A stretch of 59,786 bases of DNA, filler included, from Dugesia japonica (lineage: Eukaryota), in NCBI GenBank assembly GCA_001938525.1. It is 5 parts of 5 records of this genome, joined end to end, with 100 filler letters (N's around TTAATTAATTAA, not from the genome) between each part and the next. Parts side by side here need not be neighbours in the genome. Positions count along the whole stretch, not along the records: positions 20,619 to 32,909 come from MQRL01603017.1; 4 more parts are not named here. One strand, written 5' to 3'. The stretch's first letter is position 1; the number at the start of each line of letters is the position of its first letter. The position numbers were made by a program, and so were the translations under genes. This document shows positions 1 through 59,786 of this stretch, one piece after another. The notes beneath the pieces were generated by a model. The model saw only the letters and a list, made by a program, of their open reading frames with translations, had not been told where the DNA came from and made no database searches.

Positions 1-1940
1 ACTCTGGAAAAGCCAAACATGCTCACGATTACCAAAAATAAGAAAAACAGTCAACATGTCTTTATTAGGTAAGAGGCTTATTCAAAGAAAATAAGTTCAT
101 TCGTTCGTCAACCTTATTCGAGAAAATCGATGCTAACGTCAAAGCTTAAGAAGAGCCCATAGCTGCTCCATCAATCAAAAAAATAAGAAATTTCGACATC
201 AAAACCAAATAATTCCACACCAGTTCTTTAGGCAATGCATATTTAGTTTCTAATTCTCTATAAATAGAATCAAAATTTCAATGACTGTAATGAAAACTTT
301 CTCTTTACAAAGTTTTTTAAAAATATTTTAAACAGTTTCTGTAAAATATTGATTTTGTGACTTTGAAAATATTATAATAATGTGTCATTCCATTACGTAT
401 CTATCAATACTAAATTTGTCGCAAGCGGACTATAAATAGAAGAACTGAAACAATTTTCTTACAAATGCGCTATAATCTATCAGGTGGCTACATATAGACC
501 TACTCTTTATTTTGAGAAGGAAACTCTTCACGCCAATGTTTTTTTGGGCTATCTATAGACAAAATTTTGGTTCCATCTCTTTAGCAATAGTTTTGATTTG
601 AAAAAGTGAACATTAACAAGTACGCATTGCAGTTGAGTGTGTCAATGGTTTTTCGCGAATATCGATTAGAACCTTTGGCAAATTCAAATGAAAATAGCAC
701 ATAAATGTATATCAATACAAAATTTAATTCGTTCATAGGAAAAGAACATTGAATTTTTAAAAATCTTATCAATCCTATTTTAAAAATATTCCCACCAAAA
801 ATTTTTATAAAATTTTCATCACGATAACATAATATTTTAGTGGCCACTTGGTATCTGTTGGCGTAAGTGGGTGTTTATATGTGCTCATATCTATCTACTG
901 TNNNNNNNNNNNNNNNNNNNNNNNNNNNNNNNNNNNNNNNNNNNNNNNNNNAAAAGTGAACATTAACAAGTACGCATTGCAGTTGAGTGTGTCAATGGTT
1001 TTTCGCGAATATCGATTAGAACCTTGGGCAAATTCAAATGAAAATAGCACATAAATGTATATCAATACAAAATTTAATTCGTTCAGAGGAAAAGAACATT
1101 GAATTTTTAAAAATCTTATCAATCCTATTTTCCAATCATAATATTTTAGTGGCCACTTGGTATCTGTTGGCGTAAGTGGGTGTTTATATGTGCTCATATC
1201 TATCTACTGTCAAGCAATAAGTACATACAAATAATCTTTATTAATAACTTCCATTTTAAAATTTTAAATTACAACTGATGCGAACAAACAATTGAACAAA
1301 TGTCAAGAAAAGCCTGTTAAAATAAAACACTTTCCTAACATTTTCTAACTGTTTTAAATTTGAAATTTGTCAAGCTATTTATTGAATACATTAATTTCTT
1401 ATTGACTTGAAAAGATTGATACTCAACAATTTACTTTCTTACAATAGTGTTTCTCAACCTTTTTCCCTCTATAGATTACTTCTCAATGCTTAAAAAATGC
1501 TCACTCACATAGGTTCCAATTTAGGACAAGTTGATAACAAGTAACAAAAAGTAAAAATAATGGGCACCTTGTCAGAGTATGCAGGCATGAAAAGAAGATT
1601 CTTACACCGGTACTAATTAACGTTTTAAAAATATTATAATATTTATTGTGAATGATAAAAAAAATACTATAACATTATTAATCATTTCTTTTGAGTTCTA
1701 TTTTATATCCATTAAGAATAATGGTTTTTGCTAAAACTGTTCGGTAGTTTTGAAAATTATTTCATCGAAAATTTATTCAAACTTTCTTTTAACTTCTAAA
1801 ATAGTTAGTCAATAATTCTATCAATGCCATTAATTAAATTAAATATTATTTTCACTCTTCTTAAAATAATTGCAAACTCAGTCTTTGTGCAGTCTGAGTG
1901 AACATTGTATGCATAATTAATAATATTAATTTAATTTTAG

Positions 1941-4900
1941 CTTAGACAATTTGGACTATGAATCCGATTCTTCAGATAAATTCTTATTTTGCCATTTTAA
2001 AAACAAAGATTCAAAGATCGGTTTTTCTCTTATTGGAAATGATCCTATCAGAGTGGATTCAGTGAAATACGGTAAATAAATGATAAAAATGAATGTGAGG
2101 AGGAAAAATAAAAATTTGGATGTGGAAATCTATTTAAATGAATTCATTAATAATTAACTAATAAATTCGGAAATTAATATTTAAAATATTTCCCTTGTCT
2201 TTAATATTTTGCNGCTATAATGTTGTAAATTCTTGTTCGCAAAGTGAAGAACAAGACAAAATATCAAGGGTTCTTCAATAAACTTTAAATTTTTAGAAAG
2301 TCCTTAGTATTAAATGAGACTAAATAGAATTTTAATATGCTACTGTCAGTTTAGGAAAAAATGTTTTATTTATTTATTTTTTCATATTACCTTGAAACTT
2401 GAGGCAGAAATAATTCTGTAGAATTATTTTGTGAAAATGTAAATCAGTATAATAATGATATTTACCTGTACAGTAAGTAATTTATACTTCATAAGTAATT
2501 AAAGTGATAATATTAAACGTTAGTACTGTTGATTTTGCGTTAACTGCTTTTAAGCTGAAAATAAAGAATTTACATAATTTAATTTTGATTGGGGTATTTA
2601 TAAATAAAAAAGAGATACTTAATTCAAAATATTTGAGAAACATTGTTGTAAATCATTATTTCTGTAAATATTTTATGATAACAGATAACAAAAATAGAAC
2701 TATTTATTATCACATCTATAAAGAACTTGTCTATTATGTGCTTAGCAAATCGAAAAGATTGTCAGTGACATTAATTTGTGAATATTTATTTAGTGATCAT
2801 GTACTTCTTTATAGTTAAAGTTAAAGTTGAATTATAAAAATCTTGAATAAGTAATTTCTAAATAAAATGAAAATTCAATCATTAATCACTAAAACTAGCA
2901 GTTTCTGAGTTATAATTCCGTCAAAACAAATGAGACAATTTTTTAATGAAACATGGAAATATATATGTATATTGAAATAATTTCAATGATTAATAAAAGT
3001 TTCTTCTATAAATATCTTGGACCCATTTTTGGAAAAATTAAAAATAATTAGAATGGAAGCCTAAATAAAGATATACAATACTATTAGAAAGTTCATGTCT
3101 GAAGATTATTTTCAGTTCAGAAGATACAAGCTTCTCAATACCTTACTCATTCCATACTTATTTGTAAGAGGAAAAAAATATCCTCCAAATTAATTTTCAA
3201 TATTTATTAAAATAACAAATGAAAAACTAAACTGTCTGATTACTCAAGATATATATATATATATATATATATATAAATTATTTTAATTAATTATTTTATT
3301 AATTATATTCATAATACAAATGAAGATGGCGAAGATGAAGAAGAAGAAAACAATGATGAACAAAAAATCGATTTGTTCTTCATACTGCAGTTAGTTGGTT
3401 GTCAAAAAGCAACTAATTGGCAAGATTTATAGAATTATTTTACAGTATCCTACAATTATTTGAATCAAGTGGTGACATTATCTTTGTGAATAATTGAAAG
3501 CTGCAAAAAATATCCGTTCTATCTAACAGGAATATTCCAAAAATTTAATTATATCATTTTGAAACTACAAGAACAACTTGTAGCATTAGTCGATTCCAAG
3601 AAGGCCATTGTCACATTTATTCAGACGTTGACATTGTATCGACATTATATTCTTCGTCGAGAATTTTATCAATTTCTAATACTGAACTCAGTGAGTGATG
3701 AAGTCAATACTAATGACATTGTGAAATTTAACAAGCATATGAAATCCTTGGAAACTGATATGTCAGCTCGCTTTTGCGATTTGATTGAGCTGCACGTACC
3801 TACATGGATGGTTGACTCATTAAAGGCAACTGTTTTGGATTTTGAAAAGCAGGTTCAAGAAGAATTGTTGGAATTTCTAAATGATTCAGTATTACATCCC
3901 ATTTACAGCAAAGGTAGACATACCAAAATTTGCCAGCTCAAAGAAATCTCAACTCTCTATCCAAATTTATGGCAGAAAATGAAATTGCTCATATTGGAAT
4001 TTCACCCATCTTACCTCGTCAAGTGTGGATTCAGTTCACTAACTAATCTCCTCACCAATCAAAGAAGTAATCTGGATATTGCTAAGAGGCGTGATTTGAG
4101 ACTGCTTCTCATTCACCTGAAACCAGACATTAAGTCTTTGGCATCACGCAAACACCAACTATTTAAAGCAAACTCGTAGATAAATCACCTACTTCACAAG
4201 GTAGCATTCATGACGCAATACTTCACCGATCTGCCTGCCACAAGTAGCACTCAAACCATTCTGAATATGGATGCATAAAATAATGATGATGATGCAACTT
4301 CATTTGATATTGATGACAATTGCACCTAGTCAATGACGTTGTAGGTGTGTAAATAAAGTTTAATATTTTTTCGTTTTTTTGTTTCTACCTCAAGTACAAT
4401 TTAGTGGGATGGTTTCGAACACGAAAATGATAGGAATACAAGCATGCACTGAAACTATGGATTTCGAGTCACCGGCTCTATTTCGAAGATCTAGCTAAAG
4501 GGCGCTATATTAAATTCTTACCGGGTTCTACTTGGCGACTACACCCCCCGTATTACAATAAAACACCCAACTCAGACGGAACCCCAAACAGTATATTAAA
4601 TAACTGAATTGTCATATTCCATAAAGGTTGTATAAGGGAAAGTTAAAAGACTCAGTTGAATTTCTGGGATAAAGAATATGTACAAATTATATAGTTTAAA
4701 GTTTTAATATGATTTGTTTTGATTCTTATTGTCTATTGTTTTTGTGATATCCCATGAAACAATATTTACCTTAAAAGATTAATAGGTTAATATTTTATAA
4801 ATAAATTTATAGCTTGTCTTATTCGAATTCTCTCTTATTGTATAAATTAGCTCTTCTTAAATTATGAGATGTGATCAATTTAGAATAGCGAAGAAAATAT

Positions 4901-7900
4901 TTGGGGTTTGAAAGAAAAATGTTCAAGTTAAACTAAATTCGAGCATTTAAATTTCAGTTTATACACAATTACAGTTGTGAGAATGATATTTGAATTTTTC
5001 GATTTCAAATTTATATGTGAAATTAAAATATTTATAAAGTTTTTGAAATTTAAAATATTTCAAGAAAATTATTAAAATAAATATTGCGTATATTTGTTTG
5101 AATATTAAAACTATTCTAATTCAGTTTTTTAATTTATAGAAACTTTGTCATAAATAAATGTTGGATAAAGATAGCGTTTTTCTTGCTAATATGGCAACCA
5201 CGTCAGGCTCAAATTTAGTGGTAGATTTGTTACGCCTGAAACCTTTCAAGTTANGTGACAATCTTGACAGATTCTTGAGGAACGTCTGTCGATTNTTCAA
5301 AGCGGCCCAAATTCCCAAAGATTTTCAAGACATTGTAATCGGTAAGATTATTGACCCGAATCTTGAAGAAAGATATGAAGCATCAGAAAACAAAGTAAAG
5401 GGATATGAACCTAGGCTACGACTACTGGTGGAAAGACCAAGAGACGTTTTTGAAGACCTAGAAGAATTCATTCGTTACAGACAGGGTGATGAATGTAACA
5501 GTTCAGAAACCAACAGGTTAAAGTCCGGCAGAAACGGTGTTTGGTAAAACATTCAGCAGAGAAAGATGGTTTCTACTTAGACAACTAGAGTTCGAGAAGG
5601 TAGACAATATACCGAAGGTTACGGACCCAACCAGGAGAATATTCGCTATTGGAGATTCAGTGCTTATCAAGGAGGAAACAAGAAATATGGATAATGATCG
5701 TTTTGTAGGTCTATTCTTATTAGTAAAAAATATACATGACCGAAGATATTTGATTCGAGATGATCTGGGTCGGACAATGGAAAGAAATATTGAAAAGATC
5801 AAAAGATGTCTTAAAGAAGGGGGATATGAGAATGATATTTGAATTCTTTGATTTCGAGTTTATATGCGCAATTAAAATTTTTATAAACTTTTTGAAATTT
5901 GAAATATTTCAAGAAAATTATTAAAATAATTATTGAATATTAAAACTATTCTAATTCAGTTTTTCAATTTATAGAAACTTTGTCATAAATAAATGTTGGA
6001 TGAAGATAGCGTGTTTCTTGCTAATAACGACCATTGCATTAACAATGTAAGAATTTCCAAAATGATCGATTGGCTGTGTTTATCTAACACATTGAAGACG
6101 AATCATGTTTTTTCACGTTTTTCTCACGTTTTTTTCAAACCGTTGGAGATGAGTCACATTTTTTTCACGTTTATTAGAATTTCAAGAAACAAAGTATAAA
6201 AACTACAATTATAAATAAATAAAATAGTATAACTAACAATTGTTTTTATAAGCAAATATGTGCATTATATAGTTGGATACTAAAAACTCCTTATATTCAA
6301 TTTATTAAAGAGAAAAGTAAGAGTATGTGAAAGTATTCGAGTAAATAGAGAACTACCATCAGATTTCAAATCAAAAGAACTAAAATTGAAACGATTTGAA
6401 ACGATCTTTAGAAGAAATAATGAAATTCTGCTACTTTCATGGAAGAATAAAAGATTAGTTCATATGAATTCAACAATTCATGAAGCTAGTACAATTGAAA
6501 AAAAATTTCGAAATTGTATTACAAAAACGAAGCCTATTTGTATCGACAGATATAATACTTTCATGAAAAGAGTGAATAGAGCGGATCAATATTTGTCTTA
6601 TTATTCAATACTCCATAAAACACTCAAGTATTCAAAAAAATAGTGTTTTGGATAATAAATTGCACACTGTTCAATTCATTCACAGTATAAAACAAGCTAA
6701 ATGGTACACAGAGAGTAAAATATAAGAAATCTTTACTGCAAGTTGCAAAATAATGAGCTAATAATGATTCTAGAAGAAGTCACAGATATGACACAAACTG
6801 TAACTTCTACAGTTAGCATTCATGCTGCTTTTTACGATCCACTAGGACGATTGCCTAGAAATATGCGATTACATGTTTTAGAGAAAACTGTATAGAAAAA
6901 GTGTATAGACAACAACGCGTTGTTGTTTTTGTANNNNNNNNNNNNNNNNNNNNNNNNNNNNNNNNNNNNNNNNNNNNNNNNNNNNNNNNNNNNNAAGTTT
7001 CTTTATTCAATAGCAATAACATTGTGTCACGATCATTACTGGTTAAATGAAAAAAAGATGCTTTCGAAGAAATTTACAATTGGAGAAAATATTTCTAATT
7101 ATATTACCGAATTCGAAAAAGTTGGCGAAGAACAAAAAATCGGGGATCCAACACAACGCTCAGAGAAGTTATTGAAAATTTTAGAAGAAGAAGAATATTT
7201 TGAACTCCAATCAATTTCAGAGTTTAAATCTAATAAATCAAATTATGAATGGCTGAAGACAAAGTTATTTTAATTATATCAAATCAGTATCTAACTGCCA
7301 TCGGAGTTGCTGGAATTCGGGGAATACCAGATTATGATGAATTTAATAGAGAAAAAACTCTCTTATCAATATTTTTGAAAGGGCTTAATAACCGTTTGGC
7401 AGCCAGAGCCACGGAAATTATGAAACCAAATATTCTGGAAGAAGCTTTTAATTTGATTAATAAGGAAGACAAAACTCGACATAATGGTAAATTGCGAATT
7501 ATTAACAATGATTTTAACACAGAAAAATGGCAAGAAATGTAAATCTTAAAACGGAGAATAATTGAGCTTGAAAAGTGTATAAAGAATATACAAAGAAACC
7601 ATGAAACAGATTCTCCAAAGTATGCAGTTCAAAAGATCAAACAAGAACTAAATGTTATCATTGCAATGGGAAAGGTTATATTGCTCGAAATTGTAATAAA
7701 CCATTGCTATGCAGAAACTGTAACACATTCGGACACATATCTCGATTTTTTCAAGCAGAAAAAAGTTCTAATATTCAGAAAGAAACTTTTCGAAGACTAG
7801 AAGAAACGATTGACAATTCGGATATTGAGTTTGATGAAGCCAGTTGTGATTATGAAAAGAAATCTGAAGATAATAATGAATTTTTCAAAATTGTTTCAAA

Positions 7901-10900
7901 AGGAAGGAAAATCGAAAGACAAAAGGAAACAAAAAGAAATATCAATTATCCAGACGATATTATTAAGTTGGATGAGTATATTCAAGGTTCAAGACACAAA
8001 TTTCTAATGAACAAACGACAAAGAACAATGATATCAGATACAAGAAGTGAATCCGCAGCAGATTATTTGACTGCCAATGTAGAAATTGACAAGATGAATT
8101 TTCAGAATAACTTTAAAAAACAAAGCGAGAGGATTACAGAAAGGAGAAAATAGATTCCAAAAGAAATGAAAGCAGAAAATCAGAATACTACATTATAGAA
8201 AGGAGATTGGGTAATGGTAAAAACAGAAGAGAGAGGGTTACTTTAAAAAGATATACAGGGCCGTGAATGGTAAGCAAGTTTCTCAGTAATGATAATTTAG
8301 AATTAGATGATGGAATGAAAGTAATTCGTCGAAATCTTCACCAAATAAAACGATTCAATGGAGAATTCGGAAATAAAAAAGAAATAATTGAAGAATCAAT
8401 CATTAGTACCGGTTCTAGGACAATTTCTTTCCGGACAATTTCCCTTGGATAATATCCCCCAGACAATATCCCCGGAAAATTATTTAATTATATAATTTCT
8501 TTTCAATTGCAAGTTATAATTATTACAAATAACTATTTATGACGAAATAATAAAAATTTTGAGGAAAGTAAAATATTTTTTTCTTTTCAATTCCAAGTTN
8601 NNNNNNNNNNNNNNNNNNNNNNNNNNNNNNNNNNNNNNNNNNNNNNNNNNNNNNNNNNNNNNNNNNNNNNNNNNNNNNNNNNNNNNNNNNNNNNNNNNNN
8701 NNNNNNNNNNNNNNNNNNNNNNNNNNNNNNNNNNNNNNNNNNNNNNNNNNNNNNNNNNNNNNNNAATAGTTTACTTGTAAGTTTAATTTTAAATATTAAT
8801 TAATATAATTATTTTTTTCAGATCATTATTAATTGAAATAATGGAATATATTATGTCCGAGAAAGGAAAAGAAAAACTTCTACTTGAAAAAATTCTTGCT
8901 AGAAATATGAGAGCAGTATTCTTGAATTGTAATAATCATAAGCGAAATTTGGCCGGAACACACTGGCTACATAAGATCCAGTCGTTATCACATTTCTGGA
9001 AATGCTCAAGCCATATATGCAATTTTTCTCGTTATACTATTCGATGGGGGATATTAAAACAAAAACTAAAGTTAACATTAAAGCAAGATTCAAAAATATG
9101 CTAGAGCACACAAACAGTTATTCATCAAGGACTGGATGAACTAGTAACCTTTTTGGAAGAATTATCAGAAGACCCAGAAACTTTAAGCGATGCAGCATAA
9201 TTGCTATCAAATATTTCCAATTTTTCGTTTTAGTAAATTTTTGGCACGTCATTTTGAAAGAAATTAATAGAAGTCAGATGCGTTTGCAAGATCCTACCAT
9301 AAATTTCAAAGAGGCAGCAACTGATTTTTAATCCCTGGAATCAAATCTAGACTATGTGATGACTTGTGTGATGATTCAATTAAATTAGTGAAATTGAGAT
9401 TCATAGATTGGGGAGTGAAAATAATTAAATTATTGAGAAAACGTCGAAAATTGTCTCGGGAACTATCGAACAATGTACAACTTTCAGTAAAGAGGAGATA
9501 TCACACGCAGTGAAAGGAGTGTTCGGTCTATTGTAGCTAGAAGTAATAAATCAATATTCCACGCTAAAAGACTAAAAAAATTTGAATTTTTGCTAGACTT
9601 CGAAGCACTCCTTTCCAAAAATATGAAAATAAATTCGCCAAAATTGCACAAATACAATCTTGGAATAATAGACGAATTCATTGTTGCCTAGACAAGACGA
9701 AGAAACAATACGAAAAGCTATTTCTGAAAAGTGAATATTGAAATTTAGATATCCAAGAGAGCTAAAACTGAATTTTGGAATAACCTTTGAATCAAGAGTT
9801 ATGGTAGAGTTTAAACAGAGGCTATATATTAAACTTTACTTTTCGAGTCCTTATTATTACAACACAAACGGACAAATCAAAAGACAGTTTAAGACAATTC
9901 GAGATTTAATTAATACCACACTTCATAAAAAAAGAACAATATATTTGGGAGACTTATTGCCGGAAATAGAATTTACTAACAAACCAGAAAACAACTAGAA
10001 AGAGCCCGGTTGAGATCATATTTAGAAAGAAAATTATGAGAGAAAAGTGGTTCGAATCAGAAGTTTCATAAAGAACAATAAGAAAAGATTTCAAAAGTAA
10101 CTACTAATATATTAGAATTCAAAATATTATACTGTATTATCATAAAGATAGAGACAAGAAATAAAAGCCAATGTATATTTGAAGGTACTTGTCGAATAAT
10201 TGAGAAAATTCATGAAAGACGTTAAGCGATACAAGAAGAAAGTGCAAAGCGATTGGAGAGAAATGTAGAAAACTTTTAAAGTTTCTTAAGAAGGAGATAT
10301 AAGGAAACAATGAATAAAATTAAAAAATAGTAAGGGATTAAAATAATTTATTAATGTGTTCAGTTCTACTTGCCATATATTTATTAACTTGGATATACAT
10401 TAATAGTGGATATAAATATTTTTGAAATTAATAGTTCTCATTTAGAAAATAAATTATCATTGGAATATTTACCTAGCATACATTATTATATATTATAATT
10501 TATACATAATTTAACACTTTCTTTAAACTGTCAATTATAATTTTCAATTTTAATCCTTGCAGGTATCATTCCTTACATGAGTAATTTATGATAAATTTTC
10601 TATTAAAAATACAGTTCTATATATGACATTGTCTTATACTTGCTAAATTAATGTATATGTTCACTAATTAAAATTAAATAAGTAAACAAATATAAAAACT
10701 CATGTATATATTTTAAATTTCTGAATTAATATATAACTACCCTAAACTGTTGGAAAAACTGTAATGGAACCATTTGTAGTTCATTAAAATTGTAAATTAA
10801 AATAAGTAAACATTTTACAAAACATTTTTACGGTAATACTATAATTTAGGTTCCTTGGGCTGGGAAAGTGGTTTACAAACTGGTGATATTATAAGAAGAG

Positions 10901-11003
10901 TAATGGAAAATATACATTTAATGTTGAGTGATAATTTACTTTCAGGTTAATGGATTTAACGTGAGAAATTGTTCTCAATTATTAGTTGCCAAATTAATAA
11001 AAA
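1941..11003 (+). CDS. PDZ-domain protein, internal exons 1941-2071, 10850-10899, 10946-11003 (partial gene)
   Basis: AG/GT-bounded exons splice in frame to ...KIGFSLIGNDPIRVDSVKY-G-SLGWESGLQTGDIIRR-VNGFNVRNCSQLLVAKLIK. This is a complete PDZ pattern (GFSL loop, GLxxGD, VNG) resembling delphilin/RGS3/RGS12-type PDZs. Introns are 2072-10849 and 10900-10945. Confidence 0.85.
3510..4179 (+). mobile_element. hAT (Buster/SCAND3/ZBED-like) transposase C-terminal remnant
   Basis: ORF 3559-4179: LYPNLW...PSYLVKCGFSSLTNLLTNQRSNLDIAKRRDLRLLL..LKPDI matches the hAT dimerisation-domain pattern FPSSYLVERGFS...RGDLRL. Confidence 0.8.
4976..6026 (+). mobile_element. Internally deleted Ty3/Gypsy element with both LTRs (TRIM-like, about 1.05 kb)
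   Basis: Direct repeats of about 200 bp at 4976-5191 and 5825-6026. PBS-like TGGCAACCA follows the first and polypurine AAAGAAGGGGGA precedes the second. Inside, a gag N-terminus is joined to an integrase C-terminal (GPY/F-like) piece. Confidence 0.8.
6290..6930 (+). mobile_element. piggyBac transposase remnant (PGBD4-like)
   Basis: IRVNR..., LLSWKNKRLVHMNSTIH, KPICIDRYNTFMKRVNRADQYLSYY (YN..MGGVD.ADQ motif), INCTLFNSF; contains stops and frameshifts. Confidence 0.8.
7020..8405 (+). mobile_element. Degenerate Ty3/Gypsy element (gag with zinc knuckles joined to integrase C-terminus)
   Basis: Gag-like ORFs, CYHCNGKGYIARNC and CRNCNTFGHISR knuckles, then GDWVMVK...RRNLHQIKRF integrase tail. 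Confidence 0.7.
8410..8890 (+). mobile_element. Probable Mutator-like (FLYWCH/MULE) element 5' end
   Basis: Tandem GGACAAT(T/A)TCCCC-like subterminal repeats at 8417-8480, followed by MEYIMSEKGKEKLL, which resembles the start of FLYWCH domains. Confidence 0.5.
8890..9480 (+). mobile_element. hAT transposase remnant (ZMYM1/THAP12-like)
   Basis: AVFLNCNNHKRNLAG (CxxHxLNL), IRWGILK, and FWHVILKEINRSQMRLQDP motifs, frameshifted. Confidence 0.7.
9670..10400 (+). mobile_element. Ty3/Gypsy integrase remnant with PPT and probable 3' LTR
   Basis: KFRYPREL...GITFES, FSSPYYYNTNGQIKRQFKTIRD (HPQ.NG.VER core). Purine tract AAGAAGGAGA near 10288. Confidence 0.7.
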
Positions 11004-11253
11004 GTGAGCTTTTCAGAATTAAAAAATAAATAACATTCAATAAATATTAAATAATACATAAAACAATTGATTATTTAAATGAATGAGTTATTAGCATTTG
11101 TTAGAAAAATAGTCCGAAGACAATTTATTTCCGATTAAAAAAACCATCAGTTTACACATTTTATTTAATAAAATACGGAATATTTTATTTAAAATAAAAT
11201 ACCAAATAGAATTGATCTTCAAATAAAATTAATTTTAAACAAATTTCATTTGT

Positions 11254-11353
11254 NNNNNNNNNNNNNNNNNNNNNNNNNNNNNNNNNNNNNNNNNNNNTTA
11301 ATTAATTAANNNNNNNNNNNNNNNNNNNNNNNNNNNNNNNNNNNNNNNNNNNN
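11254..11353. other. Artificial scaffolding linker N44-TTAATTAATTAA-N44 (also cores at 20563-20574, 32954-32965, 43992-44003)
   Basis: The same roughly 100-nt spacer occurs four times. The palindromic core has stops in all six frames. Confidence 0.95.
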
Positions 11354-12424
11354 AGCATTAATAATAAATAATTTAAGCTAAAATTACTTACTACTCTCAA
11401 ATCATTTCAAACATGTGATTAAATAGTGAAATAGTTAAACAAATAATATATCTTTTAATTAAAAATTAAAAAAGATTTCGATTACATGTAAACCAATGCT
11501 CTGTTTAACTGTAAATTTGGCAGGTAAAAACTTGCTGAAATGGATTACACACATACAAAATATTTTTGATTTAAACTAATACCCTGTATTTATATATTTG
11601 AAAGAAACATTGAAGTTAAAGATGCACCTATAAGATTACCAATTTTCTAAGCCTATTTCCTTTAATACCTAAAGTATAGCTTAATCAAAGATTTATCATT
11701 TCAATATAATAGAACATTGATAGATTAAATTCAGATCAAAATACACAACATTACAACTCATTAAAAGCATCCAACTGAACTACTAACGTTTAGGTTAAAA
11801 ATAATATTCAAAACTTTATTTGAATGCTGCAAATTAATAAAATTAAAATAAAATTATATAAATAAAAAATAATAATAATGAATGAGTATAAATATAATAA
11901 TGAAAATAAAAATTTCGATAATGATGGTTATTATTATAATTTAATTTGTGAAAGTATTATCAAAGACCCAGATAAGTTTAGTAACGTATTAAATATTGTA
12001 TTCTGAAAGNNNNNNNNNNNNNNNNNNNNNNNNNNNNNNNNNNNNNNNNNNNNNNNNNNTACTAACGTTTAGGTTAAAAATAATATTCAAAACTTTATTT
12101 GAATGCTGCAAATTAATAAAATTAAAATAAAATGATATAAATAAAAAATAATAATAATGAATGAATATAAATATAATAATGAAAATAAAAATTTCGATAA
12201 TGATGGTTATTATAATAATTTAATTTGTGAAAGTATTATCAAAGACCCAGATAAGTTTAGTAACGTATTAAATATTGTATTCTGAAAGATTTAAACAATT
12301 TCAAAGAGAGTAGTATAAATCTAAAAATGACTCTTTGAANNNNNNNNNNNTTTCACAGTCTTATAAAATCATAAATATATTTTGTAATAAGTCTGAAACA
12401 TCAATTTAATTGTGTTCTGGTCCT

Positions 12425-12705
12425 ATTTATACATATTATTATCCAGTTTGTACATATAAATGTTATGGGTGTAATGCCACATACTGTAGAGAAGCTTCCG
12501 GTAATCTCTTTACAAGAATTCAAGGACATCGTCGAGTTGATAGTGAAGTAATATTGCTGAACATAATAGTAATTGTAAATCATTTATCAACAAATAATTT
12601 TTAAATTTTATGCAGAAACATTAAAAATTAATTGGAGAGAGTTATGTGTAAAGCGTTGATGATTAAATCAATTGATTCCAAAATTAGTGTTCAAACAGGT
12701 CTTTC
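12425..12705 (+). mobile_element. Penelope-like element GIY-YIG endonuclease remnant
   Basis: TYKCYGCNATYCREASGNLFTRIQGH (Y.C..C...YIGET.R.L..R..EH), then F*IL...ERVMCKALMIKSIDSKISVQ. Confidence 0.7.
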
Positions 12706-15039
12706 TAGATTTTTATCGAATTGTTAAAATTAATTTTATTTTTCGAAATGATTGCATAATTTATTGAATAACCAGAACCTTTAATATATAAGCTCTTTTA
12801 AATGAATTATATATTGAAAATGACAGATGTTCTGTCAAATAATGTTATAAAAAATGCATATTGAAATGGCGTTTCATATTTTTTATTTAATTATTTAAAT
12901 NNNNNNNNNNNNNNNNNNNNNNNNNNNNNNNNNNNNNNNNNNNNNNNNNNNNNNNNNNNNNNNNNNNNNNNNNNNNNNNNNNNNNNNNNNNNNNNNNNNN
13001 NNNNNNNNNNNNNNNNAATATTAAAATCTTTTTAAAAAAAGAAAATATTTCAAGGTTATCTGATTTATGGAATATAAAATTTTGTGGGAATTTATTTTTG
13101 TTTAAATATTAATTTTTGAAATATTATTAGTTAAAATTTCAATGGAAAGAAAAATATGAAAAATTCATTTCATCAATATGTTTCAATTAAAACAAAATTT
13201 TTAAATTTTCAATGTAAACAAAGTTTAATTTTAATCTTTCAAACTGAGAAATTCTACAAAATAAAATTCATGTATTCCATAATTGAATTTAATTAATCCG
13301 GATTTTCAAAATATCACATTACCAAGAAATTTTAATTGTTTTTTTTTTAATTTAAAAAAAATTTTACAAATCTCTCAAGCAGATGTTAACAAGTGAAAAT
13401 TTGATTACATTTAAATTTCGTGACCTCAAATTTATTCATGTCCCAATAAATGCATTTAATGACGAGAGATTTTCATGAAAAAAAAATTTCCAGAAAAAAC
13501 TTTACGATATAATTAAAACAAAATTTTCCATTAAATAAAGTTTAAATATGAAAATAAAAGATTTTTTTTTAAATGGAATTTTCTTGTACAAATGATCAAT
13601 TGAATTTCAATTAAAAATTGAAGACAACTTTAATTTGCGGTCAATATTTGCTACATGATGTTTTTAATAAAAAAAAAAACTTTTTTTCCATGTGTTTAAC
13701 AGACAATATCATTACAAATTCAGAGAAAGAAAGAGAGGGGAAATTACACCAAAGTATTTACTAATATCTACCAAATAAATTTTAAAAATCAAATCAATTT
13801 CTCTACTACTTCAACAACCCAATTAATAAAAAAATATAATCTAATTTTTTTTGCAGTTGGGAATTCAGTGGAGAAATATTTTTTTTATTTGCTATTTATT
13901 CCTTACACAACACATTATAAACAGAATAATTACTAATTTCTAACAGCAATAAATGGAAACAGCGCTAAAGATATTTACTGTTCCACTCATTAATGTCTAT
14001 CGAACCCCGGGATTCTGATTAATCATTTAGGATTTGTCGATTAAATTAAATTAAATCTCATAAATGATGAAGTTGGTGCATCAATCATCCAGTTTTTAAT
14101 TGCCAATCATCTGCACTTTCTGTGCACAATAGTTTATTAGAATAAACCAGTGTCACTCCCAAACCATCGTCGCCATCAAAACATGAGATTAAATTCTAAT
14201 GTCTCCTCGAAAAATAAAATTAAAAATCCGAACAAATTGCTGAAAATACACAAATTACACCCAAGTTGGTTTCTGTNNNNNNNNNNAAAAAAAAATCAAA
14301 TTATCTATAACTTAAACTAATGATGAGAAAGTTATGATTATTTACACAAATTCAATTATTTTTACATTGACATGTGCCCATAAAAAACTTGGTAAATACC
14401 ATGTGCCTGTTATTACGCCAGGCTAATAATTTTCTAGTGCTAGCGCTAAAACTTTTCAGTGTCCACTGGGCTTGTAAATGCTACTGAAATTATTATTTTT
14501 TTTTTCGTTTTTTCTCCTTTAACTGTAGAAGTTTTAATGATTTGATATTTTCAATATACATCAACCAATTTTTTGATGATGAAATTTCTTAATTAATTAT
14601 TCTGTTATCGAGTGAATATGTGATAAAGTAGTGGGAGATTATGTTGGTAATTATCATTTATTGTTTTAATTATATTAGCAATTAAAGCATCTCACACTTA
14701 ACTGAAATAATTTACTAAAAAACACCATCAGTTCATCTATTTTTTATTACTATTATTAAAACGAAAAAAATTTATTTGATTTGATTTTCTTGTATATATA
14801 TATATATATATATNNNNNNNNNNNNNNNNNNNNNNNNNNNNNNNNNNNNNNNNNNNNNNNNNNNNNNNNNNNNNNNNNNNNNNNNNNNNNNNNNNNNNNN
14901 NNNNNNNNNNNNNNNNNNNNNNNNNNNNAAAAAAAATAAATCTGACATTAATAACAAATATGTTTAAAAATTTAAAGAATAATTGATAACAAATTATGCG
15001 AAGTGTTGATAATTAAATGTTATAATGAATAAAGATAAA

Positions 15040-15657
15040 TTATTGATAACATAGAAATAATATGTTGATAACATATTTATAACATATTTTGATAATGTAT
15101 TGATAATATATTTTGGTAATATATTGATAATGTATTGATAATATATTTTGGTAATAAGTTGATAAGATATTTGATATTGATAACATATTGATAACATATT
15201 GATAACATATTGATAACATATTGATAANNNNNNNNNNNNNNNNNNNNNNNNNNNNNNNNNNNNNNNNNNNNNNNNNNAACATATTGATAACATATTGATA
15301 ACATATTAATAACATATTAATAACATATTAATAACATATTGATAATATATTGATAACATATTGATAACATATTGATAACATATTGATAACATATTGATAA
15401 CATATTGATAACATATTGATAACATATTNNNNNNNNNNNNNNNNNNNNNNNNNNNNNNNNNNNNNNNNNNNNNNNNNNNNNNNNNNNNNNNNNNNNNNNN
15501 NNNNNNNNNNNNNNNNNNNNNNNNNNNNNNNNNNNNNNNNNNNNNNNNNNNNNNNNNNNNNNNNNNNNNNNNNNNNNNNNNNNNNNNNNNNNNNNNNNNN
15601 NNNNNNNNNNNNNNNNNNNNATAACATATTGATAACATATTGATAACATATTGATAA
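15040..15657. repeat. 11-bp tandem repeat (ATTGATAACAT)n, partly in gaps
   Basis: Many directly visible units; these generate the spurious MLSICYQYVIN ORFs. Confidence 0.95.
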
Positions 15658-16619
15658 AAATGGATTAACTTATGTCCAGTAAATAAAATGTTAATAAAAA
15701 TGTGAGGAAATCCGTATTTTGCAGGTGCATTTGGTTAACTGAAAAGACTAATTTAAAAAATCTAGTTTTAAAGAAACGTTTTCGTTTAATAAAATAATGG
15801 TTGTAGTTCATATTGAATTTTTGAATTATAGGTTTAATAGTAAAATCCCAATTTGTTATCAAATTGCATTAAAATAGCATATTGATAAAGATTTAGGTTG
15901 AACGCAACATTTACAAATTAAAAAGACAATACTTGACTAATTGTTTATATTTTTATTTATAAATTCTTCGTGAACTAATAAAGAAATATCTAATCATCTA
16001 AACATATTGCATCTAATCATTTCGGATTTAATGGATTCAAAGTGTATCGAAACAAAAAGAATTTGTCCTTTTCAAGTATTTAACATATATTGAAATTTCT
16101 AATCAGCATACTAATGATATCAGAACAAGAAAAATAATCTAGTAATAATGCTATCAAAGTAAATCTTTTCTTCATATGACGGTGACTTTTATGTTTAATA
16201 CAGACTACCAACTTAAATGTTTACTTTACACAAGAAAAATTAAAATGTTGCACTATAAAAAAACGAAAATGATTTGTTTCTAAATTGTTGGCTAAATTCA
16301 TTTTTATCAATTAAATATTTTTTTAAAAATATAACAAATTAAATTTTTAGAATTTTTAAGTGAGAAACTAAAANTTTTTTTTTCAATTGAAAACAATTTC
16401 AAATATTAGAATAAATTTAAATTAGAATGAATTTTATGATAAAATTTCAAGAAATTAAGACACCATAAAAAATAATTTTGAATTACACAGCAAACTAAGT
16501 AGTTTGTTTAAATCTATTAAATAATTAAAAGAATTTGTTGTGATATACTTGATAAAGATATAAACATAGTTTGAGTACAAGCTAATTTAACATGTTTATA
16601 TTATTCGTGAGAAGAAATT

Positions 16620-17240
16620 ACATTAAGTTCATATCTCAAACAGAAAGAAAGTAAAATCTTCAAACAATTTCAAAACAAACATAATGTTTTCCAGAAAATC
16701 ATCATATTACATGGAAAACATTAGGAACAGGCTACATTTCTACATTTCACAGAAACAAAATTGAACTAATAATAATTAAAGAGGATAAACCCCAGATCAA
16801 CAATTACAATAATTGAAAAAATTTGAAAAAATAAAAAGTTTGTATCAATATCAATAAATAATATGTTTAAAATAAATATGTTTATATAAAAAACTAAATA
16901 ATATGAATTAAATAAAAAACTTTTTTAATAACAACACAAAATTTAAAAATTTTAAATATAATATAATATAATAATTGTAAAAAAGAAATTTAAAAATTCC
17001 TAACATTTAATATCGAATAAACATTTTTAAAATGTTTATTTAAAAGTAAAAATTAAAATTCATAATTAAAATAAACCAATAAAATGTCGATAAAATCTAA
17101 AGAATTGAGATGGAGCGTTGAATCTATCAAGAAGCCAACATGTTCCTGAAGAAGATTCTTGTCGAAAATTTGAACATTTTTACAAATACATTTTATTTTG
17201 ATCGAAGCTTTTTCTTTATTTTAATGAAATTTCATATTAA
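16620..17240 (+). mobile_element. Penelope-like element 3' remnant (GIY-YIG tail plus pLTR)
   Basis: 16628-16816 aligns by eye with the GIY-YIG tail at 51765-51940(-) (KTLGT.YIST.HR...IKEDK). A same-strand hammerhead and the pLTR-like repeat follow. Confidence 0.75.
17140..17177 (+). ncRNA. Minimal type I hammerhead ribozyme (PLE-type)
   Basis: ATGTTC-CTGAAGA-a-GAT-tctt-GTC-GAAA-ATTT-GAACAT: intact core, 6-bp stem I, loopless palindromic stem III. Confidence 0.8.
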
Positions 17241-19006
17241 AAATCGATTTTGTGTACGAAATTCAGTAAAAGTCAATTTTCTTCTGAACTGAGAAATTTT
17301 CTAGATTTTTATAATATATTAAATAAGAATAATGGATATTTTTGATTAATTCGCCGAGTTTATTTATTTTAATTTCGTTTAAATTTATTATCAAAACATT
17401 AAATTTTATTAATTTGTTACGCAAAACAATTAACAGAAGAAGAAAGAACAAACATCAAACCGTAAAGAAATTAATGCGTTAACTAGAAAATTCGAAAAGA
17501 AAATAAAACGTTTTACAACTACGGTGATCATTGGAAAACAAAATTTTCGATAAATTTAATCATAAATATAAGTATAACGAATTTCAAGCAAATGAACAAT
17601 GCACTCTATACACTGCATGATATTGTCTCAACATGAAATCCATTCTTCTGTTGAGGTTTTGAAATGTGGCTGGTGTAATAACTGAGATTCTTAAGAATGC
17701 AACAATATTGAAATAGTAAATTATTTCTTAATTGGTATTCTAATCAACCAATCAGAAGCAGTCTGTCACGCGTTTAAAACATGATGCTATAAATTGCACT
17801 TCTAAATTTAATTCGAATTGCCTCCTTGTATAATAAATGAAGCTTTAAATTTGGGAGAAAATTATAAAAATAAAAATGTAAAACGTATACCAAAAAGTGA
17901 CGCTTTAGAAAAATCAAGAGTTTTGCCTAATTAAAACAGAAAAATTGTTTGGAACTTAAGTTAAAACCCAATTAGAATTACCTATTACTGGGTGATGACT
18001 GGAAAAACCCTTACAAAGAATTCAAACTACTAAATTTATTGAATAACTGAATAAACCACCACTGGCTAAACTCATGAAGTGTCAGATTTGCAGTTAACTC
18101 ATATATAAAACGTTTAGTGAGACTTACCACAGAATCATCTTTAGAATTTTGCTACAAGTATTATTGGTATAATACAAGATGAAAAAATTAAAGAAAAATT
18201 TTGAGCAACAAAACTATGGGGTGTATTTAGAGAAGAAAAAAATGTAGAAATTAATGCTAGGAATTATTTGCAGATATTAGAATGTTTTGAAATATAATTT
18301 TCTGACAAGTAGTCAACTAGAAGGCTGAACTTGAATCTCATATAGGTTGTAAGGTATTCTATTTCAAAACGCTAATATTACCACGCGGAAATATTCCAAT
18401 TTATATAAAAGGAAGTGTATATTAATGATTTTAGAATTTCAATTAAAAACATTATTTAAAAATAACTTAGCAACCGCCGAAAATTAAAAGAAATTAATTT
18501 TGAAACTGGAAAATAAATTTCAAATTTTGGCAATTGAAATACAAAGAGAACTAAGTTGACAACCTGGAAAAAAGAAGATTTTAGCAAATAAAATAAATTA
18601 TACAATAAGGATAAAATCGGACCAGCACAAAAAAATGCGAATAATAAACCACTTGAAATCAAAATATGTAATTTGAGAAAACAATCAACTGAAACAGACG
18701 TGTTCTCTAATCAACAACACATAAAGAATTGAAAATCGAAATTAAAAAAATGCATTCGAGGACTTATTTAATTGAAACATTAGTATTTTAAGAATTAATT
18801 AAAGAAATAATTCCACTCAAGCAGTTGTATTCTCTAATAGAAGCCAAATTAATAGACGTTCGAGGAAAAGGTGCTGTTTCAAAAAATGTCGAAGTAAATA
18901 ATATTATTTTCCAATTACAATTATTGCGAGAATAATTGTTGGACAAAACCATTAATCGTTTTTCAGAATTCATTTAAAATAAAAACATTTTTTTGTTTTT
19001 GATAAT

Positions 19007-19041
19007 AATTCAAATTTTCGACTTTGTCTTCGTCAGGAATT
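19007..19041 (-). ncRNA. Minimal hammerhead ribozyme
   Basis: Minus strand reads AATTC-CTGACGA-a-GAC-aaa-GTC-GAAA-ATTT-GAATT; the core is intact. Confidence 0.8.
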
Positions 19042-19104
19042 GACTTTTTTTGATTAATTCAATATTTCCATTATAAACATAAATCTTGAATAAATCAAAA
19101 AACT

Positions 19105-19140
19105 GAATTCCTGATGAAGACAAAGTCAAAAATTAGAATT
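19105..19140 (+). ncRNA. Hammerhead ribozyme, probably inactive (GAAA changed to AAAA)
   Basis: GAATTC-CTGATGA-a-GAC-aaa-GTC-AAAA-ATTA-GAATT; catalytic G12 is replaced. Confidence 0.65.
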
Positions 19141-20449
19141 ATTATCAAAAACAAAAACAAAATTTTACTCGAAGCTTTTATTTTAATAAATAATATTTGG
19201 TTTTACAAACTTTNAACAAATTTTGTTGATCTTTGATTGACCTCATTATTATTTATTTACATATTCTTTGTCTTATCAGTCTTTGTAATTTATAAAACAT
19301 AAAATTTGCGGTGACTTTTTTGGGGCCATTAAACTCATAAATAATTGAATAATATAATATAAATTAGTAAAAGAAAAAGAATTAAATTATATGATTTTAG
19401 AAATCGAATTAACCTGTTCTTATTAAAACGAATCTATAAGAGTCATAAAAGGAGGCATAAGACCTGAACAGGAAGGAATTGTTTTACAATTACAATTATA
19501 TCGAGAATAATTTTTGGACATAACCATTGATCGTTTTACAGAATTCTTTGAAAATAAAAGCTTCAATCAAAATTGAATTATAAGAATTGGATTATAAATT
19601 TAACTTTTATTGTTATATTCAATGTCAAACAGAATATTTTGTTATTTACAATAATGGTTGTTCTACATATTAATAAAAAATTTTACAAATTTTGTGATAA
19701 AAATAAAGTTTTTAATCTATGTTAAATTCATTTTAAGAGGCTTTGTGATGATACTTTTGTAAGAATTCAATTACTAAAGAAAAATGAAATGATTTATTTA
19801 AACAATTAATAATAAAATTACACACATACATTGAAAATCAATTTTACTTATTTATCACTTAATTATTTGAGTTTTATTATAAAATATTAGGAGGTAATTA
19901 GTATTTATTTATTAAATACAAATGGAAATAATAAATATGTTTTATTTAAACAAAAAATCGGAAATTTGTTGAAATGTTGAATATTATTATAAATACATTT
20001 TTATTCAAAACGAAATAAAACATTATTTTAATAAAATATGCAAACTCGAAAAACAACATAGAAAAAATATATTTTTCTTTTATATTATTACAGAAGATAT
20101 TTTTCAAAGAAATACTTTAATTTGACAATTAATTTTTTATTCAATTAATAACATTATATAATTAACTTTCAAGGTATTTTCAATTATAAGGGTTTTTTTA
20201 TTTAAAAGAAACAATTTTTTATCAGGATTTTATGTGTGAAATATACGACACTTGATTGTGACACGATTGTTTTTTATTAAATTACAACTTTTTGTTTCAG
20301 AAGAATCAACAGCTGCATACTCACATTTGTAAACTTTTTCTCGTTTTGTTTGAATTTTTCGAAGTTACCTCATCAGGAAAAGTTATTTTGTAAATTATAT
20401 TTCATGTCTGTTGATATTAATTAATTGGAAATCATAAATGTATTATAAT

Positions 20450-20450
<1 letters not shown>

Positions 20451-20518
<68 letters not shown>
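20451..20518. repeat. (AAT)n/(ATT)n fold-back microsatellite
   Basis: An AAT run switches to its reverse complement ATT, next to a gap. Confidence 0.85.
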
Positions 20519-20730
20519 NNNNNNNNNNNNNNNNNNNNNNNNNNNNNNNNNNNNNNNNNNNNTTAATTAATTAANNNNNNNNNNNNNNNNNNNNNNNNNN
20601 NNNNNNNNNNNNNNNNNNAATCGGAATAGAAAAGAGAAAGAAAAATAAATGAATTGGTTTTGTAGTCATATTTAGAGATAACCAATAATTACATTCCATT
20701 TAATGAAATGCAATTAATTATCGATTTTAG

Positions 20731-21747
20731 AAACAAGAAATCAGTGAAAATAATATGAAAAATTTAGAAGCAAATCAAACAACCTTTATCAAATATAATG
20801 ATTCATGGAGCCAATTTTTAGAACCTGAAACATATGCAATAACGAAAGTCTGTTTTAGTGTTTGCATAATCACTACATCATTCCATGCAGTTTTAATCAC
20901 AACAAATCGTCAACTTCGTCGTCTATATGGTCTTTGTTTGTGTATGACTTTATACTTAATGTTGATTTCTTATTTCGGAACACTTTTGGCTTGCTCATTT
21001 ATCTTCAGTAAAATGTTTGAATTTGGAATTAATATTCTAACAAATTCTTCTATTATGGGTATTAATACAAGTATTTTTGCTGGTTTATTAATTGATTCAT
21101 ATTTTCTTCATATCGGTCAGTATTCACTTCCTCAGCGTAGGAAAAATAAGATTTTGTTTCTTTGCTGTCAAGTGTTGATAGCTTTAATTCTTCCATTTCT
21201 GTTCATAGTTTTATATTTAGCATTTACTATTCAACCTTTTATAAAACGTTCTGTTTATAATCAAACATGGATTCTACCTAAAAAAGAAGTTCTTTGCGGG
21301 ATTGGATCTACTCATGTTATGAACATTATGTTGTTTTCTACAATAATATTTGTATTATTAATACAAATCATTTTAACAATTATAAATGGACGAAAATTCT
21401 CTTTCTTAACTGGTGAATGTATGCTTATTTCGAATTTGCGAGATATGAAATCCAGACACTTCATGCATATAAAATTAGTATTTACTAATACTTTAATTTG
21501 GATTATAGCATTCTTCGCTGTTGAATTTAATATAACATCAATGTGGCACATTTTTACTTTAAGTTGTTCGTTACAATCAATATTTCTAGCAATTAGTTTC
21601 ATTTTCAGTAGACCTGTACTTGATATATTACACAATGGAGATCAATCAAAAGGAATAAGTCGATTGGCATTAAATAAAGGTATTCTTTATTCAGCAGTAC
21701 CTCGATTAACATTGAAAAATAATATTATTAAAAAAAGTAATATTTAA
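20731..21747 (+). CDS. Family-B-like (Methuselah/adhesion-type) GPCR, 7TM-coding terminal exon
   Basis: The 330-aa ORF has about seven hydrophobic segments, with LRRLYGLCL after TM1, IWIIAFF in TM6 and LQSIFLAISFIFSRPV in TM7. An in-frame acceptor TTTTAG ends at 20730, and AATAAA lies at 21901. Confidence 0.8.
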   Translation, partial: KQEISENNMKNLEANQTTFIKYNDSWSQFLEPETYAITKVCFSVCIITTSFHAVLITTNRQLRRLYGLCLCMTLYLMLISYFGTLLACSFIFSKMFEFGINILTNSSIMGINTSIFAGLLIDSYFLHIGQYSLPQRRKNKILFLCCQVLIALILPFLFIVLYLAFTIQPFIKRSVYNQTWILPKKEVLCGIGSTHVMNIMLFSTIIFVLLIQIILTIINGRKFSFLTGECMLISNLRDMKSRHFMHIKLVFTNTLIWIIAFFAVEFNITSMWHIFTLSCSLQSIFLAISFIFSRPVLDILHNGDQSKGISRLALNKGILYSAVPRLTLKNNIIKKSNI

Positions 21748-21948
21748 AATATAAGAAATTTTAAATGACATTTTTTGTTTCAGTAGTATATTTTTGTTAT
21801 ATTTATTTTTTAATATAATATTTTCCGTGATTATTTTTACTCACAATATTTTAAATCTTTAAGTATATGAAAAAATGTTTTTTATAATAGAATTTTTTAC
21901 AATAAAAAACCCTAAAAATAATCAAAATAATAAAAACTTAAAGGTTAA

Positions 21949-21980
21949 TTCCTGAAGATGACAAAAGTCGAAAATTTGAA
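21949..21980 (+). ncRNA. Minimal hammerhead ribozyme
   Basis: TTC-CTGAAGA-t-GAC-aaaa-GTC-GAAA-ATTT-GAA; the core is intact but stem I is short. Confidence 0.7.
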
Positions 21981-22299
21981 AAACTAACAACAACCAAAAA
22001 AATATTAATAAAACAACATTTTGATAAAAGATTTTAATTTAATGAAAACTTCTTTATATTATCTGAAGCAGTATTGTTCTAAGAGTTCCGTAAAAGGAAT
22101 TGGGAAATATTCAAAATTGCTAGTGTTATNNNNNNNNNNNNNNNNNNNNNNNTTAAAAATTATTATGAAATAAATTTTAGATATTTCTAGACTTTGTTTT
22201 CAATTTAAATTTCTAATTATATTAGTTACACTAGTATTATAATAAAAGTTGTTAGTCTAAATAAATATTACTGGTCGCATTTAATAATGTTTTCAGTTA

Positions 22300-22920
22300 T
22301 AGAGAGGGGTGAGTTCTGTTATAATGAAATTCTTTCCAGGATTCTGTCAAATAAGTCAAAGTTTAGTTTGGTCTGCATTTCACACTATTATCGATTTTTT
22401 TTGGCTTAGATGATAAATTCTAGCATGGACTCATACTGCAAAATAGTAGCATTCCGGCGACGCAATTGGTTTTTTGATGAGTATTCATATATTATTAATT
22501 ATTTTACTTAAATCAGGAGATATATATTACTCTACAGAGAGTAATATTTGGATTTAGAGTACAATAAAATGAATGTTTTATTAAGCATAACAAATGATGC
22601 TTTAGAATGTGAGATCGTGGACGATGAAATAGAAATTAATGACAATATCAACTCAAAATTAGTTACAGAACAAGAATTTTACAATGCATTTCAGTCGAAC
22701 ACATTTGATAATGATGCAACAATTGGTATTGATACAAAAACAAAGCACAGAAAAAACGAAAATTTAATATGACTTTGGAGAACTGGATGCTAAAGAACTA
22801 AATTTTTTACTGGATTTTTTAAAAAATTTAATTAATTTTTCTCTAAAAGCCGCCATTTTCTAGAAACCACCACCTTTTTTTACAGTCCCATTTTTGGCGG
22901 ATAAGAGAATAGTTACTATA
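22300..22920 (+). mobile_element. Possible pogo/Tigger-like 3' remnant
   Basis: Acidic C-terminal ORF piece, a KFFTGFFKK-like tail (cf. KITDFF), and a terminal ...CAGTCCC...GGCGGATAAGAGAA...ACTATA resembling a pogo TIR. Confidence 0.4.
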
Positions 22921-24639
22921 CTTGCTTTTTGATTTCTTTTATTAATGATAACCTTCAACAATTATTATACGAATATTATTAAATTTTATGTTTGTTTAAC
23001 CGCATCAAATTAATTAATAAACATATGTGTAATCATTTTATATGAACACGTTTTATTTTGTCATAATTTTAAAATTCAGATAAACAATAAGTGACTTCTT
23101 TAATTTTTAAATAGATTTTAATTTAAATGTTTAGAAAAATCAAATATTCAGTCAGATATTATGATAAAGATTGAAAATAGTTGTATGATGAAAATTAAAA
23201 CTGGTTAGTTTTATTTAATTTAAAATTTTAATTGATTTTTTAATGTGTTACTTATGATTTTTATTTGGATATAGAGTCAAATAATATGAATGATGCATGT
23301 ATTAATTGTTGTCATTATTATTGGGGTTTCCTACTGTTACACATAATAAACTAGTAATTAATATGGACTATAAAATATATTAGTATCAGTTTCAGAGGAA
23401 TCGGTTATTAGTTGACTAACAAAATTCTAATCTTTTTTCATGGTGTAAATTATTAGGTTTCTAGCTTATAAATTATGATGTTGTTTATACCACCATTTAC
23501 TATAAAATAAATTAGCATAAGATATTATTTCCAGTTTGACGAATAATTCAGTAATTAATTAAAAGGATGGCTACAAGAACTTCCAGGAAAGTTAACATAA
23601 TAAGTTCAAATTTGATTTCTATTTAGCTGAATACTGTAGGTAATTAATCAAGATAAATTTATCCCTTTTCGATTCTTAATTTAGCGACTAACTCAACCAA
23701 ATTGATTATTTTTATAAAACACAATTAAAACACCACCAACCAAAATGAAAAAAATCAATAAAAATCACTCATAAAAAGACGGATAAATTTATTTAAAGTA
23801 ACACAAAGAATTTGCAATTTACTCCGAGTATTTCCTGTAAAAAGTAATCTTCGCAGAAGCATTAAATTAAAAATTAGTTCTTAATAAGATCGGTATGGGA
23901 ATTATTAATTTTAGCAGCTCAAATACATTATATAAAATCCCAGAATAAAAGGCATTTGAATCAAATTAATATTGGCTACGAAATAAGATAAAATCACCTC
24001 AAGAAACCCCATGGAAGCAGGAGGAAAGTAGATTTCAATTTAAACTAATAAAATTGCATAAAATCATTAATTTAAAATTGTTTAAAAAGAAAAGTGAATA
24101 ATTGTCGAAATTAGCGCATGCTAAATGATGAACTAACACGATGATAATTAGCCACAATAATCTATAATTTTAAATACTCTATGACTAAAACTTTAAAATT
24201 GAGAGATGACAACAACTATTCGGGTAGAAATTTTTTATAAATATATTACTATTTAGTACATAAATTAGAATAAATTAAAAATTTTTAATACTAATACTAA
24301 AATTTCTAGAAGCAGCAAAGGCCATCAGAAGTAAAAACTTTAGCGGCTAAATAAAATATTGATATTGATTCAACAATACTTTTAAGTATGATAAGCAGGT
24401 ATATCATAATTATTTCAAATTAATCATAATAAAGCAATGATCATAGAAGTAATGGTAATCATTGTGGTACTTTCCAGTTATCTCGACCTCATTCAAAAAT
24501 TTTATAATTTTTTAATCTTAATATATTTATAAATTAATTTTCAAAATTAAACAAAATAAATTTTAAATAAAATAAAATATATTATATTAAATATATTAAA
24601 TATTAAATAAAATATTCTTCTTATTTAATTTTAAGAAAG

Positions 24640-25511
24640 ATGAATCTCTAGAGCCTGCCAACTACTGAGGAGGAAGATGTGAAATTCTTTCAAGATCGTG
24701 GTATACTGTCAAAAGAACGAAGATGCAAGAACGACCATCTCATGAAGCTGAACACTGGCAAAGAAATCTTCTGAAAGTGCACACTCAGGGCCTGCTATAA
24801 GAAGATGAATATTCGCAACGGCAACTGGTTCGCTCAATCTCATCTTCCATTCGTTACTATCGCGCGTTTCATCTACATCTGGGCCTGGGAAATGACATCT
24901 GGGAAGCTGTGCAAGAGGGAGCTCGGGATCAACAAGGACACAAAAATAGATTGGAGTAACTATCTGAGGCAAGCATGCATGGAGAATCTACTTGCAAAGT
25001 ATCAAAGACAAATAGGCAGGATGATCGTGGAAATTGATGAGTCACTTTTCACCAAGCGCAAAAACAATGCCGGTCGGGTGCTACCTCAACGATGGATCTT
25101 TGGAGGGATATGCCGCAAAACCAAGGAATGCTTTCTCATCGAAGAGCCAAATCGAAGTGTGCTTCTCTGCTGACTGCAATCAAGGAGAACATTCCCGAGG
25201 AGACCATCATCTACTCAGACAGCTGGAAGGCCTACAAGACACAAGAAATGGAGCAAGCTGGATTTAAACATTTCAGGATCAACCATCGTTACAATTTTGT
25301 AGATGCCGAGACAGGCGCACACACTCAAACCGTGGAAAGGATGTGGGGATCAGCAAAATGGAGGAATAAAAAGCACAGAAGCACCGATCATCACTTCCTG
25401 AAGTCTTACTTGGCCGAGTCCATGTGAAGAAGCAGTATTGACGAAGAGAATTCGTTAGATGCTATTCTGGATGAGATGAAGAATCGTTGGCCGCCTGCTA
25501 TTAGAGAATGA
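24640..25511 (+). mobile_element. Merlin (ISXO2/IS1595-like) DDE transposase pseudogene
   Basis: N-terminal zinc-ribbon cysteines, IVEIDESLFTKRKNNAGR, WIFGGICR, IIYSDSWKAY, H..INHRYNFVD..TGAHTQTVERMW. It carries three in-frame stops and one frameshift. Confidence 0.92.
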
Positions 25512-26394
25512 TTGTTCTAATGTTTGTTTCTATTGTTTATTGTATGATTTGGAATAAAAAAAATTTAAAAAAATTGTAAAATAAAAATATAAAAATAAAT
25601 ACTGTCATTTTATCTCCAACTTACCCCAGTAGTCCTGTCAGCTTTTCAGGAATTGTTAGATACAAAATCCGAAACACCATATACAGATCTTCGGGAAGCT
25701 ATAATCAACAGTAGCAAACTAACGACCTCTTATTATATAGATAAAAAGTTTCTACTCTTACCTCTTGGAGATCAAAGACTGTTAGATCGTCTTCGACAAT
25801 TACGGAGACACTTCCAAGAGATAGAACTTAATTAAAAAATNNNNNNNNNNNNNATGCTATTAAGAGATGCATTTATAAGAGCAATACCTCAAAATATCAA
25901 GCCTCATCTCGTCTCTAAGGAAAACTGCTCATTGATAGAACTGTTGGGGTGAAACACCCGGTCGGTAAATAAAACTTGGAGCCAAGGGCCCAAATCATAA
26001 AATAATGAAGAAGGGGGTTGAAAAAAAAATATTGATTAGGAATACGTATCTTTTGGCTAAAGATTATAATTATTATACTAATAAAAAAGATCAGATGAAT
26101 GAATTCAACCCTCATCAATTTCAATAATTAAGGAAAACTATAATTTATTAAGAAGAAACAAGAAAATTATTATTGAAAATAATAATAAATAAGCAAGAAA
26201 AAAATTAATTAATTTTAGCCAAAAAAATAAGTTAAACTAGACGAAAATTGGTTTTTGAAGGATATCTTTGCTCTAGAAAATTGCAAGAGATTCTAGCAAG
26301 AAAATCTGAGGAGGAAATGATATGGGGCAATAGGATTTTCTAACAAGAATATCCAACCAGCAACAGAAGGCCCGCTAAAGGGGTTGGAAGAATA

Positions 26395-26632
26395 GGCCAA
26401 TAATGGGCCAGAAAAGAAAAATAAAACAAAGCCCTGAAAAAAAACGAGGTGTCCTAAAAATAGGAACCAATGATTGTTGAAAAACTCTTAGAAAAATCAG
26501 AAAATTGGCGCAAGTACCAATGAAAAATAAGAAATTCAAAACAAAAATAGAAGGCCAATGGCGATTGTGCCGAGTTCTAAAGGGAAAGGTGTATAAACCC
26601 CCCGAAATTTAGAAGAAATCATCATCATTTTC
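26395..26632 (+). promoter_or_regulatory. Pol II promoter inside the insertion (4x CCAAT, TATA, Inr)
   Basis: CCAAT at 26397, 26467, 26517 and 26555; TATAAA at 26592; TCATT initiator-like motif about 30 nt downstream. Confidence 0.7.
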
Positions 26633-26970
26633 TCAATTTTGCTAATATAGGCACATTGTGTTACTATTATAACTAATTTTGGAGAACGATTTACAAGAAC
26701 TATTAATAATCGATTGTAAGCTCACAATTGTTAAATCACTTTACTAACCGTATCTATTTCGGAATTACAGAAGAGGAAAACTTTGGTCAATAATAAGAAG
26801 GGAATTGAACAGGAAAAACTATCATTCAAGTTTAACTGACATTGTTTCGCATTCTTAAAGAATAAACCGTTGCAGAAATTTCTACCTTATCAGTGAGTAT
26901 TAGTTGTTATTTCATGATATTAAATGATGATATCTTGCATTCATAATAAATATGTTTAATATTTTAGATC

Positions 26971-27155
26971 ATGCCGGTGGAACTACGAAATACCTTGCGC
27001 GTGATTCTAAGGCAACGCAGGTCAGCTCGTCAAAAACAATTAATAGGCCGACTACTATTTCAAGAATTGGTAGAACATCCCGAAAAACTGATTTACAGTG
27101 CTTCGTCGAGATGTTCCCGTTAAGATACAATGTGAACATCGACCAGGGAGATTAG
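26971..27155 (+). pseudogene. LTR cargo ORF1 (MPVELRNTLRVILRQRR..., probable frameshift)
   Basis: ATG lies 3 nt after the acceptor ending at 26967 of intron GTGAGT...TTTTAG (26893-26967); the region is GC-richer than its flanks. Confidence 0.5.
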
Positions 27156-27316
27156 TTGCTGATGCAAAACCTCGATTGTTTATTCATTTGTCGTAATTTC
27201 GTTAAAATACATAATAACCCAATGATTTTATTTCATATTTAATTAGTTGGAATTTTCCCCTTTATTGTTTTTTTAAAATTTTCTTTGATTAAGTAATGAG
27301 GTTTATTTATTTGTAG

Positions 27317-27736
27317 TGAACCATAATTGGGAAGTGATACATGAAAGGACCACCGGCCGGATGATATTCAAAAAATATCTCAACACGTATTATCGCGATG
27401 CCAGAATTTTAACAGAGCGGTCAAACCTGCCTGCGAATGTTGCTTACGAAGAAAGACTGATGGACGCCACTGATCGACAAGCATATTATCACTAGACCGG
27501 ACCTGATTGCAGTCATGCACGTTTTCCGTCAGAATCGTATCCACAGACTAAGTAAATGGTATGCCAATTTATGAGTGGGTCTGGAGAGAAAACACCTCCC
27601 TCCGCTTGAACCCGTCCTCATTCCGATAGGGCTAGGAGGAATAATCCGGGATACGCACTGCATTGTCCGAAATACTTCGAGTGGAGCTAATGATGAAAAC
27701 ATTGAATTACCCACGGATAGTGTACTATCTCCATAG
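27317..27736 (+). pseudogene. LTR cargo ORF2 (M/NHNWEVIHERTTGRMIFKKY..., disrupted)
   Basis: Acceptor TTGTAG|TG; open for 59 codons in the A|TG frame, then coding-like sequence continues in another frame. Confidence 0.5.
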
Positions 27737-27937
27737 TCGCGAAGTTTATCATTTTTATCTTTCTTAGTGTTTTTTAATAAAATGTTTTGGCTGTAGATAT
27801 TTGATTCATCAACTAATCATTTATTCGTTTATTGGTTGAATTCACTTCAGATTAAAATAATTTTTAGAATGCTTTGTTCACTCATATTCAATTTCTCTGA
27901 CTTTATAATCCATGATTAATTTAAATTCGAATACTAG

Positions 27938-28288
27938 TGCATTCTTCTATAAACCGCTCTGTCGCTCCAACCAAAAAAATAAGAGAAACCAGCGAAGATT
28001 TAGAGATGACGTGGGACCTATACCATCTTGCTAAGCGCCACTGAGAGGCGGACACTGCAACAGCAGAAAGTAAAGTAAAGAGGTATAAGGTCAAATGCAT
28101 TGCGTTCCGTAAAGAGGTTGATGCCTCACACGCACAAAAACGCTTGTAGTACACAAGTAGAATGTTTCGCGGAGAACATTCGATCCCTCCATGACCGTGA
28201 GAATAAACTGGTAACTGATATAATCAAACTTTGGGAACACATGCTACTGGAGCCTCTCATGGTGGATAAACCAACCCAAACTACATGA
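27938..28288 (+). pseudogene. LTR cargo ORF3 (M/HSSINRSVAPTKKIRE..., coiled-coil-like, disrupted)
   Basis: Acceptor ACTAG|TG; a premature stop and a frameshift are needed to reach the ...KLWEHMLLEPLMVDKPTQTT* end. Confidence 0.45.
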
Positions 28289-28442
28289 TCTTAAGATGTT
28301 GTGTTTTGTATAAATAAAACTGTTATTTATAATTTTAATCATGGGTCCTCTCCTACTCTTTTCTTTTATAGTAAGAAAAAATACGAATTTTGAATTGCTT
28401 TTAATTGACAGTAAAATTTCAACTTAATTATTTCTATTATAG

Positions 28443-28804
28443 TGCTGAGAATCAGACTTCCCACCAGTTTACGGCGCTGCCACCAACNTATTCAAAAATT
28501 GTTACTTGAGCGCCATATCAAGCGACAAAACGAACGCNNACTCCTACGACATCTTACCCAGCGCAACCGGTTGATTAAGAAATTAGATGTCATAGTCAAA
28601 AAACAAGACGAGTTAGCCGAACAAAAAAAACAAGTGCTCCAGCACAAAATCGAATTTCTAGAACAATATATTGCCGACCCGACTAGTCGCCTCGAGCAAG
28701 AGGCGTGGACTCGCTGGAATAGCGAGGATTATGAAGTCACTTTTGATTTCATGTCTATAGAGCCAACCCAGTGGTTAGACCCGGGTGCTCTCGATTACAT
28801 GTAG
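28443..28804 (+). CDS. LTR cargo ORF4, 120-aa coiled-coil protein of unknown family
   Basis: Acceptor TTATAG|TG; the ORF is uninterrupted but has no genomic ATG near its start. AATAAA follows at about 28812 and 28850. Confidence 0.6.
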
Positions 28805-29511
28805 ATAATTAAAAATAAATATTAATATTAGTGAATTCTTAGTTACTTTAATAAAAACAAAGAAGGGAAAATAATGAATCCACACCAAAGATACACGAGT
28901 AAGTACTCCAAATAAGCGTTGGGAGTCAACCGCTCCGTACTGAAGATCTAATCAGGGACATTAGGTAAATTCTTGAACGGGTCCTCTGAGGGCTGTTTTT
29001 TCCACAGCCAACTTGTTCTATCACAAACTCAGGTGGGACCCTAACAGAACTAAGAAAATTGGCTAACAGACCTGAGCAAATCAAATTTTTATAAGATGTA
29101 CACAGCATCTCGATTCAAACAATTACAAGCGGAGTATAGCAACTACGAGATGAAATAAATCAACTTAACATGGTTTATGCACAATATCAACAGATGGAAC
29201 TTGCAATTGCCAACACAAATATGGAAAATCAACCAGAAAATGCCGGGAACCATGTGATTGGAATTTTAAACAAACACAAGAAAATGAAAAAGGTTCTCAA
29301 TAATTACGGTGATTGAGAACCCTATCACTGCTGAACCGAAACTCATCTCTACAATATTCANTGTTCCCTGTTCTAATCGACACAGGAGCAGATGTCAGTA
29401 TTTTACCAGCCAAACCATTTCACATCAATTATTGTGAAACGACCAAACAACTCATTTCAGCTGGCGGTAACACAATTCCAACTCGGGGACAACGCACTTT
29501 GTACTTTAACA

Positions 29512-29695
29512 TTGTTGTAGAATGGATTAAATCGTTAAATGAGAAGATAACGATTAGAAATGAAATTTGTTCAAGCTGGATATTCAAACGTATTTTGGAA
29601 ATTAATTTCAAAATAACTGAAGTCAGCAATATCAGTAGACTTTCGGGAAGTAGTTTCATTCCAACACCAAAAAAATTCTAAATAAAAAGAAATAC
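29512..29695 (+). mobile_element. Fragment resembling a Maverick/Polinton-type DNA-polymerase-associated ORF
   Basis: SSWIFKRILEINFKITE...LSGSSFIPTPKKF resembles the GSGW...GSSYIPLP motif as I recall it. Confidence 0.45.
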
Positions 29696-29699
29696 AAGC

Positions 29700-30105
29700 A
29701 AGCAGCTTGTAGACAAACTTACACATCTGAACATAAGAAGAACAGATCCTTCAAAATCTTTGTAATAGGTTCCTGTATCAAAAATAGCTAACCTAGTCTA
29801 ACTACCTGGCAGAAATTTATTTCGCTTCTAATCCCGAAACCAGATAAGGAAGACTACACTAAACTAAATAACTGGAGACCGATCGGCCTTCTCAAAACGG
29901 TGTACGAAATTTTCACCACCTGACTCACAAACAAACTTCAGACATTGATATTCTGTCAGAAACTCCAACACAGAAACAGGAACAGTTCAGGCGAATTTGA
30001 AGGATGCATTGAGCATAACTTTGCTCAATCATATTTTATTAAAAATGCAAAGTTAATGAAAGCTACTTTCCACATAGCTTTCCTTGATATAATTGATGCA
30101 TTTTT
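29700..30105 (+). mobile_element. Non-LTR retrotransposon RT fragment (NeSL/R2-like)
   Basis: TWQKFISLLIPKPDKEDYTKLNNWRPIGLLKTVY...EGCIEHNF...AFLDIIDAF. Confidence 0.8.
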
Positions 30106-33100
30106 TCTGATTTTTCAGTATTTTCTCTCGATTATTGGAATTGCAATTTGCTAAATTCAGAACAACAATATGTTGAAAATATTAATAGAATAACAACATA
30201 GATTTATCAATTCAAAACTAAGATTATTTAATTGGTTAAATAATTGCGATAATTTAGTTAAAAGTTAGACTGAAATAATCGAATAATTATCACCTTTTAC
30301 TGAGTCCAGACCTTCTAGTGCCATAATAACAAATTTAAGAAGATGTGCAGAATTTCCAGTGTTTTCTCTCGATTTCATTTGCAAAACGCACTGGCACATA
30401 ACATTCAATACTATTTTCTGCATACAGAGCTCGGTGTAATTTACAACTTAGCAAAACTTCATGATGTTATGCATGTAATTGTTTTTCAATTAAATTATCC
30501 CTATGAAATCACAAGAGAAACACTTAAAATTCAGCACTACCAAGTTTATATAAATGCTGTCAGATCTCAAGTAATATCTTTTCCCACTTAACTTCTTGAA
30601 ATAAGTCTTCAAAAATTCCCAAAAATTCAAGTGGACATTTACTGTCTCAGAAACTAATTGGGATCAGACTTCTTCAGATATAATGGCATCATAATAGGCT
30701 GTCAACGGAATCAAATTATTCTCAAAAACAATACAGTGCAAGGATCGCGAAATAATGATAATTCCCATAGAACAGTGCACAATTATATGCTATACCACAA
30801 ACCAGAACTTTGAATCATGACAACTGGTCCACCTATATCTCAAAAACCTCGAAGAAACATCGCATTTGGAGCAAGTCTGAATCACGAAGTCAACGACAAA
30901 CTTGCTCCCATAGCATTTTTCTAAAGAAAATTAAACAAGGCAGAACAAATATATTCAATGTTTGATCGTGAACTTTGAGCCATATATCTATCCAACAAGA
31001 ATTTCAAGCATTACTTAGAAGTTTGCGAATTCACAATTTTAACAGATCACAAGCCACTACTATACATTCAATCAATGAAAAACCCAACAAACAGGCAATG
31101 GCGTCATATTGAGTTTATCAGTCAGTTCTCATTTCAGCTCAAGTACGTGAAAGGATCAGAAAACGTTGCAGCTGATTTCTTATCAAGAATTCCAGAAAAC
31201 ATTCTGAAGCCAAAATATTTTCAATAAAAAAGGATGAATTGTTCAAAGAACAACAATAAGACTCTTCACTCATACAATGTCACTCACTAAAAATAAAGAA
31301 GCTTGACGGAATCTTGACAAAGATTTTGCTACCCACGAGGTACACAAAGACTGATATTGAGAGATTTCACAATATTGCGCATCCATGGGCCAAGAAAACA
31401 ACAGATCTAATTTGAGCTCGTTACGTTTGTGCAAAGATGAAATCGGACATTCGAGAATAGACAAGGCAATGCAACAGATGTCAATCACAAAGAATTACAC
31501 GTCATTCGCAATATTCACTTAAACTTCTTACAGAATTAGGACGGTTCAAAGTGATGTACATGGATATTGTCGGAACTCTACATTAATGTGAAGGAAAGTG
31601 ATTCATTCTGACGATGATCGGTCGTTAAACATCTTGGCCTGAGGCCATACCAGTAAATAATTAACAACAAAAGCTATTTTAGATACGGTTGAAAAAGTGT
31701 GGATCAGTAGATTTGGCCCACCGGAGATCATGATCAAGTAAGACAATTTATATCAAATCAATTTAAAGAAATGTGCAAGAGATACGTAATTGATCACAGC
31801 AACACAACAGAATACCACCTACAATGTAACGGTAAAAGCGAGAGACTTCATCGAAGCCTAAAAAAATGCTATTCGAACACATAGTACAACTGCAGAACGG
31901 AGATGGTCCATTGACTTGCCTATAGTCATGCTTGNNNNNNNNNNNNNNNNNNNNNNNNNNNNNNNNNNNNNNNNNNNNNNNNNNCTGCAGAACGGAGATG
32001 GTCCATTGACTTGCCTATAGTCATGCTTGGACTAAGAAATGCAACAATTACAAAGCAATAAGCATCACCAGCGCAACTCGTCTATGGTTCTTAAACTCGC
32101 CTCCCGGAGACATCATTCTGACCACATGGAAATTTCCATTACGAAAGAAAATTTCCAGGCTGCAATACAAAGACTCGGGAGAACAAAGCCACACAATATT
32201 ACAAAAAGAACCATCTTCATTCCATCTGCTCTAAAAAATTGCAAACAATATGGCTCTGTGCACCCAATCTAACAAGCCTGAAATCACAATACGAATGATT
32301 ATGTCGTATAATCCAAATGAGTACAGATTAAAAGAAATTTGAAATTGACATCGATGGAATTAGAAAAACGGTATCAATTGACAGGCTGAAACCAACATTC
32401 ACTTATTGCCGGGTATTATGTAATATGACTTTTAATCATATTATATTTTAAATTAAATATATACTTTAAACAAATTCATTTTTTAATTTTAATTTTAATA
32501 AATATTGCCATTTTGTCTTTTATTTATGGTCTTTAAAAAGTACGAACTCAACAAGGAGCTATATCGATGATGAGTGTTAATATATTGAAAATCTTAAATG
32601 ATAGTCATAGTTATAAGCTGATAATTGATGGAAAATATAAATCAATGGCGACTAAGATAAGTAAAAAGAATATTCATAATGGTAACGATAACTGAAGGTA
32701 CAGAGTCATAGTGGATATAAAATGATTGGATGAAAATGATTGAACAAACCTGGACCAATAAAGGGTTAAAAACTACTTTGTTATGCATTAGAGGAGAGAA
32801 AGATGTTGGGATTGAGCCCACCACAAATTGAATTAGAAATGTGAATTAGAAGACATGAGAAAATTATATCAAGAAATGGTGGATAGACAACAAGAAAGAG
32901 AAGACTTTGNNNNNNNNNNNNNNNNNNNNNNNNNNNNNNNNNNNNNNNNNNNNTTAATTAATTAANNNNNNNNNNNNNNNNNNNNNNNNNNNNNNNNNNN
33001 NNNNNNNNNGATGAGACAGACTTGATATTTTGCAAGGTATGAGGCAGTGAAAAATTCATATTCTTAAATAGAAATAAAACATTTATAATTTTCAAATACA

Positions 33101-34019
33101 GAGTATAAATATTCAATAAATTGCCTAAATTTATTTAAAATTTGTATTTATTAATTTTCTTAATATTCTTAACTTGAAATAAACTTAATTAACAGAGAAT
33201 TTGTGCCGAATAAAGTTGAAAAATTGAAGAAATTCAATCATTTTTAATTCACTGCAAATAATCACTGAACAATCTAAATTATAATTATTTTGTAATTTAA
33301 AATCTTTTTAAATTTTTCAAGTAATAAACAATTTAAAATTAATTTGAAGAAAGTTTATACGATCAAAATATATTCAAAACAAACAATCACTCAAAAAATC
33401 AATATATAATTTTAAACTATTTTATCTCAATAATATTCAGTTATTTCTAATGAGAAAATAAAAATTTTTAAAAAATGTTACGAAAATATTTTAGAAAAAT
33501 ATTAATTTTAAAGTTTCAATATTATATGTATTTCATTAATATTTTTACAATATGGATTCTTAATTTATTTTAAAATTTTTATTAATTAATAAACAATTTT
33601 TTTTAATTTTTAATGTAAATTAAAACATAACTTTTTTGAAGATTACTGCTTTTAAATAAATAAATTAATTTCATATTCTTAAATAGCAATACAATAAATC
33701 GTTATTCACAGCAGAATTAAGAGTTATTTTTTAATTTATTTTTAAAATTCATTAACGAAGATTAACAATATTTGATAAAGAATTTTCATTTCATAAAAAT
33801 CATTTTAAAAACTGTTTAATTTTTTTTAATTATTTTCCTTTGAAAAATATATTTTTAAAATTTAAAATAAATTTTTTTTCTCTTTCAGAAATTTAAATTA
33901 AAATATTTTTAAATAATTTTTGAAAATTTAATTGAATACATTATCATGAAAACAANNNNNNNNNNNNNNNNNNNNNNNNNNNNNNNNNNNNNNNNNNNNN
34001 NNNNATTTAAAAAATTATA

Positions 34020-34619
34020 ATGGATATTGTCAATTTCCATAGTAACGACTTTATGAATTGTAAATATCAAAACAAATCTTATTCAGAATCCTCAAATATT
34101 AGATATTCTAAATGTAAAGCATTCGGTAGATCAGATCATTTTTGTGATAAATATAAAGTTAAAAAGATATTTGTAAATATGAAATTGACTGGATTATTAG
34201 CTGAAGAAACAAATATGTATAAAGGTGTAAAGATTATTTATAATGAACCAGCAGAAGCTCATCTATCATCGGAATATTGGGGTTTATATACATTTAAAGG
34301 TGATGAATCGTTACCAACTATTCATCTTCACCGACAAAGTGCCTTTTTAATTGGAAAACACAAAGATATCTGTGAAATCTTCATGGCTCATCCAAGTATT
34401 AGTAAACAACATGCAGTAATTCAATTTAGGAACATGGACGATTGCGTTAAACCATATATTATTGATTTAAAATCAACTAACGGTACATTTATTAACGGTA
34501 TCNNNNNNNNNNNNNNNNNNNNNNNNNNNNNNNNNNNNAAAGACGTTTTGAAATTCGGATTTTCATGTCGTGAATATGTTTTACTAACAGATAAATCAGT
34601 AAATTCAGATCGACAATAA
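34020..34619 (+). CDS. SNIP1: SNIP1/Pml1-like FHA-domain protein (intronless)
   Basis: LTGLLAEETNMYKGVKIIYNEPAEA...LYTFKGDESLP..HLHRQSAFLIG...HPSISKQHAVIQFR...KPYIIDLKSTNGTFING...DVLKFGFSCREYVLL. The duplicate at 34729-34977 fills the gap with QIEAQKYYELQE. Confidence 0.9.
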   Translation: MDIVNFHSNDFMNCKYQNKSYSESSNIRYSKCKAFGRSDHFCDKYKVKKIFVNMKLTGLLAEETNMYKGVKIIYNEPAEAHLSSEYWGLYTFKGDESLPTIHLHRQSAFLIGKHKDICEIFMAHPSISKQHAVIQFRNMDDCVKPYIIDLKSTNGTFINGIXXXXXXXXXXXXKDVLKFGFSCREYVLLTDKSVNSDRQ

Positions 34620-36232
34620 AGATGATATTTATAAAATATTGTTTTTAAGTTAATATTTATTTTTGAAAAGTTTCCTATNNNNNNNNNNNNNNNNNNNNNN
34701 NNNNNNNNNNNNNNNNNNNNNNNNNNNNGGAACATGGACGATTGCGTTAAACCATATATTATTGATTTAAAATCAACTAACGGTACATTTATTAACGGTA
34801 TCCAAATAGAGGCACAAAAGTATTATGAATTACAGGAGAAAGACGTTTTGAAATTCGGATTTTCATGTCGTGAATATGTTTTACTAACAGATAAATCAGT
34901 AAATTCAGATCGACAATAAAGATGATATTTATAAAATATTGTTTTTAAGTTAATATTTATTTTTGAAAAGTTTCCTATAAAAAGTTATGCATTTTTTTTG
35001 GTTTATTTATGGTGTAAATATTTCAAGATTATCAATTTACAAACCAAATATGTTTCAATATGATAAAAAGAGCATAACAATAGTAAAATAAATTAATGGA
35101 AATTTAGACAAATAATTATTTTCACAATGAAGAAGATTTTCTTTACAAGCACTATCGACAATCACTCATTTCAAACTGTTTTAAAATTAAAAGTTAAATT
35201 TGAAAAGATGTTCAAAAAAGAAACTTTTGACAATTCCTTCAAATTTATTTGTACAGAAAAAATATTTTCAAATCGATATTTAATTCATGAATGAAGTTAA
35301 GAAATTAAATATTTTTTGAAATTATTAAAACAAATATAGTTTTTACTTGAATATTTGCATTTTTAGTCATATGTTATTTACTTTATATAAAATTTTTTTA
35401 ATATTTATGGGTATATAATTCAAATTGTATATTGTACTTCAATGCTTATTACTTCTATGTTAAAAATCACCTACACACGATTTTAGGTACATTTAATTTA
35501 TAGTCAGAAGCATAAAAATTTATTGTTGGATTTTACCCACGAGCTCTACCAATAGAAATAAATAATATTAATAATGAATAAAACTATAGTGATAAAGTAA
35601 TAGTAAGAATAATGATCAGTTATAAGGTTATTGGAAATAACAAAGATAAAAATGATAATAATAACTATTGCAATAATAATAGGAGTAACGGATCCCATTG
35701 ATACAAAAAAAATAATAATAACTGGATCAAATTGAACAATTTTTTTGCCAGATTAATTAAGAGATTTAATTATAATAATGATAATGACAATTAATGATTA
35801 TATAAATAATATTAAAAACACTAATAATAAATCTAATAATATCGATAATAATTTTATATAAATCGAATAAATCATAATAAATCTACTTATAAATAATAAG
35901 AATAATGATAAAAAAAATACCACTACTACATATAATTATCTAACTCATCATACAATACTTGCTCTTCAAGCTCATTTCAAAATTAATAAATCTATACAAC
36001 CATAACTCATAATCATCACACACTTTCATACCTTTATCTCCTTGACCTGCTCAATTTTAATTTTTTTAATACTTGTGTTCTAGCCCAACAACATTATTAA
36101 TAAGACAAGCAGTGTTATTAATCCCATGACGATTATCATTAGTATTATTGTGACCAATATATTTGTTGAGAATCACCAACATAAAAAACACAACATAGCA
36201 TCTGATATTTCAATCACCAGATTCAGTCCAAC

Positions 36233-36388
36233 ATTCGAAAAGCAGATCCAATCAATCCCCAATCAATTCAATTATTAGGCATTTAAAAATAATCGATATT
36301 TCTGCACATAATTCGAAAAGCAGATCCAATCAATCCCTAACCAATTCAATTATTAGACATTTAAAAATAATCGATATTTCTGTGCATA
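36233..36388. repeat. Tandem duplication of about 78 bp
   Basis: ATTCGAAAAGCAGATCCAATCAATCCC...GATATTTCTG occurs twice with a few substitutions. Confidence 0.85.
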
Positions 36389-36611
36389 AAAAACTTTAAA
36401 AAACTTGATATGTGAATTCATTTTTTTGTTATGGTTATTGAATTATTGATCTTGTAAATAGTTGTGCATCAATAATTTTATATTTTTGATGAAATGAATA
36501 ATGATTTTGATATATTTAAAAATCTGGTAAAATTTTTTTGTAAAAATTTTGTGCATCAATAATTTTATTTTTATATTTTTTTGATGAAATGAATAAAACT
36601 TTTTAAATATT

Positions 36612-36840
36612 GTAGTGGGTGTATGAAACCTACTAATGTAAAAATCAGTATAAATACTGATTAGTTTTAGTCGATTAGCAGACATTTATTTGCAGAGACT
36701 CTAACCTGTTCGGGCAGCAGTCCTCTGGTAAATTAAAATACTGCGGATAAGGCTTATAGTTTGTAACGATATCTGATATAAAATAAAAGTTTTGAAAAAG
36801 GTGTTTATTTATTTCCTTTATATAGGAATCGATACAACAT
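36612..36840 (+). mobile_element. Possible short LTR
   Basis: Starts TGTAGTGG, has TATAAA (about 36648) and AATAAA (about 36782), and could end ...ACAACA. No TSD was verified. Confidence 0.3.
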
Positions 36841-38312
36841 ATAACGTATTTATATTTGATAATATATCGCTTATATAATATCGTATTNNNNNNNNNNNNN
36901 NNNNNNNNNNNNNNNNNNNNNNNNNNNNNNNNNNNNNNNNNNNNNNNNNNNNNNNNNNNNNNNNNNNNNNNNNNNNNNNNGCGCTAAAATAAAATTGGAG
37001 TAAGACGATTTTTGTTAGTAACCTTCACCCACGAGGAAATAACAATAGTCAAAAATTGAAAGCTACCTCCGTAGAATCGAAATTCTTAAAATGTCATCTC
37101 AAAAACCAAGGATTCTATCTTAAATCAACGATATATAAAATATAGAGAATTTAATCCTCTACCTTTTTGAGTATAGGATTTTCAGTACTATCCCGTTTTA
37201 AAAACTTCAAAGGGGAATGTATTACACCGGCACACCAAATCGAAATTTGAAGNNNNNNNNNNNNNNNNNNNNNNNNNNNNNNNNNNNNNNNNNNNNNNNN
37301 NNGATACAACATATAACGTATTTATATTTGATAATATATCGCTTATATAATATCGTATTGACATACAAGAGAAACAATTAAAATCAAACACCAAATAAAC
37401 TCAGTTACGAATATTATTTAATACGAACCATTATAGAATTCCTTTTATCTANGCGCTAAAATAAAATTGGAGTAAGACGATTTTTGTTAGTAACCTTCAC
37501 CCACGAGGAAATAACAATAGTCAAAAATTGAAAGCTACCTCCGTAGAATCGAAATTCTTAAAATGTCATCTCAAAAACCAAGGATTCTATCTTAAATCAA
37601 CGATATATAAAATATAGAGAATTTAATCCTCTACCTTTTTGAGTATAGGATTTTCAGTACTATCCCGTTTTAAAAACTTCAAAGGGGAATGTATTACACC
37701 GGCACACCAAATCGAAATTTGAAGAAGACACAGGTTCTTAGAATTAAATTATATGTCCAAAGTTGAATTTCCTACCACCTTTCCATTGGCGGCCAAGGGA
37801 TAGGTGGGCTAATAGTAGTCCTTTAAGTCATGTAAAGGTACTTTTTGATTTTAGGAGTAATGGAATCGGTTTCGACTTGAAAAAATTAAAATTTGAAAGA
37901 ACACTTCACTGTGACGAAACACAAAATATTTAATTCAATAATTAGGTCTGTCATCACGTTACGAATCCAACGATACCAAATTTTATTTAATTAAAACAAA
38001 AATGATTACAAAAATCCGTTTTCAAAATTTTAAAAAAAAGTATAAGAAAGTTTTTAGCCCACTATCTAACGACTTATTCTAAACAGATTAAAAACCCAAC
38101 TCTGCAATCGCAAACATGAAAAAAATTACATCATAGATAATTTTCTAACATATTTCTATTTAATTTTTGTTGTACATTATTATCATTTTACCAACAGATT
38201 GAAAATACCAATCAAATATTATCATTATAAGTCATTATAATTATGACTACAAAATTTAATAAATCCAAATCAAAAACAAAAAACTGGGTTTTTTCTATAA
38301 TTCTAATTTAAA

Positions 38313-38448
38313 TCAGACAGAATATTTTATGGAATAAATTAGAATTTCTTGGTTAAATTGATCGGCATAATCTGAAAACGATTCAAGTGGAATTTCCGTT
38401 GCAATAAGACCATATTTATCAAGGTACATATCAAAATCAAAGGAAGAC
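38313..38448 (-). CDS. Probable last exon of a METTL23-like methyltransferase
   Basis: TTTTTCAG acceptor with TACTAAC branch point. SSFDFDMYLDKYGLIATEIPLESFSDYADQFNQEILIYSIKYSV* resembles the METTL23 C-terminus (SADWSLEALLYKW...IPLESF). Upstream exons were not found. Confidence 0.5.
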
Positions 38449-40439
38449 CTGAAAAAAGGAGTTATTTGTTATTTAAGTTAGTATTTATATAGACATACAT
38501 AAAAGTAAAAAGATTCAAATATCTACAAAATCACCAATTGAATAAAACGAGAAGAAAAATAAATTTCATTGAAGGTTATCATTTAATATAGAACATCATA
38601 TGGTTAAATTTAAAGCATCATCATAGAATATGTAAAAGCGTGAATAATTTTGGAAAATCCAAAGAAACGGTTAAAAATTGACCTCATTCTCAACCAAAAA
38701 GCTTGAAAATTTTTTTAACAACTAAAAACAGGAAAAATTTAACACAACTTTTTAAATTTATTTTTAAAAATTAAATACCACTTTAAAAATAAATTAAGAA
38801 ATGGTGTTAATTTGGAGTGAAATTTTTAAAATTTCTTAGGAGCCTCCAATCAGCAGATTAAAGGCTCTAACTATTAATTAAGTGGATCGTCGCAATGACA
38901 ATATACTGTATATGAAGCTAAGTTAATTATTATAGTTGTTGGGGAAAACGAACACCAACCCTAAATAAGCACACACAACAAACAACCCGCATACATAATA
39001 CATAATTGAAACATCCAGTACCTCAGCCAGCCAACTCAGGATAACAATTCAAGATNNNNNNNNNNNNNNNNNNNNNNNNNNNNNNNNNNNNNNNNNNNNN
39101 NNNNNNNNNNNNNNNNNNNNNNNNNNNNNNNNNNNNNNNNNNNNNNNNNNNNNNNNNNNNNNNNNNNNNNNNNNNNNNNNNNNNNNNNNNNNNNNNNNNA
39201 TTTTATTTTTATGTATTTCATTTTATTATTGATTACTATTATTTAATTTTTATTTCCGAAAATGAAATTTATAAATCAGTTATTATTGATTATATAAATC
39301 AGTGAAGAGCAAACATATGGTATATTTTATTTCTATTATGTAAATATGAAATTATTGATTTCACAAATCAACGAAAAAAACACTTAAATAAACATATTTT
39401 TATAAGCACACTAGGAAAAAATATACATGATTTCTGAAATTATGGTGAAATTTTTATTTATTTAATAGTTAAAATTTTTTCTTTTATTGATTTTGTGTTC
39501 TGTTGTGTTCTGGCAATTTTTGTATAAATNNNNNNNNNNNNNNNNNNNNNNNNNNNNNNNNNNNNNNNNNNNNNNNNNNNNNNNNNNNNNNNNNNNNNNN
39601 NNNNNNNNNNNNNNNNNNNNNNNNNNNNNNNNNNNNNNNNNNNNNNNNNNNNNNNNNNNNNNNNNNNNNNNNNNNNNNNNNNNNNNNNNNNNNNNNNNNN
39701 NNNNNNNNNNNNNNNNNNNNNNNNNNNNNNNNNNNNNNNNNTATAGTAACTATATTAAGGTCTACAATTTGAATTCTATAACATTAATATATTGGGATTA
39801 GTTAAACAAAAATTTATAAACTCACGCATTGTTGACTTATCTTGGCCAAATCCCCCAAGGTATCTCAACATAGTAATAATTTACTTTGCTGTAAATATAA
39901 CTTTTCTTAAACTGTCAGCAAACTACAAAAAAGCTGATAATCATTAAAAGGCAATAGTAAAGGCAATAGTAATCATCAATAGTAAAGATAGAATTGTTTT
40001 AACTGAAATTGTTTATTTTAAAAAATCTTACAAAAATTTGTGTGGTAACTTATTATTGAAGCTTTGAATTTCTTGAAAACCAAAAATCATATTTAAGTAA
40101 TTTTTGTTGATTAAATACTATGTTTCGATTAATGATTATGATGAAATATGACCCAAGAAAGATATTCCACCGTACCGGAAGATTGAAATAAATGTTATAG
40201 TTTATTTACGAGATGAGTGATTCAAAATTTTCTTTTAACAAGTGAAAATGGTTAAAATTGAAAGAGTAATTATGTGATTAATGGGGAAAAACTATTTGGA
40301 TTCTGAAATGCATATTTTTATTATGAATTAATTTCTTTGGTTATGTTATATGCCTAATATATATGATATATTTATATGATATATCTTATTTTATATAATA
40401 TATTTTATGTTGAATGCAACAATTTAATGTTATCTCTAG

Positions 40440-40601
40440 GCAGTGGCTCTTGATCCGACTATTTTTGGCGTGCACGTCAATCTAGGAAACGTGTTGATGC
40501 AAGCAGAGATATTTGATCGAGCTGCAACAGCATATTTAAATGCTATAAATATTGATTTAAAAAATCCTTTGCCATACGCCGGTCCAGTGATTCTATTCTG
40601 A
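40440..40601 (+). pseudogene. OGT-like TPR exon fragment
   Basis: After CTCTAG: AVALDPTIFGVHVNLGNVLMQAEIFDRAATAYLNAI versus OGT [36 protein letters not shown]; it runs into a stop. Confidence 0.7.
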
Positions 40602-41294
40602 ATGGCACCAAAACAAGATGGACCAGAAAATGTTGAAGACAAAAGTTCTACAGTGCATCGAGTATGAACTGGGTAACATAATTGTAATAAAAAATTATAT
40701 AAAGTTACTAGTGATTGAGTACCGCTAGGTAAAAATACAAAATAAACATGCATATGATCAACGGGTAAGCACCCAAGGTCAGAACCTAATAATACAATTC
40801 TAAAAAATTGAAGTGGCAACTCACGACAAAACTTTCAAAAACTTACGATATAAATATTGATTTAAAAGTAATCGAAGTTTTCGGACAAAATAATTACAAA
40901 AAATTTGATCACAAAGCTCTTAGTAGATTGAATAAACAAATCTCTTAAAGAGCAGTAAATTTTGTTAATACATTTTACCAATTTTCGAAGAGAAAAGTAA
41001 ATTTTAATAATTATATTTAAACTTTAATTCACATAATTTGTACGATATTTGTACTATATTCGCGAGATCATCTATTTTAGTGAATTGAATGTAAAATATT
41101 AAACCATATTAATATCAAACTATCGAAGAATCAAGCCATGGTTATTTAATAAAAGGCTTTATGAAAAAAAACCTGTAAGTATGATATTAATATCTGTACT
41201 ATCGTTGAAATAAATGTTTGTATAGATGATATGACCACTTGAGATAATATATAATATAAGATATTATATAAGCCAGTATTATATAGATTTATTT

Positions 41295-41512
41295 ATCAAT
41301 GATGATAAGTATTTAAAGTCCATTCCAAGAGAAATGTATTTTATCCATTTCATCGATAATCATAAAATCGTTCCAAAAATTATTGATTATTATCAAACCA
41401 ATGATGAATTTGCAAATGTAATAGAACATCTATCAGGATCATGGGTAGAATTGAAACAATATACGAAAGCATAAATGCGATTTCAAAAATGTAAAGAAAA
41501 TATTAAAAAATG
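41295..41512 (+). pseudogene. PIM/CAMK-group kinase N-lobe fragment
   Basis: IPREMYFI...HKIVPKIIDYYQTNDEFANVIEHLSGSWVEL...VKKILKNV (subdomains III-V) with a stop/frameshift, interrupted at about 41513. Confidence 0.55.
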
Positions 41513-43730
41513 TGTTGGTTAGAACGCCAGAATAACGGAGTAGTACAGGGTTAAAAAGATGTCCGAATAAGTGAATAAAACGAGCAGAAATTAAGAAATT
41601 TACTAGACTGGACCAGGAAAATAGACTATTATAATTATTGTTATCATTCTTATTATATAGTTATTGGGAATATAATTATTATGAATTTATTATAAAAAGA
41701 TCGGGAAAATGACAATTGGGCAAGTTGGATTATAAAAATAAATTTTTCGAGAATTAAGACAGGAAGGTTTAGATAAATAATAAAAAGTCTACATTACTAC
41801 AATATTATATTATTATGACCCTAGTTATTTATTATATTAACGGCAATTACCGCTTAATATTATTACAATCTCTTAATTAATGAAATCATCTGGTCCAGTC
41901 AGTGTCTGATTAGGGTGGAATGTAGTCTGAATATAGTAACAAACAAGTTACTCACCCTAATCCAGACAAAGACACTACCTAGTGATATTCAAATGAATCA
42001 GAGATCGTGCGAGGTAACCGATTAAAAATCTGACGCAGACGAGTCGGTGCTGAAACCAATTACACACGCTCGCGAGATGATGTGCACACTGATGGAAGAA
42101 CAAGCGGCTTCCAATCAAACGACCTGATTAGAGACAGATTATGATTGATAGGCGAATGAGCAGCCTCAACCTCTCTGTAGAGCAAACAAATAAAAAGCGC
42201 ATGCAACAGAAAAATCTATCCCTTTAAAAACCTAAAAAAATTTTTTAACTTAAAAAAATAATTTTTATAAATTTGTACGAGATTGGAATTGCATAGAAAG
42301 ATGTTTATCGAGATTTTGCAAATAAGTACTAACCAGTAAATTGATCTAGAGTAATTTTATTATAAATTAATATGGTTATAAATATTCCTTACATGATCTG
42401 ATTGTATTCCTAAAATCGAGCGGATGGTCGAGCTCTCAGAGAATAAAATGTTGTGTTTATAATACTGTCGAAAGCAAAATACTCAGAGGAATTAATATGA
42501 TGTTCAAAGAATAAAATGTTGCGAAGTATATGTGGTAACTGCCAAAAATGGAGAGACACGAAATATTCTCGAGAATGTAGATTATTGTAGAAAATGTGAA
42601 TGTTGATGGAATCAAATACGATACGAAGTTTAAAAGGCTTTCAAAAGTTTCCAATTCTGACATGATGCATATACCGTTACGAACACGGTCGGAGAGGAAT
42701 CAATATACGGTAAAAATATAAAATGCCTTCGGAACGTAAAAAAATTCTGAAAAACCAACTGGTTGAACGAAATGAAATGCTGACGAGATTCAAATATTGA
42801 GAGACCCATATGTCAAATAAAAACAACGATTGTCAAAACATAGCAATGAAAGAAAATATGCATCTCGAGTTGAATTGGTGTGAAAGTTGAAGGGCGTAGC
42901 AAGTAAATACAGACTAAAATAAATTTGCCAAAATAGTTTCCAACAAATGTGACAGTGTAATTGGAAATGATCATCAGAACGAGTACGATGATTGAATGAG
43001 CAGTTTTTGTGGGAGTTCAGTTATTATGTGAATAGGCTTTTGTATTTCTTTTGTGTTTGCAAGAATATGTTGATGATTTTGATTTTGAGATAAATCCGAA
43101 TAAAACGTTATGAACATTTATTTTAATGGTGTTATTTAAATAAATTTTAATGAAATTTCTATAAGTTTTATTTTTAAATCATAATAACCTACCAATCAAT
43201 GTTATCTACACACTAAAATTCTCCTTTTGTAGAAAATCCTATTGAGAGCTCTGCATAAATGAGAACGAGAAAAGATGGTGATTCGGAATCGCCATCTTCT
43301 CTGGTTCGCATTTTAGGAACGGGGACGAAGCCATACCAGGTCACAGATACGAAAACCGTCACACTCATACTCTTAATTTGATAATTCTTCTAATTATTTA
43401 AAGTGTTTTATTGATGAATCTAAAATTTTATTATTTTATTATTTTAGATGAATTCGTTATATCGTCCATACGAGAAGTTAAAGTTGGATAGCTACGATTG
43501 GACGCATATCGATGAGTATTGTAAATATTTTATCGAATGGTCAGAAGTACAAGCCATGGTCCATACGGAGTAGGAACGGCGTGAGTTATAGACCTAGCTA
43601 GAGATTACCCAACTACAATTAGCAATCAAGGAGGGCATCCTGCAAGCAATGTCCAGTCAGCATAATCGTCCACACCAGGCCCTCGAACTATGGTCGAAAA
43701 TACAAGGTGGAGAGAGATCGGAGACTTCTT
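41513..43730 (+). mobile_element. Composite LTR-like remnant with structured segments and acceptor-led short ORFs
   Basis: Begins TGTTGG, has long hairpins at 41903-41968 and 43257-43313, and GC-richer cassettes after acceptors at 43232 and 43447. The right boundary is not established. Confidence 0.4.
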
Positions 43731-45196
43731 TTCTTTTCTTTTTTATAATTAGACACTCTTATCCTGATAATTAGATAAACTACTATTTTTTCCAGATTGG
43801 AAATAAAAAAAAATTTTCCAAAGGCTATTGATAATTTTGCTAAAGTTATTTTTAATTTTGAATCTCTAAAAATTTTTTAATACTTAGGTTGTTATCACAA
43901 TGAATTATCATTTTAATTACAACTTGGTTTAGTAATTCATTTTTAACNNNNNNNNNNNNNNNNNNNNNNNNNNNNNNNNNNNNNNNNNNNNTTAATTAAT
44001 TAANNNNNNNNNNNNNNNNNNNNNNNNNNNNNNNNNNNNNNNNNNNNAATTATTTACTCATAAATTAAATTGAATACTTTTTATAGATTCTGAAAATTAT
44101 TGAAATGATTAACTATTTATTAAATAAATTATGAAAAAACAATTTTAAATAATAAATAAAAATTTGAAAGTATTGTAGAAATGTTCATTTAAAATTCCAT
44201 GTTAAAATTAAATTTTAAATTATTCAGTTATTTATTAATAGAAAATAGTACACTCAATTCTCTTTGTATGCGGTAGATGCGTTCCATGGAAATTTGCATT
44301 TACAAAATTCGCGTAAAAATACATACATTTAAATACAAAATAATAGATACGTTCTATTTACTCAAAACTTCGCATAATAGCCAAATAATTACTTAAAATG
44401 CAACAAAATTTGCATAAAACGAAAGAAACATTCTGAAAAATGATGAAAAATTACTCGAAATATTGGAGAACCTTTAAAGTAATATAAATGGATCTAAATA
44501 TTATTGAATTCATTCGATCATAATGAATCATATAATGAGACCTCGGTTTCATTTTCAGCAAGAAAAAATATTTTCATAAAAATAAAACGTAACTCAAAAT
44601 TTATCAAAATTGGTATCAATTAATAGAGAGATTTGCGCTGATTCCGAATATCATCATTTAATATCATCAAACTTTATATGACTTCGGAAAAATCTAAAAA
44701 ACCAAAGGGAAAAAGAAGTCATCCATCGCAGTATTCGAACCGACTACTGAATTTTCGGAAGAATTTAGATAATATGCGTTTTTTCAATTCTCTGTCGTTT
44801 GGTATAGGTTTAAAGTCAATAAGTTAAAAAGTCGATAATTTGAAATATTAACCACTAAAAAATTTTTAAAAATATATTAAAAAACAACATTTTAATCAAA
44901 GCTTTTTATTTAATGAAATCCCAAATACAATTAGTGATTAAGTCCAATAATTCTTGTAATTGTTCAATTATTCAGATTGAATTTTTAACTCGATAAGTAA
45001 TGTCCACCCTTTTATTACGCATCTAACGATACCAAATTCGATTAGAAAGTTCAATATTTACTTTCTATTTATCCTCCAAAAGTTTTTTTTATTTTGATGA
45101 AATTGATCTTCTTTATTTTTCTTTATCAAGAGTGAAAAAATATATTTTTCTAGTCAAATTTTTTCAAATAATTATTCGTAATCATTTTAAAATATT

Positions 45197-45425
45197 TTTA
45201 CAATTGCAATTATTGCGAGAATAAATTTTGGACATAACCATTGATCGTTTTATAGAATTCATTTAAAATAAAAGCTTCAATCTAAAATTTTTTTTTGTTT
45301 TTTGAGATTGTTTCGATATTTCGACTTTGTCTTCGTCAGGAATTCGAAAGCCGAAATATTGAATCACTCTCAAAAAACAAAATATAATAATTTTTGGTCG
45401 AAGCTTTTATTTTAAATGAATTCTA
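45197..45425. repeat. Second palindromic Penelope pLTR pair
   Basis: An inverted arrangement around 45345, with a hammerhead on the minus strand and a truncated hammerhead tail (CGAAATATTGAAT) on the plus strand. Confidence 0.75.
45311..45345 (-). ncRNA. Minimal hammerhead ribozyme
   Basis: Minus strand reads GAATTC-CTGACGA-a-GAC-aaa-GTC-GAAA-TATC-GAA; the core is intact and the cleavage triplet is AUC. Confidence 0.75.
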
Positions 45426-45872
45426 AATTTTTGTTTTATTTAATTATTTAAAATTTTATTTCAATTTTAATTTTCGCAAAATTATTTACACACACTTTAA
45501 ATAAATTTAAGAAACTAATTTTAATAAAACCTTGCGAGATTTTATTCAGTTTTTGATTAAGTAATATAATAAATAGAAAATTAATAAACTCATCTAAAAT
45601 TTAAACAACTTCTGTTTGCATAATTTTAGAAATTAGAAAAAATTTGAAACATCAAAAATTTGTTTAAATATTTAATTAATATTAAATAGCTTTTTAAAAA
45701 TAGTAAAAAGAATTTATTTTAAAAAATTTGGAGAAATAAGGTTTTTTGATTTTTGTTAAGAAATAAGGNNNNNNNNNNNNNNNNNNNNNNNNNNNNNNNN
45801 NNNNNNNNNNNNNNNNNNNNNNNNNNNNNNNNNNNNNNNNNNNNNNNNNNNNNNNNNNNNNNNNNNNNNNNN

Positions 45873-47985
45873 AGCTCTTATCTTGGGATGCAGTACTGCC
45901 TCTTACTTTTTGTTAGTGTATTCGATGCATAGTATAATACTCGTTCCTCGCCATCCTATATTTGAGAAAGTACAGCACCAATTGCGTTGTGAGAAGCATC
46001 TGTATCTAAGATATATTTACCATCTTTTGTTGACAAAGCTAGTACTGGTGGTTCTGTCAACTTTTACGTAGCTCGTAAAAATATTTTTATTTTTTCATAT
46101 GTCTACTCAAATTTGTTTGCTTTCTTTAGTTTTGAACTGAGAAGTTCTTTTAAATTTGCATATTTTAATGAATTTCCTATAATAATTACAAAACCCTAAA
46201 AATGTTTGAAGTTGTTTTCAAAATTGAGGAATCTCCCATTTGTGGATTGCCATTATCTCATCAGGATCTGTTACGATTCCATTTTTAGTTATTATTTGTT
46301 CGGGATATTGTATTTTTTCCTATAAAAATCTACATTTATTTGGTGCTAATTTAAGTTCAGCTTTTCTTATTCTTCTTAATATTTGATCTAGTCTTTCATC
46401 GTGCCCTTCTACACTTTTACCGACAATTAAAACATCGTCAAAACATATTACACACTTTTTCCAATTTTCATTTCGCAATACAATATTCATTAACCGCTGA
46501 AATGTCGCTGGTGCTGAGCATAATCCAAACGGTATTTTGGTAACTTCTTATTGTTCAAACTTGTAGCTGAATGCTGTTTTTTCTTGATCTTATTTAGATA
46601 TCGGCACTTGGTGATATCTACTTGAAAGATCTAGAGTTGAAAAATAGTTATCTCTGGCAATACTGTCAAATATTTGTTTTGATGATGGCATTTTTAATAT
46701 TGGTCGGTTTGTTTTAGCATTCAGTGCCCTGTAGTCAACACAGATACCGTTATCACCGTTTTTCTTTTTCAGCACTACAATTAGAAAGTTCCATGGAAAA
46801 GAACTCGGCTTTAAAACTCCAGCATCTACCAAATCTTTTACCATATGTTTTACTTCTTTTTTGAGTTCTTTTGGTATTCTTCGTGGCTTGAAACAAATTG
46901 TTCTGCTATCAGTTATTTCTATTTTATGTTCAATCACATCAGTTTTGTCCACATTCATCTTATATCGACTAAATACATCTTTATTCCATTCAAGAATGGC
47001 TTATGTTTTGACCACATCGTAGTATTTGTTTGCAACTTTCATATCATTCTTAATTTTCTGGATTATATTGTCTGGAATTTCTTCTTCTGTTCTTTGTTTT
47101 TCAGTCGACAATTATCTGAGTGATACTTTTTCAAATACTTCTTTAATTTGATTTACCTCTTCTACATATCCGAGTGTTGTTCCGATGTGTAGAGTTTTAC
47201 ATCTTCCTTCTAACATATATACTCTTGTCCAAATGTATCCATTATTATCGATTGCAATTCCATCTGTTACTAAACTTTTCTCCATGGCTATTTTTTCTTT
47301 ATCTCCAGTGGCAATTTATTCTTTATTCGTGTCATTCTTTTACTCGTGTTATTCTTTACTCTGAGTAGTCCATTATCATCCCTCTGATAAAATATTGGCC
47401 AATTCCACTTACATTTTCAGATACCGCAATTCTATAATATTGGTTATCATTATAAATCTCATGAGTCTCTGATTTTCCGAATCCCGTATTACAACTCATT
47501 AATACGGTCGGTGTTAGCTTTTATTGACTCAGATAGAACTATTTTTGATATAAATGGAATCGTAACATTCTGCTTTATTATTCTATCATTAGCTGCATCA
47601 CACCATAATTTCCTATTTCTTTATGCTTCTTAATCCAATATATAGATGTGGAAATATATTTGGCATAGTATCAAACACATATCCAATTGACATATTTAAT
47701 TGTATCTTCCTCAAACATTCTTCTGTAGTACTATTTAAGCGTGTTAATTTTGTCATAGATTTAAAGATTTTTTGTGACAGGGTTCTTTTTATAGATACGC
47801 TTGGCTAATTCCTGGCTTATAACATTCAAATCAGCGCACGTGTCAAACATAGTTTTTACTGGTATATCTGTCACCTGACATTCAATAATTGGTTTATTTC
47901 TTGCTTTGTCTGGCCTTGACATTTATATTAGTGTTGGTACATATTTTTTAAGTGTTTGTCTTGGCCGTGCTCGATTTCCTTCGAT
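45873..47985 (-). mobile_element. Degenerate Ty3/Gypsy pol (protease and RT)
   Basis: MFDTCADLNV protease; RT motifs ICVDYRALN, FSTLDLSSRYHQV, PFGLCSAPATFQRLM and CFDDVLIV. Confidence 0.9.
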
Positions 47986-48621
47986 AAAATAAACATACTA
48001 ATTAACATGAAATCTCAAATTTTATCAGTTGGTTGAGTTCAACAATTATTCTCGCAATAATTGTAATCGTAATAAAAAATTATTATTAATTTATTGACAA
48101 ACGAACTATTGGGTCAATTTCTTTATTTATTTTAATTTAATCCAACATCGAAATACAAAATCTACCTGATTTTAAAATTTAAAAAACAATTCGAAAAGAA
48201 GATATTTACTAAAATATCTGAAAACCATGTGACAATAGCAATGAAAGCCAATCATAAAATAATGAGTCGAATCTTGGATCAAATTATAACAATGATTAAT
48301 TGGGTAGTAAAAATTCAAAAATATGATCTGATACCATGAAACCGAAAGAGTAGGAAGAACTAATTAATTGTTTTCACTAATTTAACTGTTAATTAATAAA
48401 AATTTCTATATCTACCTTACTCAGAAAATTACTGAAATTTTATTCATTGATAATTTGAGGCAGGAATATTGACTGATTGTCAGATTGATTATTTATTTAT
48501 TTATTGATAAATCAGTATATTTATAAATAAATCAATAATCTGCAAAAGTGTATTTAATGTAGAAATTAAAATTAAATTTATTTTAACTGAGAATATTTTT
48601 ATTATAAAATTGTTGGTTTAG

Positions 48622-50620
48622 TCCGGAAATCAGTTTAGATGTGAGAGATCTGTTATTAAGAATGCTCAACAAAGTTCCACAAGAACGGATTACTTTGAAA
48701 GAAATAAAGGTAAATTTGATATTGTATATTTATTTTTTTTTATAATTTTAATTATTTTTATTGTTAATTTATTTTAACCAGTTTTGTATGCATTTATTAC
48801 ATTCTCGCTGATCCGAACTCTAAATGTTCATTATATCACATAGTGAGTGAATAGATCTCTAATATGCCATTATGCGATAAAATATTGAATTGAGTAATAA
48901 ATCTTTTTGTACTTTTATGAAAAATACAAAATCAATTTTTTATAATTATAAAATATTTTATTCAACAATATCTTCACCATTCAGCTGAATGACATTTCAC
49001 CATCTCTCAGGTCATTTAAAAATCTCGTTCTTCTAGAATTTCTCATGTTTTTGAACAACAACCTTCTTCAGATGCTTTTTTTCGTAACATGGCGATGATA
49101 ATTAACAATATTTCCTTTGTTTTAATCATTGATAAACACTCTAAGGTTTTCATAATTTCTGCAGCGAGTAAGTGCAACGTGGCCATTAGCGAAAACTGAT
49201 TTAAGCAAATACATGCCAACTTTATCAAATGATTGGCCTTAGGCCTTATTAATGGTCACAGNGAATGCTAAGGTTACTGGAAATTTTTAAGCATATAAAA
49301 CCAAAAAATTTATAAGCTTAGGATTTATTAGCTTAATGAAATTTATAAGCATTAGATTTAAATGCTTAAGATTTAAAAGCTTAATAAAATTTATTAGATT
49401 AAAATATTTTGTTTAACTGAAGCGTTAAAGAGTGAGTTAGTCAGTGAGTGAATGAATTAAGTAATTATATTAAAGATAATAATATCTTGAAACAAGACCA
49501 TGATGATTTATTTGAGTCACATTTGGTCACAATAAAAGTTGTTTATCCCTGGATTCTAAATTATAATTGTGTGTATTATGTGTATATGACAAATAATTAA
49601 TATTAATTTTATAATATAACGATTAAATTATATTTTAAAAAATTTTCCGAATAATAGGAAAGGTCTGTTTTTTAGTAGTATTATAAATATAAAAATATTT
49701 TTTCAATACATTCGTAATTAAAAAATTCGAAATATGTATGCATTCGCATATTTTTGCGAATTGATTTCTANNNNNNNNNNNNNNNNNNNNNNNNNNNNNN
49801 NNNNNNNNNNNNNNNNNNNNNNNNNNNNNNNNNNNNNNNNNNNNNNNNNNNNNNNNNNNNNNNNNNNNNNNNNNNNNNNNNNNNNNNNNNNNNNNNNNNN
49901 NNNGTCAATATATTAAAAAATTATTTTTCTATTTACAATATTGTTAATTATATACAGTATTCAGATTTATTTCTTTAAATATTATTACATAGACATTGAG
50001 ATATTCTTTGCAGAGTGTTACTGAATTGAACAACTAACATATTTCTTTTATAATTAATTTCGAAAGCAAAGTGAAAGAGTAATTATTAATTAATTCATGA
50101 CGGAAGACAATTTTTTTAGCTTTCTTAAAAATTTAGAATTTCTATTTTTAAGGAGCATTCGTGGGTAACAGAAAATGGAATATGGTCATTCCCACACTCC
50201 AATCAACACAATAATCAGCAAATTGTAGTTTCAGATAATGAGATAGATCAATGTACAGTTAAACCGGTTCGTATTCAAACAATAGTGTCTGCTTTAATGA
50301 TGGCCAGGCGTCGATCGTTTAGAAACCCTAAAAAATGCTTTGATAAATTTATCAACTTTCAAGTTCCTCGAACGCAGACCAGTGAATCTATAAATGCATC
50401 ATTAAATAGTAATCAGTTGGGGGATCAAACCATTCAAACTAGATCTACAGATTTTGCTCAGTCTACTCAATTCAAACTAACCAGTAGAAAATCGGGGGCA
50501 GCTTCCCCAGCTGGAGAATTAAATCTCAAGCCATCAACCTCGCAAGAAAATATTTATCATTTTCAAAATATTTTCACTCGATTAAATTTCAGCAGTTCTG
50601 AATCTACGAGTGATAACTAG
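48622..50620 (+). CDS. CAMKK: Calcium/calmodulin-dependent protein kinase kinase, last two exons (48622-48709, 50153-50620)
   Basis: PEISLDVRDLLLRMLNKVPQERITLKEIK splices in frame to EHSWVTENG...VSDNEIDQC...ALMMARRRSFRNP. This matches CaMKK subdomain XI plus the autoinhibitory/CaM-binding RKRSFGNP region. Confidence 0.88.
49030..49476 (-). mobile_element. Non-autonomous Helitron remnant in the CaMKK intron
   Basis: Minus strand: FPVTLAFxVTINKA*GQSFDKVGMYL..VF..GH.VALTRCR (Pif1 motifs V-VI). The 5' end reads A|TCTTTAATATAAT...CACTGACT at 49476; the 3' end is uncertain. Confidence 0.75.
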
Positions 50621-50817
50621 AAATATTTTATAAATTATTTACTGCAATATCACATGAGTTTTTTNNNNNNNNNNNNNNNNNNNNNNNNNNNNNAATTCTA
50701 TACCTGAAATTTCTTATTTATCTGCAATCTCTTCTTTTATTATGTGAATTTCATTTAAAATACTTTTCTCTTAAAAAAATATAGTTGTTATTTTCTTTTT
50801 CTTTTCATCGATTTTTA

Positions 50818-52480
50818 TAATCACAATTATTGCGAGAATAGTTGTTGAACTTAACCATTGACTGGATTTGAGATTTCATTAAAACAAAGTAATAGCTACG
50901 ATCAAATGAAATTGTTGTTTTACAGATATTCAAATTTTCGACAANNNNNNNNNNNNNNNNNNNNNNNNNNNNNNNNNNNNNNNNNNNNNNNNNNAGCAGT
51001 TCTGAATCTACGAGTGATAACTAGAAATATTTTATAAATTATTTACTGCAATATCACATGAGTTTTTTATTGATCTTATGAATATTTTTCCGGATTAATT
51101 CTATACCTGAAATTTCTTATTTATCTGCAATCTCTTCTTTTATTATGTGANNNNNNNNNNNNNNNNNNNNNNNNNNNNNNNNNNNNNNNNNNNNNNNNNN
51201 NNNNNNNNNNNNNNNNNNNNNNNNNNNNNNNNNNNNNNNNNNNNNNNNNNNNNNNNNNNNNNNNNNNNNNNNNNNNNNNNNNNNNNNNNNNNNNNNNNNN
51301 NNNNNNNNNNNNNNNNNNNNNNNNNNNNNNNNNNNNNNNNNNNNNNNNNNNNNNNNNTCGGGAATATGATGACTTTTTGATAGATTATAACATTATTAGA
51401 ACATTATTATAAAATTGTTTATATTTTATTAAAATTTCATTGGTTATTATATTCAAATGTAATATCGAAATTTTAATTAAATTGGAATTTTTAATGATTA
51501 AATTCGTATTTTATTTTTAAATTTTAAAATTTAATTAATTATAATTATCATAAATTATATTAACTTTATTCAATGGAATAAAATAATTTATAAAAAAAAT
51601 TTCATTGATATTAAATATTATATTATTTTTATTATTTAAAATTTTTTAAAATTTTGTTTTAGATTTTGTGTTTTTATTTATTTTTTCAAATTAAATTTTT
51701 TTATTTATTCACTTTTTATTAAATTTAATTTATTGATATTTATTTAAATTATTATAATTATTAGAAATCACATTGATTTTAGCTTTATCCTCTTTAATCA
51801 AAATTTGTTCATGTTGTTTTCTGTGAAGTGTAGAAATGTAGTTTGTACCTAATGTTTTTCGTGTAATATAATGTTTTTCTGGTGAAATATTATGTTTGTG
51901 TTGAAAGTGTTTGAAGACTTCACTTTATTTCTGTTTAAGATGTTCCTTAATTCTTGTTCGGATGGTTCTGCATGTTTCACCTATATATGTTTATTGACAA
52001 ATGGTGCATGTTATTTTATAAGTGATTTTTTTCTTNTTGCATATATTTCTACCATCACAAATGCATTTGGGACCACAAANNTTTTGTCTTGGTTTCTGTA
52101 ATTGGATACCCAAAGGTGCTTGCGTTTTAAATATAACTGTTGGATTATTTTTGAGTTTTTATTATGTTTTGCATGATTTGGTTACATTTCTCATTAATAA
52201 AAGGTAATTTAATTACTGTATTTGTCTTTTGTTTGATTTTATTAAATTTTATATTCGAGGATAAATACTTAGATACAATTCTATTTGGATAGCCATTATT
52301 TCGAAATTTATATTTTATCAGCCTGAGGGAAGTCAGTATCATTTCTTTATTTGTAGATAGTCTTTCCGTTCTTATTCTTTTACTCTTGATTATTCCAATT
52401 TTCTGACTGGAGGTAGTATTACTACTCCTAGGTAATATGGTTTCATACATTTTTATATTTTATATTTTTGTATGTAATTT
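50818..52480 (-). mobile_element. Penelope-like element remnant (RT thumb, GIY-YIG, pLTR with partial hammerhead)
   Basis: FRNNGYP, IKLPFI, YKITCTICQ*TYIGETCRTIRTRIKEH. On the same strand, GTCGAAAATTTGAAT at 50928-50943 is cut by a gap. Confidence 0.85.
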
Positions 52481-54246
52481 TCTTTTAATTCAAATTGCGT
52501 AACACTTTTTGAATCTATGTTTCAGATAATACGTTTAATCGTATTTTTTAATATTTATCTTAAATTAATATTAATATTTAAGTTAATATTTATCTTTAAC
52601 ACTATTTAGTTTACCTTTTTGTTTTGATCGCTACCAGGAACTATTTTTCTCTAAATATTGAATAAGAATTCATTATATCAATCCAAAAAAAGTAATTACA
52701 GATCCGAACAACAGTAAATTTCAGATAAAAACTCTGAAATCAAATAAAATTCTAAAATAGAAAAAATATCACTAAATTGTTAATAACCAGAAATTTAGAA
52801 TGATGAAAGAAAATAGATTAAGATTAAATTTAAAATCGTTCATTAATTATGCAATTTTTTAATTAAATAATAAACATTGAATATTATGATAATATTGATT
52901 ATGGCTTGGGTTTAAATTTGCCCATGATTTAACCAGTTTTATTGGTAGAGTGGGTGATATCTCTTTATACACAATTGAAAAGAAAAAGGTTATTATTAGG
53001 GCTTGGGCCTACATACCCTACATTAAGAAAACTTTCTTCTGTGGATAACATTTATTTTCAAAAACAGTTGTTGAACAATAAATAAATGAATAAAAATTCT
53101 ATCTACAAAATTAAAATAATATTACAAAATATTACATTAAGATGTTACAAATGTTTAATCTAAAAAATAATTATACAAAAATACTTTTCTTTATTCAACT
53201 TTTAATTATTAAAAAATCTATAAACCTTACGAATTGATTTTTACCAAAGATGAATAAATTTCCTAAATAATACTTACAAATTTAACTCCGTTTTTAAAAA
53301 TCTNCCGTCAATATTATTTAANCAAAAGTTTCTAAAATTTCTCAATACACAAATAATACTTCCATCAATTATACACTCATAAAACATAAAAACACTTAAA
53401 ACATTTAAGAAACATACATTTCCTCACAGTTATAAATTAGTTTTCATAAAATTGTAGATATATTTGAGTAGATATTAATGATTTTTATTGATTTGAATGT
53501 GAATATTTTATATTTTGATATGTTCATTAAATTGATGTGTTCGTTAATTGATTGTGTCATACCTTACGAAATCATTGAAAGTTTGCCCAATATAAAAGAG
53601 AAAAATTATGGAATAAATATTTTTACTAGCATTTTTTTGACTTCTTACATGGCGACCACTCTATCGACCCAGAAATATTTACAAATACTTTGACAACCAA
53701 AAATATATAAAAATTGGATCATATTTTTATATGATATAAGACTGTATAATGATGAAAGAAACATTGTTATTAGACACTGTCTTATGTTCCATAATAAAGA
53801 AATAAATTTTAAGGAAAATAAAATTTTGCCATTTATCTAGATACTCTAATAAATTACAGAAAAGGTGATGATTCAATTGAAACATGCATTGCCAAAATCG
53901 AGAAAAATATCAAAAAGGTGATAAAACACAAAATAACATTGACCAAGCCTATTTCTTCTGACAACTTGAATGAATCTAAATCGTTAAAGAAGACTATCGT
54001 TGAAAATTTGGATTTCTAACAAGAACTTTTAAATACACAGATTTTGATTTAAGCTTTTTAATCGGATCAATGTTTAAGTTATTCGAATAATAATTGTAGT
54101 TGTATTATATCACTTCAATTCATCAACCATAAAATTAAATTTTTGCCCATTTTTAAATATAANNNNNNNNNNNNNNNNNNNNNNNNNTTCTTCCAATAAA
54201 ACTACATTACATATTTTAACTAATAATCTGCTTGTTGGCATATTAT

Positions 54247-54310
54247 AATTTCTGCTTCTTACGTCACAGGTAGGCAAATTAAGGCCCGCCTAAAGGTTCT
54301 ATCTGACCCA
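54247..54310 (+). mobile_element. hAT-type MITE/TIR end
   Basis: CAGGGTAGGCAAATTAAGGCCCGC resembles Charlie/SPIN-like TIRs; no partner end was found. Confidence 0.35.
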
Positions 54311-54874
54311 ATGAAAATATAAAAAAAATTATATTCATGAAAAGACACGCAAAACGGTATCGAAACATGAAAATCATTAATAATCATTATTGTTAGTAAA
54401 ATAACAAAATTAAGAAACAGAATGGATTCATTTTTTTAAAAAATATAGATCAGTTGTAATAAAGATTTACTAATAAATTTATAAATAAATTCTAATTCTA
54501 AGAGATTTTTCCATTCTTCTCTTACGTAATTTTATGTTGCACCCGTCGTTTAGAGTGCGTATAGACAATATTTCTTCCGCTGTTTCCCATAAAGCAAAGG
54601 AGATAAGTAAAGTGTTATTTGTCTATAAATTTTAAGAAGTATTTGTCGAGAAGAAATAGGTATCACAACTAGTTATTTTTATTGGTTTCGCGTATTTTGT
54701 AAATAATATTTAAATTGTTAATCATTTTTGTTGAGTTTTATCTTTTACATTAAACCATGCATTTTGGAGAAATTATTAGATGAGTTAAAAGATTATTTTT
54801 AAAACCATACGAAGTAAGTTTTATTTAATTAGGGCTACCATTGATTTCTAAAATATTTATATAAACTGATGATC

Positions 54875-55397
54875 AGTAGTGCGATAGTAGCGCTTTGTCA
54901 CAATTTTTTCTGTCCAAATTTGGAGGGGACCGACAACTGCATACGATTGTGCCAGAATTTCTTTGCCACTTTTTTTAAGCGGTTATCACTCAACTAAAAT
55001 TGTGCCACTATTTTTTAAAGCGGTTGTCACTCAAGTCGGATTGTGCCACTATTTTTAAAGTGGTTGCACTCAATTTTGTGTGAATCGGGTGGATTTATCG
55101 AGTGATCGGAGTTTTGATCGGATTAGAAATTTTGGATTGGATCAATTTTGTTTTAATCTTTTTTTAGCTTTTTTTTAAAAATCTTTTTTTTACTTTTTTT
55201 TAAACTTTTTTTTAGGGGAAATTTTAATTTTTTTTATTAAAGGGTGTTGTGAGGTTTTGAAGTCTAAATATATATGCTTTGGGCAGTCTTGATATTTTGC
55301 ATGAGATGACTGGGAATCTCTATACTTTGTATGCGGGAAATCTCTATATTTTGTGTGATATGGTGGGATACTCTATATTTAGCATGGGATGGAGCAG
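54875..55397 (+). mobile_element. Probable Maverick/Polinton terminal repeat, copy 1
   Basis: Starts AGTAGT, the Polinton terminus motif. It is homologous to 57098-57720 and contains about 3 units of a roughly 40-bp repeat. Confidence 0.65.
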
Positions 55398-55399
55398 AC

Positions 55400-55900
55400 T
55401 TAAAGATTAAACAAAGCATATATAAACAGTGGTTTAACAAGTTCAACAATGGTGACACAAGCCTCGAAAACAAACCAGGCTTCGGTAGACATGTATGTAT
55501 TAGAGGAAGGCACCATGCGGGAGTCTTAAAAATCCAATCCGTCTCACTACGCGTCAATTGGTAGGTAGACTTGAATCTTCAAAATAACTATAAATCGCCA
55601 TTTTTACACAATGGATAAAAACTTTAGAGCTCCTAGTATCAATCGTTATGAGTTGACAAAAGATTAGGCAACCAAAACGCTTCAAATTTTGAAAATACTG
55701 TTAAATAAAAATTTGGACGAACCGTGTTTTAAAAGGATTGTTACAACAAATGAAAGGTGGATATTGTTAAACGATTCCAAGAAAAACAATGGCAATGGCC
55801 CTCCACAAATCAATCACTTAATTATTATACTAAACTTCATCGATTTGAAAAACAGGTCATGATTTATGTTTTAAGGACAATCCTAGGCTACATGTTTCAC
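55400..55900 (+). mobile_element. mariner transposase remnant
   Basis: KQWFNKFNNGDTSLENKPGFGR, RYELT (PHEL), CFKRIVTTNERWILL (RIVTGDEKW), KQVMIYV. Confidence 0.8.
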
Positions 55901-55959
55901 CGAAATCAAAGGAAACTATCAACAATTTTAATGAAATTGACATACTACTGCATCCATAA

Positions 55960-56950
55960 TATTTGTCAGACATTGTAGATTAATTTTACTGTGAATTATA
56001 GTTAAATTGCAGCACTCGACATTCAGCTTGGCTTATTGCTAGATTTAGCAAGTAATTGCTCTATAGCTAAGTTTTTGATTCTGACTTATCTTACAAAGTA
56101 AAGATATATGAAAGATCAGTGTCTATCTTCCTTTGATATTATTTTTTAAGCCATACACTGAGAGGACTTTTCTATAGTTGCGCATCAGCGTCAACCATCA
56201 CTTGATCGACTATTTTGCTACCGATGATGTATAAAATCTTCAAGTACAGTTTTTGGTTTCTTGTTTAAATAGGAAAATTTGAACTCATCTTTTATGTAAA
56301 TGTTCTATTCAGCTCGAGTCATCATTCTTATAAAACTTATTTTATTGAACGTTTCGAGCAGAATTCAAACTGACTATCTGATGGAAACCCGAAGAATGAT
56401 TAAGGCATTTGGCGCTATGATAATACATATATGTGATGATCTGTTGTAGAAGAGGTTTTGAATAAATCACCTGTCTTCAGAAATTTTGCCATGAAATTAT
56501 TAAGATAATATTATCTTCTTTCATTAAAAAATATTTATAAATGGATAAATTAAATATGAATTAAGAGAATTAAATAAATGTATGAGTTCCAAATTAAGAA
56601 TATAATTTAAAAATATCTTATAACAAGATTGTTTGTAAATGCTTAAACAGAATAAATAAATGAATGAGTCAAAAATTAAGGATATCATTCTAAAATATTT
56701 TACAATGAAATTGTTTATGAATACTTTAATACAATTAAGATTAAGAATAATATATAATTTGGAAAACAGTGCAAAAACGCTTTCATCGAATTCCATTCAA
56801 ACTAACGAACGATCTGCATATAATTTGTAAAGATGACAACATTCGTTGAATGAACATATATTATAGAGTGCTTATCTGTACATGGAGATTCTCGTTTGTA
56901 AGTGAAATAAATGAAATTAACCTTTTGAGATACATTTTTGAACTCTTCTT
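55960..56950 (-). mobile_element. Highly degenerate probable hAT transposase remnant
   Basis: Weak minus-strand motifs (a CxxH-like segment near 56840 and a TRWL-like segment near 56195). Confidence 0.3.
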
Positions 56951-57097
56951 GATCATAAATATATATATAAATTACCTAAAATTGGTTTGAAAACTACACT
57001 AATTAATTAATATTATTAAAACATATATCACATAAACTAAGGCTTTTGCTCTGTGTTTAACATCTGGAAGATATGGATCGAGTAGAAGAAGGATCAT

Positions 57098-57760
57098 AGT
57101 AGTCGGATAGTAGCGCACTGTCACAATTTTGAGGTGACCTCTACTCCTCGGGGGGCTCGACAACTTCTTACGATTGTGCTAGAATAATTGTGCCACTACT
57201 TTTTTAGGCGGCTGTCACTCAATTAAAGTTGTGCCACTATTTTCTAAAGCGGTTGTCACTCATGTCGGATTGTGTCACTATTTTTTAAGCGGTTGTCACT
57301 CAAGTCGGATTGTACCACTATTTATTTAAGCGGTTGTCACTCAATTTCGTGTGAATCGGGTAGATTTATGGATTGATTGGATCAGAAATTTTTAATTGGA
57401 TCAATTTTTTAATATCTTTTTTAATCTTTTATTTTAAAAATCTTTTTTTCTTATTTTTTTTAAAACTTTTTTTAGGGGGGAATGTTTGTTTTAATAATTG
57501 AAACGTTTTGGGTGAATTTTAATTTTTTATTAAAGGGTGTTGACAGGATTTGAAGTCTAAATATAAATATATAAATATATGTGCAGTCTTGATATTTTGC
57601 ATGATATGAGGGGGGAATCTCTATATTTTGTATTGTGTGTGGGAGATTTTATATATTTTGCATTGGGATACTATATATTTAGCATAAGGAGACTCTATAT
57701 TTAGCATGGGATGGGGCAGTATAAATACATATGCTCGTGGTAGTCTAAATACATATCCTC
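57098..57760 (+). mobile_element. Probable Maverick/Polinton terminal repeat, copy 2
   Basis: AGTAGTCGGATAGTAGCGCACTGTCACAATTTT start, with four units of GCGGTTGTCACTCA..GGATTGTGCCACTATTTT. Confidence 0.65.
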
Positions 57761-58614
57761 AATTTAATTAAATGTATTTAAGGAATAAGATATTAATTAA
57801 TTTTTTATAAGTTAATTAGTTGAAATAAATTATAAATAATTATTTTCATGCATTGTTTCAGTAACAGTCTTGTTTACCTTTGATATCATATGTACAGCCA
57901 GACGGAGCAAATCCATCAAGGTCTTTAGCATCCAATTTGAGTCGCTCATAATTGAACGTATCAATTAGCTTGTGTAGTTTTAACTAAGCTAAGCTCGATT
58001 ATAGTGTTTCTATCCGTTCACAATCAGACATGAATTGAACCATGCTACAATTGTTTTAAAAACAATCATCGTCAATAGTTGACTAGACTCAGATCCTCAA
58101 AATGGTCAGGAATTCCAAATCAACTGTTACTTATTCAATACATGGATTTTTTATATTATTTAGCATATATTAGACATCTTTGACACATTTTGACTAAATT
58201 AATGGAACCTTTAAATATCATAGACCATATTACTAAGGAACCTGTAATCATAATAGACCATATAATAATGGAGATTTTTATTTGATTTACCTAAATTTAC
58301 ATCAAATTAACATATAAAAGAAATAAACTCACCATTTTTAAATTCTTTATTGTTAATTCTCTATGTTTAATTTTAAATGCAATTAATTAAGTATGAAATT
58401 AAAAAAATCAATAAATATATTGATTTTTAAATTTTAATATAATAAATGCATTTGAAATTAAGAATGTGAATTCATATTCTCATAATTATAATAATTACAA
58501 TTATGATAATATAAAATTAAGCATGCAATTATCATTGATTGTTTGTTGATGTTGTGTTGCATCCTTATTGCATGTATATTGCAATTATTAATAAAAATAT
58601 TTTTTTATCCAAGA

Positions 58615-59786
58615 GATTGCTCAGTCTTGACATTTGGCAGTCTTGATACTTTAAATATTATTGCAAGAATTTAGGCACTTTTGAAATTTTGGATATTATT
58701 GCAAGAAATTGGGCAGTTAAAAATATTCAAAGAGGGGAATCTGTGTGATATTTACATGATAAAATATATACATCAAAAACGTCATAGAGGAGAGTCTTAG
58801 TGATATTTACATGATAATATATTTAAATTAAAACATTTTTTTGCAAGCTGATAAAAAAACAGAACATTTTTCAAAAATTTATTAGCTAAATAATTTTCTA
58901 TAAAAAAAACATATTACTAGTGACAATTTTCTATAAAAAAAACATATTACTAGTGACAATTTTCTATAAAAACATATTATTGATACAATTTTTAATAAAA
59001 AATCTCATTAGACATGCAATTTTTAATAAAAACTCTCATTAGCCATGCAATTTTTCTATAAAAATAACATAATAGCTGAGAACATTTTTGAGAACAAAAT
59101 GATAAAAACATAGAACTTTTTTTTCATAAAATTCTTAAATTCATGGAACCTTTCCATATATAACTAATAAGTTTATATAAAATACTTATAAGAAAATATT
59201 TTTCTGATTGTATAGGTATTGTATTATTTACATAATAAACCTGTATTATTATTTAAATAGTTTTTGTGTAATATAGGGTTTTCGACTATACTATTTGCAT
59301 AGTTACCTTGTATTATTTACATAACAACCATGTATTATAAGGATTATGAGTTTATTATTTACATATTATTTACATATTATTTCTATAGTTACCTTGTAGT
59401 ATTTATATAGCAACCGTGTATTATAGGGTTTGAGAGTGTATTATTTGCATAGTTACCTGGTATTATTTACATAATATCCATGTATTTCAGGGTTTATTAG
59501 TATATAGGATTTATGAATGTTGATCATTTTCATATTTTTAATTTAAAATTACTGCATAAATATCTCATAAGTAAATATTTTTATGAGTGTATATGATTTA
59601 TAAGTGTATGGGGTTTATGATTGTGGGACATTTTCATATAAATAACTTATAATTACTGTATAAATACCTTATAAGTAAATACATTTAGGAATTTAGATGG
59701 GCTTATGAGTGTATACGGTATATTATTGTTGAAAATTCTCATAAAAATAACTTAAAGGTACTGTAGAAATATAAGTAAATTTTTAT
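58615..59786. repeat. Degenerate tandem-repeat zone (about 32-bp AATTTTCTATAAAAAAACATATTACTAGTGAC and GTATTATTTACATA-type units)
   Basis: Visible imperfect tandem units; shares GCAGTCTTGATA with the AGTAGT-terminal repeats. Confidence 0.7.

Follow-up and report, generated by a model that had tools for sequence, protein, structure and literature searches.

A 3.1-kb insertion in a decayed planarian Gypsy gag, probably a solo LTR, with a possible shared-leader array of four small genes

The present study reveals that a 3105-bp element (25942..29046) is inserted, with exact ends and a GAAC target-site duplication, inside a decayed Gypsy gag in the window, which is the whole 59,786-nucleotide stretch of Dugesia japonica DNA that was analysed. 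The proof is the empty site found in uninterrupted gag relatives. The insertion is best read as a solo LTR, and quite probably is one, since its ends fit the LTR consensus and the features of Ginger and TRIM elements fail. Furthermore, we lean towards the view that it is the solo LTR of a large Gypsy-type retrotransposon, inserted in an older Gypsy gag and holding an accessory-gene unit with a shared leader. All features described below lie on the plus strand.

The insertion, its ends and its host

The element runs from TGTT to AACA between two copies of GAAC (25938..25941 and 29047..29050). Its 5′ short inverted repeat (25942..25950) fits TGTTRNR and its 3′ counterpart (29038..29046) fits YNYAACA, the two halves of the LTR integrase end consensus TGTTRNR...YNYAACA given in the portion of PMC3601003 available to us. 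The ends are complementary at 8 of 9 bases, 10 of 14 and 11 of 20, beyond which pairing is at chance level. A comparison of the first 300 with the last 300 bases gave local scores of 21 and 24, within the range of shuffles (mean 20.5, maximum 33), and hence no inverted or direct terminal repeat of greater length. A first-pass annotation of this DNA had described TG...CA ends with a 9-bp imperfect inverted repeat and a 4-bp GAAC duplication, and both are present. The element that it placed at 25938-29050 is real, but that span took in both GAAC copies. Target-site duplications of Metaviridae measure 4-6 bp, and GAAC, next to precise ends, is a short duplication of this type.

Such ends with a 4-bp duplication do not exceed chance, as the window holds 7 pairs of this kind versus a mean of 4.2 in shuffles. 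Therefore, we rejected them as stand-alone proof of an insertion. The empty site is of another order: 24 contigs from run X1 and 21 from run X4 depart from the window at 25942 and continue into the letters of 29052-29081, matching at 24 of 30 places, ungapped, in a comparison by eye. None of the loose contig ends listed (18 of 530) lies before the 5′ end of the element, and no reads spanned its 3′ end; in this material, neither a PBS nor a PPT was seen, nor any paired copies. Within the window, neither a second copy of the element nor a homologue of its cargo was found.

The left flank (25599..25941), which by eye we take to be gag-like, has no Pfam hit; its depth from relatives is 6740/2758. 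The host element, a decayed Gypsy type, continues at 29047..32400 with a gag end followed by protease, RNase H and integrase pieces, for which Pfam gave RVP (E 0.003), RT_RNaseH (E 9e-10), rve (E 0.019) and SH3_11 (E 0.08). Both GAAC copies stand in the identical codon phase of their gag flanks, leaving the junction in frame. An exact restoration of the gag frame had been claimed earlier; the agreement of the codon phases bears this out, although the gag of the host has itself decayed, with a right flank open for only 15 codons.

Predicted promoter and leader, and the cassettes

The element opens with a U3-like, A-rich region (25942..26624, 46% A) that is common to many diverged relatives, with a summed contig depth of 175-2400 per bin versus about 10 where this copy stands alone. 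A TATA-like box lies at 26590..26597, with one place at which this copy and its relatives differ. A motif search placed TATAAA at 26592 and TCATT, an Inr-like motif, at 26625, which agrees, at motif level, with the promoter earlier put about 650 bp in. From the Inr-like start, a predicted leader exon (26625..26892) extends for 268 nt to a last base A before the donor GTGAGT at 26893; it holds no ATG, against 4.7 expected (P(0) = 0.006).

Downstream of the leader are four units, each an AT-rich spacer and then a GC-richer cassette. The first cassette, C1 (26968..27155; acceptor at 26967), has its own ATG at 26971, about 60 codons with an Arg-rich start, and a frame break near 27083, at which it carries an indel relative to its relatives; its depth spikes to 4209/2160 at 27086-27173, and no canonical AATAAA follows it. 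The other three begin at AG/TG acceptors. C2 (27317..27736; acceptor at 27316) has about 140 codons, a break near 27480-27495, a stop at 27572 and AATAAA at 27776. C3 (27938..28288; acceptor at 27937) has about 115 codons, a stop at 28042, a break near 28147 and AATAAA at 28313, with depth spikes of 1107 and 10596 in X1. C4 (28443..28804; acceptor at 28442) has 119 open codons, three unknown bases included, and is followed by AATAAA at 28814 and 28850; its product is predicted to be a long helix with an acidic disordered tail. Three of the four cassettes are broken in the present copy, which is also nearly silent. The longest plus-strand ORF in the element measures 129 aa, and no gag-pol lies between the ends. 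The cassette pieces contain no strong hydrophobic segment (maximum 19-residue hydropathy 1.3) and no transmembrane segment, on which ground a fusogen-like product was rejected.

The 3′ tail (28805..29046), an R end or U5-like part, carries a GT...AG pair at 28899-29007, and the RNA fold of 28850-29046 does not differ significantly from shuffles (z = -1.5). The promoter motifs precede AATAAA on the same strand, an order seen at motif level only. PolyA signals had been claimed about 200 bp from the end, where 28814 and 28850 indeed lie, but the signals directly after the inner cassettes, at 27776 and 28313, had gone unmentioned.

The acceptor rule asked for YAG with AT-rich and T-rich sequence upstream and GC-richer sequence downstream, its thresholds being set after the sites were seen. 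Within the element, it picks 26967, 27316 and 27937, the last with a weak T tract; 28442 was dropped by the rule script for an N, yet meets the same values in a separate scan. AG/TG stands in frame at 3 of 4 element acceptors, versus 2 of 30 sites elsewhere under the same rule and 11 of 283 under a looser one. The probability of three such acceptors in four is about 2e-4 before the frame match is considered.

We propose that a large Gypsy-type retrotransposon inserted into the older gag and that recombination left the solo LTR behind. Its single promoter would drive the ATG-free leader, which would be joined by alternative splicing to the four small cassettes, each transcript likely ending at its own polyA signal. 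The last A of the leader and the TG of the acceptor would form the start codon of C2, C3 and C4. Because splicing would build this codon, unspliced RNA would not yield these three proteins, and which of them is made would depend on the acceptor chosen. RNA that starts at the same promoter and stays unspliced would pass the inner polyA signals and act as the genome; since the spacers hold 12 ATGs, gag would then likely require splicing to the leader as well. The products are likely to be soluble proteins that regulate how the element itself is transcribed or what becomes of its RNA, similar to the accessory proteins of complex retroviruses, considering the Arg-rich C1, the helix and acidic tail of C4 and the lack of a transmembrane segment. 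Intact solo LTRs would express the cassettes without gag-pol. The earlier suggestion of a self-contained expression unit for the cargo ORFs gains support here and is refined to one leader, four cassettes and separate predicted polyA signals. A trans-spliced flatworm leader with AUG at its end was rejected as a source of the start codon, as its AUG, once followed by TG, would not be in the reading frame of the cassettes.

A bolder claim, which we regard as speculative and rather doubtful, is that a widespread family of giant LTRs acts as an operon-like multi-gene unit. Its leader would supply the A of ATG to alternative acceptors, splicing would thereby pick one of several new regulatory micro-proteins, its array would lie in a record R of about 2.2 kb, and its many solo LTRs in the genome would be dispersed, selected micro-protein genes that function without gag-pol.

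Conservation, transcripts and rival readings

The contig depth of relatives is higher over the 11 cassette bins than over the 8 spacer bins, with medians of 97.5 versus 14.5 in X1 (p = 0.0003) and 47.5 versus 18.5 in X4 (p = 0.012). Among the cassette differences listed, 17 of 31 fall at third codon positions (p = 0.011), these counts covering 40 of 126 and 40 of 81 rows. The first part of C3 has 10 of its 14 listed differences at third positions, and the second part, where the bias is weak, 6 of 14. Conservation of the cassettes together with the third-position bias points to selection on small proteins without a known homologue. Judged from contig depth, two cassette motifs may have hundreds to about a thousand relatives, a rough figure, as such depth is not copy number.

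PolyA-selected reads of relatives cover C1 and C3, their first mates mostly on the minus strand; as expected for a 3′ LTR, such reads also occur upstream of the TATA box. No leader-to-acceptor joint is listed in the RNA alignments; depth at 26820-27014 is zero in all four runs, so that these alignments had no power for such joints. At two acceptors the RNA is unspliced: two contigs of possible RNA origin start 19 bases upstream of 28442, and 3 RNA reads align from 27918, upstream of the acceptor at 27937. Only 1 of 117 raw reads from X10 and X12 (X10 counted twice) is 99% alike to this copy, and run X13 gave a single read; an index look-up named no RNA data set as containing the stretch. The few RNA reads and contigs aligned form no pile-ups of transcript starts or ends.

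C4 had no match among 5.8 billion proteins of 66-210 aa, among 1.84 billion representative proteins or in the PDB, and the second part of C3 had none among proteins of 110-2000 aa. In eight cargo pieces, Pfam gave only sub-cut-off coiled-coil-type matches, for C4, and no transposase, RT or other retroelement family was matched; a ninth piece had no Pfam match. The best Atlas values, which are leads only, were 0.88 (C4) and 0.92 (first part of C2); in both cases recognition stayed below 2300 and the cluster had no name. A metagenome scan left 2 loci from 173 candidates, of which L001, on a prokaryote-like contig, matches by chance and L002 stands at 36%. Viral contigs gave 0 loci related to the element, so that neither collection yielded a copy of it, and Rfam had no match in 25400-32600. 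A neighbouring SNIP1-like ORF has matches in eukaryotes, mostly animals, at 50-58% (proteins of at least 190 aa were searched). Because this host gene has no match above 58% and the genome is seemingly poorly represented, blank protein searches are weak evidence. A spliced multi-gene array inside an LTR was found nowhere in the literature searched, a scope that left out the main Burro papers, Repbase reports and supplements. The available portions of PMC8532177, PMC11410931, PMC13465017, PMC13238120 and bioRxiv 10.64898/2026.01.28.702291 hold nothing on LTR structure.

How the solo LTR divides into U3, R and U5 can be read in more than one way. The lengths earlier given (0.68, 2.2 and about 0.2 kb) were inference only: with inner AATAAA signals and no transcript ends mapped, an R of 2.2 kb is not established, but R and U5 would together measure about 2.4 kb if unspliced RNA from the 26625 promoter is the genome. 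One of the inner polyA signals could mark the R/U5 border; alternatively, R could be short and the genes could belong to U3, if a second promoter lies close to the 3′ end. The second arrangement has, in our estimate, a modest chance of being correct. Here an accessory promoter would serve the cassettes, which would lie in a U3 of 2.9 kb, and the genomic RNA would start at a second promoter near 28810-28850, with an R of tens of bases and a U5 of about 170. Retroviral R regions are listed at 11-150 bp in the portion of PMC3601003 available; neither read-through of three polyA signals nor a 2.4-kb strong-stop DNA would be needed, and the tail at 28805-28898 is A-rich like the U3-like region. However, 28805-28900 contains neither TATAAA nor TCAKTY, and the sole clear TATA/Inr pair is the one at 26590-26629.

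We consider it unlikely that the element is something other than an LTR, namely a gene carrier with 9-bp ends that is non-autonomous and is mobilised as DNA, with a Gypsy-like integrase or a Ginger-type transposase acting in trans. Its introns would persist because no RNA step is involved, and their retention would need no special explanation. Ginger elements do share the TGT ends, the 4-bp duplication and the presence of introns (PMC2836005), and paired copies around gag-pol were not seen in the available contigs. Nevertheless, the TIRs of Ginger1 measure about 40-270 bp and those of Ginger2/Tdd about 50-180 bp, whereas here 8 of 9 bases pair and the rest is chance. The GAAC duplication is unlike CCGG/CCGT of Ginger1, the site is not the RTATAY preferred by Ginger2/Tdd, and no transposase matched in the eight cargo pieces. 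Both Ginger1 and Ginger2/Tdd were rejected on these grounds, and an autonomous Ginger1/2 also for want of a match to a Gypsy-integrase-like transposase, with which a non-autonomous copy is compatible; the argument already made against Ginger, from the absence of long TIRs and of a transposase, thus holds. TRIM and LARD elements consist of terminal direct repeats around a non-coding core, and they were rejected because such repeats are absent.

Even in a solo LTR, the cassettes might be separate captured gene pieces or neutral relics, with AG/TG and the ATG-free leader due to chance and no shared-leader unit at all. The broken, nearly silent copy, the unspliced RNA at two acceptors with no spliced joint seen, and the acceptor thresholds set afterwards would all suit this account, to which we attach little probability. 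It is opposed by in-frame AG/TG at 3/4 versus 2/30 sites, the ATG-free leader, the third-position bias and the conservation peaks on the cassettes.

Implications and comparison with known systems

The usual view is that LTRs are promoter-terminator blocks without coding function and that solo LTRs are dead ends. If the shared-leader unit is real, an invertebrate Gypsy-type lineage has evolved accessory genes like those of complex retroviruses inside its LTR, with splicing as the on-switch that builds the start codon. Such LTRs would then represent a large pool of unannotated small proteins, and ordinary ORF finders would miss three of four because their start has no ATG in the DNA. The model names exact splice joints. 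It also poses a question for reverse transcription, namely how a 2.4-kb R+U5 with introns and inner polyA signals gets copied.

Complex retroviruses have accessory genes, among them the LTR-encoded sag of MMTV and nef of HIV, and adenovirus has a shared late leader. The predicted common leader, alternative acceptors and polyA sites and small regulatory proteins would be alike, but no sequence relationship was found, the host is of invertebrate type, and four genes would share one repeat.

Burro/GYPSM1, a giant Gypsy-like element of planarians, has a polyprotein of about 4,900 aa. It resembles the present element in its implied multi-kb LTRs, its richness in accessory coding sequence and its AT-rich animal genome, and it reaches 25 kb in the internal region and more than 30 kb in total (PMC6431247, in part). 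In contrast to our element, its accessory domains are part of the internal polyprotein or of an ORF upstream, and the available portion of that report mentions no LTR genes, a comparison made by description only. Plant Ogre elements, with LTRs of 1.9-6.5 kb (PMC6431247, in part), and Diaspora (PMC1142308, in part) likewise have TG...CA LTRs of great length. Splice donors are predicted within the Diaspora LTR, and the 5′ UTR of Diaspora is exceptionally long if it is not spliced. The extra ORFs of Ogre are internal and none is described in the Diaspora LTR in those portions, whereas here four cassettes with signs of selection lie between the ends.

The Drosophila MDG1 group (412, Mdg1, Stalker, Blood) also has small accessory ORFs, sORF1 and sORF2, upstream of gag (PMC11952523, in part). 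One short transcript there uses an alternative polyA site directly behind sORF1, whose product is nuclear; according to the same portion, the group differs in its unspliced transcripts, its two ORFs and the nature of sORF2, a membrane fusogen. In the env of springer-subclade insect ERVs, the start codon is completed by splicing, the upstream exon supplying AU (PMC12992720, in part), so that a start codon made by splicing has a precedent among Gypsy-type elements. That portion describes one gene downstream of pol, whereas here one leader would give its A to three acceptors within a terminal repeat.

Boundaries and class of the insertion

The insertion in the decayed Gypsy-type gag occupies 25942-29046 on the plus strand (3105 bp), starts with TGTTGGGGT, ends with ACCCTAACA and is flanked on each side by GAAC. 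Its ends match the consensus given for LTR integrases, TGTTRNR...YNYAACA (PMC3601003), and pair in inverted orientation at 8/9 and 10/14 bases, with agreement at chance level beyond. The first and last 300 bases have no longer inverted or direct repeat in common (scores of 21 and 24; shuffles have a mean of 20.5 and a maximum of 33). Ends of this kind flanked by a 4-bp duplication also turn up by chance (7 of 589 candidate pairs in the window versus 4.2 in shuffles); it is the empty site that proves the boundaries. In two DNA sequencing runs, 24 (X1) and 21 (X4) contigs, derived from other gag copies, agree with the left flank as far as 25942 and carry on in sequence identical to 29052-29081 at 24 of 30 bases, ungapped; this alignment was compared by eye, and either run may be kin to the source data of the window. 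The insertion is thus a real element, and the TG...CA ends, the 9-bp imperfect inverted repeat, the 4-bp duplication and the absence of long terminal inverted repeats (TIRs) described in the first-pass annotation are all upheld. That annotation also had the gag frame exactly restored. Both GAAC copies do lie in the same codon phase of the gag flanks, but the host gag is broken at other places too.

A solo LTR agrees with every feature that could be tested, and taking all LTR readings together, we consider this class probable. Ginger1 (TIRs of ~40 to 270 bp, CCGG/CCGT duplications) and Ginger2 (TIRs of ~50 to 180 bp, RTATAY preferred) (PMC2836005) do not fit, as the insertion differs from both in TIR length and in duplication or target. 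TRIM and LARD elements do not fit either, since the insertion is without terminal direct repeats.

Downstream of the insertion, the decayed Gypsy-type host retains pieces of protease, RNase H and integrase. Between the protease and RNase H of this host, an apparently foreign stretch (29500-30600) interrupts pol; by eye, we take 29792-29920 to be non-LTR-RT-like and ~29520-29680 to be Polinton-polymerase-like, and a Pfam search of the host pol stretch gave no match of either type. Directly left of gag lies a decayed IS1595/ISXO2-like (Merlin-type) DDE transposase relic (24640-25430; PF12762, E 2e-9). Elsewhere, an ORF of 182 aa at 7605-8153 weakly matches a zinc knuckle (zf-CCHC, E 0.007) and is perhaps a further gag relic. 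A SNIP1-like ORF with an FHA domain, interrupted by an N gap and apparently intronless there, lies at 34011-34619; its best matches are 50 to 58% identical and mark the AT-rich eukaryotic source as probably an animal. A dispersed MITE-like family with inverted arms of ~50 to 70 bp occurs at 18897-19167, 45188-45425, 48030-48084 and 50808-50944. The 100-base gaps (11254-11353, 20519-20618, 32910-33009 and 43948-44047) contain a 12-base all-frame-stop spacer, an assembly artefact, and several perfect direct repeats adjoining N gaps (e.g., 36980-37724) resemble assembly duplications.

Relatives and the probable coding character of the cassettes

Over the center of the insertion (26700-27930), contigs with 0 to 2 differences reach a depth of ~10 in the DNA runs, so the exact copy appears to be single. 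Diverged relatives, mostly 88 to 95% alike, stack over its first 700 bases at 175 to 2400 per bin, with spikes at 27086-27173 (4209 in X1), 27966-28053 (1107) and 28142-28229 (10596). Summed contig depth does not equal copy number; read roughly, the relatives number from tens to about a thousand. These figures mark the insertion as an old copy from a family that is large and diversified. Joints in relatives' contigs skip parts of 27737-27872 (the spacer after the second cassette) and of the U3-like 26030-26592, in one contig each, so the lengths of spacer and U3 vary between subfamilies. No copy of the insertion was present in metagenome and viral contig collections.

Four GC-richer cassettes, C1 (26968-27155), C2 (27317-27736), C3 (27938-28288) and C4 (28443-28804), are each preceded by an AT-rich spacer of 20 to 24% GC. 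The relatives' median depth was 97.5 in 11 mostly-cassette bins versus 14.5 in 8 mostly-spacer bins in X1 (p=0.0003) and 47.5 versus 18.5 in X4 (p=0.012), two leader bins (26646-26821) being omitted. Among the differences listed (40 of 126 and 40 of 81), 31 distinct positions fall in cassettes, and 17 of these are third codon positions (p=0.011); the third-position share among them is 10/14 in the first part of C3 and only 6/14 in its second part. In the insertion copy, C4 alone has stayed open, while C1, C2 and C3 bear frame breaks or stops. Modeled from the single sequence, the last 87 residues of C4 form a 44-residue helix (pLDDT ~90) and a second, short one, followed by an acidic tail of low confidence. 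No cassette piece has a transmembrane-like segment. Searches of protein collections with C4 and the second part of C3, of PDB with C4 and of Pfam with nine cargo pieces returned no homologue, blanks that are weak, as matches of the neighboring host gene also reach at most 58%. By composition and analogy, the cassette products would most likely be soluble and regulate transcription of the element or the handling of its RNA.

A predicted shared leader and its splicing

On the plus strand, a TATAAA (26592) and an Inr-like TCATT (26625) precede a predicted leader of 268 nt starting at 26625, which holds no ATG where 4.7 are expected (P=0.006) and ends at a donor GTGAGT (26893) with an A directly before it. 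Candidate acceptors lie at 26967 (C1, which has its own ATG), 27316 (C2), 27937 (C3) and 28442 (C4), the last three reading AG|TG. In C2, C3 and C4 this TG forms codon positions 2-3 of an open frame, followed by 58, 34 and 119 codons, and the leader A joined to it would complete an ATG. Inside the insertion, a fixed acceptor rule picks only the four cassette sites: three by script, plus 28442, which the script dropped owing to an N and which meets identical values in a separate calculation. Elsewhere, on both strands, TG follows 2 of 30 sites, both from one duplicated stretch, and 11 of 283 under a looser rule. The chance of TG at three of four acceptors is ~2e-4 with the frame match not yet counted, a value that is optimistic because the thresholds were set after the sites were seen. 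AATAAA signals follow C2 (27776), C3 (28313) and C4 (28814 and 28850), all on the plus strand; C1 has only near matches downstream. At motif level, these sites agree with the promoter ~650 bp in and the polyA signals ~200 bp from the end proposed earlier.

In the mechanism we propose, a single promoter would produce the leader, which would be spliced onto one of the four acceptors, each choice yielding one small protein and a transcript ending at the polyA signal of the same cassette. Since the splice itself would create the start codon of C2, C3 and C4, unspliced RNA would be unable to start those three at that point. Such RNA would pass through the inner polyA signals and serve as genome. 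In terminal exons, polyA use is coupled to the upstream acceptor, and this coupling would be the likely reason for the read-through. Because the spacers contain 12 ATGs, gag would likely also be reached via splicing. Right after the last AATAAA, within the final 150 bases, 28899-29007 pairs a textbook donor GTAAGT with a T-rich CAG acceptor; the pair could serve as donor for transcripts entering the internal region or as a polyA suppressor in the 5' LTR.

About one-quarter of each polyA-selected RNA run was sampled. Reads numbered 43 (X10) and 1 (X13) at 88%, and 38 (X10) and 36 (X12) at 80%. Just one read was 99% alike to the insertion copy; therefore, this copy is nearly silent in the sampled RNA and the signal comes from relatives. 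The reads sit on C1 and C3, mostly with the first mate in minus orientation. Others cover the TATA box and the sequence before it, where they would be expected from the 3' LTR of a full-length transcript and equally from a host intron. The joints listed at 88% and 80% include none from leader to cassette; at 80%, RNA depth is 0 over 26820-27014, so such a joint was beyond reach. Two contigs, from runs whose RNA origin is a guess, begin 19 bases before the 28442 acceptor, and the alignments of three reads start at 27918 and run across 27937. This unspliced RNA at two acceptors counts against shared-leader splicing, which stands as a prediction.

Extent of R and comparison with known elements

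The earlier division into U3 (683), R (2209-2251) and U5 (171) is arithmetically right under its own assumptions. If 26625 starts the genomic RNA, R plus U5 would span ~2.4 kb, and R would end at whichever of three available sets of polyA signals the 3' LTR uses. A second promoter near 28850 would instead give a short R and place the cassette genes in U3, but no TATA or Inr match supports it. The R lengths listed in PMC3601003 are 11 to 150 bp; thus, an R of 2.2 kb would be exceptional. Given an LTR, we regard the case for an R of ~2.2 kb as about evenly balanced.

Several single features of the insertion have precedents. Multi-kb LTRs are known from Ogre (1.9 to 6.5 kb), and the whole Burro element exceeds 30 kb (PMC6431247). 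The MDG1 group carries small ORFs of accessory type together with an early polyA site (PMC11952523), env of the springer subclade has a start codon completed by splicing (PMC12992720), and donors are predicted within a long LTR in Diaspora (PMC1142308). The literature searched, the main Burro papers and supplements aside, held no counterpart to the combination predicted here, in which one repeat contains four cassettes and a shared leader gives the A of three start codons.

Follow-up and report, generated by a model that had tools for sequence, protein, structure and literature searches.

The window, by which we mean the whole 59,786-nucleotide stretch of Dugesia japonica DNA that was analysed, contains an insertion that carries a promoter-like region, a predicted two-exon leader, and four small coding cassettes separated by spacers (Table 1). 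Direct reading of the DNA confirmed the framework that an earlier sequence-only reading had placed here, namely a TATA/initiator region, a predicted intron 1 at 26716-26770, and a predicted splice donor at 26893. Likewise, the four acceptors that it had proposed are present at 26967 (followed by ATC ATG) and at 27316, 27937 and 28442 (each followed by TG), and its description of GC-rich cassettes in AT-rich spacers holds, with GC contents of 44-45% and 22-23%, respectively. That reading took the region to be an accessory-gene cassette. This is still the best reading and it now has DNA support, but the likely solo LTR that encloses the cassettes had been missed.

Table 1. Features of the insertion and its surroundings, in window coordinates.
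Feature	Position	Strand	Remarks
Older decayed Ty3/gypsy element, target of the insertion	29047..32400, left piece 25857-25941	+	protease, RNase H, integrase
Left target-site duplication	25938..25941	+	GAAC
Insertion	25942..29046	+	3105 bases; TG...CA ends, 7/8 terminal bases complementary; likely solo LTR
Upstream U3-like part of insertion	25942..26591	+	placed before TATA box
TATA box and initiator-like repeats	26592..26627	+	TATAAA 26592-26597, TCA repeats 26619-26627; from sequence, start site predicted
Predicted leader exon 1	26622..26715	+	ATG-free
Predicted intron 1	26716..26770	+	55 bases; GTAAGC ... TACTAAC ... CAG
Predicted leader exon 2	26771..26892	+	ATG-free; end ...ATCA, final A = predicted first start-codon base
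Predicted shared splice donor	26893..26898	+	GTGAGT, TCA|GTGAGT
Cassette 1	26968..27152	+	acceptor 26967; own ATG 26971 after ATC; frameshift near 27083 in this copy
Cassette 2	27317..27742	+	AG|TG, acceptor 27316; stop 27493-27495, probable later frameshifts
AATAAA after cassette 2	27776..27781	+	
Cassette 3	27938..28290	+	AG|TG, acceptor 27937; stop 28042-28044
AATAAA after cassette 3	28313..28318	+	
Cassette 4	28443..28804	+	AG|TG, acceptor 28442; 120 codons open, three unknown bases
AATAAA x2 after cassette 4	28814..28855	+	at 28814 and 28850
Right target-site duplication	29047..29050	+	GAAC

The insertion has the termini TGTTGGGG and CCCTAACA, and it is the single one of 23 comparable end/duplication pairs in the window that encloses the cassettes. 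One reading frame runs across its flanks, with ...ENCSLIE on the left and ELRKLANRPEQ on the right, which we take to be gag-like; the flanks gave no Pfam match. On the 3' side, Pfam identified RT_RNaseH (E 7e-22) and Integrase_H2C2 (E 2e-9) in gypsy order with a protease, whose RVP match (E 0.003) misses the Pfam cut-off. The insertion interrupts the frame of this older, decayed gypsy element. TG...CA ends, a 4-base duplication, and a promoter followed by a poly(A) signal are LTR traits. The insertion has TG...CA ends with a short inverted match, a duplication in the 4-6 base range at a clean insertion point, and, at the level of motifs, the promoter-then-poly(A) order within its bounds. Given its ends, its 4-base duplication and its clean entry into an older gypsy element, it is likely to be the solo LTR of an animal Ty3/gypsy-type element, and it is known without a tied internal region, primer-binding site or purine tract. 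A reading in which the ATG at 28874 starts gag and the cassettes form a gypsy 5' leader was excluded, since that ATG falls within the insertion. The host is an AT-rich animal. For a neighbouring FHA gene, the best named relatives include several tapeworms at 52-53% identity, a weak indication of its affinity.

Within 26600-28860, GTRAGT is matched in full only once, by the donor at 26893. The 216-base predicted leader that ends at this donor contains no ATG (p=0.014, 20000 shuffles); the 75-base stretch between the donor and acceptor 1 holds four. No frame is open through leader exon 2. Alternative C-terminal exons of the mod(mdg4) kind were considered and excluded, since the leader has neither an open frame nor an ATG.

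TG, and not ATG, stands at the start of cassettes 2, 3 and 4, and in the unspliced sequence a GTG lies in frame at each of their acceptors. When an A is supplied, A+TG opens 59, 35 and 120 codons, respectively. The corresponding joints would have the sequence ATC-A|TG, which is letter for letter the genomic start of ORF1, ATC-ATG. Each of these starts is preceded, at a distance of 4-9 codons, by an in-frame stop, and the first in-frame ATG is found at codon 16 in cassette 2, at codon 24 in cassette 3, and at codon 104 in cassette 4. Because of the upstream stop and the late first ATG, the 120-codon ORF4 has no usable ATG. The sequence-only reading had given the same three lengths and had called ORF4 intact; the lengths are correct, but those of 59 and 35 codons reflect damage in the window copy, and the integrity of ORF4 is provisional given its three unknown bases. 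It had also noted AATAAA after the last ORF, where it is indeed present, but the hexamer follows cassettes 2 and 3 as well; none follows cassette 1. Cassette 1 can be read in two frames in the window, ...VEHP in one and ...LQCFVEMFPL in the other. Relatedness was not detectable among the four cassettes, nor between them and the rest of the window.

The sites themselves were compared with the background of the window. Each of the four acceptors is preceded, at a distance of 17-23 bases, by a branch-like motif, which is a weak sign in AT-rich DNA. On both strands of the window, TG follows 50 of 840 AT-rich YAG sites (6%), and in the cassette region it follows 4 of 10 (p=0.002), the latter having been picked post hoc and perhaps not being independent. 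For three of four cassette-start acceptors to be followed by TG, p=0.0008 at the 6% rate and p=0.004 at the local rate of 11/103 AG, again for a choice made post hoc. One further AG|TG, at 27767, which was absent from the earlier reading, has no branch-like motif and opens 8 codons.

Contigs of X1, X3 and X7 were aligned on 26640-28487, with summed depth not taken as copy number and with sparse or missing coverage of the spacers and leader, here and in the RNA, given no weight. From X1, 1085 contigs aligned, 823 of them less than 95% alike to the window copy; the corresponding numbers for X3 are 981 and 766. Contigs that bridge the spacers keep the cassette order of the window, and likeness resumes just upstream of the acceptors. 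Joints of this kind were found at 27116>27306 (1 contig each in X1, X3 and X7; side 48), at 27737>27872 (1 contig each in X1 and X3; side 67), at 28284>28377 (1 contig in X1; side 60), and, more weakly, at 28212>28423 (1 contig each in X1 and X3; side 29). The insertion belongs to a diverged multi-copy family with conserved cassette order. The X7 data (organism B) come from a study common to X3 and include pieces of 151-228 bases that are identical to the window copy at a depth of 2-4; because such identical, low-depth pieces may be carry-over, we do not treat X7 as evidence from a second species. Three AT-rich pieces of X21 aligned and are seemingly unrelated.

These alignments bear directly on the acceptors. 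Pieces about 82% alike start at 27934, 4 bases ahead of exon 3, and upstream of that point their letters are T-rich and do not match (loose ends at this position in 9 contigs of X1 and 2 of X7); the listed differences upstream of acceptor 3 preserve or add pyrimidines. Acceptors 2 and 4 are spanned by pieces that are 85% and 91% alike, and among the 40 of 145 rows listed, no difference falls on an AG|TG site. From the alignment starts together with these 40 of 145 rows, we infer that AG|TG is present in other copies. On the leader side, the final A is spanned solely by near-identical pieces among those listed (0 differences in 417 bases and 2 in 579). The listed difference at position -3 of the intron 1 acceptor is still a pyrimidine (2 contigs of X1, 7 contigs of X3), and diverged reads and contigs align on 26200-26620, across the TATA region.

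The same contigs distinguish the family from the copy in the window. The letters of the stop at 27493-5 differ in 12 X1 contigs (83% of depth) and those of the stop at 28042-4 in 19 X1 contigs (87% of depth). Since most of the aligned depth differs at both stops, the short ORF lengths are damage in the window copy. Cassette 1 is likewise frameshifted near 27083 relative to most of the depth (4 contigs each in X1 and X3). Thus, the window copy is decayed, with cassettes 1-3 broken by damage that is private to it. Of the listed differences, each judged singly in the A+TG frames, third positions account for 12 of 22 (p=0.03), and 9 of 20 leave the amino acid unchanged (p=0.04-0.08); none introduces a stop. 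On these rows, the indication of coding selection points the way expected of coding DNA, but it is weak, and no frame is preferred in the 3' block of cassette 3 (silent changes 4/14, 4/13 and 4/14).

Raw RNA from runs X14, X15 and X18, which carry the same species label, was sampled at about 6%, 25% and 25% of each run and aligned at 85% likeness. The aligned reads number 3, 48 and 4, respectively; none is 99% alike and none lies on 26662-27046. No joints are listed among these reads, and the leader is without reads. Contigs of X13 have three joints, none of them GT..AG, and a clean GT..AG loss, which would mark an intron-less DNA copy, was absent among the 15 of 20 DNA joints listed. We consider the DNA case to be good on the acceptor side, with splicing itself predicted.

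The cassettes would encode products of about 60-140 residues, with predicted starts MP, MN, MH and ML. Their frames contain no membrane-length hydrophobic stretch (the highest 19-residue hydropathy is 1.3), and Pfam gave no match at its cut-off for any cassette. Two weak PHROG matches, to families without known function (E 0.004 and 0.009), were set aside. Searches with ORF4 returned no homologues (0 of 7 candidates, 0 in 1.84 billion representatives, and 0 among PDB sequences); its best Atlas score was 0.88, with low recognition over the last 87 residues, and pattern matches in viral contigs were 0 of 8. DNA patterns gave no match in metagenome and viral contigs. The most likely role of the cassette proteins is as soluble regulators of the element. 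ORF4 has basic first 40 residues, a heptad-like middle in which 8 of 14 a/d positions are hydrophobic, and an acidic aromatic tail, from which we might guess that protein 4 is a transactivator. An Asn...Arg spacing is the motif of the bZIP basic region; it is absent from ORF4, and assignment as a bZIP protein was rejected.

The reading that we favour, with a probability of about 0.6, is that of a likely solo LTR with four small genes, in which a leader without ATG is predicted to be joined to one alternative last exon out of four, three of which would owe the A of their start codon to this leader. Transcription would start about 30 bases after the TATA box, intron 1 would be removed, and the donor at 26893 would be joined to one acceptor of the four. 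Joining to acceptor 1 would eliminate the four upstream ATGs and expose the ATC-ATG that belongs to ORF1, and joining to acceptor 2, 3 or 4 would assemble ATC-A|TG. The message would then terminate at the hexamer behind the chosen exon, so that each RNA would encode a single small protein. The earlier description of a splicing-addressed polycistronic cassette stands as to its shared non-coding leader and splice-built ATG, but because AATAAA follows cassettes 2, 3 and 4, a polycistronic RNA is a poorer fit than alternative last exons. The unit may lie in U3 with a promoter of its own, or else R or U5 may be unusually long and contain it.

The genomic RNA would have to keep these introns for the LTR to be copied whole, and such intron-retaining RNA would offer only GTG at starts 2-4, behind many upstream ATGs. 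The choice of splice site would act as a switch, since intron-retaining RNA would make little of proteins 2-4. The claim that unspliced RNA makes none of the three proteins is accordingly softened in one respect: no ATG stands at these starts, but an in-frame GTG at each acceptor means that the block may not be strict. A wider proposal is that a family of animal retrotransposons has made its LTR into a regulatory unit of four genes, that one half start codon in the leader is dealt by alternative splicing to three last exons, that unspliced genomic RNA is unable to start these proteins, so that the accessory protein produced depends on splice choice alone, and that the logic of complex retroviruses was reached separately in a Ty3/gypsy lineage with undescribed protein families. 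This we advance tentatively, at somewhat less than an even chance.

Two alternatives accept much of the region as coding and differ as to how translation begins. The TG could be an internal phase-1 join, with an upstream coding exon (the leader, or an element read through its 3' LTR) providing an N-terminal peptide in intact members. Joins to short upstream peptides occur in env of ZAM, Beagle and idefix (10.1101/2023.08.03.551782). The decayed window copy may have lost a leader ATG, the leader is crossed by near-identical listed pieces only, and the diverged reads across the TATA region leave room for read-through RNA. Nevertheless, leader exon 2 is closed in three frames, both leader exons are without ATG, nothing in such a join would need TG at all three sites, and ORF1 has its own ATG in the identical ATC-ATG context; we consider the phase-1 join unlikely. 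More doubtful again is that translation of the genes begins at genomic GTG codons or at ATGs further downstream, on RNAs that are unspliced or start internally, with the look of acceptors due to the AT-rich spacers. An in-frame GTG is available at all three sites, no junction appears among the aligned RNA reads (none of which is on the leader) or the listed DNA joints, and acceptor-like sites arise easily in AT-rich DNA (10 in 1.9 kb). However, similarity between diverged copies sets in ahead of the G, at CTAG, with upstream differences that keep or add pyrimidines, and branch-like motifs precede all four acceptors. Under scanning, initiation at three near-cognate codons that follow many ATGs is unlikely, and GTG starts would leave both the full-match donor and the ATG-free leader unexplained.

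The nature of the carrier and the reality of the pattern can also be questioned. The splicing model could hold with a carrier that is a non-autonomous non-LTR element having short inverted ends and a 4-base duplication, as might be proposed from the lack of a visible second repeat or internal region. The TG...CA ends, the 4-base duplication and the promoter-then-poly(A) order are LTR-like, however, and very large gypsy-like elements have been described in planarians (PMC6431247), making such a carrier improbable. Least probable of all is that the AG|TG pattern is a coincidence, picked post hoc, in decayed repeat DNA. The sites were chosen by eye, the extra AG|TG at 27767 is a dead end, all cassettes but the fourth are broken, and there are no homologues. 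Against this, p is about 0.001-0.004 even before the match of frames is considered, the breaks are private to the window copy, and cassette order is preserved in diverged copies.

LTR retrotransposons are usually regarded as simple, with non-coding ends; they are de-repressed in animals whose PIWI pathway has been knocked down (PMC8532177). If the favoured reading is true, a spliced multi-gene regulatory unit sits within the repeat, and each solo LTR left in the genome would amount to a mobile cassette for the expression of four genes. By having three exons share a start codon, the element would couple translation compactly to splice choice, and the split start would keep genomic RNA from making accessory proteins. 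ORF annotation based on ATG is blind to these frames. In the literature listings searched, which do not extend to most subscription papers or to Repbase, we found no report of one half start codon common to several exons and, within the same bounds, none of planarian LTRs that contain genes. Single cases of a split start codon are known; the new part would be one half-codon common to three genes through predicted splicing.

Among known systems, the adenovirus tripartite leader is a non-coding spliced leader that is joined to alternative acceptors with separate 3' ends. The insertion would resemble it in having one leader, alternative acceptors and separate 3' ends. Unlike the insertion, adenoviral exons each have their own AUG and belong to a DNA virus. 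Retroviral accessory exons, too, normally carry their own AUG. The sequence-only reading had named start codons created by splicing as reported for single errantivirus env genes, and this is borne out: in the springer subclade, the start codon of env is completed by splicing, with the donor giving AU (10.1101/2023.08.03.551782). Both are then Ty3/gypsy-type ORF starts completed by splicing, which is predicted for the insertion. As springer is described there, AU from its donor serves one target, env, downstream of pol, whereas the insertion would contribute A only, to three small ORFs within a likely LTR. With a split of A|TG rather than AU|G and no F-type envelope (products of about 60-140 residues, no membrane segment and no Pfam match at cut-off), the insertion falls outside the springer env group.

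Small accessory ORFs are also found in the MDG1 group (412, Mdg1, Blood, Stalker), where sORF1 and sORF2 lie near the 5' end, ahead of gag, and are carried by unspliced RNA; an early poly(A) site follows sORF1, and sORF2 is a membrane fusogen (PMC11952523). As far as that description goes, both cases are small accessory ORFs of gypsy-type elements, but those of the insertion are predicted to be spliced and have no membrane segment. The cassettes also lack an N-myristoylation motif, which together with the missing membrane segment places them outside the sORF2/FAST-like class. The giant gypsy-like planarian elements Burro and GYPSM1 carry accessory domains within their polyprotein, as well as a single ORF upstream (PMC6431247). 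By description only, they share with the insertion a likely host group, large size and accessory coding capacity; in the one section cited, the description has no genes inside the LTR, unlike the insertion.

Among retroviruses, the sources as cited describe sag of MMTV as overlapping U3 and lengthening the LTR (PMC9147501), accessory proteins of complex retroviruses as made from singly or multiply spliced RNAs (PMC9147501, PMC12789967), and extra promoters in U3 of MMTV and internally in foamy viruses (PMC9147501, PMC12789967). In MMTV, on this account, one gene overlaps U3, whereas the insertion has four genes, two predicted leader exons and several hexamers wholly inside the repeat. By analogy, the insertion would work like the accessory unit of a complex retrovirus.

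Further signals were observed inside the insertion, the likely solo LTR that carries the predicted leader and its four cassettes. At the end of cassette 2, a fifth acceptor-like AG followed by TG lies at 27767 (+) and is preceded by a strong T tract. It opens only 8 codons and has an AATAAA 9 bases downstream, and a motif check found no branch-like motif for it. A sequence reading also revealed a donor-like TAG|GTAAAT at 28965 (+), within the insertion's final 80 bases, a position that could hold a major donor serving the internal region in a full element. An AATAAA at 26861-26866 (+) falls within predicted leader exon 2, with the donor 26 bases further on; it could bear on where R ends.

When DNA contigs from organism B were examined over window positions 26991-27727 (run X7), we observed contigs identical to this copy of the insertion at a depth of 2-4, together with diverged contigs. 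The identical contigs possibly represent carry-over or a shared insertion.

Other features of the window are collected in the table. The decayed transposase adjoins, on its upstream side, the older Ty3/gypsy element that the insertion splits. The RT and zinc-knuckle matches weakly suggest additional retroelement remnants, and the second TG...CA pair may reflect chance or another insertion. Arrays of similar 8-11-base units also occur in the window outside the long array.

Other features of the window
Feature	Position	Strand	Details
Transposase, IS1595/Merlin-type, decayed	24640-25500	+	PF12762, E 2e-9
RT match, weak	46590-47000	-	E 0.035
Zinc-knuckle match, weak	7605-8153	+	E 0.007
Second TG...CA pair	43010-46238		4-base duplication, GC-rich ends
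MITE-like dispersed family	18897-19167, 44874-45425, 48030-48084, 50808-50944		long inverted arms
SNIP1-like FHA gene	34011-34619	+	single-frame
7TM protein	20731-21747	+	338 codons, single-frame
Long array	15140-15640		11-base unit
N gaps	11253-11354, 20518-20619, 32910-33009, 43948-44048		artefacts between joined parts; 12-base stop linker mid-gap

The SNIP1-like FHA gene, whose identity to its best relatives is only ~53%, could have arisen by retrocopying, or it could be a paralogue that evolves fast. A Pfam search with the 7TM protein returned no match; its Atlas features resemble those of secretin-family/Methuselah-like GPCRs (0.92-0.93).
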